In this document: piece after piece, positions 1 through 64,000 of the stretch | How positions within the stretch are numbered: the first letter of the stretch is position 1 | How the letters are laid out: every line of letters starts with the position of its first letter | Assembly: GCA_009928955.1 (NCBI GenBank) | Contig: SABN01000002.1 | Location: 8,427-72,426, forward strand | Direction of reading: 5' to 3' | DNA length: 64,000 nucleotides | Source of the DNA: Opitutia bacterium | Lineage (GTDB): Bacteria > Verrucomicrobiota > Kiritimatiellia > CAIQIC01 > Lenti-01 | Program-made: the position numbers and the translations under genes | Notes under the pieces: generated by a model | The model's input: only the letters and a program-made list of their open reading frames with translations | Database searches by the model: none | Told to the model about the DNA's origin: nothing

Positions 1-576
1 GACGGCGCCCCGTCCCCGGAAGTGGATGTTCAGGAAGTCGGCCGAAAACTCCCGCAGGAGCACTTCGCGCTCGGAAGCGGAGAAGCGCAGGTGGATGCCA
101 TCCACCGCGATGGCCCGCGAGCCTTGGCGGGCCCCGAATTTCCCTTGGCCCAGCGTCGCCCGCAGGGATCCGTCCACGATGGAAAAAACGGGGGTGACCG
201 GGCGGTGGCGCAGCAGCGGCAGGGGGTTGGCGATCACGGTGAGCGCCTCCGCTTCCATAAAAGGGTCCGGGGCGGCCGCCGTCGCGAACAGCCGGACGTT
301 CCGCGCGACGAGGCCGCGGTCGATTTCCAGCGTCAGCCGCTCGATCTGGAGGAAATAGCCGTGGGCGGCCATGCGGTCGAGAAAGAGATCGGTGAAATAG
401 GCGGGCAGCCCCACCAGATGCAGATAGGCGAACAGGACGGCCAGCAAGATCAGCAGGGTGAAGAAGATCCGCAGGATCCAGCTGGAGGAATGCCGGATGG
501 CCCGCAACAAGAAGGCCGCGAAGCGCCGCGCCCATGGGCGGCATTTCGCCTGCGAGGTTTCCGGTGCAGCATTCAC
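1..576 (-). CDS. membrane-anchored protein, N-terminal part only (AsmA/TamB-like N-terminus), runs off window
   Basis: Own translation of the minus strand from GTG at 576: VNAAPETSQAKCRPWARRFAAFLLRAIRHSSSWILRIFFTLLILLAVLFAYLHLVGLPAYFTDLFLDRMAAHGYFLQIERLTLEIDRGLVARNVRLF... This gives one N-terminal TM helix followed by beta-rich sequence. The + ORF 22..600 is its Arg/Gly/Gln-rich antisense shadow. The ORF is absent from the track because it has no stop inside the window. Confidence 0.5.
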   Translation of the reverse strand, partial: MNAAPETSQAKCRPWARRFAAFLLRAIRHSSSWILRIFFTLLILLAVLFAYLHLVGLPAYFTDLFLDRMAAHGYFLQIERLTLEIDRGLVARNVRLFATAAAPDPFMEAEALTVIANPLPLLRHRPVTPVFSIVDGSLRATLGQGKFGARQGSRAIAVDGIHLRFSASEREVLLREFSADFLNIHFRGRGAV

Positions 577-787
577 GGGGAGGCATCCTATTCCCTTTGA
601 TCGGCGGGGGAAAGCCCGAAAACCGGGACGGGGCGCCCCGGGAATGGCGAGGGTTGCGCGGTCCCCCTCCTGGCCACCGGGCCGGATGAAATTGCCGCTT
701 GCCAAGGGGCGGGGCGGGTGATAGGTTTCGCGCGATTTTCGCATCCGGCAACCTCCGGACGCCTAGAACACGGAACCCCGAAATCAT

Positions 788-1000
788 ATGAAAAAAGAGA
801 TCCATCCCAAGTACGACGACGCGACCATTTCCTGCGCATGCGGCCATGTGCTCAAGACCCGGTCGACGATCAAGACCATGAGCATCAACACCTGCGCGGC
901 CTGCCATCCGTATTTCACGGGCCAGGCGAAATTCATCGACACCGAAGGGCGCGTGGACCGCTTCAACAAGCGCTACGCCAAGGCCGCCACCAAGAAGTAG
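788..1000 (+). CDS. rpmE: 50S ribosomal protein L31
   Basis: 70 aa. MKKEIHPKY...[11 protein letters not shown]...[10 protein letters not shown] is the L31 signature. Confidence 0.95.
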
Positions 1001-1091
1001 CGCGGCGGCGAGACGGGCCGGATTATCCCCGCGGGGAGCATCCGGCCCGTTTTGCATCTTGCGCCCCGCGCTCCCCCGGACATTCTTTCCC

Positions 1092-2186
1092 ATGGACCTG
1101 GACCCCTTGTATTTTCAGCAGGTGGCCGCGCGCGCCGAGGAGTTGGAGCGCGCGATGTCCGTGCCGGGCGCGGCGGCCAACCCCCGCACCTTCAAGGAGC
1201 TGGTCCGCGAACACCAACGCCTGCGCGACCTGTCGCTGGCTTCGGCGGAAGTTCAGCGCCTCCTCCGCGTGATGGCCGAGAACGCCGAGCTGCTCGCCGC
1301 CAGCGCGAGCGATCCGGAGATGGCGGAAATCGCCCGCGAGGAAAAGGCGGAGCTGGAAGCGGAGCTGCCGAAGGCGGAGCGCCGGCTCATGGGGTTGATG
1401 CTGCCGCCGGACCCCGACGACAGCCGCAACACCATCCTGGAGATCCGCGCCGGCACGGGCGGGGAGGAGGCCGCCCTGTTCGCGGGCGACCTGTACCGGA
1501 TGTATACCCGTTTCGCCGATTCGCGCGGATGGAAGACCGGCGTGATCGACGCCTCGCCCTCCGACCTGGGCGGCTTCAAGGAAATCATCTTTTCGGTCGA
1601 AGGCACGGATGTCTACAAGACGCTCCGCTATGAAAGCGGCGGGCATCGCGTGCAGCGCGTGCCCGCAACCGAGGCCCAGGGCCGCATCCACACGTCGGCC
1701 GCCACCGTGGCCGTGCTGCCCGAGGTCGAGGAGGTCAGCGAAGTGGAGATCAAGAACGAGGATCTGCGGATCGATCTGTATTGCGCCTCCGGTCCGGGCG
1801 GCCAGAAGGTCAACAAGACCGAATCGGCCATCCGCATCACCCATCTGCCGACGGGGCTGGTGGTGGCCTGCCAGGACGAGCGCAGCCAAAACCGGAATCG
1901 CGACAAGGCCATGCGGGTGCTGGCCGCCCGCCTGCTGGACCTCAAGCGCCAGCAGGACCACGACAAGATGGCCGACGAGCGCAAGACGCAGATCGGGTCG
2001 GGCGACCGCAGCGAGCGCATCCGCACCTACAATTTCCCGCAGAACCGCCTGACCGACCACCGCATCAACCTGACGTTGTATTGCCTCGACCAGATCGTGG
2101 AGGGCAAGCTGGACGAGGTCATCGGCGCCTTGCAGGCGCGCGACATCGAGTTGCGGCTGGCCGCCCAGATGGGATCTTCCCGCTGA
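1092..2186 (+). CDS. prfA: peptide chain release factor 1
   Basis: GGQ motif ([23 protein letters not shown]) and RF1-type P-x-T tripeptide ([14 protein letters not shown]). Start placed at MDLDPL (1092) rather than the track's 1059. Confidence 0.92.
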
Positions 2187-3052
2187 TGCCGGAAGGCGTT
2201 CGCAACTGGGAGGCGCTGCTGGCCCAAGGCAGAACCCGGCTTGAGCAGGCGGGGATCGACGAGGCGCCCATCAAGATCCGCTGGGTGGCCGCCCATCTGC
2301 TGGGGTGCGGCCTCCTCGGCGTGCTGCGCCATCTCGCCGAAGTTCCGGCTCCCGGGGCGGTTCACGCCTTCGAAGCCGCCTTGGTCCGGCTGGAGACCGA
2401 CGAGCCCGTGCAATATGTGATCGGCGAGACGGATTTCATGGGGGTGCGGATCCACTGCGATGCCCGGGCCTTGATCCCGCGTCCCGAAACCGAGGTGCTC
2501 GTCGGCTGCGCCGAGGCGTTCCTCCGGGACCGGCCGGGAACGCCGGTGGTCGCGGACGTCTGCACGGGCACCGGCTGCATCGCCTGCGCCCTGGCGCAGC
2601 GCATTCCCCGCGCCCGCCTCCTCGCCACCGACCTCAGTCCCGGCGCGCTGGCGCTCGCGCGCCAGAACGCGCGCGCCCTGGGGGTTTCCGTGGAATTCAT
2701 CCAGACCGACCTGCTGGACGGAATCGCGGAGGCCAGCGTGGATCTGGTGGTTTCCAACCCCCCGTACGTGGCCACCGCCGCCTGCGGGCGCCTGCCCCGG
2801 ACCGTGAGGGACTTCGAACCCCGGCTGGCGCTGGACGGGGGCAGCGATGGCCTGCGCGTGATTTCGCGGCTTGTCGAGGAGGCCGCCCGTGTGCTTACAT
2901 CCGGGGGACGGTTCATGATGGAAATCGGCGACGACCAGGCCGATGCCGCGCTGGAGATCTTGTGCACGACGACCCCATTCAAAATCCAGACGCTCCGGTC
3001 CGACTTCGCCGGACGGGCGCGCGTCGCGACAGCCGAGCGGACGAAGCGCTGA
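2186..3052 (+). CDS. prmC: release factor glutamine N5-methyltransferase
   Basis: NPPY motif (VVSNPPYV) and SAM-binding VADVCTGTGCIA. The ATG overlaps the prfA stop (TGATG at 2184-2188). The track ORF 1781..3052 is a 5' over-extension. Confidence 0.9.
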   Translation: MPEGVRNWEALLAQGRTRLEQAGIDEAPIKIRWVAAHLLGCGLLGVLRHLAEVPAPGAVHAFEAALVRLETDEPVQYVIGETDFMGVRIHCDARALIPRPETEVLVGCAEAFLRDRPGTPVVADVCTGTGCIACALAQRIPRARLLATDLSPGALALARQNARALGVSVEFIQTDLLDGIAEASVDLVVSNPPYVATAACGRLPRTVRDFEPRLALDGGSDGLRVISRLVEEAARVLTSGGRFMMEIGDDQADAALEILCTTTPFKIQTLRSDFAGRARVATAERTKR

Positions 3053-3066
3053 GCGACCGCCGCTAT

Positions 3067-3540
3067 TTGCCGCGCCGCGCCCGCAGCAAGGGCGTGTATG
3101 GCGGATTGGTGGTGCTGTTCGTGCTGCTGGGATTCATCCTGCAGTTCAAATGGATGGAGCAAGCCAAGGAAAAAGGCGCCACGGACATCATCCCCACGGG
3201 ATTCGCGAACAAGCTCAGCCAGTGGATGCTGCAAAAGAAGGGGCTGGACCCGAACTCGGGAGATGCCACCGGCGTCAAAAAGATCCTGTGCGAGACCTGC
3301 CTGGGCAGCGGGATCCATCTGACCGATGGAGGCCAGGAGGAAATCTGCCCCATCTGCCAAGGCGTGGGTTTCCGCATGGTCCGCTTCATGGATTCCGCCG
3401 ATCGCATTTGTCCCAATTGCGCGGGGATGGGCCGCTTTGCGAGCCAAGACACCCGCGCCGTGGGCACGTGTCCCCGGTGCGATGGCCGCGGCCTGATCCG
3501 CAGCTCGCCGGCGCCGGATTCCGCGCCGGATGGAATCTAA
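3067..3540 (+). CDS. membrane-anchored protein with DnaJ-type zinc-finger domain (4x CxxCxGxG)
   Basis: C-terminal part of track ORF 2305..3540. It has a basic N-terminus and a TM helix (GLVVLFVLLGFILQF). Four CxxCxGxG repeats follow: CETCLGSG, CPICQGVG, CPNCAGMG, CPRCDGRG. The start is uncertain (TTG 3067 or GTG 3094). Confidence 0.6.
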   Translation: MPRRARSKGVYGGLVVLFVLLGFILQFKWMEQAKEKGATDIIPTGFANKLSQWMLQKKGLDPNSGDATGVKKILCETCLGSGIHLTDGGQEEICPICQGVGFRMVRFMDSADRICPNCAGMGRFASQDTRAVGTCPRCDGRGLIRSSPAPDSAPDGI

Positions 3541-3542
3541 CC

Positions 3543-4880
3543 ATGTTTGATCGTCTTTCGAACCGCCTCCAATCGGCCTTTCGCAATCTGCGCGGATACG
3601 GCCAGATCTCCGAGAAGAACATCCAGGACGCCTTGCGCGAAGTGCGCATGGCGCTCCTCGAGGCGGATGTGCATTACGCCACCGCCAAGGACTTCATCGA
3701 GCGCGTCAAGGCCCAGAGCCTCGGCGCCGAGGTGCTTGGCAGCGTCACCCCGGGACAGCAGATCATCAAGATCGTCCATGACGAGCTGGGGGCGCTGCTG
3801 GGGGGGGAGCAGAAGGATTTCAACCTCGCCGCGATCCCGGCGGAAGTGATGCTGCTGGGCCTGCACGGCTCGGGCAAGACCACCACCTGCGGCAAGCTCG
3901 CGCGCATGTGGAAGCAGAAGGGCAAGAAGGTCCTGCTGGTGGCCTGCGACATCCGCCGCCCCGCCGCCGTGGACCAGCTGGAGGTGCTGGCCCAGCAGAG
4001 CGGCGCGGGGCTCGTCAAGCCCCTGCCCGGCGAATCCGTTCCCGACCTCGGGCGCCGCGCCTTCAAATTCGCCCGCGAAAACTACTACGACATCGTCCTC
4101 TACGACACCGGTGGGCGTTTCCAGATCGACGGGGAGCTCGTCGAGGAACTGAAGGCCCTGCGCGCCGCCACGGAGCCGCAGAACGTCGTGCTCGTGCTGG
4201 ATGCCGCCATCGGCCAGGAGTCGGTCAACGTGGCCCAGGCCTTCCACGCGGCCGTCGGGCTGACCGGCCTGATCCTGACCAAGCTCGACGGCGACGCCCG
4301 CGGCGGCGCCGCGCTTTCGGTCGTCTCGGTCACGAAGTGTCCCATCCTGCGCATCGGCACGGGCGAGCGCGCGGAAGACCTCGAGCTTTTCCATCCCGAC
4401 CGCATGGCCTCCCGCATCCTCGGCATGGGCGACGTGGTCAGCCTCGTGGAGAAGGTGCAGGAAACCCTGGACGCGGGCGAAGCCGAGAAGATGCAGGAGA
4501 AGCTCCGCACCAAGCAGGGGCTCGACCTGAACGATTTCCTGTCCCAGATGCGCCAGCTCAAGAAGATGGGTTCCCTGGGCAAGATCCTGGAGATGATCCC
4601 CGGCGCCGGGGCCATCACCGGCGACCTGCGCGCCCGCATCGCGAACGATTCCGGCGGCCAGATGAAGAAGACGGAGGCGCTGATCCTGAGCATGACGCCC
4701 CGCGAGCGGCGCCATCCGGACCTCCTCGACGCCAGCCGCCGCAAGCGCATCGCCCGCGGCAGCGGTTGGTCGGTCAGCGACGTCAACGAGCTGCTGCGCA
4801 GCTTCCGCCAGGCGCAGCAGATGGCCAAGAAAATGAAGCAGCTGCAAAAAAGATTGCCTCGGGGGGGGCTTTTCAGATAG
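3543..4880 (+). CDS. ffh: signal recognition particle protein Ffh
   Basis: MFDRLSNRLQSAFRNLRG... N domain, GTPase motifs (GLHGSGKTTTCGKLA, DTGGR, TKLD) and a Met-rich M domain. Start at 3543 within track ORF 2943..4880. Confidence 0.95.
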   Translation: MFDRLSNRLQSAFRNLRGYGQISEKNIQDALREVRMALLEADVHYATAKDFIERVKAQSLGAEVLGSVTPGQQIIKIVHDELGALLGGEQKDFNLAAIPAEVMLLGLHGSGKTTTCGKLARMWKQKGKKVLLVACDIRRPAAVDQLEVLAQQSGAGLVKPLPGESVPDLGRRAFKFARENYYDIVLYDTGGRFQIDGELVEELKALRAATEPQNVVLVLDAAIGQESVNVAQAFHAAVGLTGLILTKLDGDARGGAALSVVSVTKCPILRIGTGERAEDLELFHPDRMASRILGMGDVVSLVEKVQETLDAGEAEKMQEKLRTKQGLDLNDFLSQMRQLKKMGSLGKILEMIPGAGAITGDLRARIANDSGGQMKKTEALILSMTPRERRHPDLLDASRRKRIARGSGWSVSDVNELLRSFRQAQQMAKKMKQLQKRLPRGGLFR

Positions 4881-4970
4881 AAACCACGGCGATTTGGGAT
4901 CCTACCCGGGCTTCAACATGGTTTGGCCGCGCCCGGGGCGGCAACACTAAGGAAAGAACAAGGCATCAAC

Positions 4971-5222
4971 ATGGCAGTTAAGATTCGTCTCCGCAGAATG
5001 GGCGCCAACAAGAAACCCTTCTTCCGCATCGTCGCCGCGGATGGCCGCAGCGCCAACGCCGGGACCTTCCTCGAGGAGCTCGGCTGGTACGAGCCCGGCA
5101 AGAAGACCGACACCTACAAGCTCGACCTCGCCAAGGCCGAGGCATGGATCGCCAAGGGCGCGCAGCCCAGCGAAACCGTGGTCGCCCTGCTCAAGAAGAG
5201 CCGGGCCGCCGCCGCCAAGTAG
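4971..5222 (+). CDS. rpsP: 30S ribosomal protein S16
   Basis: MAVKIRLRRMGANKKPFFRIVAADGRS... is the canonical S16 N-terminus. Confidence 0.95.
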   Translation: MAVKIRLRRMGANKKPFFRIVAADGRSANAGTFLEELGWYEPGKKTDTYKLDLAKAEAWIAKGAQPSETVVALLKKSRAAAAK

Positions 5223-5289
5223 CCGCGCGTCCGCGCGGCTCCTTCCATCCCCCTCCCGCATTTTCCCATCCCCCCTCCCGAGGACTCCC

Positions 5290-5520
5290 ATGAAAGAACT
5301 GATCGAATATGTCGTCAAGACGCTGGTGGATCATCCCGAAGAAATCCGCATCGCCGAAATCGTGGGCGAGCGCACCATCGTCTTCGAGCTGCGCTGCCAT
5401 CCCGAGGACGTCGGCAAAGTGATCGGCAAGAGCGGCAAGACCGTCGGCGCCATCCGCACCCTGCTCAGCACGGTCGCGGCCCGGCAGAACCGGCGCGCCA
5501 TGCTCGAAGTGGTCGAATAG
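5290..5520 (+). CDS. KH-domain RNA-binding protein (UPF0109/YlqC-like)
   Basis: 76 aa with the GxxG KH motif ([15 protein letters not shown]). It sits in the conserved position between rpsP and trmD. Confidence 0.85.
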
Positions 5521-5533
5521 ACCCGGCCCTCCG

Positions 5534-6250
5534 ATGGCGGCAGCCCCGCTGCAGATCGACATCGTCACCATCTTCCCCCGGATGCTCGACGGCATCCTGG
5601 GGGAAAGCATGCTCAAGCGCGCGCAGGACGCCGGCCTCGTCCAGGTCCGCTGCGTCAACCTGCGCGACTACGCCAGCGGCGCGCATCTGACCACCGACGA
5701 CCGCCCCTATGGCGGCGGGCCCGGCATGGTGATGAAGCCTGAGCCGGTCTTCAAGGCCGTGGACGCCCTGCGCCGGCCGGAGAGCAAGGTGATCCTGATG
5801 ACGCCCCAGGGCGAGCCCTTCAAGCAGGCCACCGCGATGGCCCTCTCGAAGGAAGCGCACCTGATCCTCCTGTGCGGCCACTACGAGGGCGTGGACGAAC
5901 GCATCCGCGAAGCCCTCGCCGACATGGAAATCTCCATCGGCGACTACATCCTCACCAACGGCGTGATCTCCGCGGCGATCGTGGTCGACGCCGTCGTGCG
6001 GCTCTTGCCCGGCGCCTTGGGCGGGGAAGGGGCGGCCGAGGACGAATCCTTCACCACGGGCCTGCTGGAATATCCGCACTACACGCGGCCGCCGGTCTTC
6101 CGCGGCATGGCCATCCCGGAGATCCTGACCAGCGGCAACCACGCGGAAATCGCCAAATGGCGCCGGGCGCAATCCATCGAACGCACGAAGGCCCGCCGCC
6201 CCGATTTGCCGCTGCCGCCGCCGCCGCCCGCGAAGAAGAAAAAACGCTAG
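5534..6250 (+). CDS. trmD: tRNA (guanine37-N1)-methyltransferase
   Basis: [10 protein letters not shown]...[15 protein letters not shown]...[13 protein letters not shown]...[11 protein letters not shown] are TrmD hallmark segments. Confidence 0.93.
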
Positions 6251-6292
6251 TCCCCGCAGGCGGGGACGCGCGGCCCGTTTCCGGCGGCGACG

Positions 6293-6311
6293 TTTTCCAC
6301 GCTGTGGAAAA
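6293..6311. repeat. intergenic palindrome TTTTCCAC-GCT-GTGGAAAA (family member)
   Basis: Read directly. 8-bp arms with a 3-nt spacer, between the convergent trmD and DoxX gene ends. Flanked by two further hairpins: TCCCCGC/GCGGGGA at 6251-6266 and AACCGG-TTCG-CCGGTT at 6312-6327. Confidence 0.8.
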
Positions 6312-6328
6312 ACCGGTTCGCCGGTTTC

Positions 6329-6748
6329 TCAGCCGAGCTTCTGGGAGACCAGCGCGTCCAGCGACCACCGGCCGGCGCCCTTGAGCAGGAAGAACAGGGC
6401 GGGGACCAGATAGAGCCACGCGGTTTCCTGCGCGGAGAACGGCTGGCCGCCATGCGCGACGAAAACCGCGACGGCCATGGTTGCCGCGATCAGGAACGCC
6501 GCGGGGCGGGTCAGCAGGCCGAGGGCCAGCAGGATCGCGCCGAAGCTCTCCGCGAAGGCCGCCAGGAAGGCGGACACCTGCGGGAGGGGAATGCCCATGC
6601 CGGCGACGCCTTGGGTGAAGCCGTCCAGGCCGCCGAACATCTTGCCCCAGCCGTGGGTGAGCAGCGCCCCGCCGATGAAGACGCGCAGGATCAAGAGCCC
6701 GACGTTGGAATCCGAGCCGGCGCCAAACAGGTGTTTTTTGAGGTTCAT
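6329..6748 (-). CDS. DoxX family membrane protein
   Basis: MNLKKHLFGAGSDSNVGLLILRVFIGGALLTHGWGKMF... with 4 TM segments, typical of DoxX. The ATG overlaps the stop of the upstream oxidoreductase (ATGA). Confidence 0.85.
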   Translation of the reverse strand: MNLKKHLFGAGSDSNVGLLILRVFIGGALLTHGWGKMFGGLDGFTQGVAGMGIPLPQVSAFLAAFAESFGAILLALGLLTRPAAFLIAATMAVAVFVAHGGQPFSAQETAWLYLVPALFFLLKGAGRWSLDALVSQKLG

Positions 6749-7881
6749 ACGTGGTTTCCTTTCATGGCCAGTTTCAAGCAACCGGCGAAGTTTTCGAACG
6801 AGTAGTTGCGGACGCCGCACATCAGGTGGTGCAGGCGCACGCCGAGGCGGCCATGCACCCACAGGCCGAAGGGCAGGCGGCCGACGCTGGTTTCGCGGAA
6901 GGGGACGACCCAGCCCAGATCGAGCGGATGGAAGGGGCGGGTGGGTTTTCCGCGCAGGCGGCGGGCGAGGTTGCGTCCGGCGCGGCGTCCGCCGTAGTAG
7001 GCGAAGTTGACCGCCTTGCGCAGGGGCTGGCCGCGGTGCAGGATCGCGGCGGCATCGCCGGCGGCGAAGACGTCCGGATACATCGGCAGGGAAAGATCCG
7101 GGGCCACCTTCAGGCGGCCGTCGCGCAGGCGTTCGACGGTTCCCTTGATTTCCGGCACGGCGAACTGCGAGCCCGCCGCCCAGCAGAAGAAGACGTTTCC
7201 ATAGGTCTGGCCGCCGGCCACGGCGGTTTGTCCGTCGAAGGACTCCACCGCCACGCCCAAGCGGACTGCCGCGCCTTGGGCCGTCAGGAAATCCAGCACG
7301 AACTGGCGCTGCTTGTCCGGCAAGGAAGGCAGCAGGATCGGCGTCGGATCGACGATCGTCACGCCGCAGGATTTGCCGGCGGCCTTGGCGCGGAAGAACA
7401 GGCTCATCGCCAGCTCCAGGCCGGTATAGCCGGTGCCGGCCACCAGCACCTGCGGATGCGCCGTTTCCTGGAGATACGCTTCGAAATCGCGGCGGATGCG
7501 CCGGGCATCGTCCAAAGTCGCCAGCGGGTGCATCCGGTCGCGGGGAAAGGGGGACTGATAGAAATTGGGGACCGATCCGGCCGCGATCAGCAACTGGTCA
7601 TAGGCGTACGTTTCCCCGCCCGCCGTCACCAGCCGCCGGTCCAGATCGATGGAAGTCGCGGATTGTTGGATATGGGTCGCGCGGGGCGGCAGCAGATCGG
7701 CCAACGAATGCCGCGTCAGCCGCTCGGGAACCCAGCCACCTGCCAAGTCGGGCAGGGCGGGCAACATCGTCGCGACCGGGCTGGGGTCGATCACGACCAA
7801 GTCGGTTAGCGCGCCCCGCAAAGCTTTGCAGGCTTGCAGGCCGGCAAACCCGGCGCCGAGGATAACCGTACGGGGCTTCAT
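6745..7881 (-). CDS. NAD(P)/FAD-dependent oxidoreductase, type II NADH:quinone oxidoreductase family
   Basis: Two Rossmann GxGxxG motifs (VILGAGFAGL, VLVAGTGYTGLE) and a C-terminal FAAGD motif. Start at MKPRTV (7881). Confidence 0.85.
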   Translation of the reverse strand: MKPRTVILGAGFAGLQACKALRGALTDLVVIDPSPVATMLPALPDLAGGWVPERLTRHSLADLLPPRATHIQQSATSIDLDRRLVTAGGETYAYDQLLIAAGSVPNFYQSPFPRDRMHPLATLDDARRIRRDFEAYLQETAHPQVLVAGTGYTGLELAMSLFFRAKAAGKSCGVTIVDPTPILLPSLPDKQRQFVLDFLTAQGAAVRLGVAVESFDGQTAVAGGQTYGNVFFCWAAGSQFAVPEIKGTVERLRDGRLKVAPDLSLPMYPDVFAAGDAAAILHRGQPLRKAVNFAYYGGRRAGRNLARRLRGKPTRPFHPLDLGWVVPFRETSVGRLPFGLWVHGRLGVRLHHLMCGVRNYSFENFAGCLKLAMKGNHV

Positions 7882-7932
7882 AGGCCAGCAATCTACTATA
7901 GAATGCGGAAAATGCAAAAACCGCGGGAAAGA

Positions 7933-8493
7933 TCAGCGGGGCGCGTCGGGACGCGTGCGCGGGGGGCGGATGCGCGGGAACCAGCGCAGGGCGTTGCGGA
8001 GCTGGGGGGCTTCGGCGGAGGCTGCAGACTGGATATCGGCGTAGAGCTTGCGGTAGCGCTCGAGGACGCGCCGGGCGTCGTCGCCGACCTCCTTGTGGCT
8101 GAAGAGGGCGCGGGGCGCGACGGCGAAATCAAGGCGGGGCTGGAGCATCCGGTTCAGGATTTCGGGGCCGAGGTCGTGGTGGGTGAGGAGCAGGCGGCGC
8201 TCGGGATTCCGGGTGTGGGTGCATTCGTCGAGGTACCACGTGGGCGAACCCGTCGCATCGAAATGCAGCAGCTGCAGCAGATGCTTCTCGGTCTTCCAGA
8301 GCTCGACGAGGCTTTTTTCGGAGATGCCCAGCAGGTGCAGATGGACGAGCTTGCGCAGCAGGGCGAAGTAGGCGGGGGAATAGGCCGCGCCTTCGAGGAT
8401 GGGCAGATCGAACGTCTTCTGGAGGTGCATCACGTGGATCGCCGGGCGGTTCAGCGCCTGGGCCATCTGTCCGACTGTCAGGGTTGCGGCCAT
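7933..8493 (-). CDS. hypothetical protein, possible N-terminal HTH
   Basis: 186-aa ORF in the ileS-to-DoxX co-directional gene string. The N-terminus LTVGQMAQALNRPAIHVMHLQK resembles a MerR-like HTH. No firm family call is possible by eye. Confidence 0.5.
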   Translation of the reverse strand: MAATLTVGQMAQALNRPAIHVMHLQKTFDLPILEGAAYSPAYFALLRKLVHLHLLGISEKSLVELWKTEKHLLQLLHFDATGSPTWYLDECTHTRNPERRLLLTHHDLGPEILNRMLQPRLDFAVAPRALFSHKEVGDDARRVLERYRKLYADIQSAASAEAPQLRNALRWFPRIRPPRTRPDAPR

Positions 8494-8528
8494 CGGCGGA
8501 AGATCCTACCTGGGGAAAACGGGGGCGA

Positions 8529-9038
8529 TCAGGGAGTTGCGGGCGGAGCCGGCGAACGGCCGACGAACGCGGCCACGAAACCGGGCTTCAGCGCGAGGAG
8601 CAGTCCGAGCGCAAGCTGCAAGGCGACGGGGGCCAATTGGCGCAACGCCAGTTGCGGCGAGGAGTCCCAGATCTGCCGGAACTCGAGCAGGGCGCGGGCC
8701 AACGGGGAGAGGGACCGCACCGTCACGAAGATGCCGATGAGCGCGACGCCGACGATCAGCGCCGGAACCCGTTCCAATCCCTCGACCGGAGCCTCGTCGC
8801 CCACGCCGACTTTGCGGGCCAGCCATTCGGTCTTCGCCAGCAGCACCCATGCGATGACCAGGGCAACCGCCAGATAGATCGTCAGTCCGGCCAAGCTCGG
8901 CAGGACTCCGGAGAGCGAACCGGAATCGCTGCGGGAAACCAAGGACATCATAATGGCCATTTGGGTGACGCCCAGCAAGGCCGTGTAGAGCTGGATCAGG
9001 CCCAGCAGCTTCGCGAAGACAAGAAACAACTTTTTCAT
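8529..9038 (-). CDS. hypothetical integral membrane protein
   Basis: 169 aa with about 5 hydrophobic helices. It starts 20 nt downstream of the ileS stop on the same strand. Confidence 0.55.
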   Translation of the reverse strand: MKKLFLVFAKLLGLIQLYTALLGVTQMAIMMSLVSRSDSGSLSGVLPSLAGLTIYLAVALVIAWVLLAKTEWLARKVGVGDEAPVEGLERVPALIVGVALIGIFVTVRSLSPLARALLEFRQIWDSSPQLALRQLAPVALQLALGLLLALKPGFVAAFVGRSPAPPATP

Positions 9039-9057
9039 GGGTTTCCTTTGTTCTGAC

Positions 9058-12252
<3,195 letters not shown>

Positions 12253-12519
12253 GGGTTTTCCTTGGGTGCCAAAATCAGCCGCACATTGAACGGCGGCAGG
12301 GGGGATTTGTCAAGGAGGCAGGGGGGCACAGTTTGGTCCGAAACCGTGAACCGCTGAACCCTTGAACCGTGAACCCTTTTCCGCTCCTACGAGCCTTTTG
12401 CACAACTCCAGTCGGACGACACGGAGGTTGTCCCTCCAAGACCGAAAACAGGCCATGGGGAACTTCTGGAGGGGCGGACTCCGTCCCGACCGTATGGGCT
12501 GTAGTTGTGCAAGTGGCTC
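12253..12519 (-). promoter_or_regulatory. structured 267-nt ileS leader / intercistronic region
   Basis: Long-range 14-bp stem (13/14 paired) between 12398-12411 and 12499-12512. Inner hairpin GGAGG-TTGTC-CCTCC at 12423-12437. Four GGTTCA repeats at 12347-12375. Confidence 0.35.
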
Positions 12520-13611
12520 CTACATCTGGAAAGCGGCCAGTTTCCGGAGGCGGGCGATGATGGGCAGGTGCTGGGTGCAACGGGATTCGCACAGGCCGCA
12601 TTCGACGCATTCGGCGGCCTTGGCGGGGGTCATGTCCCAATGGTATTTGTAGCGGGCGCGGATGTCGTCGTCGGAGGACTTGAGTTGCATCAGGTTGTGG
12701 ATGTCCATGAAGCGGGGGATGGGAATGCCCTGCGGGCAGGGCAGGCAATAGCCGCAGCCGGTGCACATCTCGTTGAAATCCTTCTGGATGGCGGCGCGAA
12801 TTTCTTCGAGGCGGGGAAGGGAGTGGGGCGTGAAGTCTTCCATGGCGCCGACGGCGGCGGCGACGTGGGCCTCGGAGCTGAACCCGACGAGGGCGGTGGT
12901 GATGCCGGGATCGGAGACGAGGAAACGCAGGGCGGCGGCGACGACATCGGGATCGCCGGGGGCGCGGATGAAGGCGAAGGCGTCGGGATGCTGCGGGATG
13001 AGGCCGCCGCCGAGGGGGTTCATGGCGACGACGCCCTTCTCCAGTCGGCGGGCCGCCTCGACGCCTTGCCGGCGGTAAGGAAAATTGATGGCGCAATAGC
13101 CGAGGGTGACGCCTTCGATCTCGGGATGTTCGGCGAGCAGCTGCGCGATCGCGGGCCCGTCCATGTGGGTGGAGACGCAGACATGGCCGATGAGCCCTTC
13201 TTCCTTGGCTTTCAGGGCTTCCCGGAGGGCGCCGCCGGCGACGCGGGATTTCCAGTCGGCAGGATCCATGACGCACCAGAGATGGAAGAAGGTGATCTGC
13301 GGGAGGCCGAGGCGGGCGAGGGATTTCTCCAGGCCGCGGCGGAAATCGGAGGCGGCGGGCCGGGAGCATTTGGAGGAGGTGTAGAGGGGGAGGGAAGAGG
13401 CGGGCATGGAGCGGAGCGCTTCGCCGAAGATGGCCTCGCTCTGGTCGTCGCAATAGAAAGGGGCGGTGTCGAAATAGGTGATGCCGGCGCGGCGGGCGGC
13501 GTGCAGGAGGGCGACGCCGGCATCGTGGTTTCGGGGGTCGGGCAGGCGCATGCCGCCGAACCCGATCGCGGACAACTGCTTGCCGGTTTGGCCATAAGAT
13601 TTGTACCGCAC
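12520..13611 (-). CDS. aldo/keto reductase with C-terminal 4Fe-4S cluster-binding domain
   Basis: AKR N-terminus MRYKSYGQTGKQLSAIGFGGMRL. C-terminal Cys clusters CTGCGYCLPCP and CVECGLCESRC. Confidence 0.88.
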   Translation of the reverse strand: MRYKSYGQTGKQLSAIGFGGMRLPDPRNHDAGVALLHAARRAGITYFDTAPFYCDDQSEAIFGEALRSMPASSLPLYTSSKCSRPAASDFRRGLEKSLARLGLPQITFFHLWCVMDPADWKSRVAGGALREALKAKEEGLIGHVCVSTHMDGPAIAQLLAEHPEIEGVTLGYCAINFPYRRQGVEAARRLEKGVVAMNPLGGGLIPQHPDAFAFIRAPGDPDVVAAALRFLVSDPGITTALVGFSSEAHVAAAVGAMEDFTPHSLPRLEEIRAAIQKDFNEMCTGCGYCLPCPQGIPIPRFMDIHNLMQLKSSDDDIRARYKYHWDMTPAKAAECVECGLCESRCTQHLPIIARLRKLAAFQM

Positions 13612-13715
13612 GGAAAAATCTCCTTAGGTGCTTGACGATAGCGCGGTTGGAGGGATATAAACAAGCCATGAATCTGCAGCAGCGTTCATCGTGTGGACAT
13701 CCGGTTTCCGGGGAG

Positions 13716-16541
13716 ATGGATACGAGTATGAGAACACGCAAGGGTACAGGCCTCGTCGCCGGGCTGTTGAGTTTCATCGTCGCGGGAATGGCGTGGGCGG
13801 GAGTCGACGAAGATTTCGAATTTGCTTCCGGACTGGTTTCCTTCACGCCGTCGTTCCCCGAGTTCGCCCAGAAGGTGGTGGACGAGGTGCTGGCGAAGGA
13901 TCCGAGCCAGAAGGACCGCAGCAAGATCATCCAGGCGGAGATCCTGATCAAGCGCCGTCAGTTCGCGGAGGCGGAGGCGCTGATCAACGAGATGGGCCTC
14001 TCCAATCCGAAGTCGCAGGCGATCAGCCTGGCGCTGGCGAAGAATTATTTCGCGATCGGGGAAACCGACAAGGCGCGGACGCTGTACGACGCCTTCTTCA
14101 AGCAATACGAGACGCAGAAGCCGACGGACAAGGACGTGGCGCGCTTCTATCGCGACGCCGCGTTTCAATATGCCCAGATGAAGGAGATGATCGGCGACCA
14201 TGTGGCCTCGGCGGCGGCTTTCCAGCGGGTGGAGGACATCGTCGAGTCCAAGGAGCAAAAGCGGTCCATGATGCTCTTCCGCGCGCAGGCGCTGGTCAAG
14301 GCGGCGGAGCAGAAGGGCGGGGACGAGAAGAACAAGCTGCTGGACGATGCGAAGAAGGTGTGCGAGGCGCTGCAATGGGGCGGGCTGGACCTGCAGTTCG
14401 TGGATTCCATCGTCATCATGGCCAACATCGAGTTGGCGCGGGGCAATTCGGCGGGGGCCAAGAAGACGTTGATGCAGTACATGGACATCATCAAGCCGAT
14501 CGACGAGACGATCAAGGCGGAAGGCCTGCCGATGCGGGAGAGTCCGATGGCCGGCGCCCGCTCGCTGCTGGGCCGGCTGCTGAAGGAAGAGGCCGACGGG
14601 CTGGCCGGGCAGCCGGGCAAGGAGAGCGAGGCCATCGCAGCCTACAGCGGGGCGCTCGGCGAATACTACAATGTCTTCGTCAAATACGGCGACAGTCCGT
14701 GGGGGCCGACGGCCGGGCTGGAGTCCAAGGCCATCAAGGAAATCCTGGAAGCCAAGTATGGCAAGGTGGTGAAGATCGATCTGCCGCCGGAGTTGGCCAA
14801 CGCGGCGGCGGGCACGGAATTCCGGATGGCCGACAATCTTTTCCTGCAGAAGAAGTACGCCGAAGCGGCGGCGGAATACTTGCGCGTGCTGGCGCAGTTC
14901 CCGGAGGCGGGCGAGTTGTCGGTGGGCGCGCTGGGCAATCTGGTGCAGTGCTACATGAACCTGAATGATTCGCTCTACGCGAAGATGACGGCCAACTACC
15001 TGGGCGAACGCTTCGCCAAGAAGAGCGACATTCCCGCCAAGGCGCTGGCCTCGGTGGCTCAGCTCTACAACAAGGCGGGAAACGCCGAGATGTCCCTGTA
15101 CATGTTCGACCGCTACCTGGCCTATTGCCCGACGGATCCGAATGCGGGCAAGATCCTGTTCTATCTGGCCGCCAAGGCGGAGCAGGATGGCAAGCAGGAT
15201 CTGGCGGACGCCTATCTGGCCAAGATCATCACGGATTACCCAGAGGATCTGAACTATCCCAAGGCGCTGAGCAAGCGCGCGTGGAAATCCTATATGGACA
15301 AGGATTATGCGGGCGCCATCCCCGGGATGACGCTCTACATCGCGGAGTCCGTGGCCAGCCCCACGCGGGCGCAGGCGATGTTCGCCCTGGGCGACAGCCT
15401 CCGCCGCACGGACAAGATGACCGATGCCGTCCGCCAATTCGACGCCTTGGTCAAGGCGATTTCGCCCGCGAACAACCCCTATGGCCGGTCCGTCGAGGAC
15501 ATCAAACGGAACGAAGCGCTGCTGGAACAGACCCGGTTCTATCTCGCCTTCAGCCTGAGCCGCCTGCCGAGCGACGGCACCCGCCGGGCCGCCATCGCGA
15601 AGATCGACGAATTCCTGGGCTTGTATCCGCAGTCGGCCTTGGCGGCGAAGGCGCTCAACCTGAAGGGGTCCCTCCAGATGGCGATGAAGGATCCGGGGGC
15701 GAACGAGACCTTCGCGCGGCTGGCGCGGGACTATCCTTCCACGGACGAAGGCAAGAGCGCCCAGTATGCGCGCATCAACGGCGCGCTGGAACTGGGCCAG
15801 TTCGACCAGGCCCAGGCGGCGCTCGCCGCCATGCTGGCGAGCCCGGCGAGCTATTCCGTGGAGGAATTCGCGCGCGTCGGACAGGCCATGCTCGACAAGG
15901 CCCAGTGGAACGAGACCATCCAGGCTTTCGGGCAGGTCGTCGGCAAGACGGAGAACCGCCCGCTGCTGGAGCGCGCGCTCTACGGCATCGGCGCGGCCAA
16001 GTACGAGCTGGGCGATTCCGCCGGCGCGGTGGAATCGCTCAACGACCTGATGACCCGTTGGCCCAACTCCGGATTGTTCTACCAAGCCAAGTTCAAGCTC
16101 GCCAGCGCCAACCTGAAGCTGAACCAGATCGCCGCCGCGAAGATCGCGCTCAACGACGTGTTCAAGTATGCCCGCGAAGCCGAGCTGGTCAACGACGCCA
16201 GCTTGCTTTACGCCCAGGTGCTCCTGCAGGACGGCGACCAGATCGGCGCGCTGGCGACCTACAAGCGCCTGGAATATTTCAGCAGCCAGAACATGAAGAC
16301 CGAAAAGGAGCGCGCCCAGATCGAAACGGCCATCCTGGCCGGCATCGAGCTGGCCACGGAGATGGGGCGGTTCGCCGATGTGCTGGAAAGCTGCGACCGC
16401 TATCTGCAGCTCTATCCCACCAGCCCGAAGATCAACGACATCCGCCAGAAACGCACCACGGCCACCCTGCAGGTCGCCGCGGACGTGGCGGTTCCGGCCG
16501 CGCCGGCGGCCCCCGTTTCACCCGCCGGAACCACGCCTTAA
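13716..16541 (+). CDS. secreted tetratricopeptide-repeat protein (large)
   Basis: Signal-anchor (GLVAGLLSFIVAGMAWAG) followed by about 900 aa of TPR-like helical repeats. Start taken at the ATG at 13716, preceded by GGGGAG (alternative start 13728). First gene of the ExbBD operon. Confidence 0.8.
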   Translation: MDTSMRTRKGTGLVAGLLSFIVAGMAWAGVDEDFEFASGLVSFTPSFPEFAQKVVDEVLAKDPSQKDRSKIIQAEILIKRRQFAEAEALINEMGLSNPKSQAISLALAKNYFAIGETDKARTLYDAFFKQYETQKPTDKDVARFYRDAAFQYAQMKEMIGDHVASAAAFQRVEDIVESKEQKRSMMLFRAQALVKAAEQKGGDEKNKLLDDAKKVCEALQWGGLDLQFVDSIVIMANIELARGNSAGAKKTLMQYMDIIKPIDETIKAEGLPMRESPMAGARSLLGRLLKEEADGLAGQPGKESEAIAAYSGALGEYYNVFVKYGDSPWGPTAGLESKAIKEILEAKYGKVVKIDLPPELANAAAGTEFRMADNLFLQKKYAEAAAEYLRVLAQFPEAGELSVGALGNLVQCYMNLNDSLYAKMTANYLGERFAKKSDIPAKALASVAQLYNKAGNAEMSLYMFDRYLAYCPTDPNAGKILFYLAAKAEQDGKQDLADAYLAKIITDYPEDLNYPKALSKRAWKSYMDKDYAGAIPGMTLYIAESVASPTRAQAMFALGDSLRRTDKMTDAVRQFDALVKAISPANNPYGRSVEDIKRNEALLEQTRFYLAFSLSRLPSDGTRRAAIAKIDEFLGLYPQSALAAKALNLKGSLQMAMKDPGANETFARLARDYPSTDEGKSAQYARINGALELGQFDQAQAALAAMLASPASYSVEEFARVGQAMLDKAQWNETIQAFGQVVGKTENRPLLERALYGIGAAKYELGDSAGAVESLNDLMTRWPNSGLFYQAKFKLASANLKLNQIAAAKIALNDVFKYAREAELVNDASLLYAQVLLQDGDQIGALATYKRLEYFSSQNMKTEKERAQIETAILAGIELATEMGRFADVLESCDRYLQLYPTSPKINDIRQKRTTATLQVAADVAVPAAPAAPVSPAGTTP

Positions 16542-16565
16542 TTTGGAAAAGGGAGAAGAAAAGCC

Positions 16566-17354
16566 ATGAAGACAAATAAACTCATCCTGATCGGTCTGGC
16601 CGCAGCCTGTGTCGCCGGGACGGCCCTGGCGGCTCCCTATGTGATGATGCCCAACGGAAGCCGGGTGGACGGCACGGCCATCCGCGCCCTCTCGACCGGG
16701 GACATCAACCTGACCACCGACGTGGGCGTGCGCACCTTCCCCAAGGGCAGCTACCTGAAGGCCGTCGCCGACAAGCCGGCGGAGTACGACCAGGCTGTCG
16801 CCGCGCGCAACGCCAAGAAATACGACGACGCGGTCAAGCTGCTGGAAGGCGTCGTGGTGCGCTTCCGCTATCTCGGATGGGATGTGGAGGCCTCGAAGCT
16901 GCTGGCGCAGGTCCTGCTGGAGAAGGGCGACGCGGAGGGCGCCGTGCAGGCCTATGAGAAGCTCTTCCTCGTGTCGCCCGAGGCCAGGCAGAATGCCGAC
17001 GTGGCCTGGGGCCTGCGCCGCGCCATGCTGCAGGCGAAACAGTATCCCGCGTTGCTCCGCCAGCTCGACGCGGTGGCCGCCTCGGGAAGCCGGCCCGACG
17101 CCGCCCGGGCCCAGACCATGCGGGGCGACATCCAGCTGGCCCAGAACAATCTCGAGCTGGCCGCGATGGATTACCTGCGCACCGCCATCCTCTTCCAAGA
17201 CGTGAAGGATGTCGCGATCCAAGGCGAGGCCCACTTCAAGGCCGCTTCCGCCCTCGAGCAGATGCGCGAGCCGCGCGCGAAGGATTTGTACAAGAAAGTG
17301 GTCTCGGAATACGGGGCGTCCCCCTATGCCGCGCAGGCCAAAGGCAAGATCTAG
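16566..17354 (+). CDS. secreted TPR-like protein (small)
   Basis: Signal peptide MKTNKLILIGLAAACVAGTALAAP followed by TPR-like helices. 262 aa. Confidence 0.8.
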   Translation: MKTNKLILIGLAAACVAGTALAAPYVMMPNGSRVDGTAIRALSTGDINLTTDVGVRTFPKGSYLKAVADKPAEYDQAVAARNAKKYDDAVKLLEGVVVRFRYLGWDVEASKLLAQVLLEKGDAEGAVQAYEKLFLVSPEARQNADVAWGLRRAMLQAKQYPALLRQLDAVAASGSRPDAARAQTMRGDIQLAQNNLELAAMDYLRTAILFQDVKDVAIQGEAHFKAASALEQMREPRAKDLYKKVVSEYGASPYAAQAKGKI

Positions 17355-17392
17355 GGCGGAACCGGTTTAAAAAACGAGCAAGGAGAAATATC

Positions 17393-18199
17393 ATGTCCAA
17401 GAAATCTCGGTTGGTGGTGTGGATGGTGTGGATGGCGGCCTTGGTGCTGCTGCCGGGCGTCGCTTTGGCGCAAGAGGGGGCGGCCGCCGCGGGCGGCGCG
17501 GGCGAGTTGGTGATGGACCAGGCGACGGCGGCCTCGTCGGCCAGCGACGGCGGCGGAATGGGCCTGTGGTCCGTCATCGCCGGTTCCGGTTGGCTGGGCA
17601 TCGTCCTCTGGATGGCCTTGCTGGGCTGCTCCGTGGCCGCCGCATGGCTGGCCATCGACTTCTTCATCACCGTCAATCCCAAGAAGATCATTCCGGATTC
17701 GCTGGTGAACGATGTCCGCGAGGCGATGGAGCAGGGCGACGTGATGAAGGCGCTGCAGCGCTGCGAGCAGGATCAAGGCTCGCTGTCGTCGATCCTGATG
17801 GCCGGATTCCGCAACGTGAAGGAAGGGTTCGAAGTGATCCAGGAGCAGGTCGGGTCGGCGGCCGATCTGGAGAGCGAAAAGTTGATGCAGCGCGTGTCCT
17901 ACCTGAACATGTGCGGCAGCATCGCCCCGATGCTCGGGCTGCTCGGCACGGTGCAAGGCATGATCATGGCGTTCGCCAACCTGGCCAACACGCAGGCGGG
18001 CGCGGCCCAGCAATCCATGCTGGCCACGAACATCGCCCAAGCCCTCTGGACCACGGCGGCGGGCCTCTGCGTGGCCATCCCGGCCGTCTCGCTCTACACC
18101 TACTTCAAGAACCGCCTCTCCCGCATCATCCTGAGCATGGAAGGCCTCACGATGGACCTGATCAAGGCCCTGCGGAACGTGGAAGTGGTGGAAGAATAG
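17393..18199 (+). CDS. exbB: MotA/TolQ/ExbB proton-channel family protein
   Basis: C-terminal core SIAPMLGLLGTVQGMIMAF...LWTTAAGLCVAIPAVSLYTYF is typical of ExbB/TolQ. It has a cleavable-looking N-terminal signal. Confidence 0.9.
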   Translation: MSKKSRLVVWMVWMAALVLLPGVALAQEGAAAAGGAGELVMDQATAASSASDGGGMGLWSVIAGSGWLGIVLWMALLGCSVAAAWLAIDFFITVNPKKIIPDSLVNDVREAMEQGDVMKALQRCEQDQGSLSSILMAGFRNVKEGFEVIQEQVGSAADLESEKLMQRVSYLNMCGSIAPMLGLLGTVQGMIMAFANLANTQAGAAQQSMLATNIAQALWTTAAGLCVAIPAVSLYTYFKNRLSRIILSMEGLTMDLIKALRNVEVVEE

Positions 18200-18225
18200 C
18201 CTTCGCCTCCCCCGAAGAGTCGACC

Positions 18226-18651
18226 ATGAGAAAAAACAAGTTTCCAGATGCCCAGCTGGACATGACGCCGATGATCGACGTCGTGTTCCAGCTGATCATC
18301 TTCTTCGTCGTCACGGTGGATCTGCAAACCAAGGCCGTCGACACCAAGATCCGCTTGGCGATGTCGCCGAACGGGCCGGTCGAGGAGCAGAAAGACCCGC
18401 GGACGGTGGTGGTGGACGTGGATGCCGACGGCGACATCTCCATCATGCGCACCCGCCTGAGCGAAGGGCAGCTGTTCAACATCCTGAACAAAGCCCGGAA
18501 CGAGTCGGGACAGAGCACGCCCATCGTGATCCGCGGCGACTTCCAGGCGAAGCACGAGGCGGTCAAGCGGGTGATGGACGTCTGCGGCAAGGCGGGCCTC
18601 TGGAAGATCCGCTTCGCCGCCCTCAAGGAAAAAGCGACGCCCCCCTCCTAA
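18226..18651 (+). CDS. exbD: biopolymer transporter ExbD/TolR
   Basis: MRKNKFPDAQLDMTPMIDVVFQLIIFFVV with the conserved TM Asp. Start at 18226 within track ORF 17419..18651. Confidence 0.9.
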   Translation: MRKNKFPDAQLDMTPMIDVVFQLIIFFVVTVDLQTKAVDTKIRLAMSPNGPVEEQKDPRTVVVDVDADGDISIMRTRLSEGQLFNILNKARNESGQSTPIVIRGDFQAKHEAVKRVMDVCGKAGLWKIRFAALKEKATPPS

Positions 18652-18666
18652 AGAAAAGGGAATTCC

Positions 18667-19080
18667 ATGGCTAGACAACGGAAAAAACCTGAAATGGCGG
18701 CCGGGCAGCTCGAAATGACGCCCATGATCGACGTGGTGTTTCAGCTGCTGATCTACTTCATCGTGACGATCAAGCCGGTGGATGTGGTCAGCAACCTGGA
18801 TGTGTTCCGGCCGGCGCCGGACAGCAAGGCGGATCCAAGCGACAAGCCCCCGCAGCTGATCCGGGTCGGCGTGTATCAAGATGGCTACACCATCAACGAC
18901 AATCCGATCTCGCTGGACGGACTGGACACCGCCTTCGCCCGGATGGCCTCCATCGATGCGGGACAGACGGTCATGATCACGGTGTCGGCGGTGTCGGAGC
19001 ACGGCAAGCTGGTCCGCGCCTTGGATCTGTGCGCGAAGAACGGCCTGAAGAGCCTTTCGGTGGTCAGCGCCTCGAACTAG
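18667..19080 (+). CDS. exbD: biopolymer transporter ExbD/TolR (second copy)
   Basis: LEMTPMIDVVFQLLIYFIVT with the conserved TM Asp. 137 aa. Confidence 0.9.
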   Translation: MARQRKKPEMAAGQLEMTPMIDVVFQLLIYFIVTIKPVDVVSNLDVFRPAPDSKADPSDKPPQLIRVGVYQDGYTINDNPISLDGLDTAFARMASIDAGQTVMITVSAVSEHGKLVRALDLCAKNGLKSLSVVSASN

Positions 19081-19111
19081 AATTTGGCACGCTGGGAGAA
19101 CGGAGAGAGCC

Positions 19112-20593
19112 ATGGATGCATCAATCAGGGCGTTGCATAAAAATGTGATGGAATGGATGGCGGGCCCGACCGGGTCCGTCACCCTCCATGTGGCCATGAT
19201 TTTGGCCCTGTTGTTCCTGGTGGATTTCTCCACCAAGGAGAAGCAGTCGGAGATCGAAGTCAAGATCGTCGACGTCGACGATCAGCAGCTGGATGAACTG
19301 CTCGAAGATCTCAAGCCCCCCGAAGATCTGCCGGAGATGGTGGATACCGTCACGCCGCCGGATGTCAACATGGACATGACTCCGCCCCCGGACGTCCAGG
19401 ATTTCGCCGCCGCGCCCGTCATGGACACGGTGACCGAGCTGGACATCGCCTCCGACGCGATCAGCCCGATCATCATGAAAGGGCTGGCCCCCGGCCAGAT
19501 GTCCAACCGCAGCGGCGCGGGCCGCGCGGCCTCCATCGGCGCCTTCGGCGGCCAATGGGGGCAATATGCCGAAGCCGCGGTGCTGCGCGCGCTGGAATGG
19601 CTGCGCATCAACCAGAACCCGGAAGGCTCTTGGGGCACGAACGACAAGGAAGCCTATGCGGGGCTGGCCATCCTCACCTACCTGGCGCACGGCGAAACCA
19701 CCGCATCCGAGAAATATGGCCAGACCGTGGAACGGGCCATCCGCTATCTGGTCGCCCGCCAGAACGAAAAGGGTGAATTTGTTAAAACCGAGGGGGCCGG
19801 GGGCGTGTATGCCCATGCCATTGCGACCTACGGCATCAGCGAAGCGTATGGCATGACCCGCATCCCTTCCCTCAAGCCCGTCATGGAAAAAAGCATTCAG
19901 TTGCTGCTCAATGGGCAACAAGGCCATGGCGGCTGGGTCATGTATACGTTTGATAAAGGCGAATCCGGCAAGTGGGACGTGTCGCTTTCCGGGTTTTGCA
20001 TTCAGGCGCTGAAGGCCGCCTACATCGCCGGCGCAGAAAACCCGGGGCTGAAAGCGGCCATGGACAAAGCGGCGGCCTTCTTGATCCAGCGGCAGCGTGA
20101 AGACGGCGGATTCCCGTATTCCGCCGCCAATCCAGGCCGCCAGCCCAACATGACCGCCGTCGGGGTCCTCTGCCTGCAACTGCTCGGCTATGGAAATGAC
20201 CCGGCCACCAAGTCGGGCCTGAGCTTTCTCCGCGATGCGGATTGCAGCTGGCAAAAGCCCGAGCAAGCGCCCATCTATTCCTGGTACTATGTCAGCCAGG
20301 CCAAGTTCCACCAAGGGGGGGCGTCATGGACGGGTTGGAACAACAAGTTTGCCCCCACGCTCATTCGGAATCAAAATCCAGATGGCAGTTGGGTCTCGCC
20401 CGGCCATGCCTTGCCGGGAGATGGCGTCACCAGGGAATTCCGGGGGGAAGGGATCAACAGCCAGTTGTACGCCACCACCTTGGCCGCGCTGACCTTGCAG
20501 GTCTATTACCGCTTCCTGCCGACCTATCAGCCCATCGAAACCAAGACCATCGACCAGAAGTCTGAAACCGATGTGCAGATCGAGATCATGTAG
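19112..20593 (+). CDS. TonB-like membrane anchor + Pro-rich linker fused to prenyltransferase/squalene-cyclase-repeat (alpha/alpha toroid) domain, copy 1
   Basis: N-terminal TM helix GSVTLHVAMILALLFLV (S-x3-H) and a Pro/Asp-rich linker (KPPEDLPEMVDTVTPPDVNMDMTPPPDV). About 330 aa follow with repeated ...LRALEWLRINQNPEGSWG..., RQNEKGEF, GQQGHGGW, RQREDGGFPY, NQNPDGSW motifs. Confidence 0.85.
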   Translation: MDASIRALHKNVMEWMAGPTGSVTLHVAMILALLFLVDFSTKEKQSEIEVKIVDVDDQQLDELLEDLKPPEDLPEMVDTVTPPDVNMDMTPPPDVQDFAAAPVMDTVTELDIASDAISPIIMKGLAPGQMSNRSGAGRAASIGAFGGQWGQYAEAAVLRALEWLRINQNPEGSWGTNDKEAYAGLAILTYLAHGETTASEKYGQTVERAIRYLVARQNEKGEFVKTEGAGGVYAHAIATYGISEAYGMTRIPSLKPVMEKSIQLLLNGQQGHGGWVMYTFDKGESGKWDVSLSGFCIQALKAAYIAGAENPGLKAAMDKAAAFLIQRQREDGGFPYSAANPGRQPNMTAVGVLCLQLLGYGNDPATKSGLSFLRDADCSWQKPEQAPIYSWYYVSQAKFHQGGASWTGWNNKFAPTLIRNQNPDGSWVSPGHALPGDGVTREFRGEGINSQLYATTLAALTLQVYYRFLPTYQPIETKTIDQKSETDVQIEIM

Positions 20594-20616
20594 GACATCC
20601 GCCTCTGGGCATCCTG

Positions 20617-20648
20617 CCGCGCGCCTTTCCGGGCGCGCGTTTTTTTTG
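20617..20648 (+). terminator. rho-independent terminator
   Basis: CCGCGCGCC-TTTCC-GGGCGCGCG stem-loop followed by T8. Confidence 0.75.
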
Positions 20649-20718
20649 GCGTTTTTTTGAAAAATTCCGCTGGCCTACGGCCGGGGCGGGGGGTATCCTC
20701 ACAGTCAAGGAGGCGCGT

Positions 20719-22182
20719 ATGGATTCCTCAATCAAGGCTTTGCACAAAAACATCGCGGAATGGATGGCGGGGCCGACCGGCGCCGTGATCCTCCACGTGT
20801 CCCTGATCTTGGCGCTTCTTTTCTTGGTGGATTTTTCCACCACGCCCGACGATCCGACCATCGAGTTCAAATACGTGAAGGCCGATATGCCGCCGCTGGA
20901 TCCGGATCCCCCCCCGCTCCTGAAGCCGTTGGACAACATTGATCTGCCCCCGGAGATCACGCCTCCCGACGTCAATCTGGCGGATGTCCCGACCCCGCCC
21001 GAGACGGTCGATTTCACTCCGCCTTCTCCGGCGGCGGAATTCCCCGCCTTGGCGTTGGATCCCGCCATCAGCGTGGTCATCATCGAGGGCCTTCGTCCAG
21101 GAGCCATGGGCGACCGCGTCGGCGATGAAAACCGCAAGCGGGCCGGATTGACCCATGGAGGCGAGTGGGGCGCGGTTGCCGAAGCGGCGGTCCTGCGCGC
21201 CCTCGAGTGGCTCCGCGTCAACCAGAATCCGGACGGCTCGTGGGGCACGAGCGACCGGGAGGCCATGGCCGGGCTGGGCATCCTGACCTATCTGGCCCAC
21301 GGCGAAACCACCGCTTCGGAAAAGTACGGAGAGACGGTCACGCGCGCCATCCAATATCTCGTGGCGCGCCAGAACGAGGCCGGCGAATTCGCCAAGACGG
21401 ACACCACGGCTGGCACCTATTCGCAGGCCATCTGCGTGTATGCCTTGAGCGAGGCCTATGGCATGACCCGCATCCCCTCGCTCAAGCCCGCGATGGAGAA
21501 GGGCGCCGAGGTGCTCATCCAAGGCCAGCAGGCCAACGGCGGATTCGATTATCGCTTCGAAAAAGGCGCGCGCCGCGACACCTCGCTCGGCGGCTGGTGC
21601 AGCCAGGCGCTGAAGGCGGCCTTCATCGCCGGCGCGGAGAATCCCCGCCTGAAGACGGCGATGGATCTGGCCGTCGCCGACATGAAGTCCGTCCAGAAGG
21701 CGGACGGGAGCTTCTATTACAGCCACGTGGGCGCAAGCCATTCCACCCACGGCATCACGGCCGTGGCCGTGCTCAGCATGCAGCTTCTGGGGCATGGCCG
21801 GGAAAAGCCGGTCCAAGGCGGACTCGATTTCCTGCGCGACGCCACTTGCGACTGGAAGAACCCGCCCGATTGGCCGATGTATGCCTGGTACTACATTGCC
21901 CAGACCAAGTTCCATCAAGGCGGCGCCAGTTGGACCGGATGGAACAATCGGTTCGCCCCCCAGTTCATCCGCAACCAGAATCCCGACGGCAGCTGGAGTT
22001 CCGCCGGGCTTTCGTTGAAGGCGGGGGCCACCGGACGGGAGAACATGCATCCGGTCTATGCCACCACGATGGCCGCGCTGACCCTGCAGGTCTATTACCG
22101 GTTCCTGCCGACCTATCAGCCCATCGAGGAGCAGGCCGTCGACCAGAAGTCCGACGACGACGTGAAGGTCCAGATCCTGTAG
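20719..22182 (+). CDS. TonB-like anchor / prenyltransferase-repeat protein, copy 2 (tandem paralog)
   Basis: Same architecture as 19112..20593 and colinear over the full length. The anchor is GAVILHVSLILALLFLV (A-x3-H). It has its own RBS (AAGGAGG). Confidence 0.85.
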   Translation: MDSSIKALHKNIAEWMAGPTGAVILHVSLILALLFLVDFSTTPDDPTIEFKYVKADMPPLDPDPPPLLKPLDNIDLPPEITPPDVNLADVPTPPETVDFTPPSPAAEFPALALDPAISVVIIEGLRPGAMGDRVGDENRKRAGLTHGGEWGAVAEAAVLRALEWLRVNQNPDGSWGTSDREAMAGLGILTYLAHGETTASEKYGETVTRAIQYLVARQNEAGEFAKTDTTAGTYSQAICVYALSEAYGMTRIPSLKPAMEKGAEVLIQGQQANGGFDYRFEKGARRDTSLGGWCSQALKAAFIAGAENPRLKTAMDLAVADMKSVQKADGSFYYSHVGASHSTHGITAVAVLSMQLLGHGREKPVQGGLDFLRDATCDWKNPPDWPMYAWYYIAQTKFHQGGASWTGWNNRFAPQFIRNQNPDGSWSSAGLSLKAGATGRENMHPVYATTMAALTLQVYYRFLPTYQPIEEQAVDQKSDDDVKVQIL

Positions 22183-22202
22183 GACCCCGGAACCCCCGGC
22201 CT

Positions 22203-22240
22203 GCCGCGCGCGCCCTTCCCGGCGCGCGCCGTTTTTTCTC
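22203..22240 (+). terminator. rho-independent terminator (paralog of 20617..20648)
   Basis: GCGCGCGCC-CTTCC-CGGCGCGCGC stem-loop followed by a T run. Confidence 0.7.
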
Positions 22241-22275
22241 TATTTTTCCGCCGCGCTTTGCTAGAACCCACGTCT

Positions 22276-24057
22276 ATGCCCGGACCGGCCCCCATTCGAG
22301 TGCTCCCCGACGCGGTGATCAACCAGATCGCCGCGGGCGAGGTCGTGGAGCGCCCAGCGTCCGTCCTGAAGGAGCTCGTCGAGAATTCCATCGATGCCGG
22401 GGCCGCGCGCATCGAGGTGGAGGTGGTGGATGGCGGCCGGCGCCTGGTGCGCGTCCGCGACGACGGCGCCGGGATGGACCGCGACAACGCCTTGCTGTCC
22501 ATCGAGCGCCATGCGACCAGCAAGCTGCGCGAACTGAAGGATCTCGACACCATCGCCACGATGGGGTTCCGGGGCGAAGCGCTCGCGGCCATCGCGTCCG
22601 TCTCGCAGTTTTCGCTCACGACCAACCAGGCCGGGTCGGCGGCGGGCACCGAGATCCTGATCTTCGGCGGCAAGATCCAGGACGTGCGCGACGCGGGCGC
22701 TCCCCGCGGCACGGACATCGCCATCCGCAATCTCTTCTTCAACGTGCCCGCCCGCCGCAAGTTCCTGCGGTCCGCCCCGACGGAGTTCACGCACATCCGG
22801 CAGGCCTTCCTGCTGGAGGCGCTGGCGAACATCGGCATCGAATTCACGTTGCGGGCGGACGACGAAGACGTGTATCGCCTGCCCGCCGCCGAAAGCCTGC
22901 TGGACCGCATCCGCGACCTGTATGGCGCGGAAGTGGCCGGCCATTTGCGGCCCATCCGTTTCGGCAACGGGGTGGTGGAGATTGGCGGCCATGCCGGCAT
23001 TCCGCCGTACAGCCGCATGGACCGAGAACTGCAGGTCGTCTTCATCAATGGCCGCCCGTCGGGATCGCCCGTCGTCAATTTCGCCATCCAGAGCGCCTAT
23101 CGCGACGTGCTGCAGGGCGGCCGCTATGCGCCGCTCTTCCTGCACGTGAATCTGCCGCCCGACTTGGTGGATGTGAACGTCCATCCCGCCAAGAAGGAGG
23201 TCCGGTTCCGCCGGCCCACCGAAGTGCGCGATGTCATCATCGAAGCCATCCGGCTGGCGGTCGCCGGCCCCGAACTGCCCCGCGGCAAGCGCGACGACTT
23301 TCCGCGCGAATCCTCCCGCCCGCATGTGTATCTGCCGACCTCCGCCCCGATGGCCGCCCCTGCGCCGGCCGATGCGGCGGCGCCTTCCGCGCCGGCGCCC
23401 GTGGCCATGACGCAGCCCAATCTGGACTGGACGCCGCCGCCCGTGCCGGTCGCGGGCGAGACCGCCGTCCGCGCCGCGCCGTGGGCGGAATACCGCCTCA
23501 TGGGGCGCGTCGGCGGGCTGTATGTCGTCTTGGAAACCGCCGAGGGGCTCGTGCTGATGGATTCCCGCTCCGCGCATGAGCGCGTCATCTACGAGCGGCT
23601 GCTCGGCGCGCTGGAGAAGGGGAGCGTGCCGTCGCAGGGGCTGTTGCCGCCCGCGACCGTGCCGGTCACCCCCGCGCAGGGGAACGCCCTGCGCCAGCAT
23701 CTCGATCTGCTCAAGCGCATGGGATTCGGCGTGGCCGAGTTCGGCGCGGACACCTTCCTCGTGGACGCCTTGCCGGTCTGGGTGGCGGACGTGGCCGCCG
23801 GCACGCTCCTGTCCGATCTCGCCGACGGCCTGATGCAGGGCGGCAAGACGGCGGCCCAGGATTGGGCGCAGCCGCTGATCGCCTCCATCGCCGGGCGGCA
23901 GGCCGTCGGCCTCCAGCGCGAGCTGACCGACGCCGAGCTCAACGCCCTCATCCGCGACCTGGCCCGCACCGAGATGCCCTACACCTCGCCGCGCGGCAAG
24001 CCCACCGTCATTTTGCTCAGCCATCGGGAGCTGAACCGCAAATTCGGACGGGAGTGA
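22276..24057 (+). CDS. mutL: DNA mismatch repair protein MutL
   Basis: IRVLPDAVINQIAAGEVVERPASVLKELVENSIDAGA is a GHKL ATPase N-terminus. The C-terminal dimerisation domain ends ...CPHGRP-like SPRGKPTVI. Confidence 0.95.
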   Translation: MPGPAPIRVLPDAVINQIAAGEVVERPASVLKELVENSIDAGAARIEVEVVDGGRRLVRVRDDGAGMDRDNALLSIERHATSKLRELKDLDTIATMGFRGEALAAIASVSQFSLTTNQAGSAAGTEILIFGGKIQDVRDAGAPRGTDIAIRNLFFNVPARRKFLRSAPTEFTHIRQAFLLEALANIGIEFTLRADDEDVYRLPAAESLLDRIRDLYGAEVAGHLRPIRFGNGVVEIGGHAGIPPYSRMDRELQVVFINGRPSGSPVVNFAIQSAYRDVLQGGRYAPLFLHVNLPPDLVDVNVHPAKKEVRFRRPTEVRDVIIEAIRLAVAGPELPRGKRDDFPRESSRPHVYLPTSAPMAAPAPADAAAPSAPAPVAMTQPNLDWTPPPVPVAGETAVRAAPWAEYRLMGRVGGLYVVLETAEGLVLMDSRSAHERVIYERLLGALEKGSVPSQGLLPPATVPVTPAQGNALRQHLDLLKRMGFGVAEFGADTFLVDALPVWVADVAAGTLLSDLADGLMQGGKTAAQDWAQPLIASIAGRQAVGLQRELTDAELNALIRDLARTEMPYTSPRGKPTVILLSHRELNRKFGRE

Positions 24058-25286
24058 TGGACAAGACCCCGAAATCGATGCGCCTCCACATCGGCCTGTT
24101 CGGCCGGACCAACGCGGGGAAATCCACGTTCTTGAATCTGGTGGCGGGGCAGGACGTGGCCATCGTTTCGCCCCAGGCGGGCACCACGACCGATCCGGTG
24201 GAGAAGACGATGGAACTGCTGCCCGTCGGACCGGTGGTCTTCACGGACACCGGCGGGGTGGACGACGCCTCCGCGCTCGGCGACCAGCGGCGCGGAAAAA
24301 TGATGGCCGCGCTGCGCCGCATGGACGTGGCCGTGCTGATGGTGGAGCCCGACGTCTGGACGGAGCACGAGGACCGGCTTCTTCGCGAGATGAAGTCCGG
24401 CGCCCGTCCCTTCTTGGTCGTGGTGGGCAAGACGGATCTGCGGACGCCTTCGCCGGCCTTCCTCGCGCGGCTGAAAGCGGTGTCGCCGCACGTGATCGAA
24501 TCGACGGCGGTCCCCGGACAGCGGGACCGCGTGGTGAACGCCTTCAAGGCCGCGCTCGGGCAGCTGATGCCGGAAGGTTCGCTGCAGACGCCGGATTTCT
24601 TCGGCGGGGCGGTGCCGCCCGGCGGGATGGCGCTGCTGATCATTCCGGTGGACAAGGAGGCGCCCAAGGGGCGCCTGATCCTGCCCCAGGCGCAGGCGGT
24701 CCGCGCCGCGCTCGACGGCGGCGCCGTCGCGGTGGTGGCGCGGGAAACCGAATATCTCGCGGCCCTGGCCCGGCTGTCCGCTCCGCCGGATCTGGTGGTC
24801 TGCGATTCGCAGGTCGTCGACCGCATGGTGGCCGAGACGCCTCCGGACGTGCGTTGCACGACCTTTTCAATCCTGCTCGCGCGGCTGAAGGGCGACCTGC
24901 CCGCGATGGTGAAGGCCGCGCGGGGAATCGACGAGCTGCGGGACGGCGACCGGATCCTGATCGGCGAGGCTTGTTCGCATCATGCGAACGAGGACGACAT
25001 CGGCCGCCAGAAGATCCCGCGCTGGCTGAGGGAAAAGACCGGCAAGGCGTTGCAGATCGACGTGAGGGCCGGGCGCGATTGGCCGGCGGATCTGGAGCAG
25101 TACCAGCTCGTGATCCACTGCGGCGCCTGCATGCTGAACCGCCGCGAGATGCTCCACCGCCTGCAGACCGCTGCGGCGCGCGGCGTGCCCATGACCAACT
25201 ACGGCGTCGCCATCTCCCACCTGAAGGGCGTCCTGCCGCGCGTCCTCGAACCCTTCCCCGACGCGGCCGCCGCGCTGGACCCCTGA
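24057..25286 (+). CDS. hydF: [FeFe]-hydrogenase H-cluster maturation GTPase HydF
   Basis: GTPase motifs (GRTNAGKSTFLN, DTGG). APKGRLILPQ segment. C-terminal cluster motif CSHH...HCGACMLNRREM...MTNYGV. Colinear with Thermotoga HydF as I recall it. The ATG overlaps the mutL stop (TGATG). Confidence 0.9.
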   Translation: MDKTPKSMRLHIGLFGRTNAGKSTFLNLVAGQDVAIVSPQAGTTTDPVEKTMELLPVGPVVFTDTGGVDDASALGDQRRGKMMAALRRMDVAVLMVEPDVWTEHEDRLLREMKSGARPFLVVVGKTDLRTPSPAFLARLKAVSPHVIESTAVPGQRDRVVNAFKAALGQLMPEGSLQTPDFFGGAVPPGGMALLIIPVDKEAPKGRLILPQAQAVRAALDGGAVAVVARETEYLAALARLSAPPDLVVCDSQVVDRMVAETPPDVRCTTFSILLARLKGDLPAMVKAARGIDELRDGDRILIGEACSHHANEDDIGRQKIPRWLREKTGKALQIDVRAGRDWPADLEQYQLVIHCGACMLNRREMLHRLQTAAARGVPMTNYGVAISHLKGVLPRVLEPFPDAAAALDP

Positions 25287-25318
25287 GGATTCCATGCCGG
25301 ACGTCGCCGATCGCGCGG

Positions 25319-25442
25319 TTTTCCACGGTGTGGAAAAAAGTTTTCCACGGTGTGGAAAAAACGGGCCGGTTTTTCCACGCAATGGAAAACTTTTTTCGGT
25401 TTTTTCCACGCAATGGAAAAAAAGTTTCCACACTGTGGAAAA
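25319..25442. repeat. array of five TTTTCCAC-N3-(G/A)TGGAAAA palindromes
   Basis: Copies at 25319-25337, 25341-25359, 25371-25389, 25402-25420 and 25425-25442, separated by A/T-rich spacers. Read directly from the sequence. Confidence 0.9.
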
Positions 25443-25485
25443 CTTCCGCCGCCGGCTCCTGCGGCCGCCAACCGCAGGGGGGGCG

Positions 25486-26349
25486 GTGTGGCTCGCGCTG
25501 GCCGCGATGGGCCTGGGACTGGTCGCGGCTGCCGGGGCGGCCGCGCCGACGGGTGCGGAGCCCACGCTCGAGCTCGACAAGAAAGTTTATGTCCTGGGCG
25601 AAGCCATCCGGTTCTGGATCGGAGTGGCTCCGAAGGGGAACGAGCCGATTCCGGAGATCGAGGGGAACAGCTGTTTGCTGCATATCACGCGGCCGGATGG
25701 AACCCGCTCGGATTCCGCCGTGAGCTGGCCGTCGGATGGCGCGCTCGATCTGGGATGGACCGGCGGACAGGAGCTGCGGGGGGAGGAGATCCAGCTCGGG
25801 ACCTATTCGCTGTCCTTCGAATTCGCGGGGAAGCGGACGCCGCCGGTCGACCTGGTCGTGCGCGCGCTGCCCGCGCTTCGCGACGTTGCGGCGGAGTTCG
25901 TATTCGGCGCGCGAGGGGCGGTGGGGGCCGATGACTCGATTCCGGTCGTGCTGCGCGTGGCGAACCGCACGCCGCAGCTCCTCCGATTCCCCGTGTTTGG
26001 GGCGATCGGCACGACGATCTCCCTGCGGATCTACCGGACGGATCCGCCCCGGGGGGAGAGCTTGTTCTATCCGGACGAGTGGCTGCCGGACCCGAAAGCG
26101 GTCGCCTGCCCCGATGCAACGGGGTGGCGTCCCTTGGCCCGCACGCCGTTCATCGCCCTGCGGCCGGGGGAGACCTACGATGTGGAGTTGTCGATCCGTC
26201 CCGCCGATCGGTTCTGGGGGCCGGGGGAGTACGAGGTGGAGTTCTCCACCACGATTCCGCTGCTGCTGGGCGAGCCGGACGGGGAGTTCGCCGATGTCTG
26301 TCCGATCCGCCTGCGCGTGAGCGCGAAAGAGGACTTCACGATGCCGTGA
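25486..26349 (+). CDS. secreted hypothetical protein (Ig-like beta-sandwich domains)
   Basis: Track ORF 25294..26349 trimmed, because its first ~60 codons are just the palindrome array. Signal-like VWLALAAMGLGLVAAAGAAAP. The start is uncertain (GTG 25486 or ATG 25507). Confidence 0.6.
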   Translation: MWLALAAMGLGLVAAAGAAAPTGAEPTLELDKKVYVLGEAIRFWIGVAPKGNEPIPEIEGNSCLLHITRPDGTRSDSAVSWPSDGALDLGWTGGQELRGEEIQLGTYSLSFEFAGKRTPPVDLVVRALPALRDVAAEFVFGARGAVGADDSIPVVLRVANRTPQLLRFPVFGAIGTTISLRIYRTDPPRGESLFYPDEWLPDPKAVACPDATGWRPLARTPFIALRPGETYDVELSIRPADRFWGPGEYEVEFSTTIPLLLGEPDGEFADVCPIRLRVSAKEDFTMP

Positions 26350-26402
26350 GAGCGCGCGGCGGCGGATTTTGCGCTCGCGGGGCGGGGCGGGGATGTGCTT
26401 GA

Positions 26403-28511
26403 ATGATGGCCGAAATGCAGGCGTTGCGCATAGTGGCGGTGGGATTGGCCTGGGCGGGACTGCTGGGCGCGGGGTCCGCGCGCGCCGGGACCGAGACGTT
26501 CGACGGCACGGGGTTGAGCAACACATGGGTGGAAGCGGGGTCATTCACGGGGCAGCAGAATGTCGTGTGGACCTTTGCGCATGCCAGCGGCACCCCGACG
26601 GTCTATACGAACAACCCGTCCATCACCTTGCAGACGGGGTCTTCCACCAACAAAGGCTGGTTGCTGTCCGGAACGATCACGGGCGGGTGCTCGCAAGTGT
26701 CGGCGGCGTTCAAGCAGGTCTTGTCGGCCACCGCGGATTGCGTGGTGTTGGTGAACGGCATCCAGATCGCCAACTACAAGTCTTCCGGCGTGTTGGGCAG
26801 CACGCAGGTGGCGGCCTTCGCGGCGTTCGATGCCTCGAACCGGATCCCGTTCACGAACGAGTTCACCCTGATGGTTTCCAACCGCTTGGCATCGAGTGGC
26901 CGGATGGCGATCGACGATCTGACGTGGGAGCCGTTCCGGCTGTTCGCGCGGCTGCCGCAGACGAACGCCTACCCGGCCTACGCGGGGAAAGAGTTCGAAG
27001 TGGCGGCGACGGTGTACGACATCGGCCAGGCGTGGACGGGAGAATGGAGCATCGCGCCGGCCTTCGCGGGGGGGATGTGGAACGCGGACACGACGAATCT
27101 GCTGCTGATTCCCTCCGCGGAGGATGTCGGGAAGACCTTCACGCTTTCATTCGCGGCGACCGATCCGGATGGAACCGGATATGCCCACCGGGCGAGCTGC
27201 CCGATGACCGTGCTGGAGGGCCCGAGATGGGTGGACTTCGAGGGGGCGGCCTTCGGATACGACATCGGCGCCGGCCGGGTGACGAACCTCAACGGAATGA
27301 ATTGGAGATTCCTCAACGTCGCGACCAGCGATTCCACGGACCGGAAGATCGGGGCCACCTCGGCGCGGTTCAAGCATACGACGGCGTTGGCTGCTTCCAT
27401 GGAAAGCATGGACGCCTTTCCCGGCATCGGAACGGTGTCGTTGAACTTTGCCTGTTATCGGTCGAACCGGGTGGTCACCTTTTCGCTGCAGATCCGCGGC
27501 GACGGGGAGGAGTGGGCGGAGGTGCCGAACGGAACCTTCAACGTGGAGGGGCACGACGACATCACCAACAGCGTGTTTTCGGTGGACGTGGGGCGTTCGG
27601 ACGACGTGTGGATCCGCCTGATCTCGACGGGGAACGCGGAGCAGATCGCCAACATCGACAACGTCCGCGTCCGGCCCGCCAACGAGCTGCTGCCCCGGCT
27701 GGTCTTCAGCGGGGAGACGAATGCGCCGGTCGGATGGGAGACCGTGCTGGAGTTCACGCTGCAGAATGCGGAGGCGGTCTTGCGGGAATGGACCTGGTCG
27801 ATGGTGCCGTCGAACGCGCACGCCGTGTTCACGGCCGATGACCACGGGCCGTTGCGGTTGCGGTTTTCGCCGGTGGATGCCAACGAATGGGACGACTACG
27901 AGGTGACCGTGTCGGCGAGCATCCCCGGCGTCGGCGCGGTCGGGGCGACGAGCGTGACGGTCCGCGTGGTTTCTCCGCCGACCTTCGAGCTGGTGCCGCG
28001 GGCCACGAACATCGCCGTGCCCGGGATCGTGGACATCAAGACGACCAATGTGGCGCTGCATGGGGGCGGGACCGACTGGGACAACGAGTGGTCCCTCTCG
28101 CCGCCGTTTGAAAAGCCTCCTTCCAAGAATCAGCGGAACTGGTACCGGATCGTCGGCGGCACGACCGAGGCCGACGTCGGTCCGCACACGGTGACGGCGG
28201 TGCTGACCGATCGGGGCACGGGCGTGACCACCACCAACGAACTCGTGCTGGTCGTGACGGGCGGCGGCGGCGGCGGCCTCACGAACGAGGTGTACGAGAT
28301 CGTGTCGTGCAGCGCGACGAACGTGGTGGTCAATGGCCGGACCGGGCGGGTGTTCCGGGTGGTGGGGACGACCAACCTGATGCTGTCCCAGTGGTCGTGG
28401 CAGGGGCCGCCCGTGACCAACGCCGATGGCGCGGATGTGTGGCTGGACTTGCCGACGGCCAACGAGGAGCGCGTCTTCTTCTATGGCGTCAAGGTGAGCG
28501 AAGCGCCTTGA
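26403..28511 (+). CDS. secreted hypothetical protein with two jelly-roll-like domains, Ig-like repeats and a C-terminal ...FFYGVKV module
   Basis: Signal peptide MMAEMQALRIVAVGLAWAGLLGAGSARA. 702 aa. Beta-rich with no catalytic motifs recognised. Confidence 0.75.
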   Translation: MMAEMQALRIVAVGLAWAGLLGAGSARAGTETFDGTGLSNTWVEAGSFTGQQNVVWTFAHASGTPTVYTNNPSITLQTGSSTNKGWLLSGTITGGCSQVSAAFKQVLSATADCVVLVNGIQIANYKSSGVLGSTQVAAFAAFDASNRIPFTNEFTLMVSNRLASSGRMAIDDLTWEPFRLFARLPQTNAYPAYAGKEFEVAATVYDIGQAWTGEWSIAPAFAGGMWNADTTNLLLIPSAEDVGKTFTLSFAATDPDGTGYAHRASCPMTVLEGPRWVDFEGAAFGYDIGAGRVTNLNGMNWRFLNVATSDSTDRKIGATSARFKHTTALAASMESMDAFPGIGTVSLNFACYRSNRVVTFSLQIRGDGEEWAEVPNGTFNVEGHDDITNSVFSVDVGRSDDVWIRLISTGNAEQIANIDNVRVRPANELLPRLVFSGETNAPVGWETVLEFTLQNAEAVLREWTWSMVPSNAHAVFTADDHGPLRLRFSPVDANEWDDYEVTVSASIPGVGAVGATSVTVRVVSPPTFELVPRATNIAVPGIVDIKTTNVALHGGGTDWDNEWSLSPPFEKPPSKNQRNWYRIVGGTTEADVGPHTVTAVLTDRGTGVTTTNELVLVVTGGGGGGLTNEVYEIVSCSATNVVVNGRTGRVFRVVGTTNLMLSQWSWQGPPVTNADGADVWLDLPTANEERVFFYGVKVSEAP

Positions 28512-29130
28512 GCGCTTTTCCGGCGGGGAGGGGATCGGGGAACCGCCCGCGGTGGGCGAAATGGTAGGCGGTGGCGGCGAAGACCGCGCCCAGGCCGTCG
28601 GCCAGCATGTCCTTCTGCGCATCCCAGATGTCGCCCTGCGAACCGAGGAATTCCGCCCCGGCCACCGGATCGGCTGAAACGGCATAGAGCCATTCGACGA
28701 TCTCGAAGAGACCGGCCACGGCCAAAATCAGGGCGAGGGCGAACCAGAGGCTGAATCCCCGGTTGGCGCTGAGGCGGCGGCTTTCAATGAACTCGAGGAT
28801 GGCGTAGGCGTAGAAGCCGACCGAGAAATGGGCGATGCGGTCGAAATGGTTGCGCTCGGCTCCGATCAGGTTGGTGAACCAATCGAAGGGCACTTCCGAA
28901 AAGGTGTAATGTCCGCCGATGGTGTGCAGAAAAATGAGCACGGCCATGAAGAGATAGGCGGCGTTGGAAAAGCGGACGCCCTTGAGATACAGCCAGACCA
29001 AGGGCGCCACGATGAGCAGCACGGTGACGTTTTCAGCAATCCAAGTGGGGCGCGAAACCGGGCGGATGGCCAGAACGGCGAATTGAATTAGATAGAGCGC
29101 GAAAAGCAAAACCGGCAGCTTGTTTCTCAT
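28489..29130 (-). CDS. DUF2238/YjdF-like integral membrane protein
   Basis: MRNKLPVLLFALYLIQFAVLAIRPVSRPTWIAEN...FLHTIGGHYTFSEVPF...ERNHFDRIAHF. Multi-pass membrane protein. Start at 29130. Confidence 0.75.
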   Translation of the reverse strand: MRNKLPVLLFALYLIQFAVLAIRPVSRPTWIAENVTVLLIVAPLVWLYLKGVRFSNAAYLFMAVLIFLHTIGGHYTFSEVPFDWFTNLIGAERNHFDRIAHFSVGFYAYAILEFIESRRLSANRGFSLWFALALILAVAGLFEIVEWLYAVSADPVAGAEFLGSQGDIWDAQKDMLADGLGAVFAATAYHFAHRGRFPDPLPAGKALKALRSP

Positions 29131-29210
29131 TGGTGGAGGCGAGGGTATCGGATGGGGCGGAGAATTCAAGCGTAAGAGTCGCCGCCCTCTCTCAGGCTTG
29201 CGTTTCCTCC

Positions 29211-29240
29211 AATATCAACAGTTTATAAACTGTTGATATT
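29211..29240. promoter_or_regulatory. 30-bp perfect palindrome AATATCAACAGTTTA|TAAACTGTTGATATT in an AT-rich divergent intergenic region
   Basis: Read directly (15+15 perfect inverted repeat). It lies between the divergent DUF2238 gene (start 29130) and rarA (start 29430). Confidence 0.8.
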
Positions 29241-29429
29241 CAAATATCTTGATTTCGTATATATATTCATTTTATTGATGTATTCTAGATATTTATCGGA
29301 CATAGTTTACAAATACCGGATATATTGATCATATGCTTGTCGCAATGGGGATCCAGCCGGTTGGGCTGGAGGCGGCAAGAAAAGGATTGGGTCGGACGGG
29401 GAATTCTGGCATCCTAGACCGCAGGTTTT

Positions 29430-30815
29430 ATGAGCAATTTGTTTGAACAGCCTCCGGCGGAGACGCCGGAACTTTCCTCCGCCCGCCGTCCCTTGGCGGC
29501 GCGGATGCGGCCGCGCACCTTGGAGGAGATCGCGGGGCAAAACCATATGCTGGGCCCGGGCAAGTTGCTGCGCCGGGCGATCGAGGCGGACCGGCTGTCG
29601 AGCCTCATCTTGTACGGCCCCCCGGGATGCGGAAAAACCTCGTTGGCGGAGGTGATTGCGCGCACGACGAAGCGGGCGTTCGACCGGTCGAGCGGCGTGC
29701 TGTCGAACGTGGCGGGCTTGCGGCAGTCGCTGGAGGCGGCGAAGCAGCGGCGAGCGGTGTCCGGGCGCGAGACGATTTTGTTCATCGACGAGATCCATCG
29801 GTTCAACAAGGCCCAGCAGGACGTGCTGCTGCCCTATGTGGAGGAGGGGGCCGTCACCCTCATCGGCGCGACCACGCACAATCCGTTCTTCTTCATCAAC
29901 AACCCGCTGACTTCGCGCAGTCAGATCTTCCAGTTGGAGCCGCTGGATGCGACGGCGGTGACGGGGTTGCTGCGGCGGGCGTTGACGAGTCCGGAGGGGT
30001 TGGGACACCTGAAGATCGCGATGGATGACAATGCGCTGGCGCATCTGGCGGCGGTTTGCGAAGGCGATGGGCGGCGCGCGTTGAACGCGCTGGAGATCGC
30101 GGCGTTGACCACCGCGCCCGGGCCGGATGGCGCCATCCACCTCACGCGGGCGGTGACGGAGGAAAGCATCCAGAAGAAGGCGGTGCTGTACGATCACGAC
30201 GAGGACGGGCACTACGACACCATTTCGGCGTTCATCAAGAGCGTCCGGGGCTCGGATCCGAACGCGGCGCTCTACTGGCTGGCGAAAATGCTCTATGCGG
30301 GGGAGGACCCCCGCTTCGTGGCGCGCCGCCTGGTGATCTTGGCCAGCGAGGACATCGGCAACGCGGATCCCCGCGGCCTGAGCGTGGCGGTGGCGGCGCT
30401 GGGGGCGGTGGATTTCGTCGGCATGCCCGAGGCCCGGATCGCGCTGGCGCAGGCGACGACCTATCTGGCGACGGCGCCCAAGAGCCATGCCGCCTATATG
30501 GGGCTGGAAGCCGCCATGGCCGACGTGAAGGACGGGCGGACCCTGCCCGTGCCGCGCGCCCTGCGCAGCACGGGGTCGAAACGGGCGGCGAAGGAGTTTG
30601 GACATCAGGGCTATCAATATGCGCACGAGTTCGAAGGCCATTTCGTGGATCAGGAATATGTGCCGACGGACAAGGTCTATTACCAGCCTTCCGCGGAAGG
30701 GTATGAGGAGATCATCCGCAAGCGGATCGAGCACTGGAACAGCCTCCGGAAGGCCTCCCGGCAGAGAAAGCCGCCGGCGCCCCCCCCGACAAAGAATGGC
30801 GAGGGGCGAGGATAG
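29430..30815 (+). CDS. rarA: replication-associated recombination protein A (AAA+ ATPase)
   Basis: LAARMRPRTLEEIAGQNHMLGPGKLLRRAIE...ILYGPPGCGKTSLA...LFIDEIHRFNKAQQD...MgsA C-terminal domain (DGHYDTISAFIKSVRGSDPNAALYWL). Confidence 0.93.
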   Translation: MSNLFEQPPAETPELSSARRPLAARMRPRTLEEIAGQNHMLGPGKLLRRAIEADRLSSLILYGPPGCGKTSLAEVIARTTKRAFDRSSGVLSNVAGLRQSLEAAKQRRAVSGRETILFIDEIHRFNKAQQDVLLPYVEEGAVTLIGATTHNPFFFINNPLTSRSQIFQLEPLDATAVTGLLRRALTSPEGLGHLKIAMDDNALAHLAAVCEGDGRRALNALEIAALTTAPGPDGAIHLTRAVTEESIQKKAVLYDHDEDGHYDTISAFIKSVRGSDPNAALYWLAKMLYAGEDPRFVARRLVILASEDIGNADPRGLSVAVAALGAVDFVGMPEARIALAQATTYLATAPKSHAAYMGLEAAMADVKDGRTLPVPRALRSTGSKRAAKEFGHQGYQYAHEFEGHFVDQEYVPTDKVYYQPSAEGYEEIIRKRIEHWNSLRKASRQRKPPAPPPTKNGEGRG

Positions 30816-30873
30816 GCTTGATTTGCGCAGAAACCACGATATATAGGGAACGAAGCATTTGGCAAAAGGCGGC

Positions 30874-33177
30874 ATGAATATGAAGCGCATGAAACTGGGC
30901 ATGGCAATGGCATCGGGCATCCTCGCCGGAGTCTTGGCTTGGGCGGCAACCACTTCTCCCGTCCAGGATTCCTATGTGAAGATCGACGCCGCCTCCTTGG
31001 TGAGCACTCCCCAGAGCGCATGGGCCCGCGCCATCCTGTTTTCCGATGCGATGGAGACGCTCCCGGCCGGCCGCGTGCAGAGGCTCGACCGCAAGGATTA
31101 CCTGGCGATGAAACTGAAAAGCGCCGGCACGGTCTGGGTTCCCGAAGAGTTGGCTCCGAAATTCCAAACGCTTCGCGTCGGCGACACCTATTCGTTCGCC
31201 GGAACCGTGGATCAGATCTCGCGCCGGTACTACATCATCGTGGACGCCTGCTACCGCATCCAGACCCTGGACAACGTGAACGAGCAGTGGACCGACATGC
31301 TGCATGCGCCGGAGCGAGCCCTGAATGCCGCGCCGGACGCGACCGCAGGCGCTTCGATGCAGGCCTTGTTGATCGAAGCGCAGAACCATCTGGTCAAGAT
31401 GGCGAAAGAAAGCAATCTGAGCGTCGCCCAACTGATCGAGGGGCAAACCGATGGGGGGCAACGCATCGCGGAAATCATCGTGGCGGACGCCTTGCAGGGA
31501 GAACTGAAGGAAAAGAACAAGACCGCCGAAGAACTCATGATCGGTTCGGTTCTGGCTTTGCTGCAAAAGCAGGCGGTGTTGGACGAGTCCGCGAAGATCG
31601 CTTCTGAAAATGCGGCGCTGCCGGAAACCCTTCCCGATCCGGCGCCCGTGGCGGCCGAAGCGCCACCGGTGGAAGTGGCGGCGGTGGTCGAAGAAGTCGC
31701 CATTGAACCCATCGATCCGCCAACGACCGAACCGCCTCCGCCCCCTTCGCTGGAAGAGGAGTTGGCGGCAGCGCCGGACACGGCGGCCGCCGATCCCGAA
31801 GTAGCGGTTGTGGAAAAGGCGATTCCCGGGATCGAGCCGGAAACAATGGCCCCGGCCATCGCGGTTGCGGATGCGGAACCGCCGGCACCGGAAATGACGG
31901 CGGAACTGCCGGACGGGGCGGGGGGAACCGCCCTCGCGGCACCATCCGAGGACGAACCGAAGGCGGAAAAACCCAAGAAGAGAAAGAAGAAATCCGCAGA
32001 GGAGAAGCCGGCCGTCGAAATGGCCGTTCTTCCGGTCCTGGAACCCATGGAAGCGTTTCCGCCGATGGCCGGACCTGCGGAAGCCCCCCCGGCCGAAGCA
32101 ATCGACCGGCCGTCCGGACCCACGGTGGAAGAGGAAATCGAAGCCCATCGCGCGGCAGAATGGATCTTGCCGGCCGGGGCGGAGCCCGGCGCTGAACCGA
32201 TTGCCGCGCCGCCGACCAGCATGCTGGTGGTTCCGTTGACGGAGAATCAACAGGAAATGATTCCCCTGGTGAGCGTTCAGCCCACCAAGGCGGAATTGGC
32301 TATGATGAAGAAGCAGGCGGCCGTCGAAGAACGCGAGCGCGAATTGGCCGCCAAGAAAGCCGCCGCAGAGGAAGCCGATCGCCAATATGAGGCGGACCGC
32401 TTGGCCCGCATCGAGGCCAAGCGGCTGGCGGCCATGGCAAAGAAGGCGGAGAAAGAAGCCCGGTTGGCCGAAATCGTCCGTCAACGGGCCGAAGAACAGC
32501 GGGTGCGCGAAGAAGCGGCGGCAAGGAAGGCCGCCGAATGGAAGGCCAAGCAGGAGACGTTGCAAGCGGAAGCCGCCGCAAAAAAGGCGATGGAAGCAGA
32601 GGCCAAGCGTCTGGCGCTGGAAGAGAAACAGGCGCTGGAAGCCGTTCGCCAAACGGAAATTCTTGAAAAGCAAGCGGCCGCGGTCCGCGCTATGCGCGAA
32701 GAAACGGAAAAACGGTTGGCGGAAATGGCCGCCCGCAAGGAAGCCGCCGAAGCGGCCATGCGTGAATTGGAAGAGCAAAAGGCGGCTTCCCTGAAAAAGC
32801 TCCACCAAGAGGCCGAAGCCCAGTCCGCCTTTCAGGCGGCCGAATTGAACGCCCGGATCGCGGCCGAAGAAGCGAGTCGGGCTGAATCCATCCGCATCGC
32901 GCAAGAAGTGACCGCGCACGAAAAGACCGCTGGGGAAGATGCCGCGGCGCGCATTGCCGCGGAGAGTGCGGCCCGCAAGGAAGTGGAAGCCAAGCTGAAA
33001 AAGCTGGAAGAAGAAGTCCGCGAGATGGAAGCGAAGATGGGCAAGTCCGGCGGAACGAAGCCGACCCCGCCGGAAGCCATCGGGAAAGCCAAGGCAAAGG
33101 CCAAGACCGAGAAAGCAACGAAAGAGGCGGTGGATTCCGGCGATCTGCCCGAGTGGATGCAACCGGTGCAGTTCTAG
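30874..33177 (+). CDS. secreted protein with Pro/Glu/Ala-rich spacer and long Ala/Lys/Glu coiled-coil
   Basis: Signal peptide MNMKRMKLGMAMASGILAGVLAWA and a globular N-domain. Then a PEA-rich low-complexity region. Then about 250 aa of AEEQRVREEAAARKAAEWKAKQE... coiled coil. The track start at 30859 is a TTG. Confidence 0.7.
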   Translation: MNMKRMKLGMAMASGILAGVLAWAATTSPVQDSYVKIDAASLVSTPQSAWARAILFSDAMETLPAGRVQRLDRKDYLAMKLKSAGTVWVPEELAPKFQTLRVGDTYSFAGTVDQISRRYYIIVDACYRIQTLDNVNEQWTDMLHAPERALNAAPDATAGASMQALLIEAQNHLVKMAKESNLSVAQLIEGQTDGGQRIAEIIVADALQGELKEKNKTAEELMIGSVLALLQKQAVLDESAKIASENAALPETLPDPAPVAAEAPPVEVAAVVEEVAIEPIDPPTTEPPPPPSLEEELAAAPDTAAADPEVAVVEKAIPGIEPETMAPAIAVADAEPPAPEMTAELPDGAGGTALAAPSEDEPKAEKPKKRKKKSAEEKPAVEMAVLPVLEPMEAFPPMAGPAEAPPAEAIDRPSGPTVEEEIEAHRAAEWILPAGAEPGAEPIAAPPTSMLVVPLTENQQEMIPLVSVQPTKAELAMMKKQAAVEERERELAAKKAAAEEADRQYEADRLARIEAKRLAAMAKKAEKEARLAEIVRQRAEEQRVREEAAARKAAEWKAKQETLQAEAAAKKAMEAEAKRLALEEKQALEAVRQTEILEKQAAAVRAMREETEKRLAEMAARKEAAEAAMRELEEQKAASLKKLHQEAEAQSAFQAAELNARIAAEEASRAESIRIAQEVTAHEKTAGEDAAARIAAESAARKEVEAKLKKLEEEVREMEAKMGKSGGTKPTPPEAIGKAKAKAKTEKATKEAVDSGDLPEWMQPVQF

Positions 33178-33234
33178 GGGCGGCATCGGCCCCTGCGCGG
33201 GATTTCCCGCCGTGTGGAAAATCTGGGATTTGTC

Positions 33235-34326
33235 ATGGCGAGTTTGCACAATGCATATGCGGTCATCATGGCCGGCGGCAAGGGCGAGCGGTTCTGGCCG
33301 CTGAGCACGTCTCGCCGTCCCAAGCAGTTGCTGGCGTTGGCGGGCGGCCAGCCGTTGATCCTCCAAGCCGTGGACCGGTTGCAAGGCCTCGTGCCTCCGG
33401 AGCGGGTGCTGATCGTGACCAACGAGTCGCTCGTCGCTCCGATCCAAGGGATGCTGGGGGAGGGGAGTCCCGTTGGCGTGTTGGGGGAACCCGTCGGCCG
33501 CGATACGGCCGCCGCCATCGCGGCCGGCGCCGCTTGGATCAAGCGCCGTGATCCGCAGGCCGTGTTCTGCGTCATGACCGCCGACCACATCATCGGCGAC
33601 CTGCCGATCTTCCGCGACACGCTGACCCGTGGATTGGCGCTGTGTGCGGAAAACGATGTCCTGATGACCATCGGCATCGCTCCGTCGGAGCCCAGCAGCG
33701 CCTATGGCTACATCGAGGCCGGCGGCCTCTGGAAGCGATCGGGCCACATCGATTTCTTCAAAGCCAAGCGTTTCGTCGAGAAACCTGACGCGGCCACCGC
33801 CCGGGACTATCTCGCCACGGGGCGCTACGCATGGAATTCCGGCATGTTCGTCTGGTCGGTCCGGAGCATCCAAAAAGCCTTCGCCGAATTCCACCCGGTC
33901 CTTGCCGGAAAGATCGCGGCGTGGGCGGCCTGTCCAGACGATGCGGCGTTCCGGAGGGCGCTGGAATTGGATTTTCCGGCGCTGGAAAAGATCTCGATCG
34001 ACTATGCGGTGATGGAGAAGGCCGGGAACATCGTGGTTTGCATGGGCGCATTCGCTTGGGATGATGTCGGCTCATGGCCCGCGCTGGAGGCGCATCTTCC
34101 CAAGGATGCGGCCGGGAACGCCTCGCTGGGAGATGTGGAAGCCTTTGACAGCGCCAGCAACATCGTGGTCAGCGAAGGGCGTCTCACGGCGCTGGTGGGA
34201 GTGAAGGATCTGGTCGTGGTGCAGGCCGATGGAGTGACGCTGGTATGCGATAAATCCCGTTCGCAGGAAATCAAGTCCTTGCTGTCGAACCTTCGCGCCC
34301 AGAAAAGCCGGGACGCGATACTTTAA
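33235..34326 (+). CDS. manC: mannose-1-phosphate guanylyltransferase
   Basis: [25 protein letters not shown]... nucleotidyltransferase N-terminus, about 360 aa. The first ATG is at 33235 (the track start at 33214 is a GTG inside a palindrome half-site). Confidence 0.88.
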
Positions 34327-34357
34327 AAACAGACCCCAACCCAACAGGAGAAGAGCA

Positions 34358-34516
34358 ATGAAATATCTATGCACCGTGTGCGGCTATGTGTATGACCCGG
34401 CCGCCGGAGATCCCGACAGCGGCATCGCGCCCGGCACCACATTCGAAGACATTCCGGATTCCTGGGTCTGTCCTGTTTGCGGCGTGGGCAAGGATTCGTT
34501 CGTGCCTCAAGATTGA
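34358..34516 (+). CDS. rubredoxin
   Basis: Own translation (below the track's length cutoff): [52 protein letters not shown]. It has two CxxCG knuckles. RBS AGGAGAAG lies 7 nt upstream. Confidence 0.9.
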
Positions 34517-34537
34517 CGATCCCGCCACTCGGTTTCC

Positions 34538-34577
34538 GCCCGATTCCGCATCTTGCGGAATCGGGCTTTCTGTTGTC
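34538..34577 (+). terminator. rho-independent terminator after rubredoxin
   Basis: GCCCGATTCCGCA-TCT-TGCGGAATCGGGC stem-loop followed by TTTCTGTTGT. Confidence 0.75.
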
Positions 34578-34599
34578 ACGACAACACCATTATGTGAAT

Positions 34600-35181
34600 T
34601 TCGGCGCATCAAGGAATCCGCCAAAATATCGGGGAAGGGCCGCATCGGGAATGTGTAAAAAATGAACCGCAAGACGAAGCTCGACCGGGGAAAGCACGAA
34701 TGGCGCCCAGCCAACAGTGCACGGACGATTGAACGAGACGGGAATCAAATAACGCCAGGATGTATTCCAAAGGGAATACTGGAGGAGGATGCGGCCGCAG
34801 TGAAAGATTAAACGGGCGTCGATGCTTTTCCCGTTGAACCGTTCGAGCCACAAGGGGGCAAGCCTGAAGGCAGCGGATGAAATCCAGAAGGAAAGATTTT
34901 TGTCTATCGAGGGAATGAAGACACGGTCGGCCAAAACGGACGCGCTCAAGAGAACGGAACATTCAGGTCCAGAGGTTTTTGGGGAAGCGCATTCAAACAG
35001 TGGCGACCGGCCGCAACGCGGAGCGCCGTTGTTTCAAATCCGACGGGAAAACGACAAGGCGGCGGAACCATAGGGGAACACAACCGGGGAGGACGCAGAT
35101 CAGAACAGCGGATTACGGCAGTGGAATTCGACAGGCGTCCACGGGGGGGGGGCCGGCGAAAATCACCGGCCTCTTGATTTC
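34600..35181 (+). ncRNA. candidate purine/GGA-rich non-coding RNA (hypothetical)
   Basis: No convincing ORF. About 25 GGA triplets on the + strand against about 6 TCC in 34612-35125. Ends at hairpin GGCCGG-N9-CCGGCC (35151-35171) followed by TCTTGATTTC. Confidence 0.25.
35143..35152. repeat. G10 homopolymer
   Basis: Read directly (acGGGGGGGGGGccgg). It abuts the 35151-35171 hairpin. Confidence 0.9.
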
Positions 35182-35837
35182 AGGCCGCCTTGCCGCACCG
35201 CAAGCAACGTCGCATAATACATATTATGTTGCGTATGTCGCGCATATGGCATCTATATGTGGGGTGGCTTTTCAGGCCGCTGGCATTTTGGACCCGACGA
35301 TAACTTTGTGCACAAGTCTGTGGATCGTGTGGATGATTGGGTGCGCAGATTGGCGTTCGACGTTTCCGCCGGACCTATTCTTGTATCTCCGTCTACGCCA
35401 TCCGGCCAGATTGGGTTTTACTGTGGCCGGTCCCGTGGGGCCGTCGTTTGCCTGACTCTCCCTCGCCAAGGCTTGGCAAGTCCGCGCCCGGGTGCACCTA
35501 CAACAAACTCTCAAATGCTCTGGCCGCTTTCAGATCGTCAGCAGCCATTCCGCGATGGCCCCCCCGGCCTGGTGCCAAGCCGCCTCGCGCGGTCGAAAGC
35601 CGACCATTGCCCGGCCCGTGATCCCGGCGCTGACCTTAGGGCTGTTGGATGATCGGGAAACCGCAGATGCCGATGTTGACAGCGGGGCATTTGACAAACC
35701 AGAGAGCGACCGCCTCAAGATTTGAAACCACCGGGGACGCCTTGGCCCCCGGGTGACGGATGCGCACCGGAGGCGTTCAGTTGATTTTCAGGAGCGCCCC
35801 CCCTCCCCTGCTCACCCTGGACCAGGAAACGGACGAC

Positions 35838-38800
35838 CTAGGGTTCCATGCGGCGCGTTGGCAAATCGTAGAAGTTTTGGGCATCGTAGCGCCACGTCCA
35901 CGTATTGCCGACGCCCCCGTTTTTCGAAATGATCACCAGCATGTCGTTCGGGGCGAAGAATCCGGGCGGCACCTCTTCATCGGTTGTCATGAAGCGCCAG
36001 ATGTGGCTGGCGTCGCAATAGAGGGTGCTCCCGTTCCGAACGGTCTTGGTACTCGTGTTTATGGTGTAGAGTTGATCGCTGGCATCCCGGTTCCCGCACA
36101 CAAAACCGGATTCGAGAAGTTGCATTTCGCCGGGATGGGCTGAAACCGGCAGGCGCAGCGCCGCCACGTTGTACATCCGCACTTCGGGAGCAATGACATT
36201 CGTGCGTCCGCCGCCGGATCCATAGGAAGCCGCCTGGCCCGTGTGGATCACCTGGCTGAATTGGTTGGTCGGAACCTGCATGATGGGCGACCAGATCATC
36301 GCCGGGAGCACGAGATCCAGATTGGCATCCATGGCGTTGGTGCGGACATAGATCTCGGGCAATGGATCCGGCAAGGTGATGGAAAAGCCCCGGCTGAAGA
36401 AGTTGGAAGGCTGAAGCACATCGGTGACATCGTCCCCTCCGATCCGCATCCATCGGCCTTGCGTGCTCAGGAAATACTGCTCGGTGGAGAAGGCATTGGT
36501 GCCCGGGTTGTAGAACTCCAACACGGTGGATCCGGAATCCGGCATGGCGCTGGCGCCCCCCGGGAAGGTCTCCACGCCGCCGAAGACGGCGTTGAAGGTG
36601 TTGGTGTAGGGCGTGCCGTGCAAGGCCACGAAGTTGGGGCCGCTCGAGAGGACCACGTTGTGCATGGAATAGATTTCCTCGCTGGCCACCCGGCGCTGGA
36701 CGAGTCCCAGCGCATTGGTGGCGCGCCAGCGGTCCTTGTAGGACGCGCGATAGAACCGCAGCTGCCCTCTGGATTTCATCTGTCCGCCATCATCGACGAA
36801 CCAGTTGGAACGGACCGTGTCCACCAACTGCCACTGGTTGTTGCTGCTTTCCTGGAAACGGGCGGAATCCCAGGCGATCAGATCATAGTCTTTTGAAACG
36901 GCGGTATAGATCCCCTGTTCATTGGTGGGTCCCGAGGCGATCCAATGAAGCGCCGCGGCGGTCGGCGTGTTGGTGTTGTCGAGCCGGGCCTCGGGGAAAG
37001 CGGCCTTGGCGACGGATTTGTCGATGGTCTCGCCGCGGATGAGGGCGAACCGGATGGTGTTGTTGGTGGACCAGCTTTGGACCCCGGCGTTCCCGATGTT
37101 GCCCGCCTTGTCCACGCTCACGACCACCACCACGTAATCTTGATCGTACTCCAGATCGTAGAGGCGGACGGCCGGCGTCGCCAAGTTGGTCAAGGCCAGA
37201 TAATTCGATTGATAGCTTGGCGCGGAGGGATCGGCGATCGGGGTGTCCGGATTGACCTGATTCCACGAACGATACGCGCCGTTGGCGACGAAGGTCTTGT
37301 AGATGTAGCCATTGGTGGACGTGGGATCATCGTTGAACGGGACCAACTGAGGATCATAGGTTCCGCAATAGAGTTTGTAGGTATGCCATTTGGAGAGGAT
37401 ATCGATGTCGCCGGGGTTCTTGGTGGGATGGACGGGGTCGCCGGGGTCGTCGGGGCCGATGCCGTTGGTGCTCCATTGCAGGTCGAATTGCGTGGTGGGA
37501 TCATCCACGGTTTCGGTGGAAGCGCCGGTTCCGCCGAGGGGCATGTTCACCGGCGTGGGCGGCGTCATGTCGAACGGGATGTAGAAATACTTGGTCAACC
37601 CCGCGAGCCGATCCCCGCCCCGGTTGTAATCGGCATCCACCGCGAAGATATATTGAGGCACCAATCCCTGGTTTTCGGCCCCCGCGCGGAAGCGCATGGA
37701 AGACCGATTCGTGCCGATGTCCACCGAAAGGCGCAAGAGATCCCAGAAGGTTTCTCCGCCTTCGGCCGTCAAGGAAACCTTCAGGAATTCGATGGTCGAA
37801 TCGCCGAGATCCTGCGCCGGCAGCGAGAAGGAGGTCCAGTCCTCCGCCAGGCCCGGCGAAAGAGTGGCCGTGCCCACCGGATTCAGCAAGTCGTTGGTGG
37901 AATAAGCGGCGATCGTCACTCCGGCCGGCCCGCCGCGATACCACCCGGACATCTCCACGCGCGGGATCACGCCGGATTCATTCCGGAATTCGAAAATCTG
38001 GTAGGCCACGCCGCCGGGCGACTGGCGAAGGCTGTTGGTCCCCTCGAACACCCGCGTGAAATCATCGGCCTTGGTCTGGTAGAAACAATTGGAGTCCAGT
38101 TTCCAATCGCCGCCGTCCGCGATGATTTCAAATCCATAGTTGGCCAGCGCGCCGTTGGTCGTGACCACCGGGAACGGACGCCCGAGGCCTCCCCGGTTCG
38201 AAGCGCTCAGCACATTGACCGGATCGGGCGAGACCCGGTATTCGCCGATGCCGCGGACGTCGCGCTGGATGGACCGGATGGAGTACCCCGGATCCTGATC
38301 GCTGGCCAGCGGGTCGAAAGTGACGATGAATTCCGGCGTATTGGTCCACACGACGCCCAAGCGGTTTGGGACTTCTTCCGGCACGGGGTCATCGTTCACG
38401 CACACATAGCCGAGCGAGGTGGGCAGCATGATGTCGTTGTCGACCGCGGAAATGCGCATCGGCTCGCTGGGCAGGAGCACATATGGCGCATAGAGATCGT
38501 CGAAGAAAGCGGCGGTGTTGGTGCCGACGGCGGCATTGCCGTGGTTCCAATAGCATCCGGCATAGGGCAGGGCGCGATGCAGATGGAAGGTGTTGGTCAC
38601 TTGCGCAACCAGATGGCTTTCCGTGATATCATCCAGCGGATTGCCAAACGCGCCGATGCCGGAGCCGGAGAGTTCTCGGACATACAGGCGCCAGATGCCC
38701 GTTGCCGCTTCCAGATCCACCTGCACGGCCACGGAGGCGGTCGCCGAACTCAGGGGAGCGGACGCGCCGAGGGCGGTCAGGTCGGAATCCAGATCCAGCC

Positions 38801-41800
38801 CGCCGGTGAAGGACGCCAGCGTGACTTCGCTGTTGCGGATGCGGACGGCATAGCCGTTGCCCGTTCCCGAAACCCACCCGGCGGAATCCGCGCCCAGCAC
38901 GAAAGCGGCGCCATACGCGCCGGGCGCAAAGCCCAGTTGGTTGGTGCGGCCCGAGTAGAAATTGAAGGCCCAGGTCATCGTGCCGGCATTGTTGGTCAGC
39001 ACGGGGGCATAGCGGGCGGAGAGGTCGCGGACCACCGAGATCCGCCCGTTGGTTCCGCCGGTTCCGCCGGGGCCATAGAGCTGAAGCACCCGGTTCCGGA
39101 TTTGAACGTTGCCGCCGACCGGGCCCGTGAGATTCGAAAGCCAGCCCTCGCCAATGTTGTCGGCCACGTCGGCGCGGCTGAACGTGTCCAGCGTCATCGG
39201 CACGGCCGATCCGGCCGAGATGGAAGTGAAGTGGGTTTCCTCGGTCAACCAGATGCCGTTGGAGCTTGCCGCCGTCACCCGCGCGGTATAGGTCCCCAGC
39301 ACGGCGGGGAAAAAGCGGGGAATGGTGGTCAAAAACTCCTGGCAATCCCGTCCGCCCAAGGACATCGGCCCGATGTCGGAAAAGGCGGCGTTGCTCAACG
39401 CCAGATTGCCATCCGGATAGATCAGGTCGAACGAGGCGCCTTCCAATGTCATGCCGGAGGCATGATACAAGGTGAAGCTGGCCGTGGCCATCCCCCCCCC
39501 CAGCGAGCGATCGGTCACTTCGTTGGTGAGGGCGAAGGAATCGGTCGCCCAGAAATTCAGCAATTCAGGCACTTGCGCGTCGGGGTCGAAGCACGCGCCC
39601 CTCACCGGCACTTCCAGCTCGGGGAAATCCGTGGAATTGTTGTAGAGGATCATGGTCCATTCGCTCGTTCCGCCCGCCGCGGGCGAGAACGTCACCGTCA
39701 GGGTGATGCTGTTGCTCGACGGAATGGAGGCCGTGGCGGGCAACACGGAGAAGTAGTTGTCGCCGGGGCCGGAAAAGCCGATGGAGCTCAGGCCGAGTTC
39801 GCCCGTGCCGCTGTTGGTCACGGTCACGGTGAGGTTGGAAGAGTCCAGGACATTCACGATCCCGAAGTCCAACTCATCCGGGAAGACCGCGATCGTGGGC
39901 AATCCCAACGTGGTGACCATCTGGGTCTGTGAATTCGCGCTGGTGCAGAGACTGTCCCATTCCGCCCGCACCCGGAAATAATAGGTGACCTCGTGGATGA
40001 GCCCGGTCACGGACAGGAAGGTGCCGGGCACCGGCCGGTTGGAATAGCCGGCGACATCGGCGCCGGCGGAAAACACCATGTCGGTGCTGACATCGAGGCG
40101 ATATCCGAGCGCGCCGGGGACCTCCGTCCATCGGGCCGTGAACGAAGTGACGTTCGTCGGATCGGCGTGCAATCCCTCCGGCGCGGCGGTGAAGCAGGTG
40201 TCCACCGGCGTGAATGCCGTCGCGATCTGCGGCGTGGGCATCTGGGCGCTGGCGAGGGAGGCTTGATTGACGATCTGGGTGTAGATCGCCGGATTGTCGA
40301 CCCAGACTTCGAACTGGATGAGCATGGTTTCATTGGTCTCGAGGGTGATCCCGGAGGCCAAGCCGGGAGGCTCGCCGCCCGGGACCGTTTGATTCAAGCG
40401 GCGCGTGCCGGTGATCAGCACATTGTCGATCCAGACGACGTCGGTTGAATCCATGCCCGAGGGGCTGATGAAGCGGATGACGGTCGAGGTGGAGATGAAG
40501 GCGGACAGATTTGCGCTGAAATGGATATAATCCGCATCGGTGGCCGCGCCCGAGAACCGGCCCAGTTCCGTCCAAGCGGTTCCATTTGAAGACGCTTGGA
40601 TCGCCACATATTCGCCGGCCTCCAGACCGATGCGCTGATAGTCGAACTCCAACGTTGCGCTGGCAAAAAGAGACAGGTCCGCCGCGCGGCGGATCGCCTG
40701 GCTGCCGCCGGAAAAGCGCAGCGTGTAGGTTTCGTCGACGCCGTTGTCGAATTGGATCTGGATATAACCGGCGGTCGGTCCGTTGTTCTCGCCTTCCACC
40801 CAATCGCCGGCCCAGAGTTGGGTCCCGTCATTGTTGGAATACACCCGGCGGCTGAACTGATCGCCAAAGGTCTCATTCACCGTGACCGGCGCGTTCACTT
40901 GGCAGCTGTCGGCCACATAGACGGCGCCGGCCGGCAGCGGATCGATCACCGTCACATTGGTTTGCGCGACTCCGCTTCGGTTGGTGATTGAAATGGCATA
41001 GGTGATGACATCGCCCGCCCACACCGGCCCGGCCGGTTCGGCGCGCTTGGTGATGGTCAGCAGCGCCTCGCCGGGATTGACGACCACCTGCGCAGAATCG
41101 TTTCCGGCATCGGCGTCAATCTGATCCACGCCGGTGAGGCTCGCCGCATTGGTGATGGCCGTTCCGGCGGTGCCGGCCCCGACCACGGCGGTGAGGGTCA
41201 GCGTGGAAATCTGCAGCGGCTCCATCGTTCCGACGGCCCAGATGCCGGTCTCGGGGTCGTAGGTCCCCTGCCCGGCTTCATGCGAAAGATAGGAGAGGCT
41301 GCTGGGCAAGACATCCGTCACTTCCACGGCCGTGGCCGGATCCGGACCGAAATTGGTGACGGCGATCGCATAGACCAACAGCCCATTTTCAACGGGAACG
41401 AGCGGACTGGCGGATTTGCCGACCCCGATATCCACGCTGACCACGGTGATCACCGCGCTGGCGGTGTTGTCGAGGGGAAGGATATCCGCCATGTCCGCCC
41501 CGGAAATCCGCGCCCAATTCGTGAGGGCCGTCCCCGCCGTGCCGGCATCCACGGTGGCCGAAATCTGCAGCTGGGCGGAGGCGCCCACGGCAAGCGTTCC
41601 CACCTCCCAAATGCCGGAGGCGCTGCCGTAGCTCCCCTGCCCTGCGATGTGGGAGGCATAGGTGAGCCCGTTGGTCAGCGGCTCCGAAACCAAGAGGCTG
41701 CCGGCGGCGTTGGGTCCCGAATTGGTCACCACGATGGTATAGACAACCGTTTCCCCCTCGTCCGGATGCACGTCGTCCACGGTCTTGGAAAGCCCCAGAT

Positions 41801-44800
41801 CGGTGTGGCGGACCCCGTCGGCGACCGAAGCCACCACGGGCGTCGGCTGCTGGTCGCACGTCACCGAGACCGTGTTGAGCAACTGGGTGACGGAGCCGGG
41901 GTTGACGACCAAGGCTTGGAAGGTGGCGGTCAGGGCTTCGCCGGCTTCCAAGGTCCGATTCGTGGCCAGCCCGGGGGCGGCCTCTCCCGCCGCCGAGTTG
42001 GTGCCGGGGCCAACGATCCACGTGCTGTCCGCCACATAGACCGTTCCCGTCGGAAGCGCATCGCCGATTTGAATCCCCGTGTGGGCGACGCTGCTGAGAT
42101 TCGAGACGGCGATGGTGTAAGTGATGATGTCGCCGGGGGTCGCGTAGCCGACCACATCGGAGGTCTTGACCACTTGCAATCCGCTGATGGCGATGGTCGC
42201 CTCATCTTGATTGTTCCCGCTGACGGGGTCCGCGAGGTCGGCCGCGGAGATGCGGCTGCGATTGGTGATGACCGTTCCAAAGGTGCCGACGCCGACTTCC
42301 GCCGTCAGCGTCAGGGTCGCGGAATAGCCGGACGTCACCGCTCCCACGCTCCAGATGCCCGTACCGCTGTCATAGCTGCCCTGGCTGGGCGAATCGGAAA
42401 CATAGACCAATCCATTGGTCAACGGTTCGAACACGGAAATGCCGGCGACATCCGACGGCCCTGAATTGGTCAGCCGGAGGGTGTAAACGATCTGGGAGGT
42501 TTCGTTCGGCGTGGGGTTGTCCACGGTCTTGGTCAGCGCCAAGTCGGCGCCTTCGACCAAGACGATGGCGCTCGCCGCGTTGTTTGAGAGTTCGGGATCC
42601 ACTTGATCATAGGCCGTGACCGTGGCCGTGTTGGTCCACCAGAAACCGCCGGAGCCGGCGGCCGCCGTGACCTCCATCTGGAGGACCGCCGCCGATTCCG
42701 GCGCCAGGGATCCAACCAGCCACACGCCGGTGGTCGGGTCGTAGGCCCCTTGGCTCGGAATCGCGTCATCAAAGACGAATCCGGCCGGGATCAAGTCGCC
42801 CACCTCCACGCCGGTCGCCTCTTCCTGCGCGCTGCGATTGGTGAGGATCAAGGTGAACCACAATGCCCCGCCCTCTTCCACGGCAGACGCGCTGGCCGAT
42901 TTCTCGATTACCAGATCGGCATGGATGACCGGGTCGACCACGGTGGCAGAAAGAGGAACCAGCTGCTGGTCGCTGGAAGCCGTGGCGGTGTTGGTGATGG
43001 CCATCAACTCCAAGGGATCGTCCACCTGGACCTGGAAGGTCGCTTGCAGTTTCTGTCCGGGGGCCAGCGTCCAGTTGGACGCCAGATCGGGCGGGGCGTT
43101 GGTGTCGCCGGTGGATTCGTAGGCGATCCGCACCAATCCATTGGCGCCGCTGCCCCCGTTGCGGTCCGTGTAGGTGTTCGCCTTGCCGCCGGATCCACCG
43201 CCGCCATAGGTGGCGCCATTGGCCCCGGTGCGGTTGTTCGTGACACCCGTTGCGCCATCGCCGCCATGGAGCGCGGTCCCGGATCCGCTGACGCCGTTGG
43301 TGAGGGCGTCGCCGCCGTTGCCCGTGGTGCCCGCGCCGCCGCCGCCCGCGCCCGAACGATAGCTGGTGCCGGACGTGTACCGCCCTCCCCCGCCATTTCC
43401 ACCGCGATAGTTCACATCGCCCACGCACAGGGCGGAAGATCCCGCGCCGGCCAATCCATTGCGATTGTTGATGTTTCCGTCGCTCAACCCCCGCTCGCCG
43501 CCTTGCGCAAAAACCGTGTTGGTCGTGTTGAACCAACTCGGGGTGCCGGGGCTGCCGTGCTGCGAATCCGTTCCGGTGCTATAGCCGCCGATGCCGCCAG
43601 CCCCCACGGTGACGGTGTAGCTTTGCAGCGGGACGACGGCGATGGATTTCTTCGCATACGAGCCGCCCGCCCCGCCGCCGCCGGTGGCCGGATTGCCGCG
43701 GGCGCGTCCGCCGCCGCCGCCACCGCCCCAAGCTTCGACGGTGATACTGGTCACGCCGGCCGGCGCCATGAAGGTCGTCGAGTTGGTATAGACATTGGTC
43801 GCCAAGGTCGCGGGGGTGCGCGTCACGGCCAGACTGCCGGGCACATAGGTCGTTCCGGCCGGAACCAGATCGGTCAACGAAACGTTCGCATGCGTCAGGC
43901 TGCCGGAATTGCTGGCGACGACGACATAGGTGATCGTCCCGCCGGGATGAACGGTGAGGGTCACGTCCGACGCCTTCGTCAGCACCAGGGAACTGACGGA
44001 AAGCTCGGCCGTGGCCTCATCGTTTGCGGCATCCGGATCCGGCAGGTCGGTGGCCGTGATGCGGGCGCGGTTGGTGAGGACCGTGTCCATTGTCCCGCCG
44101 CCGACCATGGCCTGGATGGTCAAGGTTGCCGCGGCATTCACGCCCAAGGTGCCGACCGCCCAAACGCCCGAGATGCCGCTATAGGAACCGTGCGAAACAT
44201 CGTGGCTCACATAGGAGAGGCCATTGGTCAAGGGTTCCGAAACTTGGATTCCCGTGGCTTCCGAAGGTCCCGGATTGGTGACCACCAGCGTGTAGGTCAC
44301 CGTCTGCATCTCGGCGGCCGCCAGCGGTTCCACGCGCTTGGCGATGGCCAGATCCGCCCCGTACACCAGCACGACCGCCGAAGCGGCGTTGTCGGTCAGG
44401 TTCGGATCTTCATGGCTGCTGGCGCCGATGCTGGCCGTGTTGGTCAGGAACAGGCCCCCGCTGCCGATTTGCGCGGTGGCGAAGATCTCCAGCGTGGCCG
44501 TCCCGCCATTGGTCAAGGTTCCGACGATCCACGCGCCGGTTTCGTCATCATAGGAGCCTTGGCTCTCATTGGCGGCGGTGAACGAGAGCCCGGCGGGCAG
44601 AAGGTCGTCGATTTCGATTCCCGCGGCCTCGTACGGCCCCCGATTCGTCACCGCGATGGTGAAGACCACCGGGTCGGCTTCTTCCATGGCGGAGCGATCC
44701 GCGATCTTGGACAAGGCCAGATCGGCGGATTGCACCTCGAAGCTCGCCGAGGCCACGTTGTCGGCCAGATTGGTGTCGGGGCGGTTCATGCGGCTGACGC

Positions 44801-44843
44801 TGGCGACGTTCGTCACCCGGCTGCCGCCGGAGCCGACATTCAC
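35838..44843 (-). CDS. giant surface adhesin, distal 3001-codon segment (DUF11-type repeats, Gly-rich domain, jelly-roll, FN3, ASH/choice-of-anchor-D-like Ig, LamG-like, ~1250-aa unassigned C-terminus)
   Basis: Repeats follow the pattern ADLAxxK...TYTxxVTNxGPxxAxGxxVxxPLxxGLxYVS...GSYxxxxGxWxVGxL...ATLxI. The track start at 44843 is an internal GTG (Val). The frame is open upstream to the TAG at 44898-44900. Confidence 0.9.
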   Translation of the reverse strand: MNVGSGGSRVTNVASVSRMNRPDTNLADNVASASFEVQSADLALSKIADRSAMEEADPVVFTIAVTNRGPYEAAGIEIDDLLPAGLSFTAANESQGSYDDETGAWIVGTLTNGGTATLEIFATAQIGSGGLFLTNTASIGASSHEDPNLTDNAASAVVLVYGADLAIAKRVEPLAAAEMQTVTYTLVVTNPGPSEATGIQVSEPLTNGLSYVSHDVSHGSYSGISGVWAVGTLGVNAAATLTIQAMVGGGTMDTVLTNRARITATDLPDPDAANDEATAELSVSSLVLTKASDVTLTVHPGGTITYVVVASNSGSLTHANVSLTDLVPAGTTYVPGSLAVTRTPATLATNVYTNSTTFMAPAGVTSITVEAWGGGGGGGRARGNPATGGGGAGGSYAKKSIAVVPLQSYTVTVGAGGIGGYSTGTDSQHGSPGTPSWFNTTNTVFAQGGERGLSDGNINNRNGLAGAGSSALCVGDVNYRGGNGGGGRYTSGTSYRSGAGGGGAGTTGNGGDALTNGVSGSGTALHGGDGATGVTNNRTGANGATYGGGGSGGKANTYTDRNGGSGANGLVRIAYESTGDTNAPPDLASNWTLAPGQKLQATFQVQVDDPLELMAITNTATASSDQQLVPLSATVVDPVIHADLVIEKSASASAVEEGGALWFTLILTNRSAQEEATGVEVGDLIPAGFVFDDAIPSQGAYDPTTGVWLVGSLAPESAAVLQMEVTAAAGSGGFWWTNTATVTAYDQVDPELSNNAASAIVLVEGADLALTKTVDNPTPNETSQIVYTLRLTNSGPSDVAGISVFEPLTNGLVYVSDSPSQGSYDSGTGIWSVGAVTSGYSATLTLTAEVGVGTFGTVITNRSRISAADLADPVSGNNQDEATIAISGLQVVKTSDVVGYATPGDIITYTIAVSNLSSVAHTGIQIGDALPTGTVYVADSTWIVGPGTNSAAGEAAPGLATNRTLEAGEALTATFQALVVNPGSVTQLLNTVSVTCDQQPTPVVASVADGVRHTDLGLSKTVDDVHPDEGETVVYTIVVTNSGPNAAGSLLVSEPLTNGLTYASHIAGQGSYGSASGIWEVGTLAVGASAQLQISATVDAGTAGTALTNWARISGADMADILPLDNTASAVITVVSVDIGVGKSASPLVPVENGLLVYAIAVTNFGPDPATAVEVTDVLPSSLSYLSHEAGQGTYDPETGIWAVGTMEPLQISTLTLTAVVGAGTAGTAITNAASLTGVDQIDADAGNDSAQVVVNPGEALLTITKRAEPAGPVWAGDVITYAISITNRSGVAQTNVTVIDPLPAGAVYVADSCQVNAPVTVNETFGDQFSRRVYSNNDGTQLWAGDWVEGENNGPTAGYIQIQFDNGVDETYTLRFSGGSQAIRRAADLSLFASATLEFDYQRIGLEAGEYVAIQASSNGTAWTELGRFSGAATDADYIHFSANLSAFISTSTVIRFISPSGMDSTDVVWIDNVLITGTRRLNQTVPGGEPPGLASGITLETNETMLIQFEVWVDNPAIYTQIVNQASLASAQMPTPQIATAFTPVDTCFTAAPEGLHADPTNVTSFTARWTEVPGALGYRLDVSTDMVFSAGADVAGYSNRPVPGTFLSVTGLIHEVTYYFRVRAEWDSLCTSANSQTQMVTTLGLPTIAVFPDELDFGIVNVLDSSNLTVTVTNSGTGELGLSSIGFSGPGDNYFSVLPATASIPSSNSITLTVTFSPAAGGTSEWTMILYNNSTDFPELEVPVRGACFDPDAQVPELLNFWATDSFALTNEVTDRSLGGGMATASFTLYHASGMTLEGASFDLIYPDGNLALSNAAFSDIGPMSLGGRDCQEFLTTIPRFFPAVLGTYTARVTAASSNGIWLTEETHFTSISAGSAVPMTLDTFSRADVADNIGEGWLSNLTGPVGGNVQIRNRVLQLYGPGGTGGTNGRISVVRDLSARYAPVLTNNAGTMTWAFNFYSGRTNQLGFAPGAYGAAFVLGADSAGWVSGTGNGYAVRIRNSEVTLASFTGGLDLDSDLTALGASAPLSSATASVAVQVDLEAATGIWRLYVRELSGSGIGAFGNPLDDITESHLVAQVTNTFHLHRALPYAGCYWNHGNAAVGTNTAAFFDDLYAPYVLLPSEPMRISAVDNDIMLPTSLGYVCVNDDPVPEEVPNRLGVVWTNTPEFIVTFDPLASDQDPGYSIRSIQRDVRGIGEYRVSPDPVNVLSASNRGGLGRPFPVVTTNGALANYGFEIIADGGDWKLDSNCFYQTKADDFTRVFEGTNSLRQSPGGVAYQIFEFRNESGVIPRVEMSGWYRGGPAGVTIAAYSTNDLLNPVGTATLSPGLAEDWTSFSLPAQDLGDSTIEFLKVSLTAEGGETFWDLLRLSVDIGTNRSSMRFRAGAENQGLVPQYIFAVDADYNRGGDRLAGLTKYFYIPFDMTPPTPVNMPLGGTGASTETVDDPTTQFDLQWSTNGIGPDDPGDPVHPTKNPGDIDILSKWHTYKLYCGTYDPQLVPFNDDPTSTNGYIYKTFVANGAYRSWNQVNPDTPIADPSAPSYQSNYLALTNLATPAVRLYDLEYDQDYVVVVVSVDKAGNIGNAGVQSWSTNNTIRFALIRGETIDKSVAKAAFPEARLDNTNTPTAAALHWIASGPTNEQGIYTAVSKDYDLIAWDSARFQESSNNQWQLVDTVRSNWFVDDGGQMKSRGQLRFYRASYKDRWRATNALGLVQRRVASEEIYSMHNVVLSSGPNFVALHGTPYTNTFNAVFGGVETFPGGASAMPDSGSTVLEFYNPGTNAFSTEQYFLSTQGRWMRIGGDDVTDVLQPSNFFSRGFSITLPDPLPEIYVRTNAMDANLDLVLPAMIWSPIMQVPTNQFSQVIHTGQAASYGSGGGRTNVIAPEVRMYNVAALRLPVSAHPGEMQLLESGFVCGNRDASDQLYTINTSTKTVRNGSTLYCDASHIWRFMTTDEEVPPGFFAPNDMLVIISKNGGVGNTWTWRYDAQNFYDLPTRRMEP
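39492..39501 (-). repeat. G10 homopolymer inside the adhesin coding sequence
   Basis: The + strand has C10. The coding strand reads CTG GGG GGG GGG ATG (LGGGM). Confidence 0.9.
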
Positions 44844-44897
44844 CGTTCCCGTGATCGACAGCGTGGCGGAAGCGCCCGGGGCCAGCGCGCCGACATC

Positions 44898-46448
44898 CTA
44901 CACGCCGTCCGCGGAAGTGAAGGCGCCCGAAGTCGAACCATAGCCTGAAAACACGAAAGCGGACGGCAAAACATCGGTCACTTGGATCAAGGCCGTGTTC
45001 GGGGTGCCCGCATTCGTCAGGGCGAGGGTGAAGACCACCGCATCGCCGATGTTCACGTTGGTGGGCGCGACGGTCTTGCTCAGCTGCAGATCTCCCGGAG
45101 TCAGGAACAAGCCGGCATCCGCGCTCCGGTTGGTTTGGCCGGATCCCAGCACGTAGGGGTCGGTGATTCCCGAAAGCGAATCCGGGTCGCTGTCCCGATC
45201 GGGATCGGTCCGCGCATATTGGGGGCTGAACTGATAGCCGTCCGGCGGGAAGAACTGCACCGTGTAGGTCCCCGGCCCCATTCCTTGCGCGAAGTAATAG
45301 CCGTTGGAATCGGAGCGCGAGGTCGCCGCCAGCACCTCGTCGCTCGCGTAGATATGCACCAGCACGTTGCTCAGGCCCGGCTCCCCGTCGTCCTGGATGC
45401 CATCGCCGTTCCAGTCTTCCCACACCCGGTCGCCGATGCCCACTTCCAGCACCTGGTCGAAGAACATCGCGCCGCCGCTGATCAGGTCCAGGCCCCCGAA
45501 GGCGGAGTCCACCGTCGTGTTCGTCGGGAAATAGAGATGATTGGTCACCTGCGTCCAATGGGCGCCGTTCGTGGAGACATCGTTGGCCGCCAGCGAATAG
45601 CCGTACACCATGTCGTTCGTCGTGAGGCCGAACTGGTCCCAGCTCAGATACACGCCCGACAGCGATTGCATGCTGGTCCGCGCCGACGGGCGCAAGGGCG
45701 AACCGCCTTCCGTGTAGCCGCGCATCACGGTCGTCTCCATCGTGATGCCCGAAGGCCCCCAGTCCGAGTCCAGCACGGTCACCGGCCGGCTGAAGGCCGC
45801 AGGCAGGCCGTTGGTGTCGACGGCGGTGATCACGGCGATCTTGAACCGGTCGTTGCCGCCGCGGTCCATCACCAGGAAGCCGCGCTGGTCCGTGAAGTTG
45901 TAGTACGGGAAGCCGGCGTTGAAAATGTAGTCGATGCGCTCGATGTTGTTGTTGTTGCCATTGCCGTCGCCTTGGTTGGCGAAGACGTTGTCGGCGCCGC
46001 GGTTCACCAGGTCGCTGCGGAGCGAATTCACCATCGTGGAGACCAGCGACGGCTTCAAATTCACGTTCGAGCTGGCCACCGAGTCCTCTTCGAAGAACAC
46101 GATGTTGTGCAGGCCCGTGACGACCGGGTTGTCCACGCGCACGATGTTGATGCGCTGCGCCAGCTGCACATAGTTGTACACGTTGGTGCCGGTTTCGAAC
46201 CCCTGGATGATCAGGTTGTTCTGCTCGCTGGAATTGAAGGCCAGGTTGTAGACCGTCCCGGTCGGATAGTCGCCGCTCCCCGCGCCGCGAACGGAATAGT
46301 TTTCGTTCGTGCTGCCAATGGTCGCATAGCGGGCCATGATGCCCGTGACCGGGCGCACCTGCGCAACGGCTGAAGAACATGCCGCCCCGAGACAAAACGC
46401 TCCCCCGATCAACAATCGCCATCCGTGAATATAGATTTTTGCGCTCAC
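44898..46448 (-). CDS. giant surface adhesin, proximal 516-codon segment (signal peptide, SdrD-B/Cna-B-like domain, first DUF11 repeat) ending at an in-frame TAG
   Basis: Signal peptide MSAKIYIHGWRLLIGGAFCLGAACSSAVAQ. IGDRVWEDWNGDGIQDDGEPGLSNVLVHIY...NGYYFAQGMGPGTYTVQF is SdrD-B-like. It ends ...SGAFTSADGV-TAG in the same frame as 35838..44843. Confidence 0.85.
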   Translation of the reverse strand: MSAKIYIHGWRLLIGGAFCLGAACSSAVAQVRPVTGIMARYATIGSTNENYSVRGAGSGDYPTGTVYNLAFNSSEQNNLIIQGFETGTNVYNYVQLAQRINIVRVDNPVVTGLHNIVFFEEDSVASSNVNLKPSLVSTMVNSLRSDLVNRGADNVFANQGDGNGNNNNIERIDYIFNAGFPYYNFTDQRGFLVMDRGGNDRFKIAVITAVDTNGLPAAFSRPVTVLDSDWGPSGITMETTVMRGYTEGGSPLRPSARTSMQSLSGVYLSWDQFGLTTNDMVYGYSLAANDVSTNGAHWTQVTNHLYFPTNTTVDSAFGGLDLISGGAMFFDQVLEVGIGDRVWEDWNGDGIQDDGEPGLSNVLVHIYASDEVLAATSRSDSNGYYFAQGMGPGTYTVQFFPPDGYQFSPQYARTDPDRDSDPDSLSGITDPYVLGSGQTNRSADAGLFLTPGDLQLSKTVAPTNVNIGDAVVFTLALTNAGTPNTALIQVTDVLPSAFVFSGYGSTSGAFTSADGV

Positions 46449-47192
46449 GGAATTTCTTTGAGTATAGCGACCCTCACCTGGAACAACCGCCGGTTGGCTA
46501 TCGTCCTTTCTGGGAACACGCTACGCGCCGGACGAGACGAATGCCATGGGGTACAACCCTTCGAACCCTCCAACCCGCTTCCATTTGCCGAACTTTTTTC
46601 AAATTCACTCCTAATCCCTATGAAACAAAGTACCGCGCACGTTCCTTGTATGCAACACATTGTTTTGTTTTTGTTAAAGTATTCTTCCGGGTCGAAATGC
46701 CCGAAATTCAATCCGGTCCCCCAGCTGCTCCGCGCAAGGGGATTGGACCGTTTAATCCGTTCATCGTCCACCTCCCCCCCCGAATTCGCACCGCCACAAG
46801 ACAATTGCTTCGATTTTATAAGCAAATATTTGTTGATATTCTATAAACAGGAAAAATAGCGCCACAATTTGATCAATGTCGACATTTTTCAGTTATTTGC
46901 AGTATTTGTGCTCTATTTATGGAATTTTCGCCGATTCATCCATCTGGCGTCATGAAGCCCTTGTTTTGGCTGTTTCCGCGTGGGATCCCCCCGATTTTTC
47001 CGGCTCGGCGATTCAAATGAAAAATGTCATATTATTGGCACTAATTGACAAGATATCGTAATTATTTTTCATAATCGATCACTTTTACCACGAATTGCTT
47101 CTTTTTTTGAAACAGGCGAGGCGTAATGTGCAATGTTTTGCAAATATATGGCGAATAATAGCGAGGATGATTGAAAAAAAAGCCAACATATG
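46449..47192 (-). promoter_or_regulatory. AT-rich upstream/leader region of the giant adhesin gene
   Basis: Visibly much lower GC than the flanks. Contains A8, T7 and C8 tracts and the 11-mer TGTTGATATTC (46831-46841), which is shared with the 29211 palindrome. Confidence 0.5.
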
Positions 47193-47226
47193 GCGGAAGA
47201 AAACAAAACAGATCAACATATGATCT
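47193..47226 (-). terminator. rho-independent terminator after dctM
   Basis: The minus strand reads AGATCA-TATGT-TGATCT followed by GTTTTGTTTTCTTCC. Confidence 0.55.
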
Positions 47227-47253
47227 ATCTTGATATGCAGAATGCAGATACAG

Positions 47254-48516
47254 CTATTTTACCAGCGCGAGGCTCAGGGCGGGCCAGTAGGTGATCAGCA
47301 GCAAGACGCCGAGCATCAAGCCCATCAAGGCCAACGAGGCCGCAGCCAGCTTCATCAGGGGCTTGTTGAGGCGCATGGCGGCGATGAACAGGTTCATCCC
47401 CACCGGCGGCGTACTATAGCCAATGGCGAGATTAGCCAAGAAAATGATGGCCAAGTGCACCGGATCGATGTCGTATTGCACGGCCAAGGGGGCCAACAGC
47501 GGCACAATGACCACGGTGGCCGTGTAGATGTCCATGATGCAGCCGACCATCAGCAGAAAACAATTGAGCGCGATCAGGAAGGTGATCGGGTTCTGGATCC
47601 GCGTCCCCACCCAATTGAGGATCAACTGAGGCACCTCCTCAAGGATTAAGAAATTGGTGATGGCCATGCCCATGCCCAAAATCAACAAAACTCCGCCGAC
47701 CAGCACCACCGTGTCGCGAATGATAACGGTGAGCCTCCGGAGGGGAATTTCGCGGTAGATCAGCACTTCGACGACCAGCACATAGGCCGCCGTGATAACG
47801 GCGGCATCGCTAACCACCAGGACGCCGCTATAGATGCCGCCCAGCACCACAAAGGGCAGCGGCAGCTCCCACTTGGATTCCCAGAGCGCGGAGCCGAGTT
47901 CGCGCAGCGCGAATGGATGGCGCGGGATTCGGGCATGGATTCCCGCCCAGACGCCATAGCCGCACAGCACGCCGACCGCCAGCAACCCCGGCAGCACGCC
48001 GGCGCGGAACAGCGCGTCGATGGTCACCTCGCTGGAAATGGGCTGCGCGATGATGGCATAGAGGATCAACGGCAGGCTGGGCGCGAACAGCACGCCCATG
48101 TTGCCGCCGCTGGTCACCAGCCCCAGCGCGGCCTTTTCGCGGTAGCCATCCTTGAGAAGCGCCGGCAGCAGCAGCCCTCCCAGTGCGACGATGGTCACGC
48201 CCGAGGCCCCCGTAAAGGCCGTCATGAAGGTGCAGAGCACGATGCAGACCATCGCAAGCCCGCCCGGCATCCAACCGAATGCGGCGCGCGTAATGCGAAG
48301 CAGCCGCTCCGAGGCCCGGCTGCCCGCCAGCACGTACCCGGCAAGCGCAAACATCGGCAGCGCCTGCAGCATCGGCATGCCGGTCAAGCGAGTCAGTTCC
48401 CCTATGATCCCCACTAGATCGTTTCCGCTGGACTGGTAGGCAATCATCGCCAGCGCGCCGAAGACCACGAACATCGGCAGGCCCAGCAGGGCGAAGGCGA
48501 TCACGACCCACGTCAT
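47254..48516 (-). CDS. dctM: TRAP transporter large permease subunit
   Basis: About 420 aa, 12+ TM, DctM-like throughout. Start at MTWVVIAFALLGLPMFV (48516), overlapping the dctQ stop. Confidence 0.9.
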   Translation of the reverse strand: MTWVVIAFALLGLPMFVVFGALAMIAYQSSGNDLVGIIGELTRLTGMPMLQALPMFALAGYVLAGSRASERLLRITRAAFGWMPGGLAMVCIVLCTFMTAFTGASGVTIVALGGLLLPALLKDGYREKAALGLVTSGGNMGVLFAPSLPLILYAIIAQPISSEVTIDALFRAGVLPGLLAVGVLCGYGVWAGIHARIPRHPFALRELGSALWESKWELPLPFVVLGGIYSGVLVVSDAAVITAAYVLVVEVLIYREIPLRRLTVIIRDTVVLVGGVLLILGMGMAITNFLILEEVPQLILNWVGTRIQNPITFLIALNCFLLMVGCIMDIYTATVVIVPLLAPLAVQYDIDPVHLAIIFLANLAIGYSTPPVGMNLFIAAMRLNKPLMKLAAASLALMGLMLGVLLLITYWPALSLALVK

Positions 48517-49052
48517 GACGGCGTCCTCCCCTCGCCCGGCAAGCCTTCTTCCCCGAACGGGGGGGAAAGCCATCTCACCGGGACGGCGGCCCGCACGGCA
48601 AAGCGGACGGCCATCAGCCAGAAGGCCACGGGAATGACGATGTGATATTTATAAACGAGCATGCCCAGCAGCAGGGTGCTGTCATCCCGCTGGAACCCCA
48701 CGTAGCGTCCGGCGGCCCACGCCAGCAGTCCGCAGACGATGGCCGCGCACAGCGACGTGGCGCGCGCCAGCCAGACCGAACCGCGGCGCGGCATCAAGGC
48801 GGCGGCCAGATCGATCGCGAGATGCCGCCCCAGCCCCGCCGCCGCCAGCGCGCCGAGCATCGTCAGCCACAACAGCGCCATGCCCAGCAGCGGCTCGGCC
48901 CAGTTCAAGCCCGTATGCCACGCGTTCCGCAGCAGGATCTGCAGGGCGGCCAGCCCCACCATCCCGGTGACCAGCACCGCCAAGATGGCGCGCTCGATCC
49001 GATCCACCCACCGGGAAACGCGGCGGAAGGCCTTCTCGCCTCGCCCGCTCAT
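48513..49052 (-). CDS. dctQ: TRAP transporter small permease subunit
   Basis: 179 aa with 4 TM (ILAVLVTGMVGLAALQILLRN...). Start at MSGRGEKAF (49052). The track ORF 48513..49550 is over-extended. Confidence 0.8.
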   Translation of the reverse strand: MSGRGEKAFRRVSRWVDRIERAILAVLVTGMVGLAALQILLRNAWHTGLNWAEPLLGMALLWLTMLGALAAAGLGRHLAIDLAAALMPRRGSVWLARATSLCAAIVCGLLAWAAGRYVGFQRDDSTLLLGMLVYKYHIVIPVAFWLMAVRFAVRAAVPVRWLSPPFGEEGLPGEGRTPS

Positions 49053-50047
49053 GCGCCGCGGATTTCCTTCAGGACTTGCTGGAGCAGATTCCAAGCCTCC
49101 GCCGAAAACACCGCGCCCTTGACTTTTTGCAGCGCCACCGCCGCGATCTGTTCGAACGCCGCGCGCACTTCGGGCGTCTCTTCGATGGGGGCCACGCCCT
49201 GGGTGCGCATGTAGTCCAAGGCCTCGATGTCGCTCTTGCGGACCTTGGGCGTGAGCAGGCGGCAGTGCTTGTCGAACGCGGCCCTGACGGCCTCCCGGTG
49301 GGGCGCCGGCAGCATGGCCCAGCCGGGGGAGGAGAAAAAGACGCCGCCGATGGAATACGTCAGCCGCATCGTGTTGTAGCAGCGCACCTTCGTATGCCAT
49401 TGCACCGCGACCGCCGCCGTGGGCGGGCCGAAAACCGTTTCCAGCGACCCCGTCTGGAGAGACGTCAGCACGTCGGTGACGTTGGCCGGGATGGACGAAA
49501 TGCCGCCGGCGGCGAACAGATCCATCAGCATGGGCGAATCCAGCCCCCACACCTTGGTCGCGCGCAGATTCTCCAGGCTGGCGATCGGTTTCATGCCATA
49601 GGCGTAGCTGAAGCCCACCTCGGTCCAGCCCACCGTTTCAAAGCCGTTTTTGCGCGCATTTTCATCGAGGAACGGGCGCATTTTCTCAAGCGCCAAGTCC
49701 ACCTCATCATAGTTGCGGAACGCCATCGGAAACATCAGCGCGCTGGCGTCCGGACAGATCTTGCCGATGGCGTAGCCCATGAATCCGCCGCCTTGGAGCT
49801 GCCCGGTCTTGATCTTGAACAGCACGTCTTTTTCGGAGCCCATGATGCCGCCGGGATAGATCTTCAGCTTCACGGCGCCGCCCGTGGCCGCCTCGATCTC
49901 GGTCTTGGCGTCATGGAGCGCCTGCATCCAGATGCTGCCCTCGGGCGCCAACGTGGCCATTTTCAGCGTCACCTGCGCGGAAGCCATCCCCGTCATAAGC
50001 CACGCGGCGGCCAGCCCGATCGGGCCGAAGGTCTTGATGAATCTCAT
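49049..50047 (-). CDS. dctP: TRAP transporter substrate-binding protein (DctP family)
   Basis: Signal peptide, then TLKMATLAPEGSIWMQAL...KLKIYPGGIMGSEKDVL..., typical of DctP. Confidence 0.88.
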   Translation of the reverse strand: MRFIKTFGPIGLAAAWLMTGMASAQVTLKMATLAPEGSIWMQALHDAKTEIEAATGGAVKLKIYPGGIMGSEKDVLFKIKTGQLQGGGFMGYAIGKICPDASALMFPMAFRNYDEVDLALEKMRPFLDENARKNGFETVGWTEVGFSYAYGMKPIASLENLRATKVWGLDSPMLMDLFAAGGISSIPANVTDVLTSLQTGSLETVFGPPTAAVAVQWHTKVRCYNTMRLTYSIGGVFFSSPGWAMLPAPHREAVRAAFDKHCRLLTPKVRKSDIEALDYMRTQGVAPIEETPEVRAAFEQIAAVALQKVKGAVFSAEAWNLLQQVLKEIRGA

Positions 50048-50062
50048 GGGGTTCGCCTTTCT

Positions 50063-50941
50063 TCAGAAGAGTTCGTCGATCTGGTCGAGCAAGGTCTGGG
50101 CGCGCTTCTGGGCCACGGCGTTCATCAGCGTGAACGCCGGGACTTGCGGATCCGCCGCCAACACTTGCTTCAAGCTGTCCTCGAACAGCGCTTGGTCGAA
50201 CGCATAGCGGGCATAGAATTCCGCGAACGTCACGCGCGCCAACAGGTAATCAGGTCCCGCGATCTCCAGGCTGCGCTCGAAATGGGCGCGCGCCTTCTCC
50301 AGATCGCGCCCCCCGCCCAGCGGCAGCACCGTGTGGTAGATGCCATAGAACAGGTCGACGCCGCCGTTGCGGATGCCCGGATCGAGCTCCCGCACCCGGT
50401 CCATCATGGCCAGCACCTTGGGCATGCCGCCCAAAGCCGCCGGCGAATCGGCGCTGGCGATGATCCACATGACCCACGCCGACGCCGTGGTGAACAGCGC
50501 GCCGGCATCCGCCTTCTTGAACCCCCGCAAGGACTGTTCGAATTCGTCCTGCTTGCCCTCCAGCGCGCGGGCAAACCGCTGGTTCCGCGCCAACGCGCGC
50601 AACCCATAGGTCTTCGCCTTGAGATACATGCCTTTGGACCGCGCCTTCTGCTCCTTGTCGATGAATCCCGTGGCATAGGCCACTTGCGCCTCGGCCGCCG
50701 CGATCAGGACGGCGGGATTGTCGGGATGCGCCTCGGCCAGCGAGTCCAGGATCAACAGGAACGCCGGCGCGCCCTCGCGCACCAGATCCACGTCGCTTTG
50801 GTGCATGAATCCTTCGGACAGCTGGGTGGCCATGGGCGAAATGACCCGGGCCGCCCCTCTGCGAAGCAGCGCGCAGCCGCTGGCGAGGCCCCACGCCGCG
50901 AGCAACGCCGCCACGAAGATCAGTCTAGGGAGAGTTTTCAT
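50063..50941 (-). CDS. tatT: TRAP-associated TatT-family TPR lipoprotein
   Basis: Lipobox LASGC after MKTLPRLIFVAALLAAWG. All-helical TPR-like body with ...VDLFYGIYHTVLPLGGGRDLEKARAHFERSLEI..., as in TatT components of TPAT systems. Confidence 0.8.
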   Translation of the reverse strand: MKTLPRLIFVAALLAAWGLASGCALLRRGAARVISPMATQLSEGFMHQSDVDLVREGAPAFLLILDSLAEAHPDNPAVLIAAAEAQVAYATGFIDKEQKARSKGMYLKAKTYGLRALARNQRFARALEGKQDEFEQSLRGFKKADAGALFTTASAWVMWIIASADSPAALGGMPKVLAMMDRVRELDPGIRNGGVDLFYGIYHTVLPLGGGRDLEKARAHFERSLEIAGPDYLLARVTFAEFYARYAFDQALFEDSLKQVLAADPQVPAFTLMNAVAQKRAQTLLDQIDELF

Positions 50942-50987
50942 CCGGAGGTGTTTCTTACTATCCCCTTCCCCCGCAAACAAGCAAAAC

Positions 50988-51776
50988 CTAGGGCTCCAGC
51001 AGGCCGGGGAACGCCGCGCGCACGCGCGCCACGCTTTCGGCGGACGCGGTTTTCTCGCGCAAAACCTGAAGCAACGCCAGCACGTCTTCGCCGGACACCT
51101 GGAACGGTTCGGTCCTTCCCTTCAGCCGCCGGGCGGCGGTCCGGTAGGTCAACGTCCGGGGGGCGGAGGTCGCCGCCGGAGACTGCAACGCGGCCAACGC
51201 GGCCTCCAGCGCGGCGCGTTCCTGCCCCGGCGGGGCCGCCAACACCGCTTTGCAGACCGCCTTGGCCTTGGACCAGCTGATCTGCCCGTTCTCCAGCAGC
51301 CGCCGGACCCGCGCATCCATTCCCGGCGCATACCGGAGGATGTCCTCGATCCACCCCGCGTTCTTGTCGAGGAACCGCGCGATGCGGTTCTTGTCCCAGT
51401 TGGCGTTGGCCATGAAGATGATCGCATCGAAATAGTCGGTGATGCGCGCATCCAGCCGATCGGCGTTCAGCTTGAGGTTCAAGGCCTGGATCTCGTCGAG
51501 GTCGCCATGGACCACCCGCACGTCGATCCGGTCGAAATAGCCGGGATGCTCGGCCCGGATGCGGCGGACCGCGTTGTGCCGGTGGAAGCCGCCCACCAGA
51601 TAGTATTCGCCCGGATTCCGCTCCCAGACCACGACCGGCTCCAGCAGCCCGTTGCGCAGGATGTCCTCGGCGAAGTGGGCCACCTTGGCCTCGTTCAGCG
51701 GCCGGTGGTTCGCCACCGACGGATGCAGGTGGACCTTCTCAAATGGCACATAGTCGAATCGCTTGGTCGTCAACAT
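50988..51776 (-). CDS. ParB/Srx N-terminal domain protein (ParB-like nuclease domain family)
   Basis: VHLHPSVANHRPLNEAKVAHFAEDILRNGLLEPVVVWERNPGEYYLVGGFHRHNAVRRI matches the ParB N-domain boxes. 262 aa. It lies 47 nt upstream of tatT on the same strand. Confidence 0.75.
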   Translation of the reverse strand: MLTTKRFDYVPFEKVHLHPSVANHRPLNEAKVAHFAEDILRNGLLEPVVVWERNPGEYYLVGGFHRHNAVRRIRAEHPGYFDRIDVRVVHGDLDEIQALNLKLNADRLDARITDYFDAIIFMANANWDKNRIARFLDKNAGWIEDILRYAPGMDARVRRLLENGQISWSKAKAVCKAVLAAPPGQERAALEAALAALQSPAATSAPRTLTYRTAARRLKGRTEPFQVSGEDVLALLQVLREKTASAESVARVRAAFPGLLEP

Positions 51777-51933
51777 GAAATTCCTCTTTCCCGGGGTTGG
51801 TTCCGGCGCACTCTAGCGGATTGCGCCGGCGGATGAAGCTTTTTTTCTCCGCCCTCCGCCCCGCGCTTTCATCTTTACTCTTGGCCCGGTCCGCCGTTTA
51901 ATCGTGTCTTTTCATTCCAACTCCCGACAACCT

Positions 51934-52323
51934 ATGTTCACCAAGAGTTTGACACCCCGGTTTGGCGATGTGGACGGCCTGCGCCACATCAACAACACCA
52001 TGCTGCCCGTCTGGTTCGAGCTGGGACGCGACCCCCTGTTCCGCTATTTCAACCCCGACCTGAGCCTCGAACGCTGGAATCTCATCATGGCGCACATCGA
52101 TGTGGATTTCGTCGCCCCCATGGCGCTGGGCGCGGACATCGAAATCCGCACCGCCGTCTCCCGGATCGGCCGCACCTCCTTCACCGTCCATCAGGAGGCC
52201 TGGCAAGGCGGCGTTCTCGGCGCCAAGGGCGATGCCGTGGTGGTCCACTACGATTTCCAGACCCGGAAGCCCCTGCCCATTCCCGACGCCGCCCGCGCGC
52301 ACCTGAAGGAGCATCTCGCATGA
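51934..52323 (+). CDS. acyl-CoA thioesterase, 4HBT/YbgC-like hot-dog fold
   Basis: LTPRFGDVDGLRHINNTMLPVWFELGRD...IDVDFVAPM... First ATG at 51934 (the track start at 51904 is a GTG). Confidence 0.8.
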   Translation: MFTKSLTPRFGDVDGLRHINNTMLPVWFELGRDPLFRYFNPDLSLERWNLIMAHIDVDFVAPMALGADIEIRTAVSRIGRTSFTVHQEAWQGGVLGAKGDAVVVHYDFQTRKPLPIPDAARAHLKEHLA

Positions 52324-52640
52324 ACATGAACCGAGGCATGACCGTCGTCGAAGTCTCCATCGTCTTGGCCATCCTGCTGCTGCTGGCGGCCATCTCCCTG
52401 CCCGCCTTCTTCCAGAACCAGCAGAAGCAGCGCGCCGCCAAATGCGCCATGAATCTCGAGGCCCTCGCGACCGCTTGCCAAAAGCACGCTTCCGAAAAAG
52501 GCGGATTCCCCGCGAGCCTCTCCAATCTCGCCCCGGCCTATCTGGAGTCGATCCCGGCCTGCCCGTCCGGCGGGACCTATGGGTTGGGCACGCCGGAAGG
52601 CGACCCGCCGACCTGCTCCATCCCCGACCACCGTCTGTAG
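52320..52640 (+). CDS. prepilin-type N-terminal cleavage/methylation domain protein (pseudopilin)
   Basis: Class III signal MNMNRG|MTVVEVSIVLAILLLLAAISLPAF with Glu at +5. 106 aa. The ATG overlaps the thioesterase stop (ATGA). Confidence 0.8.
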   Translation: MNMNRGMTVVEVSIVLAILLLLAAISLPAFFQNQQKQRAAKCAMNLEALATACQKHASEKGGFPASLSNLAPAYLESIPACPSGGTYGLGTPEGDPPTCSIPDHRL

Positions 52641-52656
52641 CCCGCGAAAGGACCCC

Positions 52657-53376
52657 ATGAAAAAAGCGAAATACCGTCGAATCCTCCTCAAGCTCAGCGG
52701 CGAAGTCCTGCGCGATCCGCAGACCGGCGATTGCCTCTCCGACGCCGTGCTCGCCGAAATGGCCGCGCAAGTCCAGGCTGTCCGCCGGATGGGCGTGCAG
52801 GTCGGCGTCGTCATCGGCGGCGGCAACATCTTCCGCGGCCTGAAGGGCCAGGACCGCGGCTTCGGCCGGGCCCACGGCGACAACATGGGCATGCTCGCCA
52901 CGATGATCAACAGCCTCGCGCTGCAATCGGCCCTCGAAGCCGCCGGCGTGCCCGCCAAGACCCTCTCGGCCTCCGCCATGCCCGCCCTCTCCGAACTGTT
53001 CACCTTCCGCCGCGCCATCGAACTGCTCGAGGCCGGCACGGTCGTCCTCATCGGCGGCGGCACCGGCAACCCCTTCTTCACCACCGACAGCGCCGCCGCC
53101 CTGCGCGCCGCCGAGATCGGCGCCGAGGTCCTCCTCAAGGCCACCAAGGTCGATGGCATCTACGACGCCGATCCCGTCCGCAATCCCAAGGCCGTCAAGT
53201 TCGACCGCCTCACCTATTCCGAGGCGCTCGCCCGCCGCCTGAAAGTGATGGATGCCGCCGCCTTTTCGCTTTGCATGGACAACCAGATCCCTATACTGGT
53301 CTTTGATTTCTTCAAGCGCGGAGAGTTGCTCCGCGTGGTGCGCGGCGAAAAAGCCGGCACCTTGGTCACCGCGTGA
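52657..53376 (+). CDS. pyrH: UMP kinase
   Basis: YRRILLKLSGEVL...VVIGGGNIFRG...MLATMINSLALQ...GTGNPFFTTDSAAALRA. Confidence 0.95.
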   Translation: MKKAKYRRILLKLSGEVLRDPQTGDCLSDAVLAEMAAQVQAVRRMGVQVGVVIGGGNIFRGLKGQDRGFGRAHGDNMGMLATMINSLALQSALEAAGVPAKTLSASAMPALSELFTFRRAIELLEAGTVVLIGGGTGNPFFTTDSAAALRAAEIGAEVLLKATKVDGIYDADPVRNPKAVKFDRLTYSEALARRLKVMDAAAFSLCMDNQIPILVFDFFKRGELLRVVRGEKAGTLVTA

Positions 53377-53398
53377 AACGCATTGGAAAGGAAACGCC

Positions 53399-53965
53399 AT
53401 GTACGAATCTTCCGACGATGTCCTGCTCGAAACCGACGACAAAATGGAAAAAGCCATCGCCCACCTCCAGCAGGGGCTCTCCGGCCTGCGCACCGGCAAG
53501 GCCTCCCCCAGCCTGGTGGATCAGATCAACGTCGAGTGCTACGGCACCCAGACCCGGCTCAATCAGATGGCCCTCATCAGCACGCCCGAACCGCGCCTGA
53601 TCGTCATCAAGCCCTATGACCCCTCCTCCCTCCCCTCCATCGAAAAAGCCATCCTCGCCGCCAACATCGGCGTGACGCCCCTCAACGACGGCCGCCTCAT
53701 CCGCGTGCCCATCCCCGAACTGAGCGAGGAGCGCCGCAAAGATCTCGGCAAGGTCGCCAGCCGCATGGGCGAGGAGGCCCGCGTGGCCCTGCGCGCCATC
53801 CGGCGCGACTCCAACGATGCCATCAAGGCTTTGGAAAAGGCTTCGACCATCAGCGAAGACGACCGCGACCGCGCGCTGGAAGAGGTGCAGAAATACACCG
53901 ATGCCTCCTCCAAGAAGGTGGACAACCTGGTGGCGGCCAAAGAAAAAGACATCATGGCCGTCTGA
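53399..53965 (+). CDS. frr: ribosome recycling factor
   Basis: MEKAIAHLQQGLSGLRTGKASPSLVDQINVECYG...LSEERRKDL... Confidence 0.95.
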   Translation: MYESSDDVLLETDDKMEKAIAHLQQGLSGLRTGKASPSLVDQINVECYGTQTRLNQMALISTPEPRLIVIKPYDPSSLPSIEKAILAANIGVTPLNDGRLIRVPIPELSEERRKDLGKVASRMGEEARVALRAIRRDSNDAIKALEKASTISEDDRDRALEEVQKYTDASSKKVDNLVAAKEKDIMAV

Positions 53966-53971
53966 TCGGCC

Positions 53972-55141
53972 ATGCGATATCCCGCGCGCAAATCCCCCCT
54001 GCGCCATCTGGTTTGGATCCTTCCCCTGCTGGCGCTGGATTTCTTTATTTTCCGCTGGCTGGCCCTCCGCCAAGGCGGCTGCCAACTGCCCATCCGGGAA
54101 CTTCGTCCCGAGCCCCCGGCGCGAGAAGAGCCTGCGCCTCCGCCCCCCCCGGTCTGGCAGCGGCTGGTGCCCCCCACGCCCCAACAAAACCTGCTGGAGC
54201 CCGACACCCCCGGCGTGCTGCAACCGACCGGCTCGGGCCGGCTGGAATCCGCCAAGTTCGGATCCACCCGCACCGGCCAGCGCAACGGGCGCCTCTTCCC
54301 GGCTTTCCACGAAGGCGTGGATATCGCCCCCACCGCCCGCGACCGCAAAGGCGTCGCCACCGACCCGGTCTTCGCCGTCGCGGAAGGCCGCGTGGCCTTC
54401 GTCAATTCCGGCGCCGGCAATTCCTCCTATGGAAAATACGTGGTGATCGAGCATCCCGATCCCTCCCTCGGCATGATCTCCAAGCGCGACGGCACGGCCG
54501 AACCCGCCGTCATCTACACTTTGTATGGCCATCTCGCCGACATCCGCTTCGGCATCCGCCCTGGTCACGTCGTCGCTCCCGGCGACATCTTGGGCACCCT
54601 CGGCAACACCAGCAACACCCGGCCGCCCATTCCGACGGACCGGAGCCATCTGCACTGGGAAATCGGCGTAATGCTCAACTCCCGTTTCGACCTCAAGAGC
54701 CGCGCGGAAAAGATCACGCCCGATTTCGGCAATTACAATGGCGGCAATCTGTTCGGCTTCGATCCGCTGGACTTCTATGCCGCCCATTCCCGCGACCCCG
54801 GCCTCACCATGGCCACCTATCTCGCCACCCTTCCCCCCGCCTGCGAAGTGGTCCTGCGCGGCAAAACCCCGGACTATTTCCGCCGCTTCCCCGCGCTCTG
54901 GAAGGGCGCGCCCCACGAGGGCGGCCCCATCCGCCTCACCCTCTCCGAATCTGGCGCGCCCCTCTCGGGCCGCAACGCCACCGCCGCGGAGATCGCGCGG
55001 CTGGGCAACCAGCGCCATGCGGTCGTCACCGTCTTTCCCGCCGTCCTCGGCCGCAACGGGCGCGCCTATGTCGCCCAAACCGCCGGCGCATGGCGGTTCA
55101 CCGAAAAAGGCAAGCAATGGGCCGAGCTCTTGTTCTATTGA
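53972..55141 (+). CDS. M23 family metallopeptidase
   Basis: N-terminal TM helix. FHEGVDIAP...YGKYVVIEHP...YTLYGHL...HLHWEI (HxxxD and HxH Zn ligands). Confidence 0.85.
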   Translation: MRYPARKSPLRHLVWILPLLALDFFIFRWLALRQGGCQLPIRELRPEPPAREEPAPPPPPVWQRLVPPTPQQNLLEPDTPGVLQPTGSGRLESAKFGSTRTGQRNGRLFPAFHEGVDIAPTARDRKGVATDPVFAVAEGRVAFVNSGAGNSSYGKYVVIEHPDPSLGMISKRDGTAEPAVIYTLYGHLADIRFGIRPGHVVAPGDILGTLGNTSNTRPPIPTDRSHLHWEIGVMLNSRFDLKSRAEKITPDFGNYNGGNLFGFDPLDFYAAHSRDPGLTMATYLATLPPACEVVLRGKTPDYFRRFPALWKGAPHEGGPIRLTLSESGAPLSGRNATAAEIARLGNQRHAVVTVFPAVLGRNGRAYVAQTAGAWRFTEKGKQWAELLFY

Positions 55142-55241
55142 TCTCTCGCATCTCTTCTTTTTTGAGCCACTTCCGTTTGGAGTTTGACATCCCAGCCCCT
55201 TTGCACCACAATGCGCGGCACAAACGTTTTTGGAGGAACCC

Positions 55242-56111
55242 ATGGCTAAATTGTTGAAGCCGCTTGTTGTGATCGTGTTGTTGCTCGGCATTGCCGCCCT
55301 TTGCATCCAGGCCCTCGTGCTTTTTCCGAAGCGTACCCTGATCAAGGAACGCACCCAGAAGCTCGAAGGCGGCGTCGAACGCGTCGTCGCCACCCTCAAG
55401 GGATCCCTCTCCGAGGAAGCCCAGCGGGCGGTTCCCTTCATCGGCGCCAACCTCAAGATCGGCGTCAAGGAAGACCTGCCCCGCCTCGATGGCGAACTGA
55501 ACAAGGCCCATCTGGTGGCGAACGCCGTCTTGCAGGGCTGGAACGACACCAAGACCGACCTCGAAAACACCCGTCAAGACCTTGAGAACACCCGCGCCGA
55601 ACTGGAAACCACGAAGGCCCAGCTCGAAGACGCCCGCACCCAGATCGTCCAGCTCAATGAAACCATCCGCGGCAAGGATCAGGAACTGGTCGAAAAGAGC
55701 AACGTCATCGCCGGCCTCGAGGATGAGAAGGCCTCGCTGACCGCCCAGGTCGCCGACCTGACCGATCAGCTGGCCGGCTTGCAGGATCGGCTCGCCGATC
55801 TGGAAGAAGAAACCGCCAATCTGAAGAACCAGCTCGAGAAATGCGAAGGCGCGCTGAATCCCGGCAACATCACGATGAAGACCGGCACGACGGCCAAGAT
55901 CGTCTATGCCAACGCCGAATGGAATTTCGTGATCATCGACATCGGCAGCGCCGAGGGAGCCCAGGCCGGCGCCGAAATGCTCATCCATCGCGGCGACGTC
56001 ATGATCGGCAAGATCCGCCTCAGCGCAACCCGCGAAAACGTCACCATCGCCGAAGTCCTGCCGGACTTCCAGAAGGACACCGTCAAGGAGGGCGACCATG
56101 TTCTCTTCTAA
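55242..56111 (+). CDS. membrane-anchored coiled-coil protein
   Basis: RBS GGAGGA 5 nt upstream. TM helix LLKPLVVIVLLLGIAALCIQALVLF, then about 150 aa of coiled coil (DLENTRQDLENTRAELETTKAQLEDARTQI...), then a small beta C-domain. Confidence 0.7.
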   Translation: MAKLLKPLVVIVLLLGIAALCIQALVLFPKRTLIKERTQKLEGGVERVVATLKGSLSEEAQRAVPFIGANLKIGVKEDLPRLDGELNKAHLVANAVLQGWNDTKTDLENTRQDLENTRAELETTKAQLEDARTQIVQLNETIRGKDQELVEKSNVIAGLEDEKASLTAQVADLTDQLAGLQDRLADLEEETANLKNQLEKCEGALNPGNITMKTGTTAKIVYANAEWNFVIIDIGSAEGAQAGAEMLIHRGDVMIGKIRLSATRENVTIAEVLPDFQKDTVKEGDHVLF

Positions 56112-56220
56112 CGGACTCTCCGCCATGACGCTGGTGGCCGTGCTGCTGTTGGCGGCGGTGGTCGGCCTCCAGATCGCCGAGATCAGCTACTACTCCGCCC
56201 TCCCGTCCGTCTGGCCGTGA
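56098..56220 (+). CDS. possible 40-aa single-TM peptide
   Basis: Own translation: MFSSNGLSAMTLVAVLLLAAVVGLQIAEISYYSALPSVWP. It overlaps the end of the upstream gene and the start of the downstream small ORF. Confidence 0.35.
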   Translation: MFSSNGLSAMTLVAVLLLAAVVGLQIAEISYYSALPSVWP

Positions 56221-56381
56221 TCCGGTTCCGCTGGCTGCTGGCCATCATCGCCGCCGCGGGGATCGTCCTCGCCGGTTCGGGATGCGCTTCGCCGGATGTC
56301 GAATCCGATCTGCCCTGGAACATGACCCAGCCTTGGGAAAGCGCCCCCACCATCCCCTTCGGCGGCGCCGGCGGCTACTGA
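56217..56381 (+). CDS. possible 54-aa lipoprotein
   Basis: Own translation from a GTG overlapping the previous TGA: VIRFRWLLAIIAAAGIVLAGSGCASPDVESDLPWNMTQPWESAPTIPFGGAGGY. It has a lipobox (LAGSGC). Confidence 0.4.
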   Translation: MIRFRWLLAIIAAAGIVLAGSGCASPDVESDLPWNMTQPWESAPTIPFGGAGGY

Positions 56382-56398
56382 TCTTTCCCGTGCGGCCG

Positions 56399-56417
56399 TT
56401 TTCCACGGCGTGGAAAA
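56399..56417. repeat. intergenic palindrome TTTTCCAC-GGC-GTGGAAAA (family member)
   Basis: Read directly. The stem extends to 9 bp (G56398/C56418). It lies between convergent gene ends. Confidence 0.8.
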
Positions 56418-56420
56418 CCC

Positions 56421-56831
56421 CTATGGCCGAAGCGGATTCGGTTCGGTCTTCTCTTCTCCGGGCGGCGGCGGCGGCTTGGGGCGGAAATGCGGACAGGTAT
56501 CCGTCGCCTGCACCTCGCAGCGATGCAATCCGCAGCGCTGCAGGAAGGGATTCACCACGTATTCCGCGCAGTAGCGGCACATCTTCCCCTTCTCGTCCTC
56601 GCGGAACACCTTCACCGGCCGCGGCCGGTCGTCTTCCGAAAACACCTTGGGCTTGCGGCTGCCCGTGAACGCGATCTCCGCCTCCGATGCGAACACATGC
56701 CCGCACAGCGCGCAGGTCAGGGCCTCGCCGGTCTTGGTGAATCCGTCGTACCGGGATTTGCGCAGCAGCCACGAGTCGCGCGCGCAGGCGGGGCAGCGCA
56801 GCTCGACCTTGGCTGGATCCGGCCCCTTCAT
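56421..56831 (-). CDS. Cys-rich zinc-ribbon protein, hypothetical
   Basis: CPAC...CALC zinc-ribbon pair, then CRYC...C..C...C cluster and a Pro-rich tail. Start at MKGPDP (56831). Confidence 0.55.
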   Translation of the reverse strand: MKGPDPAKVELRCPACARDSWLLRKSRYDGFTKTGEALTCALCGHVFASEAEIAFTGSRKPKVFSEDDRPRPVKVFREDEKGKMCRYCAEYVVNPFLQRCGLHRCEVQATDTCPHFRPKPPPPPGEEKTEPNPLRP

Positions 56832-56836
56832 GGCGC

Positions 56837-57892
56837 CTAGAAAAACGCCTTGGCCAGCCGCAGGATGCCTTGGCCCCACGGCACGCGATGCGACACGCCG
56901 CTGGCGTTGCGGAACTGGTCCAGATGCTCCACGTACCAGCGGTAGTTCCGGACCAAGGCGTCCTGGTTGGAAAAACGAGGGCTGAACCCCAGCACCCGCT
57001 CCGCCTTCTCGATGCTCACGAACGAATCCTTGCTGGCGGTTTCATAGACCCACTTGTACAGCGGCGACAATTTCAGCAGCTCCAGGAACCGCAGCGTCCA
57101 GATCATCGGCGCCGCCGGGAATCCGCGGATCTTCTTGCCATGGCCGGCGTCGTCCAGCACCGCCTGGTAGTCTGCGCGCATCGTCGTGAATTCCTTCGCG
57201 CCGATGTTGAAGGTGTCGTTCACTTTCCCGGCCTCCAGCGTCATCGTCAGCCAGATCGACTCGCACAGGTCTTCCACATCCAGCAACTGGTAGCGGTTGT
57301 GGCCGTTGCCGATCATCGGGAATCCATGGCCCGTGTAGGCCCAGTCATAGAACAGCGCAAACACCCCGAGGCGCTCCGGACCCACGAACGACTTGGGCCG
57401 GATCACCGGCACGCAGAGGCCCTGCGCCCGCGCCGTCAGACACTCCGCCTCCGCCTCGATCTTGGCGCGGCCGTAAGGCCCCACGCCGATCATCTCGTCG
57501 TTCTCCCGCAGCGGATGGTGGTCCGGAATGCCATAGACCGCCGTGCTCGAGATCATCACGAAGCGCTCCACGCCGGCCACGTGCGCCGCCTCCAGCAGGA
57601 GGCGCGTGCCCACCACGTCCGTGGTGTGGATGTCCTCCGCCGAATACAGCGGCAACGCCGCCGCCGTATGCACCACGAACCGCACCCCTTCCATGCATTT
57701 CGCCACCTGCGCGGCGTCGCGGATGTCGCCCACGACCGCGTCGACGCGGTCTTTTTCGGGATAATCGAAGGCCACCAGATCCAGCGACCGGATGTCCGTC
57801 ACGCCCTTCGCGAACAGGTGCCGGATCAGGTTGATCCCCAGAAATCCGCTGCCGCCCGTCACCAACACCTTGCCTGAAATCGCACTGCTCAT
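56837..57892 (-). CDS. NAD-dependent epimerase/dehydratase (SDR family)
   Basis: [19 protein letters not shown] Rossmann motif, extended-SDR length. First ATG at 57892. Confidence 0.85.
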
Positions 57893-57944
57893 TGTATTCT
57901 CCAAAAGTCTTGCTTCTTTTATCCCTGAAATTTGCGCAAGTCAA

Positions 57945-59645
57945 CTATTCGCCCTTCACGCGGAAGAACCCGGTTGAATCTGTCGGCAGGTCCACCGTTC
58001 GTTCGTCCCATGGCTTGGATTCGCGCGGCCAGTTGGTGATTGCGCTCCAGCCGTTGGTCAGCGCGGCCGAACGCTCGACCGAATAGGCGGTTCCTCCGTA
58101 GACCGGAAACATCACTTGTCCGATGGATCCCGTCGCCGTGAGTTCCTGCGGCAGCAACGGATTCGGATCCTCGCGCACATCGAGCAGGAAGCGGTAGATT
58201 TCCGGCAGGCGTTCGCGCCATGCGCTCTCGTTGTGGTCTTGCCCGCACCCGATCATAAAACGCAAGTCGGCGTTGGGGACATAGCCAAACCCATTCAGAT
58301 GCCAATAGAGCTCGAAGTTCGATTGATACAAGTCCGTGCCCGATATATTGGTTTCTCCCGTGCCGACATCCATCCACACCCGCGCCGCATGCACCCGGTT
58401 GCTGGCCAACCAAGCCATGTAGTTGGGACAAAAGCTCGTGTTGTAGACCCCCGACACCGCCCCCACCAATCCGAACACGTTCGTCCACGTGCCCAGATAC
58501 ATCGAGAGCAGGCCGCCCGACGACGACCCGATGCACGCCGTATTGGCGCGATCGTTTTTCGTGCGGTAATGGCCATCAATCGTTGGCCGCACGTTGTGGA
58601 TCAGGAATTCCGCATAGAGATTGGCCTTGCCCTGCTTTCCTCCATTGCGGTCCATGTGCGGCAGATATTCGATGGTACGGTCAGCGGCACACCGTACCCC
58701 CACGATGATGGCCTCTCGCATCCGTCCCCCTTTGATCTCCGCGTCCGCTGTCGCATCCGCATCCCAGGAGACCGGCGAATCGCTGTTCGTAAAGACGTTC
58801 TGGCCATCGCTCATGTAGACCACGGGATAGCGCCGGTTCGTATTTTCGTTGTAGCCACGCGGGAGATAGATCTGGACATCGCGCCCGTAGACGCCCTCCT
58901 CCTCGTAGGAGGAGGCCACGTTGGTCGTGACCACTTGGCTGTCCGACACGCCATTCGACGGCGGCAAATAGTTGAACACCTGCCGGTCGCGGACGATCAT
59001 TGCGTCCAGCGGCGACCAATAATCCTGCCCGTCCCATGCGCCTTCCCATGTGTTGGTGTCGTTTCTCCGTCCGTTGAAGGTGAACCGCATCCATTCCCCC
59101 TCAATGCCGACACCCTCTGCCACATGTCGCCACTCGCCCGCGCGCAGGCCCGGCCCCGCCTGCGCCATGGGCGTGTTTGTCCATGTGACGGTCGCGTTGA
59201 CATCGGCATTGGAAAGCATGGAATAGACCAGCATCACGTTGGTCATGTCAGAATAGAATTCGATGCGTTTGCCGGAAAACGGCGCCGCCGGCTCTGCCGG
59301 AACCTGCATCTGCAGGTTGTCCCCGGCCGGCCACCAGATCGCATTGGCGCTGTCGCAGATGTGGCCGGCGGCGGTCGCTCGCATCACATACTTGTATTCC
59401 AGCGCCGTTCCCGCCTGCACGCCAACGTCGCCCCACCAGATGTTTCCCGCCGACCAGACCAGTTTGATCGCCTGGGCCGGATTCCATGCGCCCACATCCG
59501 GATGGCTCCCCACCACGAACCACTCATTCGTCAATCCCGCATCGTTGGTGATCGAAAACCTCGTCGGCACCCGCAGCGGACTGCCGCCAAAAGCGGTTCC
59601 GGCGCCTAGCGCCGCGGCAAGCACCATGCAACCGATTGCTTTCAT
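57945..59645 (-). CDS. secreted CBM20-like starch-binding domain + esterase-D/putative-esterase family alpha/beta hydrolase, with C-terminal ...FFRVKGE module
   Basis: Signal peptide MKAIGCMVLAAALGAGTAFG. CBM20-like VPTRFSITNDAGLTNEWFVVGSHPDVGAWNP...ALEYKYV. Esterase core YPVVYMSDGQNVF...CIGSSSGG (GxSxG). Start at 59645 within track ORF 57945..60302. Confidence 0.8.
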   Translation of the reverse strand: MKAIGCMVLAAALGAGTAFGGSPLRVPTRFSITNDAGLTNEWFVVGSHPDVGAWNPAQAIKLVWSAGNIWWGDVGVQAGTALEYKYVMRATAAGHICDSANAIWWPAGDNLQMQVPAEPAAPFSGKRIEFYSDMTNVMLVYSMLSNADVNATVTWTNTPMAQAGPGLRAGEWRHVAEGVGIEGEWMRFTFNGRRNDTNTWEGAWDGQDYWSPLDAMIVRDRQVFNYLPPSNGVSDSQVVTTNVASSYEEEGVYGRDVQIYLPRGYNENTNRRYPVVYMSDGQNVFTNSDSPVSWDADATADAEIKGGRMREAIIVGVRCAADRTIEYLPHMDRNGGKQGKANLYAEFLIHNVRPTIDGHYRTKNDRANTACIGSSSGGLLSMYLGTWTNVFGLVGAVSGVYNTSFCPNYMAWLASNRVHAARVWMDVGTGETNISGTDLYQSNFELYWHLNGFGYVPNADLRFMIGCGQDHNESAWRERLPEIYRFLLDVREDPNPLLPQELTATGSIGQVMFPVYGGTAYSVERSAALTNGWSAITNWPRESKPWDERTVDLPTDSTGFFRVKGE

Positions 59646-60619
59646 AGCCTGGCAAGAGCGGCCCGGCAGACGGTTTCGACGTCCAAGGTCCTCAGGCAGG
59701 CCAGGTCGCCACGCGCGCAAGTGCGCGAGTGGCACGGACGGCAGGCCAGCCCTTCCTTCGCCACCACGTGGGCGAGTTGTCGATAGGGTCCCGTGCGCGC
59801 CGGATCCGTCGCGCCGAAAATGGCCACCAGCGGCACGCCCATCGCCTCCGCCCAGTGCATCGGTCCGGAATCCACGCTCACCAGCAGATCCATGCCCTTC
59901 AACAGCGAACAAAGGCCGGGCAGATCCGTCTTTCCGCACAGATTTCGGGCCTGCTCGCCGATCTGCCGCGCCAACGCCTCGCCCTGCGCCTCGTCGGCGC
60001 GGCCGCCCACGATGCGGATTTGGCAGCCCATCTCGGCGACCAGCCGCCGGCCCAATTCCGCGAACTTTTCGATCGGCCAATCTTTCGTGGCCCAGCGGGA
60101 AAACGGCGCGAACGCCACGTGCGGGCCCGGCCGGCCATCGTTTTCCGCCTCGGCAAAGGTCAACCGCGGCTCCGGCGCGGCCCCCGCGCCGGGCGCGACC
60201 AAGTCCACCACGTCTATGAGCTCGTCGACCGCATGGCGGCGCGGCCCCGGTCCGCGCGGCGGCTGCGCATCGTAGAACCGTTGCGCCCCTTCCCGCGCCC
60301 ACGCGGGACCGACGCGCCGCCGGCCGCGCGCCAACCGCGCCACGATCGCGCTTTTCAGCAACCCCTGCAAGTCCACGATGACGTCATAGCGCGCGCGCCG
60401 CAGCGCGCGCAGGAACGCGAAGAACCCCCGCGCGAAATTCCGGCGCGGAAACTCGATCGTCCGCTCCACGTCCGGACAGCCCGCCAGCAGCCCGGCATAT
60501 TCGGGCTGGACCACCCAGTCGATGGCGGCCCCCGTGCGCTCCTTCAGCGCGCGCAGGGCCGGCAAGGCGTGGGCGATGTCGCCCAGCGAGCTCAATTTGA
60601 TGACGAGAATCCGCTTCAT
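59642..60619 (-). CDS. glycosyltransferase family 9 (heptosyltransferase-like)
   Basis: MKRILVIKLSSLGDIAHALPALRALK...DLQGLLKSA...LVSVDSGPMHWAEAMGVPLVAIFG. Confidence 0.88.
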   Translation of the reverse strand: MKRILVIKLSSLGDIAHALPALRALKERTGAAIDWVVQPEYAGLLAGCPDVERTIEFPRRNFARGFFAFLRALRRARYDVIVDLQGLLKSAIVARLARGRRRVGPAWAREGAQRFYDAQPPRGPGPRRHAVDELIDVVDLVAPGAGAAPEPRLTFAEAENDGRPGPHVAFAPFSRWATKDWPIEKFAELGRRLVAEMGCQIRIVGGRADEAQGEALARQIGEQARNLCGKTDLPGLCSLLKGMDLLVSVDSGPMHWAEAMGVPLVAIFGATDPARTGPYRQLAHVVAKEGLACRPCHSRTCARGDLACLRTLDVETVCRAALARL

Positions 60620-61410
60620 TTGGCCGGTTTGAAGAGGATTTCCTCGATGCGCTTGATCTTGAGCGCCTTGCCCGTGGCCGGATCGAGCGTCAACAGCGCG
60701 CCGTGCAGACGCACGTCGCCGCTGGCGATTTCGAACTTCGACGGCATCCCCGTCAGAAAACGCGACAGGATGGCGTCCGTGGTGCGCCCGATGACCGAAT
60801 CGCACGGGCCGGTCATGCCTAGATCGGTCATATAGGCCGTGCCCTTGTCCGAAATGGCTTCGTCCGCCGTCTGGATGTGCGTATGCGTGCCGAGGACGGC
60901 CGACACGCGCCCGTCCAGGAACTTGCCCATCGCGACCTTCTCGCTGGTGGCTTCGGCATGCATGTCCACCAGGATCATCTTGCTCTGGGATCCGTTCTTC
61001 TTGAGCCATTCGTCCACGGCGCGGAAGGGACAGTCGGCCGTGGCGTTCATGAAGGTGCGCCCCATGAGCTGGAGGATCGTCAGCGGGCCGGCCTTGGTCT
61101 GGATCGTGGTCGCGCCCTTGCCCGGACAGCCCGGCGGCAGGTTCAGGGCCCGCACCATGCGCGGCTCCCGGTCGAAATAGGCCATCGATTCCTTCTGGTC
61201 CCACACGTGGTCGCCCATGGTCAGCGCATCCGCGCCGCCGGCGAAAAGCTCCTCGGCCAGCGTGGAGGTGATGCCGCGCCCCGCCGCGCTGTTTTCGGCG
61301 TTGGCGACGACCACGTCGGCGCGGCCTTCCGTCTTGTAGCGCGTGGCGACGCGGGCCATGGCCATCCGTCCCGGACCGCCCACGATGTCTCCGACCATCA
61401 GAATCTTCAT
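60616..61410 (-). CDS. ymdB: YmdB-like metallophosphoesterase (TIGR00282 family)
   Basis: MKILMVGDIVGGPGR...VVANAENSAAGRGIT...GDHVWDQKE...VDMHAEATSEK...GTHTHIQTADE. Confidence 0.9.
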   Translation of the reverse strand: MKILMVGDIVGGPGRMAMARVATRYKTEGRADVVVANAENSAAGRGITSTLAEELFAGGADALTMGDHVWDQKESMAYFDREPRMVRALNLPPGCPGKGATTIQTKAGPLTILQLMGRTFMNATADCPFRAVDEWLKKNGSQSKMILVDMHAEATSEKVAMGKFLDGRVSAVLGTHTHIQTADEAISDKGTAYMTDLGMTGPCDSVIGRTTDAILSRFLTGMPSKFEIASGDVRLHGALLTLDPATGKALKIKRIEEILFKPAK

Positions 61411-61436
61411 TTTCGGCTCTTTTCTTGTCTCGCCTG

Positions 61437-62999
61437 TCAGCGGGCGTATTCCACGCAACGGGTCTCGCGGACCACCGTCACCTTGATCTGTCCCGGATAG
61501 TTCAGGGCCTGTTCGATGCGCTGCGAGAGGCGTCGCGCCAGCTGGATCGCCCCGGGGTCGTCGATGGCCGTCGGCTCCACGAACACGCGCAGTTCGCGCC
61601 CGGCCTGCATCGCGAGGCTGCGGACGACGCCGACCTCCGCCTTGGCGAGAGCCTCGAGGTTCTCCATCCGGTGCAGAAAAAGATCGGTCGTCTCCGCGCG
61701 CGCGCCCGGCCGCGCCGCCGTGATGGCGTCCGCCGCCGCCACCAGCGCGGCATAGGCGCTTCCGGCCGGCGCCTCGGAATGATGCGCCCGCACCGCATTC
61801 ACCACGATTTCGCTTTCGCCCGCCTTCCGCAGCAGGTCGGCGCCGATCTCCGCATGGCGGCCTTCCACCTCGTGGTCCACCGCCTTGCCCAGGTCGTGGA
61901 ACAGCGCCGCGCGCTTGGCGGTTTCCGGATCGAGCCCGATCTCCGGCGCCATCAGGCCCGCCAGGCGCGCCGCCTCCACCGAGTGGCGCAGCACGTTCTG
62001 GGAATAGCTCGTGCGGAACTTCAAGCGCCCCAGCAGACGGACCAACTCCAGCGGCACCCGCGCCAGGCGCAGCGACTCCACCGCTTCTTCGCCCGCCTTG
62101 AAAATCAGATCGTCGATCTCCGCCGCCACCCGGTCGGCCGTCTCCTCGATCAGCGCCGGATTGATCCGCCCGTCCGCCACCAGCCGCTCCAGCGTCGTCT
62201 TGGCGATCTCGCGCCGGATGGGATCGAACGACGACAGCACCACCACCTCGGGCGAGTCGTCGATGATGACCGTCACGCCCGTCGCCATTTCGATCGCGCG
62301 GATGTTGCGCCCCTCGCGCCCGATGATGCGCCCCTTCATGCTCTCGTCCGGCAGATGCACCGGCACCGTCGTCACGTCGGACACCTGGTCCGCCGCATGC
62401 CGCTGAATGGCGGTCGTGATGATCGCCCGGGCCTGCGCCTCGGCGGTCGCCCGGGCGTCTTCCTGCGCCTTGCGGATCAGCCCCGCGCACTCGGCCTCCA
62501 GTTCGCCGGCCAGCCGCGCCAGCAACTCTTCCCGCGCCTGCGCGGCCGTCAAATGAGCCATGGCTTCGAGCCGCCCGCGCGCTTCGGCGGCCAGCTGGTC
62601 GAGCTGCGCGCGCTCGGCCTGCAGCGCCGCGCGGTCCGTCTCCAGGTGTTGCGCGCGGCCATCCAGCGCCTGCGCCCGCTCGTCGAGGCGGTGCTCCTCG
62701 CGCTCCAGGCGCTCGTCCTGACGCGACAGCCGGTCCGCCGCCGTGGAAAGCACCATCTGGCGCTGCTGCAGTTCGCTTTCCGCCTTCTCGCGGGTGCGCA
62801 TCAGTTCATCGCGCGTGGCCAATTGCGCCTCTTTGCGCAGCACCTCCGCGTCGCGCCGGGCCTCGCCCAAAATGTCCCGCGCCGCGCGGTTCGCCGCGGC
62901 GTCGCGCACGCGCACGAACAGCGCATGGCCGAAGAAGCCGATCAGCGCGAAACCGGCCGCCGTCAACGTGGGCCACAGCCATTCCCAGAACACCGTCAT
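61437..62999 (-). CDS. rny: ribonuclease Y
   Basis: N-terminal TM helix, coiled coil, KH domain (GRIIGREGRNIRAIE) and HD domain (HSVEAARLAG...FHDLGKA). Confidence 0.95.
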   Translation of the reverse strand: MTVFWEWLWPTLTAAGFALIGFFGHALFVRVRDAAANRAARDILGEARRDAEVLRKEAQLATRDELMRTREKAESELQQRQMVLSTAADRLSRQDERLEREEHRLDERAQALDGRAQHLETDRAALQAERAQLDQLAAEARGRLEAMAHLTAAQAREELLARLAGELEAECAGLIRKAQEDARATAEAQARAIITTAIQRHAADQVSDVTTVPVHLPDESMKGRIIGREGRNIRAIEMATGVTVIIDDSPEVVVLSSFDPIRREIAKTTLERLVADGRINPALIEETADRVAAEIDDLIFKAGEEAVESLRLARVPLELVRLLGRLKFRTSYSQNVLRHSVEAARLAGLMAPEIGLDPETAKRAALFHDLGKAVDHEVEGRHAEIGADLLRKAGESEIVVNAVRAHHSEAPAGSAYAALVAAADAITAARPGARAETTDLFLHRMENLEALAKAEVGVVRSLAMQAGRELRVFVEPTAIDDPGAIQLARRLSQRIEQALNYPGQIKVTVVRETRCVEYAR

Positions 63000-63000
63000 G

Positions 63001-63564
63001 TCAGCCGGTCAATCCTTCCAGCTTCGCCGCCGCCGCCGGGGCGAAGATCATCCGCCTTTCCGTCGCCACCACATCCATGCGGATGTCGTGGGGTTCCATG
63101 GGCACCGCTTCCACGAGGCGGTTCTCGAAGCACAAGCCGATCCGCAGCGCCCCGGTTTTCGCCAGCAACCGGTCGAAATGCCCCCGCCCGCGCCCCAGCC
63201 GTCCGCCCTGCGCATCGAACGCCAGCCCCGGCACCACGATCACCCGCAGCTCGCCGGACGGGGCCGGAGGCGCCGCCACGGGTTCCGGGATGCCATGCGC
63301 GCCGTTGCGCCAGCGGGTATCCCCATCCACCCAGCCCCAGCCATATTCCACTCCCCGCCGCACCGGCACCGCCACCCGCGCCCCCCGCGCCAGCAGATCG
63401 GCCCACAGCGCATCCGTGGACGGCTCGCTCGGCGTCGACCGATAGATTCCCACCTGGAACGCCGCCGTCCACCAATCTTGCGCCATCAGCCTCCGCTGGA
63501 TCGCTTCCGACGCCTCCTTGGGCGCCGCCTGGACCTTCGCTTGTTCGCGCAACCGCTGCTTCAT
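63001..63564 (-). CDS. 5-formyltetrahydrofolate cyclo-ligase
   Basis: 187 aa. VVPGLAFDAQGGRLGRGRGHFDRLL matches the 5-FCL G-x-G-x-G-(Y/H)-(Y/F)-D motif. Confidence 0.8.
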   Translation of the reverse strand: MKQRLREQAKVQAAPKEASEAIQRRLMAQDWWTAAFQVGIYRSTPSEPSTDALWADLLARGARVAVPVRRGVEYGWGWVDGDTRWRNGAHGIPEPVAAPPAPSGELRVIVVPGLAFDAQGGRLGRGRGHFDRLLAKTGALRIGLCFENRLVEAVPMEPHDIRMDVVATERRMIFAPAAAAKLEGLTG

Positions 63565-63953
63565 GGCACCAACCTCCGCAAATCAAATGGCTCCGGCGGC
63601 CGCGTCGGATGCCCGTCCCGATCGACCACGCACCAGTGGATGTCCGCCTCCGCGATCCGTGTCGCGCCCCGCCGGACCACCTGATGGAACACGCCGCTCA
63701 CCCGCCGCATTTCCGTCGGTTCCGTTTCGATCTCCAGCGCGTCGTCGGCGTAGGCCGGCGACCGGTATGAGATGTCCGCGCGGGAAATCACCGTGAAGTA
63801 CCCCGCCGCGATCAGCCCCTTGTAGTCGTAGCCCGCCGCATGCAGGAACTGCATCCGCGCCAGCTCCAGATAATTCACGTAGACGGCGTGGTTCACATGC
63901 CCGTACGAGTCGCACTCGTAAGGCCGCACCGTCAAGGAAGTCACGTGTTTCAT
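63561..63953 (-). CDS. acyl-CoA thioesterase (YbgC/4HBT family)
   Basis: VRPYECDSYGHVNHAVYVNYLELAR... hot-dog fold signature. Start at MKHVTS (63953) or 63971. Confidence 0.8.
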   Translation of the reverse strand: MKHVTSLTVRPYECDSYGHVNHAVYVNYLELARMQFLHAAGYDYKGLIAAGYFTVISRADISYRSPAYADDALEIETEPTEMRRVSGVFHQVVRRGATRIAEADIHWCVVDRDGHPTRPPEPFDLRRLVP

Positions 63954-64000
63954 ATCCCGGTCAGCATACACCCCGCCCGCCCCCGAGGCAAGCCGCCCCC

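Follow-up and report, generated by a model that had tools for sequence, protein, structure and literature searches.

Within the window (the whole 64,000-nucleotide stretch of DNA that was analyzed), a gene cassette encodes an ExbB-ExbD-ExbD motor and two tandem proteins, X and X', each of which joins a TonB-like membrane anchor to an alpha/alpha toroid. We judge it probable, if well short of certain, that X and X' are non-canonical, motor-driven, periplasm-spanning transducers of the TonB/TolA class, with the toroid serving as a binding module.

Gene order and the motor

The genes all lie on the + strand in the order TPR, TPR, ExbB, ExbD, ExbD, X, X', as given in the initial annotation, and Pfam supports the assignments of the motor and TPR genes. 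The same annotation put the gaps up to X at 15-40 nt; from TPR1 to X they measure 24, 38, 26, 15, and 31 nt (i.e., 15-38 nt). The X to X' gap is 125 nt, and X' sits 3' of a strong terminator-like hairpin. The features are as follows.

13632..16541, +, TPR1: periplasmic tetratricopeptide-repeat protein, 969 aa (ORF); Pfam
16566..17354, +, TPR2: secreted TPR protein, 262 aa; Pfam TPR_16, TPR_6
17393..18199, +, ExbB/TolQ-type proton-channel subunit: 268 aa; PF01618, E=3.5e-30
18226..18651, +, ExbD1: 141 aa; PF02472, E=1.6e-23
18667..19080, +, ExbD2: 137 aa; PF02472, E=9e-19
19112..20593, +, X: TonB-like anchor plus alpha/alpha toroid, 493 aa
19160..19222, +, X TM helix, residues 17-37: alignment, and predicted helix at 19-35
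19223..19516, +, X acidic, proline-containing disordered linker, residues 38-135: pLDDT, composition
19250..19270, +, X D-box-like strand, residues 47-53, EIEVKIV: ungapped family alignment on His
19517..20536, +, X alpha/alpha toroid, residues 136-475: AlphaFold2 model, Foldseek
20537..20590, +, X conserved C-terminal tail: alignments; predicted disordered
20618..20649, +, terminator-like hairpin 3' of X: 9-bp G+C stem, then T8
20719..22182, +, X', paralogue of X: 487 aa; Pfam SQHop_cyclase_C, 2.1e-10
22206..22239, +, terminator-like hairpin 3' of X': 9-bp all-G+C stem, then T run
22258..24057, +, mutL, downstream of X'

ExbB and both ExbDs scored above their Pfam thresholds. ExbB has an acidic N-terminal extension and a cleavable signal peptide that is kept in its homologues; its conserved motifs are PMLGLLGTVQGM and NIaQALwTTAaGL, and the GTV and TTA threonines are retained. 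The TM Asp of ExbD1 lies inside MTPMIDVVFQL, the Asp motif being kept in 61 orthologues, and ExbD2 carries the same motif. At 33% identity the two ExbDs are a heterologous pair, and they fall into separate orthologue sets, each of which is conserved.

TPR1 probably starts at 13728 (MRTRKG...), ahead of a signal peptide that is also present in its homologues; its Pfam matches are TPR_6, TPR_14, TPR_19, and YfiO-like repeats. In TPR2 homologues the signal peptide ends in A-x-A followed by AP, and the mature N-terminus is conserved (APYV..NG.RV.G.AIRA..NGDINL). A lipoprotein assignment for TPR2 was ruled out because the Cys is not conserved among the homologues.

The initial annotation had found neither tonB nor a TonB-dependent receptor gene in the window, and Pfam likewise gave no match to either among the 38 window ORFs scanned; a few ORFs, including one of 3001 aa at 35838-44843, fell outside that scan. 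The cassette itself encodes no outer-membrane component, which counts against the transducer explanation.

Anchors and output domain of X and X'

Aligned end to end, X and X' share 57% identity, and X is identical to an NCBI MAG protein, EOM72_00525, annotated as a "hypothetical protein". Both have the TonB-like N-terminal layout originally described for them: a short cytoplasmic tail (16 residues, with no output domain), a TM helix with His26, and a proline-containing linker. In X the helix, AGPTGSVTLHVAMILALLFLV, reads S22-x3-H26-x6-L33, the fourth SHLS position being Val, not Ser; X' has A22, H26, and L33 in the same arrangement, and its linker is richer in proline. Within the helix, A17, G18, P19, G21, and H26 are invariant in alignment A1, and the distant alignment A2 (mean column identity 27%) keeps G, S, and H without exception and P in nearly every sequence. 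Overall, G-P-x-x-S-x-x-x-H stays unchanged, or almost unchanged, over a range of identities from 83% to ~30%, and His+7 is Leu in 43% of family members, X included. In cryo-EM structures, the Ser and His of the TonB/TolA SHLS motif touch TM1 of ExbB/TolQ (PMC12905483); the GPxxSxxxH helix of X matches S, H, and L of that motif.

About 10 residues past the helix, X has a D-box-like strand, I48-E-V-K-I52. When 193 family members were aligned ungapped on His, position +22 was I or V in 76%, +23 was E in 73%, +24 was V in 58% and hydrophobic in 88%, +26 was hydrophobic in 75%, and +28 was E in 71%. Residues 43-54 of E. coli TonB are QPISVTMVTPAD, with the alternating Ile/Val/Met buried between two ExbD domains (PMC10907165), and the X strand at His+22 to +26, which keeps a fixed register across the family, parallels this ExbD-dimer-binding D-box. 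Residues 37-133 of X have pLDDT below 50 in the AlphaFold2 model, and the 98-residue linker contains 11 Pro and 23 Asp+Glu in X, and 22 Pro and 18 Asp+Glu in X'. Note that nothing in profile searches ties the N-terminus of X to TonB or TolA; the likeness is at the motif level only.

The claim that toroid repeats stand in place of a TonB C-terminal domain held up in both repeats and model. X contains five QW-like repeats (NQNPEGSW, QNEKGEF, NGQQGHGGW, QRQREDGGF, and NQNPDGSW) and X' four. As the initial annotation predicted, the HMM scan returned squalene-cyclase-type repeats only (Pfam SQHop_cyclase_C at ~2e-10, with weaker six-hairpin families and nothing else), and neither TonB_C nor TolA matched X or X' at E<=0.1. 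The C-terminal 340 residues are modeled as all-alpha, most 10-residue blocks having a mean pLDDT of 85-97. The best Foldseek neighbors in the PDB are class II terpene cyclases (8pak, 1sqc, and MstE; E ~2e-6, 13-20% identity), followed by the complement thioester (TED) domain and glycoside-hydrolase/epimerase six-hairpin folds. The C-terminal tail of X (..PIE...DQKS.DDV.IEIL-COOH) is conserved in A1, and its DD....I motif is kept in A2 and A4; pLDDT is below 50 at residues 478-493.

Conservation and competing explanations

The linkage between the fusion and exbB-exbD-exbD, which the initial annotation saw in one locus, extends through Kiritimatiellia and Lentisphaerota and recurs on many metagenome contigs. 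Among 66 related genome loci that reach far enough upstream, 58 have exbB-exbD-exbD immediately 5' of the toroid gene, down to 41% identity, an arrangement beyond what chance would give; 54 loci have the full TPR1-TPR2-motor set. The toroid-anchor family comprises ~1,000 clusters at E<=1e-30; toroid-bearing TonB-like anchors are widespread. Only 13 of the 73 related loci have a second toroid gene in tandem; X' is probably a lineage-specific duplicate. Orphan toroid paralogues occur elsewhere in the same genomes, much as multiple TonB paralogues are reported from other bacteria, for example Bacteroides thetaiotaomicron (PMC10350073).

In an orthologous clade of anchors, class B, the whole cassette persists, mutL included; the anchor's conserved cytoplasmic head is longer and its helix has no Ser/His, so the machine overall cannot strictly depend on the Ser/His contact. 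In loci of both class A and class B, TPR2 is conserved 5' of the motor, and class-B metagenome loci have a ~1000-aa TPR protein at the TPR1 position. The secreted TPR1 and TPR2 are the most constant co-encoded candidates for a partner or scaffold of X.

It is unlikely that the cassette is instead the clade's Tol-Pal counterpart, with X for TolA and TPR1/TPR2 for CpoB/YbgF, stabilizing or constricting the outer membrane at division and importing nothing. TolQ is the best NCBIfam match of ExbB (91 bits, under the TolQ cut-off), and the cassette lies amid housekeeping genes, usually as a single-copy core operon beside mutL. TPR1 passes the cut-off of the YbgF model TIGR02795 (106 versus 90 bits), but that score is not specific because it adds up six TPR stretches of a repeat protein 969 aa long; similarly, one locus has the cassette directly after ftsQ-ftsA-ftsZ, but it is the only one with this neighborhood among ~160. 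Also in favor of the Tol-Pal reading, a Lentisphaerae genome has tolQ-tolR and no TolA, with tolB and pal elsewhere (Williams-Jones et al., PMC12204202). Against it, tolB and pal are absent here from the window, and from the cassette in every locus. Moreover, TolA relies on beta-strand augmentation via a TonB_C-like domain, and X has no such domain.

Many charged and aromatic residues of the toroid are invariant, the polar ones in A1 being H193, E195, E244, R250, D289, K301, H400, R441, and E442, and these might belong to an active site instead of forming a binding site. X might then transmit no force, and be a periplasmic enzyme or scaffold tethered to the inner membrane, acting for example on glycan, peptidoglycan, or a polyprenyl-linked intermediate; it would merely assemble with or anchor the motor, and the TPR proteins would be the moving output. 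The fold class is rich in enzymes (terpene cyclases, GH76/GH105, and epimerases), Pec_lyase and GH88 are weak Pfam matches, and the class-B orthologues without the Ser/His contact would suit a tether. However, we consider a static anchor rather improbable: the toroid has no DxDD motif and scores far under every enzyme-family cut-off (TIGR01787, 41.7 versus 322.7 bits), the TM Ser and His are invariant throughout class A, and both anchor classes preserve the long disordered linker as well as the D-box-like strand, for which a simple tether provides no reason.

Four paralogues (L048, L063, L070, and L072) carry an anti-sigma-like N-terminal head before the same helix, strand, linker, and toroid, and two of them begin 3 nt past, or overlap, an ECF sigma gene. 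With such a head before the helix, and the gene immediately behind one for an ECF sigma factor, the N-terminus can be assigned to the cytoplasm and hence the toroid to the periplasm. The arrangement also raises the idea that the toroid is a periplasmic sensor, the motor contact gating a signal with no mechanical work on an outer-membrane target. This reading is very improbable, as the cassette encodes no regulator and X and X' expose only their 16-residue tails to the cytoplasm; the anti-sigma-like head itself has no Pfam support. Finally, the database names for relatives ("terpene cyclase/mutase family protein" and [quoted passage not shown]), the Pfam match at 2e-10, and the structural neighbors would make X an enzyme with isoprenoid substrates, whether terpene cyclase, mutase, or prenyltransferase, which is scarcely credible given that the match is limited to QW-type structural repeats, that DxDD is missing and the TIGR01787 score falls short, that X has one toroid versus a two-domain cyclase and is predicted to sit in the periplasm at the end of a 100-residue tether, and that the gene linkage is to a motor and not to isoprenoid genes.

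Proposed mechanism and comparison with known systems

The gene set, the motifs, the fold, the linkage, and the family size are direct observations; docking, transmission of force, the partner, and the physiological role are inferred. Our preferred reading, that X and X' are motor-driven transducers, can be outlined as follows. An ExbB pentamer around the ExbD1/ExbD2 heterodimer would turn proton flow into movement. The N-terminal helix of X (Ser22/His26/Leu33) would dock on this motor, in the "TonB slot" assigned to it in the initial annotation, a placement that is plausible rather than proven, and the alternating strand (I48-V50-I52) would be captured by the two ExbD periplasmic domains. The ~100-residue acidic, proline-containing linker would take the toroid across the periplasm, where, having no terpene-cyclase catalytic motif, it would be a binding module gripping an envelope partner that the motor would thereby pull on or reposition. 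The leading candidate for a physiological role, though less likely than not, is that the system uses energy to import large glycans or glycoproteins through the outer membrane, or otherwise handle them, in bacteria without the usual TonB-dependent receptor route; the suggestion draws on clade ecology and on a possible parallel in Akkermansia. Locus MUL1 of Akkermansia muciniphila (of a related PVC phylum), reportedly a mucin utilization locus, is presumably laid out as TPR, TPR, ExbB, ExbD, ExbD plus hypothetical proteins; the parallel is a lead only. Published work describes amuc_0544 (mul1A) as a mucin transport gene and lists Amuc_0546 as a biopolymer transporter.

X resembles TonB in its N-in single TM helix (S-x3-H-x6-L), D-box-like strand, and proline-containing periplasm-spanning linker, in the position of its gene directly 3' of exbB-exbD, and in having multiple paralogues in a genome, orphans among them. 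Unlike the Ton system, X has no TonB_C and no Ser at the fourth SHLS residue, the two ExbDs differ from each other, ExbB has a signal peptide, and no TonB-dependent receptor was found in the window; the output is a 340-residue all-helical ring, with which Ton box strand augmentation of the known kind is impossible. With TolA/Tol-Pal the cassette shares the SHLS-type helix, the TolQ-like best match of ExbB, and operon TPR proteins, as with CpoB; in addition, the strand after the helix is TolA-like, SEIEVKIVD of X appearing to resemble SSIDAVMVD of E. coli TolA. However, the cassette has no tolB or pal, X has no TolA domain III, and the TPR genes are upstream and far larger than CpoB. Class II terpene cyclases and protein prenyltransferase beta subunits have the fold and QW-type repeats in common with the toroid; X differs from these enzymes in its missing DxDD, sub-threshold family scores, single domain, and predicted periplasmic location on a tether.

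The closest likeness is to the vWA-type motor-driven transducers of Tichowtungia aerotolerans and other PVC bacteria (Williams-Jones et al., Mol Biol Evol 2025, PMC12204202). Their genes run TPR, tolQ-like, a heterologous pair of tolR-like genes, and then two transducers with SHLS anchors; in AlphaFold 3 models these transducers dock at the TonB site via the conserved His. Both systems share the phylum, a TPR gene, a tolQ/exbB-like gene, two heterologous tolR/exbD-like genes, and two tandem transducers. In each transducer the TM helix carries a conserved His, the disordered linker holds a motor-box strand, and the globular C-terminal domain has no relation to TonB_C; neither system has a reported experimental phenotype. 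They differ in output (a von Willebrand A, double Rossmann fold versus an alpha/alpha toroid) and in anchor sequence (SIGIHVILILLAGS versus GPTGSVTLHVAMILALL here), and the present cassette, unlike the vWA system, has two TPR genes and a conserved downstream mutL. The 2025 paper and its supplement make no mention of prenyl, cyclase, squalene, terpene, or toroid, and our literature search found no description of a toroid-type transducer. The initial annotation's proposal of a PMF-energized device with a different output domain is supported by motifs, fold, and synteny, but a TonB-like anchor with a foreign output domain is not a new concept, because the vWA version has been published; only the toroid output is new. 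The toroid version belongs to a kind of machine that was first put forward in 2025.

The cassette and its surroundings

Eight co-directional genes occupy the + strand between 13.6 and 24 kb of the window. The gene order read in the initial annotation (TPR, TPR, ExbB, ExbD, ExbD, X, X'), with short gaps as far as X, was borne out, the gaps being 15-38 nt. The features are:

13632-16541, +, TPR1 (signal peptide starts at Met 13728)
16566-17354, +, TPR2
17393-18199, +, ExbB (PF01618, 3.5e-30)
18226-18651, +, ExbD1 (PF02472, 1.6e-23)
18667-19080, +, ExbD2 (PF02472, 9e-19)
19112-20593, +, X, a TonB-like anchor joined to a toroid
20618-20639, strong terminator-like hairpin 3' of X, followed by T8
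20719-22182, +, X', a second anchor-toroid protein
22206-22229, strong terminator-like hairpin 3' of X'
22258-24057, +, mutL

Working from TPR1 to X, the intergenic gaps are 24, 38, 26, 15, and 31 nt, and 125 nt separate X from X'. Because strong terminator-like hairpins follow both X and X', the core transcription unit probably ends after X. The window has a G+C content of 61-70% over most of its length, and real frames are recognisable from their high third-position G+C. Housekeeping genes flank the cassette: ileS and an aldo-keto reductase gene upstream on the opposite strand, and mutL and hydF downstream.

Both ExbDs retain the transmembrane (TM) Asp, and ExbB retains the GTV and TTA threonine motifs. 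ExbD1 and ExbD2 are only 33% identical to one another, and each has a separate set of orthologues. ExbB is of the "long ExbB" type, its N-terminus (17393-17600) consisting of a conserved cleavable signal peptide (..LPA.GWAQE) and then an acidic, Ala-rich extension before TM1. The mature N-terminus of TPR2 after cleavage (APYV..NG.RV.G.AIRA..NGDINL) is strongly conserved among the homologues in loci L001-L025 from other genomes. The Cys of the window TPR2 signal peptide is not conserved in homologues; TPR2 is therefore taken to be a soluble periplasmic protein, and its assignment as a lipoprotein was rejected.

The window had been said to hold no canonical tonB and no TonB-dependent receptor gene, and neither TonB_C, a Plug domain, nor a TonB-dependent receptor was matched in the 38 ORFs scanned, which are all but a few of the candidate ORFs. 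Within the scanned window ORFs and the cassette neighbours, no Ton-box outer-membrane partner and no TolB or Pal was found either.

Several other features of the window were recorded. At 25319-25450, an 18-20 bp palindrome (TTTTCCAC-N4-GTGGAAAA) occurs five times at a spacing of 22-31 bp, directly 3' of hydF (23862-25286) and at the 5' end of a mechanically called ORF (25294-26349) with no Pfam match; it resembles an operator array or a palindromic element present in repeats. On the - strand, 35838-46448 contains a 3001-aa ORF (35838-44843) and then a protein of 516 aa that has SdrD B-like and DUF11 domains, both probably giant surface or adhesin proteins, and the G+C content falls to 0.53 beside them at 46-48 kb. 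Two large ORFs, 26403-28511 (702 aa) and 30859-33177 (772 aa), have good coding statistics and zero Pfam matches.

Output domain and front end of X and X'

Over their full length, X and X' share 57% identity. A metagenome-assembled genome at NCBI ("Opitutae bacterium") encodes a protein identical to X, annotated as "hypothetical protein", and its relatives come from Kiritimatiellia-type genomes. An AlphaFold2 model of X, built on 34 homologues, has a helix at residues 19-35, no confident structure at 37-133 (pLDDT <50), a paired-helix toroid from ~135 to 475, in which most 10-residue blocks have a mean pLDDT of 85-97, and 16 disordered residues at the end. The C-terminal ~330 aa had been predicted to be repeats of the cyclase/prenyltransferase type rather than a TonB C-terminal domain, and that description holds: five QW-like repeats are present in the all-alpha toroid of X, and an HMM scan of both proteins gave SQHop_cyclase_C (~2e-10) and weaker six-hairpin families only. 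There was no Pfam match to TonB_C (PF03544) or TolA at E<=0.1, the C-terminal domain being all-helical, nor any match to a von Willebrand A (vWA) domain. In a profile search of PDB sequences, all matches were likewise to the QW repeats of cyclases, with neither TonB nor TolA among them. By Foldseek against the PDB, the nearest structures are single-domain class II terpene cyclases (8pak, MstE, and 1sqc), followed by AprG, complement thioester (TED) domains, and GH76/GH105/epimerase folds; these matches have E values of ~1e-6 to 1e-4 at 10-20% identity.

The catalytic DxDD motif is absent from the toroid; in X, the sole D.D[DT] match is part of the linker (DVDD, residues 54-57), and X' has none. 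The cut-offs of curated cyclase models are far above the scores of X (41.7 vs. 322.7 bits for TIGR01787 and 37.2 vs. 431.1 bits for TIGR01507), and identity as a terpene cyclase was rejected on these two grounds. Because of the fold model, the QW repeats, the sub-cut-off scores, and the missing DxDD, the output domain is assigned as a terpenoid-cyclase-like alpha/alpha toroid that lacks the catalytic signature of the cyclases and shares nothing with the C-terminal domain of TonB. Relatives are currently annotated as terpene cyclases or prenyltransferases, and that label is almost certainly wrong for these proteins. The extreme C-terminal tail of X (residues 476-493; 20537-20590) is disordered in the model and carries a conserved, alternating pattern, PIE...DQKS.DDV.IEIL-COOH, found at the same position in X'. 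Its "DD....I" remnant is retained even in distant members and in class B (a second anchor type, described below), and the tail may be a docking peptide.

The N-terminal layout proposed for both proteins (a short tail, a TM helix with an embedded His, and a Pro-containing linker) was recovered as the H26 helix at 19-35 and a disordered 98-residue linker, in which Pro numbers 11 in X and 22 in X', and acidic residues 23 and 18, respectively. Among 34 close homologues, M1, L8, N11, E14, A17, G18, P19, G21, and H26 are invariant. Across 45 distant homologues, with a mean column identity of 27%, the invariant N-terminal columns are exactly the G, S, and H of G-P-x-x-S-x-x-x-H, and the P is nearly so. 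X reads S22-V-T-L-H26, and X' has Ala at the Ser position and keeps H26. Ser occupies that position in 99% of 193 family members, which were selected by a motif that allows S, T, A, or G there. In TonB and TolA, the TM motif, SHLS, is Ser-3x-His-6x-Leu-3x-Ser, and cryo-EM of TonB-ExbBD and TolAQR identifies its Ser and His as the contact hub with TM1 of ExbB/TolQ (PMC12905483). The third SHLS residue is L33 (His+7) in X and X' and is Leu in 43% of the family; the fourth (His+11) is Val in X and I, L, V, or Y across the family, never a conserved Ser.

Ungapped alignment of the 193 members on the His revealed a strand after the helix, with I/V at His+22 in 76%, E at +23 in 73%, V at +24 in 58% (hydrophobic in 88%), a hydrophobic residue at +26 in 75%, and E at +28 in 71%. 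In X this is I48-E-V-K-I52, ~ten residues past the helix, and the same alternating hydrophobic/acidic type also occurs in class-B anchors. The D-box of E. coli TonB (residues 43-54, QPISVTMVTPAD) is captured through strand recruitment by the dimer of the ExbD periplasmic domain (PMC10907165). The X strand resembles it in position and alternating pattern, and binding to ExbD is a prediction from the motif. The likeness of the front end to TonB and TolA is at the motif level, profile methods (Pfam and the PDB-sequence profile) making no link between them. Searching with just the first 98 residues, for the anchor on other output domains, returned short gene fragments only.

Conservation, paralogues, and a second anchor

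A pattern scan of species-representative genomes yielded 334 stretches encoding relatives, from which the best 74 loci were kept and their neighbours located by tblastn with the window proteins. In 66 loci the sequence before the toroid gene runs to at least 1.7 kb, and in 58 of these exbB-exbD-exbD lies directly upstream and co-linear, down to 41% identity to X. The full TPR1-TPR2-motor set is present in 54 of the kept loci (best 74 of 334), and 13 of them have two tandem toroid genes. The synteny of the fusion with exbB-exbD in related genomes, proposed earlier as a check, is thus upheld, and the linkage extends to Lentisphaerota and metagenome loci. Directly downstream of the toroid gene or genes, mutL was found in 38 of 73 genome loci, and it also follows the toroid in class-B metagenome loci and in a Lentisphaerota-type contig picked up by a distant-member profile. 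This toroid-mutL synteny is an unusually deep conservation beside an unrelated housekeeping gene.

Eight loci lack the motor genes directly upstream (L048, L058, L059, L063, L068, L070, L072, and L074). Seven of these are second copies, six in genomes with the operon on another contig; L058 and L059 are second copies that share one genome, for which no operon locus was kept, and the genome of L074 contributed no other kept locus. The toroid genes of L058, L059, and L074 are orphans. In four others, an anti-sigma-type head of ~80 residues (..ELIEKYLDD..), with no Pfam match, is fused before a GPxGSxxxH helix, IEV strand, linker, and toroid:

L048, 8716-10404, anti-sigma-headed paralogue
L063, 8749-10431, anti-sigma-headed paralogue (starts 3 nt past an ECF sigma gene)
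L070, 8713-10410, anti-sigma-headed paralogue
L072, 4314-6035, anti-sigma-headed paralogue (overlaps an ECF sigma gene)

Because these anti-sigma-like heads are fused before the same helix, in two cases beside an ECF sigma gene, the topology is set as N-terminus cytoplasmic and toroid periplasmic. They also suggest that in these paralogues the TonB-like protein is itself an anti-sigma factor.

Most of the proteins retrieved with the distant-member profile are from Lentisphaerota. One 4-Mb contig has TPR, an unannotated ORF, ExbB, ExbD, ExbD, and toroid; another (L078) has ftsQAZ (1-2460) directly before TPR1, TPR2, ExbB, ExbD, ExbD, toroid, and mutL; and one orphan toroid gene was also found. 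A cell-division link as a general feature was rejected, as tblastn over all collected loci placed FtsZ/FtsA beside the cassette at L078 only.

An exhaustive search of 1.84 billion cluster representatives (50% identity) gave 10,487 toroid-family clusters at E<=1e-3, 6,387 at 1e-10, and 1,009 at 1e-30. Among the best 150 clusters, 80 have the GPxxSxxxH helix (class A) and ~33 have a different anchor, class B, in which a conserved cytoplasmic head of ~60 residues (..FREKW.KV..GLK.PK.SGEYK.A..Q..RL.AP..A..VP..) precedes a Pro-containing helix without Ser/His and then an I-E-V-type strand. One class-B cluster is labelled "Verrucomicrobiota". A class-B profile scan of metagenomes yielded 80 loci, in which motor proteins were located by HMMs:

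L079-L159, metagenome toroid loci, class B among them
L159, 5306-6868 and 7009-8616, an example

In the metagenome loci, exbB-exbD-exbD lies directly upstream in 11 of the 20 class-B loci that extend far enough on that side, in 9 of 19 with variant anchors, and in 7 of 9 of class A. Clustering of the neighbours gave a ~1000-aa TPR protein (18 loci), a ~266-aa TPR protein (19 loci), and mutL (six loci), and one 166-kb contig has TPR, TPR, ExbB, ExbD, ExbD, two tandem class-B toroids, and mutL. Since the same companions surround class-A and class-B toroids, the six-gene cassette (TPR1, TPR2, ExbB, ExbD1, ExbD2, and toroid) is judged from these comparisons to be ancient, the anchor having diverged between clades. 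The occurrence of class-B anchors in the same cassette strengthens the link between motor and toroid, but it also means that the Ser/His contact is not indispensable.

Interpretation and relation to known systems

On the evidence, X and X' are best read as transducers of the TonB/TolA type that carry a new output domain and are powered by the ExbB5-ExbD1/ExbD2 motor. The helix of X would dock on ExbB, the ExbDs would capture the post-helix strand, and the force of the motor would be transmitted to a partner of the toroid. Energised handling or import of macromolecular glycans is the role we prefer, though we regard it as less likely than not. The main rival is a Tol-like envelope role for the cassette, against which tolB and pal are missing from both the scanned window ORFs and the conserved neighbours. 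It is less likely that the toroid is a tethered enzyme or scaffold, or that the cassette serves in signalling; the annotated cyclase function is very unlikely, given the missing DxDD and the TIGR01787 score.

Extending the transducer reading, the toroid cassette would stand beside Ton and Tol as a separate, third kind of trans-envelope machine powered by protons, shared by Kiritimatiellota, Lentisphaerota, and related lineages, in which the toroid grips macromolecular cargo or an outer-membrane or pilus-like partner and the motor reels material into the periplasm. We consider this extension tentative and on the whole unlikely. Were it true, these bacteria would have an alternative to TonB-dependent receptors for polymer feeding, and the anti-sigma-headed paralogues would represent force-gated transcriptional signalling without a TonB-dependent transducer. 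The six-gene cassette is conserved across whole phyla of polymer-degrading bacteria and is a concrete, genetically tractable candidate for energising outer-membrane processes in them, and the anti-sigma fusions and class-B anchor amount to natural experiments in the coupling of transducers to the 5:2 motor.

To our knowledge, Ton and Tol were for decades the only single-pass-transducer routes by which inner-membrane energy reached the outer membrane. X resembles TonB and TolA in its Ser-x3-His helix, disordered linker, and linkage to exbB/exbD but lacks TonB_C and TolA domain III, and Tol-Pal differs further in its tolB and pal. With class II terpene cyclases, X shares the QW-repeat alpha/alpha toroid; its own toroid lacks DxDD and scores below the family cut-offs. 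A defence motor such as Zorya was rejected, there being no PADLOC match for TPR2, ExbB, ExbD1, ExbD2, X, or X'. We presume that the MUL1 locus of Akkermansia muciniphila is composed of TPR, TPR, ExbB, ExbD, and ExbD genes with hypothetical proteins. In published papers, amuc_0544 (mul1A) is named as a mucin transport gene and Amuc_0546 as a biopolymer transporter. MUL1 may be related to the toroid cassette; an Akkermansia orthologue, if confirmed, would make the system less new and its function clearer.

The closest precedent is the 2025 survey of Williams-Jones et al., who sought motor genes in species without TolA and TonB, naming the cultured Tichowtungia aerotolerans (Kiritimatiellota), in which recognisable TonB and TolA are reported absent (PMC12204202). 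That survey added one further output domain, in transducers with an SHLS helix with conserved His, a motor box, a ~100-residue domain II, and a C-terminal vWA domain; AlphaFold 3 put their helix at the TonB site, and no phenotype is known (PMC12204202). The initial annotation knew of no experimental description of such a system. The literature already describes, for PVC bacteria, a cassette of the TPR-tolQ-tolR-tolR kind followed by a TonB-like anchor on which a foreign output domain sits, whereas our literature search found no description of the toroid version, and the text and supplement of PMC12204202 make no mention of prenyl, cyclase, squalene, terpene, or toroid. The two share a cassette logic of TPR, a tolQ-like gene, two heterologous tolR-like genes, and a His-anchored transducer, the output being vWA there and the toroid here. 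The toroid thus adds another output domain, structurally unrelated to the known ones and in a very large family; within the literature searched, the toroid output is new, and so are the extent and conservation of the family, the fusions to anti-sigma-like heads, and the second type of anchor.

Follow-up and report, generated by a model that had tools for sequence, protein, structure and literature searches.

The window analysed here, the whole stretch of 64,000 nucleotides, corresponds to positions 8427-72426 of contig C93 in the host MAG (G000; 3.42 Mb, 66% GC, 345 contigs). On its plus strand lies hydF (24054-25286), the gene for the [FeFe]-hydrogenase maturase GTPase, whose identity, proposed from sequence alone, is confirmed by its Pfam domains (HydF_tetramer, 4.8e-46; HydF_dimer, 3.5e-34; MMR_HSR1, 2.9e-18). 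The stop of mutL (22258-24057) overlaps the start of hydF at window positions 24054-24057, and the pair looks translationally coupled. An array of palindromic units begins 33 nt past the hydF stop codon and ends 44 nt ahead of the probable GTG start of the next gene (25486-26349, plus strand), which is positioned behind a G-rich stretch. The product of this downstream gene has a signal-peptide-like N-terminus, and a Pfam search assigned it to no family. Naive ORF calling translates the array, as had been noted: the longest ORF (25294-26349) runs through it as FHGVEK/FPRCGK peptides, and ORF callers thereby prolong the downstream gene.

The array comprises five 19-bp units within positions 25319-25442. 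A five-unit palindrome array at this place had been described in an earlier, sequence-only reading of the window, and the observation holds; of the start-to-start steps given there, the first three (22, 30 and 31 nt) are correct, and the last is 22 nt rather than 23. Two types of unit can be distinguished. Type P, found in units 1, 2 and 5, is symmetric (CCAC...GTGG; TTTTCCAC-N3-GTGGAAAA) and has no assigned strand, whereas type Q, found in units 3 and 4, is asymmetric and lies on the plus strand (TTTTCCAC-GCA-ATGGAAAA in both). Unit 1 (25319-25337, TTTTCCACGGTGTGGAAAA) and unit 2 (25341-25359), which starts 22 nt past it, form with their AAG linker a 41-nt palindrome, here termed the P22P module. 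An 11-nt, G+C-rich junction linker, AACGGGCCGGT (25360-25370, plus strand), joins this module to a second one, Q31Q22P, in which unit 3 (25371-25389) and unit 4 (25402-25420), with starts 31 nt apart, are separated by the 12-nt linker CTTTTTTCGGTT (25390-25401, plus strand) and are followed by the closing unit 5 (25424-25442, GTTTCCACACTGTGGAAAA). The whole mosaic, P22P-30-Q31Q22P, spans 124 bp (25319-25442, plus strand), and a single strand of it is predicted to fold as one long hairpin.

With up to two mismatches allowed, the window holds 8 unit matches, compared with 0.01 in shuffled sequence. Beyond the array there are single P units at 6293-6311 and 56399-56417, both in gaps between convergent genes and both already recognised in the sequence-only reading, as well as a degenerate unit with two mismatches (33203-33221) in the gap ahead of a gene starting at 33214; none of the three has an assigned strand. 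The further claim that the palindrome never occurs inside genes is true of the window and fails genome-wide, where some copies sit in frame within real genes.

A dispersed mosaic family in the host genome

In G000 there are 344 units (at most two mismatches) at 127 loci, and the array after hydF is one of these. In this genome-wide count, which had been proposed as a check, almost all of the loci are intergenic. Given the stereotyped mosaics, which occur in both orientations and mostly between genes, the REP-like dispersed family offered as one candidate in the sequence-only reading was right in kind. The loci are built of the same two modules, P22P and Q31Q22P (two Q units 31 nt apart, then a P unit), connected through the 11-nt G+C-rich linker. 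The full architecture is present at 6 loci in the orientation of the window and at 5 in reverse, alongside many partial forms, and the other copies of the whole element are 80-93% identical to the window copy.

Conservation is not confined to the units. The linkers are conserved too, with a consensus of CTTTTTCGCGAT between Q units (53 Q31Q pairs) and AACGGCCCGTT at junctions, and the 3-nt linker of P22P reads AAG 21 times and CTT 12 times. The arms of the units do not vary in sequence, unlike their loops and flanks. Of 178 perfect-arm units, 177 have a loop of 3 nt, and the loop follows the pattern purine, C/G, pyrimidine (R-S-Y). The building block can thus be written as a 19-bp unit, T4-core4-N3-core4'-A4, repeated at intervals of 22 or 31 nt across conserved linkers. 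Twenty-six loci reside within 300 nt of contig ends, as is expected where repeats break assemblies.

An additional G+C-rich module of 107 nt, with an internal inverted repeat of its own, is present in four copies that are 84-100% identical (C260:19839-19945, C268:22116-22222, C46:4980-5085 and C249:30396-30496); the three whose flanks were examined (those on C260, C268 and C46) lie between palindrome units. A second AT-rich repeat of G000 is made up of the heptamer ATATCCA(A), repeated in runs that form inverted arrays (C144:2059-2163, C269:7876-8167 and C176:9799-10108). These heptamer arrays occupy intergenic sites that hold palindrome arrays in other species, and in the congener G016 (L260) inverted heptamer runs bracket a palindrome array of the ACGT type described below.

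Gene context was assigned with a GC3-based gene caller together with a codon-phase test on the flanks. The caller first gave 17 "internal" loci, most of which, by frame analysis, separate two genes in different frames. Approximately 6 of the 127 loci remain inside genes and about 121 outside, compared with a genome that is 84% coding. The flanks are tandem in 52 cases, convergent in 20 and divergent in 7, with convergent contexts exceeding divergent ones (p = 0.007-0.017). The asymmetric module shows no bias in orientation relative to genes (15 same, 18 opposite).

At least four arrays are in frame within real genes, namely those for a DppB-like permease, an NTP-transferase and TilS (tilS), and a YfhO-like gene. 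Pfam domains flank the array on both sides in the permease, the NTP-transferase and TilS; in the YfhO-like gene a weak Pfam match, below the cut-off, lies on one side of the array only. Another array is located directly upstream of alaS. A 198-nt composite (P, the 107-nt module, P30P22P) is in frame in two unrelated genes, whose copies of the 107-nt module match at 92.5% identity; this shows that sequence has been copied from one locus to another.

The stability of the predicted structure and the position of the arrays raise the question of a role in RNA, in which the array hairpin would end, stabilise or process the hydF transcript, as REP elements can. A 161-nt transcript containing the array has a predicted fold of -80.9 kcal/mol (z = -8.45), the array DNA one of -54.1 kcal/mol, and the preference of arrays for gene 3' ends, convergent over divergent, is in keeping with such a role. 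However, the sense strand contains no intrinsic terminator (a G+C-rich hairpin with a U tract), and the two antisense matches are no more than shuffled sequences yield. The lack of bias of the asymmetric module with respect to gene direction and the in-frame copies inside genes also speak against this explanation, as do arms that are invariant in sequence and show no compensatory changes. Rfam 15 returned no match at the gathering score, the 21-23 bits obtained being at chance level against cut-offs of 60-63. A promoter pattern was likewise absent from the sense strand in our scan. A primary role in RNA is therefore improbable on these grounds.

Subfamilies across the genus

When the GTDB species genomes were scanned for the P22P doublet, matches occurred only in uncultured MAGs of Verrucomicrobiota, Kiritimatiellia or "Lentisphaerae"; the titles that name a source refer to anaerobic digesters and wastewater systems. 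Viral contigs contained no P22P doublet, and full-text literature searches found no published description of the repeat family. Among 40 relatives scanned, the CCAC palindrome is present in all 19 congeners (6-163 perfect copies per genome) and in two of the five other genera of the family, and is absent from the other families of the order. All of the genomes compared are fragmented MAGs, and G000 mixes two strains.

A sister family with a different core, TTTACGT-N3-ACGTAAA, is found at 0-187 copies among congeners, in a pattern reciprocal to that of the CCAC units: the CCAC-poor congeners G002, G012, G016, G017 and G018 carry 111-187 copies of it. The ACGT family and the Q module have in common the 31-nt period, the C/G centre and a similar linker, which in G012 is aactttgcgcggat and resembles the Q-Q consensus. 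Copies of a hybrid unit, TTTCCAC-N3-ACGTAAA, number 108 in G009, 70 in G010 and 13-14 in G008 and G012. This unit is missing from seven of the nine CCAC-type congeners without ACGT units, G000 included (G005 and G019 have one each), and from all genomes outside the genus. In G009 and G010 the hybrid occupies the Q slots of mosaics (e.g., H31H31P22P and h22P31h31A31h), where it is mixed with P and A units. Whereas a P unit can form a predicted 8-bp stem, the hybrid is self-complementary at its T4/A4 ends only, although h22H doublets are perfect 41-nt palindromes. Since this unit has been amplified all the same, a hairpin in each unit does not appear to be obligatory.

The P (CCAC/GTGG), Q (CCAC/ATGG), H (CCAC/ACGT) and A (ACGT/ACGT) subfamilies have each reached tens or hundreds of copies and, judged from their sequences, look like successive bursts. 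An operator array for a local dimeric regulator, another candidate of the sequence-only reading, is unlikely in view of the approximately 127 loci, the succession of subfamilies and the amplification of a non-self-complementary unit to 70-108 copies.

Comparison of orthologous sites indicates how these subfamilies replace one another. The in-frame arrays of the permease and NTP-transferase genes are genus-wide, being present in every congener examined. In CCAC-type species their units are perfect and vary in number and type (PPP, PPPP, QQP, six units, or P plus the 107-nt module plus PPP), whereas in ACGT-type species they are partly or fully decayed, a decay common to G002, G012 and G017. Where both flanks of an array in another species co-map in G000, 29 of 36 (81%) fall at occupied G000 sites, and the number of units at these shared sites usually differs from that in G000. 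Similarly, flanks are collinear for six ACGT arrays of G012, three of which match CCAC arrays of G000. One such pair (G012 C3:39972 and G000 C242:8805) can be aligned unit by unit, with cores swapped, linkers kept and two units half-converted. At the site 3' of hydF, the five CCAC units of G000 correspond to three ACGT units in G002 and to a CCAT-type variant in G004, and G008, G010 and G012 have no units. These sequence comparisons show long-lived array sites whose content has been rewritten repeatedly, with an old subfamily that decays after a new one takes over.

Many other ACGT arrays of G012 lie at gene-order breakpoints, with left and right flanks that map inside different G000 contigs (L237, L241, L244, L247, L248, L251, L252 and L255). 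That such cases merely reflect contig ends caused by arrays was considered and rejected, as most are synteny breaks.

The DnaA-box likeness of the half sites

Each half site of the array had been described as matching, or lying one mismatch from, the relaxed DnaA-box consensus TTWTNCACA. This is so for eight of the ten, three of which are perfect (TTTTCCACA) and five of which have one mismatch (four TTTTCCACG, one GTTTCCACA); the remaining two (TTTTCCATT) have two mismatches. One of these forms had been linked to cyanobacteria, correctly: TTTTCCACA is the cyanobacterial DnaA box (PMC4674748).

In the host MAG, dnaA-dnaN is found on two other contigs (C320:28117-29496 and C14:5764-6774), and the two DnaA copies are 91% identical, which indicates that the MAG mixes two related strains (contamination estimate, 7.9%). 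The boxes of the dnaA-dnaN spacer comprise conserved TGTGGA(C/A)AA together with GATGTCCACACTGTCCACAGG, and the CCAC half site could therefore plausibly serve as a DnaA box in this lineage. At C320:29497-29800 (L009:2524-2827; orthologues L203-L210) lies what is likely to be the oriC of the genus, with three TGTGGA(C/A)AA boxes and GATGTCCACACTGTCCACAGGACATACTGATA; this spacer is conserved in all nine genomes aligned. Apart from the repeats, the dnaA-dnaN spacer is the only place in the genome with a cluster of DnaA boxes.

An oriC-like or DnaA-titrating element was also among the candidates of the sequence-only reading. On this view the array would be a cluster of DnaA boxes that titrates or reactivates DnaA, as datA or DARS do, or a secondary origin. 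In addition to the eight half sites within one mismatch of the consensus, the use of TGTGGAAAA (equivalent to TTTTCCACA) as a box in the dnaA-dnaN spacers of the second strain (C14) and of several congeners could be taken to favour this idea, and with about 650 TTTTCCAC sites in the genome, incidental binding and titration of DnaA in CCAC-type species are conceivable. Like the boxes of oriC, datA and DARS1/2 clusters, the half site TTTTCCAC(A/G) fits the relaxed consensus. Unlike those clusters, the element occurs at some 127 loci rather than one, and its half sites are arranged as head-to-head dyads one base apart. When mapped against dnaA/dnaN and GC skew, as had been suggested, the array is near neither: the genes are elsewhere and there is no skew extreme at 25.3 kb. 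Moreover, G is nearly as frequent as A at position 9 of the half site.

ACGT-type congeners have lost or replaced their CCAC units with a core that is not a DnaA box, yet the boxes of their dnaA-dnaN spacers are the same, and at the same positions, as in CCAC-type species. DnaA specificity has thus stayed unchanged while the dispersed repeat changed, which argues that DnaA is not what maintains the arrays and that they belong to a self-copying family rather than to an origin or DnaA element. A function in titrating DnaA or as a secondary origin is accordingly very improbable.

Proposed propagation of the arrays and likeness to known repeats

Our preferred reading, to which we give a probability of roughly 55%, is that the array after hydF is one local representative of a mosaic repeat that propagates itself and is restricted to this lineage, BIME-like in general and RPE-like where it is in frame. 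Reciprocal subfamilies, amplified hybrids, an old family in decay and origin boxes that stay the same all favour such a copying, REP/BIME-like element. Templated DNA copying between arrays would spread the copies and keep them uniform, conceivably by ectopic gene conversion or by insertion targeted at existing units, and the number of units may rise and fall through recombination or slippage in steps of the 22/31-nt period. All of this would depend on a putative factor with sequence specificity. The resemblance of the CCAC half site to a DnaA box would then be incidental, and the local effect of the array probably amounts to little beyond a very stable hairpin in any hydF read-through transcript.

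With REP and BIME elements of Enterobacteriaceae and Pseudomonas, the family shares short palindromic units in hundreds of copies that are extragenic and for the most part close to the 3' ends of genes, mosaics whose linkers are fixed and whose modules occur in either orientation, species-specific sequence variants, and long persistence at orthologous sites. Unlike in REP/BIME, the arms here are T4/A4 around a 4-nt core with a strict 3-nt loop, a non-self-complementary unit has been amplified, and some copies are in frame in genes. Also in contrast to REP/BIME and REPIN/RAYT systems, there is no GTAG-type tag and no unit-flanked cognate RAYT: the units start with a T tract, and neither GTAG nor a similar 5' tetranucleotide is conserved in the flanks. 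G000 has ten matches to PF01797 (Y1 transposase), three of which encode RAYT-like proteins of about 330 aa with the Y1 domain at the N-terminus and a C-terminal helix-turn-helix (C188:37404-38405, C214:18990-19952 and C273:7208-8194). Units are near one of the ten genes, on one side only. The 23 Y1 loci scanned in five congeners are not consistently flanked by units, and none has any of the ACGT type. A RAYT link was thus rejected for the genome and the five congeners, both unit types having been scanned.

The Y1 proteins score 59-65 bits against the NF047646 cut-off of 80. Members of the Y1-HTH family (approximately 330-350 aa) are multi-copy throughout the order, where a genome may have as many as 13, and they show no link to the palindromes. 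They are missing from five repeat-rich congeners, and this failure to co-occur with the repeats speaks against the family as a reader of the arms. The idea that the C-terminal HTH resembles DnaA domain IV and reads the arms was also rejected, searches with Pfam, BLASTP against the host DnaA and PDB sequences being null.

Other hallmarks of mobility were sought. The 23 full-length copies examined show no target-site duplication at their ends, and no clean empty sites were seen, the intergenic DNA being too diverged for sharp boundaries. A test for a MITE found no longer element bounded by units, only the 107-nt module. With neither flanking by RAYT genes nor target-site duplication, the defining features of REP/RAYT elements are lacking. 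By analogy, the element appears to work like BIME and RPE repeats and yet falls outside the REP/RAYT class.

The likeness to Rickettsia palindromic elements (RPE) lies in palindromic repeats of about 100-150 bp that are lineage-restricted and have no known transposase, and in their in-frame insertion into protein-coding genes, where they are tolerated in surface loops; this is an analogy only, with no sequence relationship expected. In contrast to RPE, most copies here are intergenic, and each is an array of 19-bp units rather than one long palindrome.

An iterated, lineage-specific word with dialects, found in and between genes and possibly subject to molecular drive, also recalls HIP1 of cyanobacteria and the uptake sequences USS/DUS. 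The units could accordingly be uptake-signal-like words kept by biased uptake and recombination. The lineage-specific dialects, the decay of the old dialect and the positions conserved across species would suit this scenario, and ComEC is found in all congeners; indeed, G000 contains two ComEC paralogues of approximately 820 and 1130 aa (C314:30939-31796 and C103:7008-7973), both conserved across the genus. However, ComEC is nearly universal, and its presence says little because it is present everywhere. Unlike HIP1 or USS/DUS, the units have a much lower density, about one locus per 27 kb, are clustered in phased arrays of mosaic architecture with conserved linkers, and have no linked methylase or uptake receptor. 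Uptake words are hardly probable, about as much so as a DnaA cluster.

Several observations weigh against the self-propagating mosaic repeat as the best explanation. No mobilising enzyme was found, the Y1 genes neither flanking nor co-occurring with units. The 81% site conservation and the invariant arms amid diverging flanks would be compatible, too, with protein-binding sites kept by purifying selection, and the strict N3 R-S-Y loop and the 22/31-nt spacing suit a DNA-binding reader; 22 and 31 nt are about two and three helical turns. Finally, core replacement at the same site rests on few loci, three of six collinear sites.

These points lead to the alternative that the arrays serve one or more abundant, sequence-specific DNA-binding proteins as docking sites. 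Such proteins would read head-to-head 8-9-bp half sites on one helix face, the subfamily switch reflecting duplication and divergence of the reader and DNA copying being secondary. Arms that do not vary amid variable loops and flanks, the strict loop, in which a purine and a pyrimidine face each other across a central C/G, and the phased spacing are all compatible with such a reader, as are sites that persist across species, even within genes, and an old family that decays wherever the new one prevails. The CCAC and ACGT half sites moreover mix freely per unit and per array, as expected of independently read half sites. Nevertheless, each half site requires three changes, so that point mutation cannot give hundreds of new sites and a copying process is needed anyway. 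The conservation of linkers alongside units also speaks against docking, as does the near uniformity of the loops in Q, H and A units, which looks like young bursts from master copies, and our analysis found no candidate reader. We consider docking sites as the primary explanation doubtful.

The features of copying and of reading may also be combined in a tentative model, which we hold to be possible even though the odds are against it. The half sites would be genome-wide, rewritable words: a putative reader or copier would recognise the 8-9-bp words TTTTCCAC, TTTTCCAT and TTTTACGT head to head, phased at 22/31 nt, at about a hundred fixed positions. A change in its specificity would lead to overwriting in place, half site by half site, with the hybrids as intermediates and unconverted copies left to decay. 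If this were true, it would represent a new system of host-element co-evolution or chromosome marking without a transposase of known type, and CCAC-type chromosomes would in addition be loaded with some 650 sites identical to a DnaA box.

For annotation, the array should be called neither an origin nor a DnaA regulon site nor coding sequence, and the repeats break assemblies. The genus offers a natural experiment, in which the mosaic occurs in close species in its CCAC, hybrid or ACGT form, at partly shared sites, and in which the in-frame copies record maintenance and decay. How REP-like repeats without an obvious transposase are copied and kept uniform is a long-standing question, and in this genus it becomes testable by comparative genomics and pull-downs.

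What the first reader, a model, noticed from the sequence alone, without database searches (positions are those of the whole stretch)
44898..44900. Single in-frame TAG at a repeat-conserved Trp codon splits a 3,537-codon adhesin gene
ORFs 44898..46448 and 35838..44843 are in the same frame (35838..46448 = 10,611 nt = 3,537 codons).

Across the junction the translation reads ...GAFTSADGV-TAG-DVGALAPGASATLSITG... The equivalent position in at least six later repeats is Trp: GAWIVGTL, GVWAVGTL, GVWLVGSL, GIWSVGAV, GIWEVGTL, GIWAVGTM. A single TGG-to-TAG change therefore explains the stop.

Possible explanations:
- a very recent nonsense mutation (pseudogene, or population variant);
- a sequencing or assembly error;
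- tolerated amber read-through or re-initiation.

The downstream 'start' chosen by ORF callers is an internal GTG with no signal peptide. The distal 3001 aa could therefore not be exported on their own.
Basis: seen in the sequence. Interest (0 to 1): 0.62.

Follow-up and report, generated by a model that had tools for sequence, protein, structure and literature searches.

The report
Amber stop breaks giant adhesin gene
A 10.6-kb gene for a giant surface adhesin in an uncultured Kiritimatiellia bacterium is cut short by one Trp-to-stop base change that every relative lacks, which is an ordinary, very recent knock-out (or possibly an assembly error), not a new coding trick.

Summary
Window 35838..46448 (minus strand) is one 3,537-codon frame whose only internal stop is TAG at 44900..44898.

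- **One gene, not two.** The stop lies inside the first CLIPPER (DUF11) domain. It replaces a Trp that is present in 9 of 9 aligned relatives. The closest ortholog (92% aa identity) has TGG there. About 30 orthologs of roughly 3.5 kaa are uninterrupted, with a conserved signal peptide and C-terminus.
- **Recent.** dN/dS against the closest ortholog is 0.18 downstream of the stop and 0.20 upstream, so the distal 3,019 codons were under selection until very recently.
- **Recoding is disfavoured.** RF1 is present, there is no CUA-anticodon tRNA and no PylS match. The gene's own conserved terminator is also TAG.
- **A pattern.** Two other giant surface-protein genes in the same MAG carry single-nucleotide lesions (a TAA stop and a +1 T). 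A genome-wide screen found almost no such stops in ordinary genes. This favours real, tolerated mutations over random error.

Interest is low.

The parts
35838..46448 (-). Whole giant fibrillar-adhesin gene: 3,537 codons including the internal TAG and the terminal TAG
   Evidence: It is a single frame with one internal stop. Orthologs of 3,514-3,853 aa are uninterrupted. It is 92% aa identical to P0009/L011 over 3,515 aligned residues.
44898..44900 (-). In-frame amber codon (codon 517). On the + strand it reads CTA, with T at 44899
   Evidence: Searches show the codon. It aligns to W in 9 of 9 relatives and to TGG in the closest ortholog.
44901..46448 (-). Proximal ORF of 516 codons: signal peptide, a ~300-aa N-terminal domain, an SdrD_B domain, and the first half of CLIPPER domain 1
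   Evidence: Pfam gives SdrD_B at residues 338-447 (100 bits) and DUF11 at residues 453-515, covering profile positions 1-63 of 114.
46359..46448 (-). Sec-type signal peptide, (M)SAKIYIHGWRLLIGGAFCLGAACSSAVA|Q, from the GTG at 46448
   Evidence: Identified by inspection. Orthologs have equivalent signal peptides ending just before the conserved QVRPVTGI. The stored gene call (P0121, 486 aa) starts at MRPVTG and misses it.
45108..45437 (-). SdrD B-like domain (PF17210), residues 338-447
   Evidence: E = 1e-28, 100.2 bits against a cut-off of 29.7.
44751..45092 (-). First CLIPPER/DUF11 domain (residues 453 to about 566), bisected by the TAG
   Evidence: Pfam partial match. An alignment to the CLIPPER crystal structure 9IFR puts K458 (45075-45077) on the isopeptide Lys and N547 (44808-44810) on the isopeptide Asn, so the stop at 517 lies between them (paper 10.1101/2025.04.25.650565).
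35838..44897 (-). Distal reading frame of 3,019 codons plus the terminal TAG: 10 more CLIPPER matches, a Gly_rich_2 insert, fn3, a HYDIN/choice-of-anchor-D Ig domain, and about 1,260 aa at the C-terminus with no family match
   Evidence: Pfam and NCBIfam results. There are no further stops. dN/dS is 0.18 against the closest ortholog.
44841..44843 (-). Internal GTG that an ORF finder takes as the start of the distal ORF
   Evidence: It is codon 536 of the intact frame, inside CLIPPER domain 1. No signal peptide follows it.

Best explanation
**What the gene is.** This is one gene for a roughly 3,535-residue secreted fibrillar adhesin. Its order is signal peptide, N-terminal domain, SdrD_B domain, a stalk of CLIPPER/DUF11 domains with inserted domains, and a long uncharacterised C-terminal region.

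**What happened.** In this genome a single G-to-A transition changed Trp codon 517 (TGG) to amber (TAG).

**Consequence (inferred from here on).** TAG is a normal stop in this organism. Translation therefore ends after 516 residues, inside the first CLIPPER domain, between the Lys and the Asn that would form its isopeptide bond. The product is a truncated, probably unstable secreted fragment.
- The distal 3,019 codons lack a signal peptide.
- They would probably also be subject to transcriptional polarity.
- The adhesin is therefore functionally knocked out.

**Timing.** The lesion is very young: the distal frame is still completely open and shows the same purifying selection as the proximal part.

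**Real or not.** Most likely it is a real allele (fixed or majority) in the sampled population. It appears to be one of several recent single-nucleotide knock-outs of giant surface-protein genes in this MAG.

**Shown:** one gene, TGG to TAG, recency, and no recoding machinery detected.
**Inferred:** that the base is real rather than a consensus error, and the fate of the products.
For: **One gene, TGG to TAG**
- The stop cuts a Pfam domain at profile position 63 of 114.
- W is present in 9 of 9 relatives and TGG in the closest ortholog.
- Seven same-genus orthologs have open frames of 3,537-3,853 aa with no internal stop.
- About 30 database orthologs of roughly 3.5 kaa are intact.
- The signal peptide and the C-terminus are conserved.

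**Recent**
- dN/dS is 0.20 upstream and 0.18 downstream.
- There is no second lesion in 9,057 nt.

**TAG is a stop here**
- prfA (RF1) scores 482 bits, above its cut-off, on the same contig.
- None of the 38 tRNAs has a CUA anticodon, and there is no PylS match.
- TAG ends 26% of long open frames, and TAG shows no excess between same-frame long ORFs.
- The gene's own terminator at the conserved C-terminus is TAG, as in the ortholog.

**Real rather than random error**
- Only 2.7% of possible single-base changes in this gene create a stop.
- A genome-wide screen found in-frame stops within clear coding context only here, in a second giant gene (C171, TAA; orthologs of 3,011 and 3,053 aa are intact), and at one unverified site.
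- A third giant gene, a paralog on C314, carries a +1 T frameshift relative to the intact P0082.
- Random consensus errors would hit ordinary genes far more often.
Against: - A consensus error at 44899 therefore cannot be excluded.
- The MAG is fragmented (345 contigs) and is rated 7.9% contaminated, so a strain mixture or low local coverage is possible.
- No second assembly of the same strain exists in the searched collections.
- The genome is only about 90% complete, so a suppressor tRNA on a missing contig is not strictly excluded.
- The genome-wide screen for in-frame stops is heuristic. It needs at least 80 codons on both sides and a codon-usage score, so it is less sensitive for short genes.
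Confidence: 0.65

Rival explanations
1. Sequencing or assembly consensus error: the organism carries TGG and an intact 3,536-residue adhesin, and the A at codon position 2 is an artefact of the MAG assembly.
For: - The distal frame is perfectly intact and under purifying selection, which is exactly what an error would look like.
- The MAG is fragmented and 7.9% contaminated.
- Two other giant, partly repetitive genes also carry single-base lesions. Giant repetitive genes are where mis-mapping during assembly or polishing would concentrate.
Against: - All other repeats and all relatives carry TGG at this position, so repeat collapse cannot import a TAG.
- Only 2.7% of substitutions give a stop. 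Two nonsense codons arising from random error would imply an error rate that should break many ordinary genes, and the screen does not see that.
- The sequence around the stop has ordinary divergence from the ortholog, with 12 mismatches in 123 nt against 91.8% identity overall.
Confidence: 0.28
2. The amber codon is decoded, either by a suppressor tRNA, pyrrolysine, near-cognate read-through or re-initiation, so a full-length or distal product is still made at a useful level.
For: - The distal frame is open and conserved.
- Low-level near-cognate read-through of UAG occurs in bacteria generally (established knowledge).
- A GTG with a weak GGGA motif upstream lies 18 codons after the stop.
Against: - There is no CUA-anticodon tRNA and no PylS, while RF1 is present.
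- The stop is not conserved in any ortholog, so it is not a programmed site.
- TAG terminates this very gene at its conserved end.
- A re-initiated product would lack the signal peptide and begin inside a domain.
Confidence: 0.04
3. A genuine two-gene arrangement: a 516-aa secreted protein followed by a separate 3,001-aa protein.
For: ORF finders call two ORFs, and the stored annotation has a 486-aa product.
Against: - The boundary bisects a Pfam domain.
- No ortholog has a boundary there.
- The distal 'start' is an internal GTG with no signal peptide.
- Short database hits to the proximal ORF either come from short contigs of a few kb, consistent with contig-end fragments, or read through the W (P0123, P0126, P0130).
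Confidence: 0.01

Closest known systems
Fibrillar adhesins with a CLIPPER (DUF11, PF01345) stalk, e.g. Acinetobacter silvestris B9T28_05395, whose CLIPPER domain structure is PDB 9IFR (bioRxiv 10.1101/2025.04.25.650565)
   Same: - It has a signal peptide, an N-terminal non-repeat domain and tandem CLIPPER domains (10 matches, 643 bits).
- The Lys and Asn of the first domain align with the isopeptide pair of 9IFR.
- It is the same kind of long Gram-negative surface protein.
   Different: - No OmpA-like or other recognisable anchor or sorting domain was found.
- Gly_rich_2 and other domains are inserted in the stalk.
- About 1,260 C-terminal residues have no family match.
- The copy here is interrupted by a stop.
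SdrD/SdrC-type MSCRAMM B-repeat domains (PF17210, NF012181, NF000535)
   Same: One SdrD_B domain at residues 338-447 scores well above the Pfam cut-off.
   Different: The whole-protein scores of 44-47 bits are far below the NCBIfam SdrC/SdrD cut-offs of 1,700-2,500 bits. Only the B-type domain is shared. The protein is not an MSCRAMM of Gram-positive cocci.
Pseudogenisation of large surface-adhesin genes by single nonsense or frameshift mutations, as described in many bacterial genomes (own knowledge, not checked in papers here)
   Same: - There is a single disabling point lesion in a very large surface-protein gene.
- The rest of the frame is intact.
- Several such genes are affected in one genome.
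   Different: This is an environmental MAG, so the lesion cannot yet be separated from a consensus error or a population variant. No ecological correlate is known.
Amber suppression or pyrrolysine decoding of UAG
   Same: An in-frame UAG sits inside an otherwise intact conserved frame.
   Different: There is no tRNA(CUA) and no PylS, RF1 is present, and the UAG is not conserved in orthologs.

Membership tests
CLIPPER/DUF11-stalk fibrillar adhesin | Tandem PF01345 domains above the Pfam gathering score | tested here: met
   the distal part scores 643 bits in 10 stretches against a cut-off of 24.6, and the proximal ORF has a partial match of 45 bits. TIGR01451 scores 264 bits.
CLIPPER/DUF11-stalk fibrillar adhesin | CnaA-like fold with an intramolecular Lys-Asn isopeptide bond | tested here: inconclusive
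   A sequence alignment to 9IFR (E = 0.59) places K458 and N547 on Lys-715 and Asn-806. No structure was predicted or bond tested. The paper notes that some DUF11 domains lack the bond.
CLIPPER/DUF11-stalk fibrillar adhesin | N-terminal signal peptide | tested here: met
   By inspection of the ORF starting at GTG 46448, and by the conserved signal peptides of 11 orthologs that end before QVRPVTG. No predictor was run.
CLIPPER/DUF11-stalk fibrillar adhesin | Recognisable cell-surface anchor or sorting domain | tested here: not met
   Pfam and NCBIfam show no OmpA-like, LPXTG, PEP-CTERM or T9SS domain. The C-terminus ...LPTRRMEP is conserved but unassigned.
Gene inactivated by a nonsense mutation (recent pseudogene or null allele) | Orthologs are uninterrupted and carry a sense codon one step from the stop | tested here: met
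   W in 9 of 9 relatives, and TGG in the closest ortholog.
Gene inactivated by a nonsense mutation (recent pseudogene or null allele) | The codon is read as a stop in this organism | tested here: met
   RF1 is present. There is no tRNA(CUA) and no PylS. TAG is the terminator of this gene and of 26% of long frames. Caveat: the genome is about 90% complete.
Gene inactivated by a nonsense mutation (recent pseudogene or null allele) | The variant base is present in the underlying reads or DNA | not testable with these tools
No independent assembly of the strain was found.
Programmed stop-codon read-through or recoding | The stop codon is conserved at the site in orthologs | tested here: not met
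   None of 9 aligned relatives and none of about 30 database orthologs has a stop there.
Phase-variable contingency locus (slipped-strand) | The lesion lies in a simple-sequence tract that changes length | tested here: not met
   The lesion is a base substitution in GTG TAG GAT, with no repeat tract. The G10 tract elsewhere in the gene is in frame and is not conserved in the closest ortholog.

The most novel reading that the evidence does not exclude
The amber codon may be one of several recent, real, independent knock-outs of giant surface-protein genes in one Kiritimatiellia population. At least 3 of roughly 20 genes over 2,000 aa are affected: TGG to TAG here, a TAA in a 3,011-aa LamG-domain protein on C171, and a +1 T in the 4.2-kaa paralog on C314. 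All three still have intact distal frames. This would point to ongoing selection for losing or varying individual giant surface proteins, for example to escape phage or grazers, or to save cost, through ordinary point mutations rather than dedicated switches.
Probability: 0.25. Interest if true: 0.4.

Novelty: already known. Interest (0 to 1): 0.15.

Why it matters
- **Annotation.** The two called ORFs (486/516 aa and 3,001 aa) should be treated as one interrupted adhesin gene. The proximal start should be moved to the GTG at 46448 so that it includes the signal peptide.
- **Biology.** If the base is real, this strain lacks one of its giant CLIPPER-stalk adhesins. Together with two other broken giant genes, it offers a small natural example of how very large surface-protein genes are turned over in uncultured PVC-group bacteria.
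- **Genetic code.** It does not bear on genetic-code variation. The evidence is against any reassignment or suppression of UAG.

Tried and rejected
- **Read pile-up.** This is the decisive test and it could not be run.
- **Independent assemblies of the same strain.** All of these came back empty:
  - Exact look-ups of both ORF products were not in the collection.
  - A homology search with the 516-aa ORF found only the window's own 486-aa call and relatives at 78% identity or less.
  - A degenerate 44-nt pattern across the junction (TRG at the codon) found nothing in metagenome contigs or genome contigs.
  - blastn against the MAG itself found no strain-variant duplicate of the locus.
- **P0130.** This 519-aa relative looked like a possible recurrent truncation, but it reads through the Trp (GEWNIG) and ends later. 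It is not a parallel case.
- **UAG reassignment or suppression.** Rejected: no tRNA(CUA), no PylS, RF1 present, TAG shows no excess between same-frame long ORFs, and the gene's own terminator is TAG.
- **Repeat-collapse artefact.** Rejected: no other repeat carries TAG.
  - The first translation was in the wrong frame.
  - Genome-search loci are not re-oriented, so minus-strand loci had to be read on '-'.
  - One DNA alignment used wrong ortholog coordinates and was redone from the codon alignment.
  - One search was an empty script.

Full report
**Observation**

The minus strand at 44912..44889 reads GCG GAC GGC GTG TAG GAT GTC GGC (A D G V * D V G), so the TAG occupies 44900..44898.
- The ORF finder lists 44898..46448 (516 aa) and 35838..44843 (3,001 aa, GTG start) in one frame.
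- Translating 35838..46448 gives 3,537 codons. There is a single internal stop at codon 517, plus the terminal stop.

**What the gene is**

- Pfam finds an SdrD_B domain at residues 338-447.
- It also finds a DUF11 match at residues 453-515 that covers only profile positions 1-63 of 114, so the stop cuts the domain in half.
- The distal frame carries ten more DUF11 matches (643 bits), a Gly_rich_2 insert, fn3 and a HYDIN-like Ig domain.
- NCBIfam adds TIGR01451 repeats and a choice-of-anchor D domain.
- DUF11 has been renamed CLIPPER. It has been shown to be a CnaA-like stalk domain of fibrillar adhesins, stabilised by a Lys-Asn isopeptide bond (bioRxiv 10.1101/2025.04.25.650565).
- A weak sequence alignment (E = 0.59) of the first domain to that structure (9IFR) puts K458 on the isopeptide Lys and N547 on the Asn.
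- The stop at 517 therefore falls between the two bond partners. By inference, the truncated product cannot complete the fold.
- The organism is a Kiritimatiellia MAG, judged from the names given to homologs. It is 3.42 Mb in 345 contigs with 66% GC, and is rated 90% complete and 7.9% contaminated.

**One gene, not two**

- A six-frame search of 40 relatives found seven same-genus orthologs at 69-85% identity to the proximal ORF. Their open frames are 3,537-3,853 aa with no internal stop.
- An alignment of nine relatives across the junction has W at the TAG column in all nine.
- The protein database holds about 30 orthologs of roughly 3.5 kaa.
- The closest ortholog, P0009 from an ENA metagenome contig (L011), is 92% identical over 3,515 aligned residues. 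It has TGG where the window has TAG.
- The context around that codon has ordinary divergence: 12 mismatches in 123 nt, against 91.8% nt identity overall.
- Orthologs share a Sec-type signal peptide ending just before QVRPVTGI, and a conserved C-terminus.
- The window's GTG at 46448 supplies such a signal peptide. The stored gene call (P0121, 486 aa) starts after it.
- The distal 'start' at 44843 is codon 536, inside CLIPPER domain 1, and has no signal peptide.

**Age of the lesion**

- Nei-Gojobori dN/dS against L011 is 0.20 for codons 1-516 and 0.18 for codons 518 to the end. No 300-codon window exceeds 0.31.
- The 9,057 nt after the stop contain no further stop or frameshift.
- The distal part has therefore been under purifying selection for essentially all of the divergence from the nearest ortholog (dS about 0.2).
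- The stop is thus either very young or not real.

**Is TAG decoded?**

- ARAGORN finds 38 tRNAs and a tmRNA in the MAG. None has a CUA anticodon, and there is no tRNA-Pyl. The window itself has no tRNA.
- The PylS model finds nothing.
- prfA (RF1) is present above its curated cut-off on the same contig, at about window 1116-2162.
- TAG terminates 26% of open frames of at least 200 codons. It is not over-represented between consecutive same-frame long frames: 280 of 1,239 pairs, against 1,799 of 6,996 terminators.
- The adhesin gene's own terminator, at the C-terminus conserved with orthologs, is also TAG, as in L011.
- The stop is not conserved in any relative.
- Recoding, suppression or programmed read-through is therefore very unlikely.

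**Real mutation or consensus error?**

The decisive test is the read pile-up. No independent assembly of this strain was found, and the MAG contains no strain-variant copy of the locus.

The indirect evidence is as follows.
- Only 862 of 31,833 possible single-base changes in this gene (2.7%) create a stop.
- The same MAG has two more giant surface-protein genes with single-nucleotide lesions.
  - The paralog on contig C314 switches frame at ...DSGDSFTF|YVSTNG... through an extra T (T5 against T4), relative to the intact 4,221-aa P0082. An earlier first-reader note, e1-4649802, describes the same lesion.
  - A LamG-domain protein on C171 is split 1,266 + 1,744 codons by a TAA. Its orthologs in two same-genus genomes have open frames of 3,011 and 3,053 aa, with Asn at that position.
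- A genome-wide screen looked for in-frame stops flanked on both sides by coding-like sequence, with no nearby start codon. It found only these two nonsense sites and one unverified candidate, a TAA at position 40450 in minus-strand coordinates on C175.
- The genome has roughly 20 genes over 2,000 aa.
- If random substitution errors were frequent enough to give two nonsense codons in about 230 kb of giant genes, they should break many ordinary genes. They do not.
- Concentration in giant, probably dispensable surface-protein genes is what real mutations filtered by selection would give.
- Repeat-driven mis-assembly cannot import a TAG, because no other repeat has one.

On this basis I put about 0.65 on a real allele (fixed or majority variant) and about 0.28 on a consensus error.

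**Mechanism (inferred)**

- RF1 terminates translation at codon 517.
- The 516-residue product is exported through Sec, but it ends in half a CLIPPER domain without its isopeptide partner, so it is probably unstable.
- The untranslated 9 kb downstream is likely subject to transcriptional polarity (established knowledge, not tested here).
- Any re-initiated product would stay cytoplasmic.
- The net result is a null allele of one of many giant adhesins.

**Verdict**

- This is an ordinary premature stop in a giant adhesin gene. It is of annotation value and of low general interest.
- The only mildly interesting extension is the cluster of three independently broken giant surface-protein genes in one MAG, which needs read support.

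Noticed in passing
Genome contig C314, about 54136 (minus strand); outside the window: A paralogous SdrD_B/CLIPPER adhesin of about 4.2 kaa is frameshifted by one extra T (ACC TTT TTA CG against F-T-F-Y in intact relatives). It splits into open frames of 1,310 and 3,158 codons. The intact homolog P0082 is 4,221 aa.
   Followed up: yes
Genome contig C171, 15981-15983 (+ strand); locus L020 3799-3801: A 3,011-codon secreted LamG-domain (Laminin_G_3) protein gene is interrupted by an in-frame TAA (…PWLCRLN*ATADLL…). Orthologs in two same-genus genomes have open frames of 3,011 and 3,053 aa, with Asn at that position.
   Followed up: yes
Genome contig C175, stop at position 40450 in minus-strand coordinates: A possible further in-frame TAA within coding-like sequence (…VFVVLPEAGGLVTPAPL*KELAQRGYPAREE…). 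It was not checked against homologs.
   Followed up: no
window 39492-39501 (minus strand): The G10 run inside the adhesin frame (CTG GGG GGG GGG ATG) is in frame here. It is interrupted in the closest ortholog (GGG GGA GGG), so it is not a conserved slippage tract.
   Followed up: partly
window 46359-46448 (minus strand): The stored gene call for the proximal ORF (486 aa, starting MRPVTG) omits the signal peptide. The GTG at 46448 restores a Sec-type signal peptide matching those of the orthologs.
   Followed up: yes
window 35841 to about 39600 (minus strand): About 1,260 C-terminal residues of the adhesin have no Pfam or NCBIfam match but are strongly conserved (dN/dS 0.09-0.16). They end in a conserved …FY.LPTRWM.. 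tail, and no known anchor or sorting signal is present.
   Followed up: partly
window about 1116-2162 (+ strand): prfA (RF1) lies in the same window, scoring 482 bits above its curated cut-off. The genome also encodes a tRNA-Sec (UCA anticodon).
   Followed up: no
window 45438-46358 (minus strand), residues 31-337: The N-terminal non-repeat domain has no Pfam match. It is 33-41% identical to parts of T9SS-sorted and 'LruC domain-containing' proteins of Bacteroidota and Balneolales. It is possibly the adhesive head.
   Followed up: no
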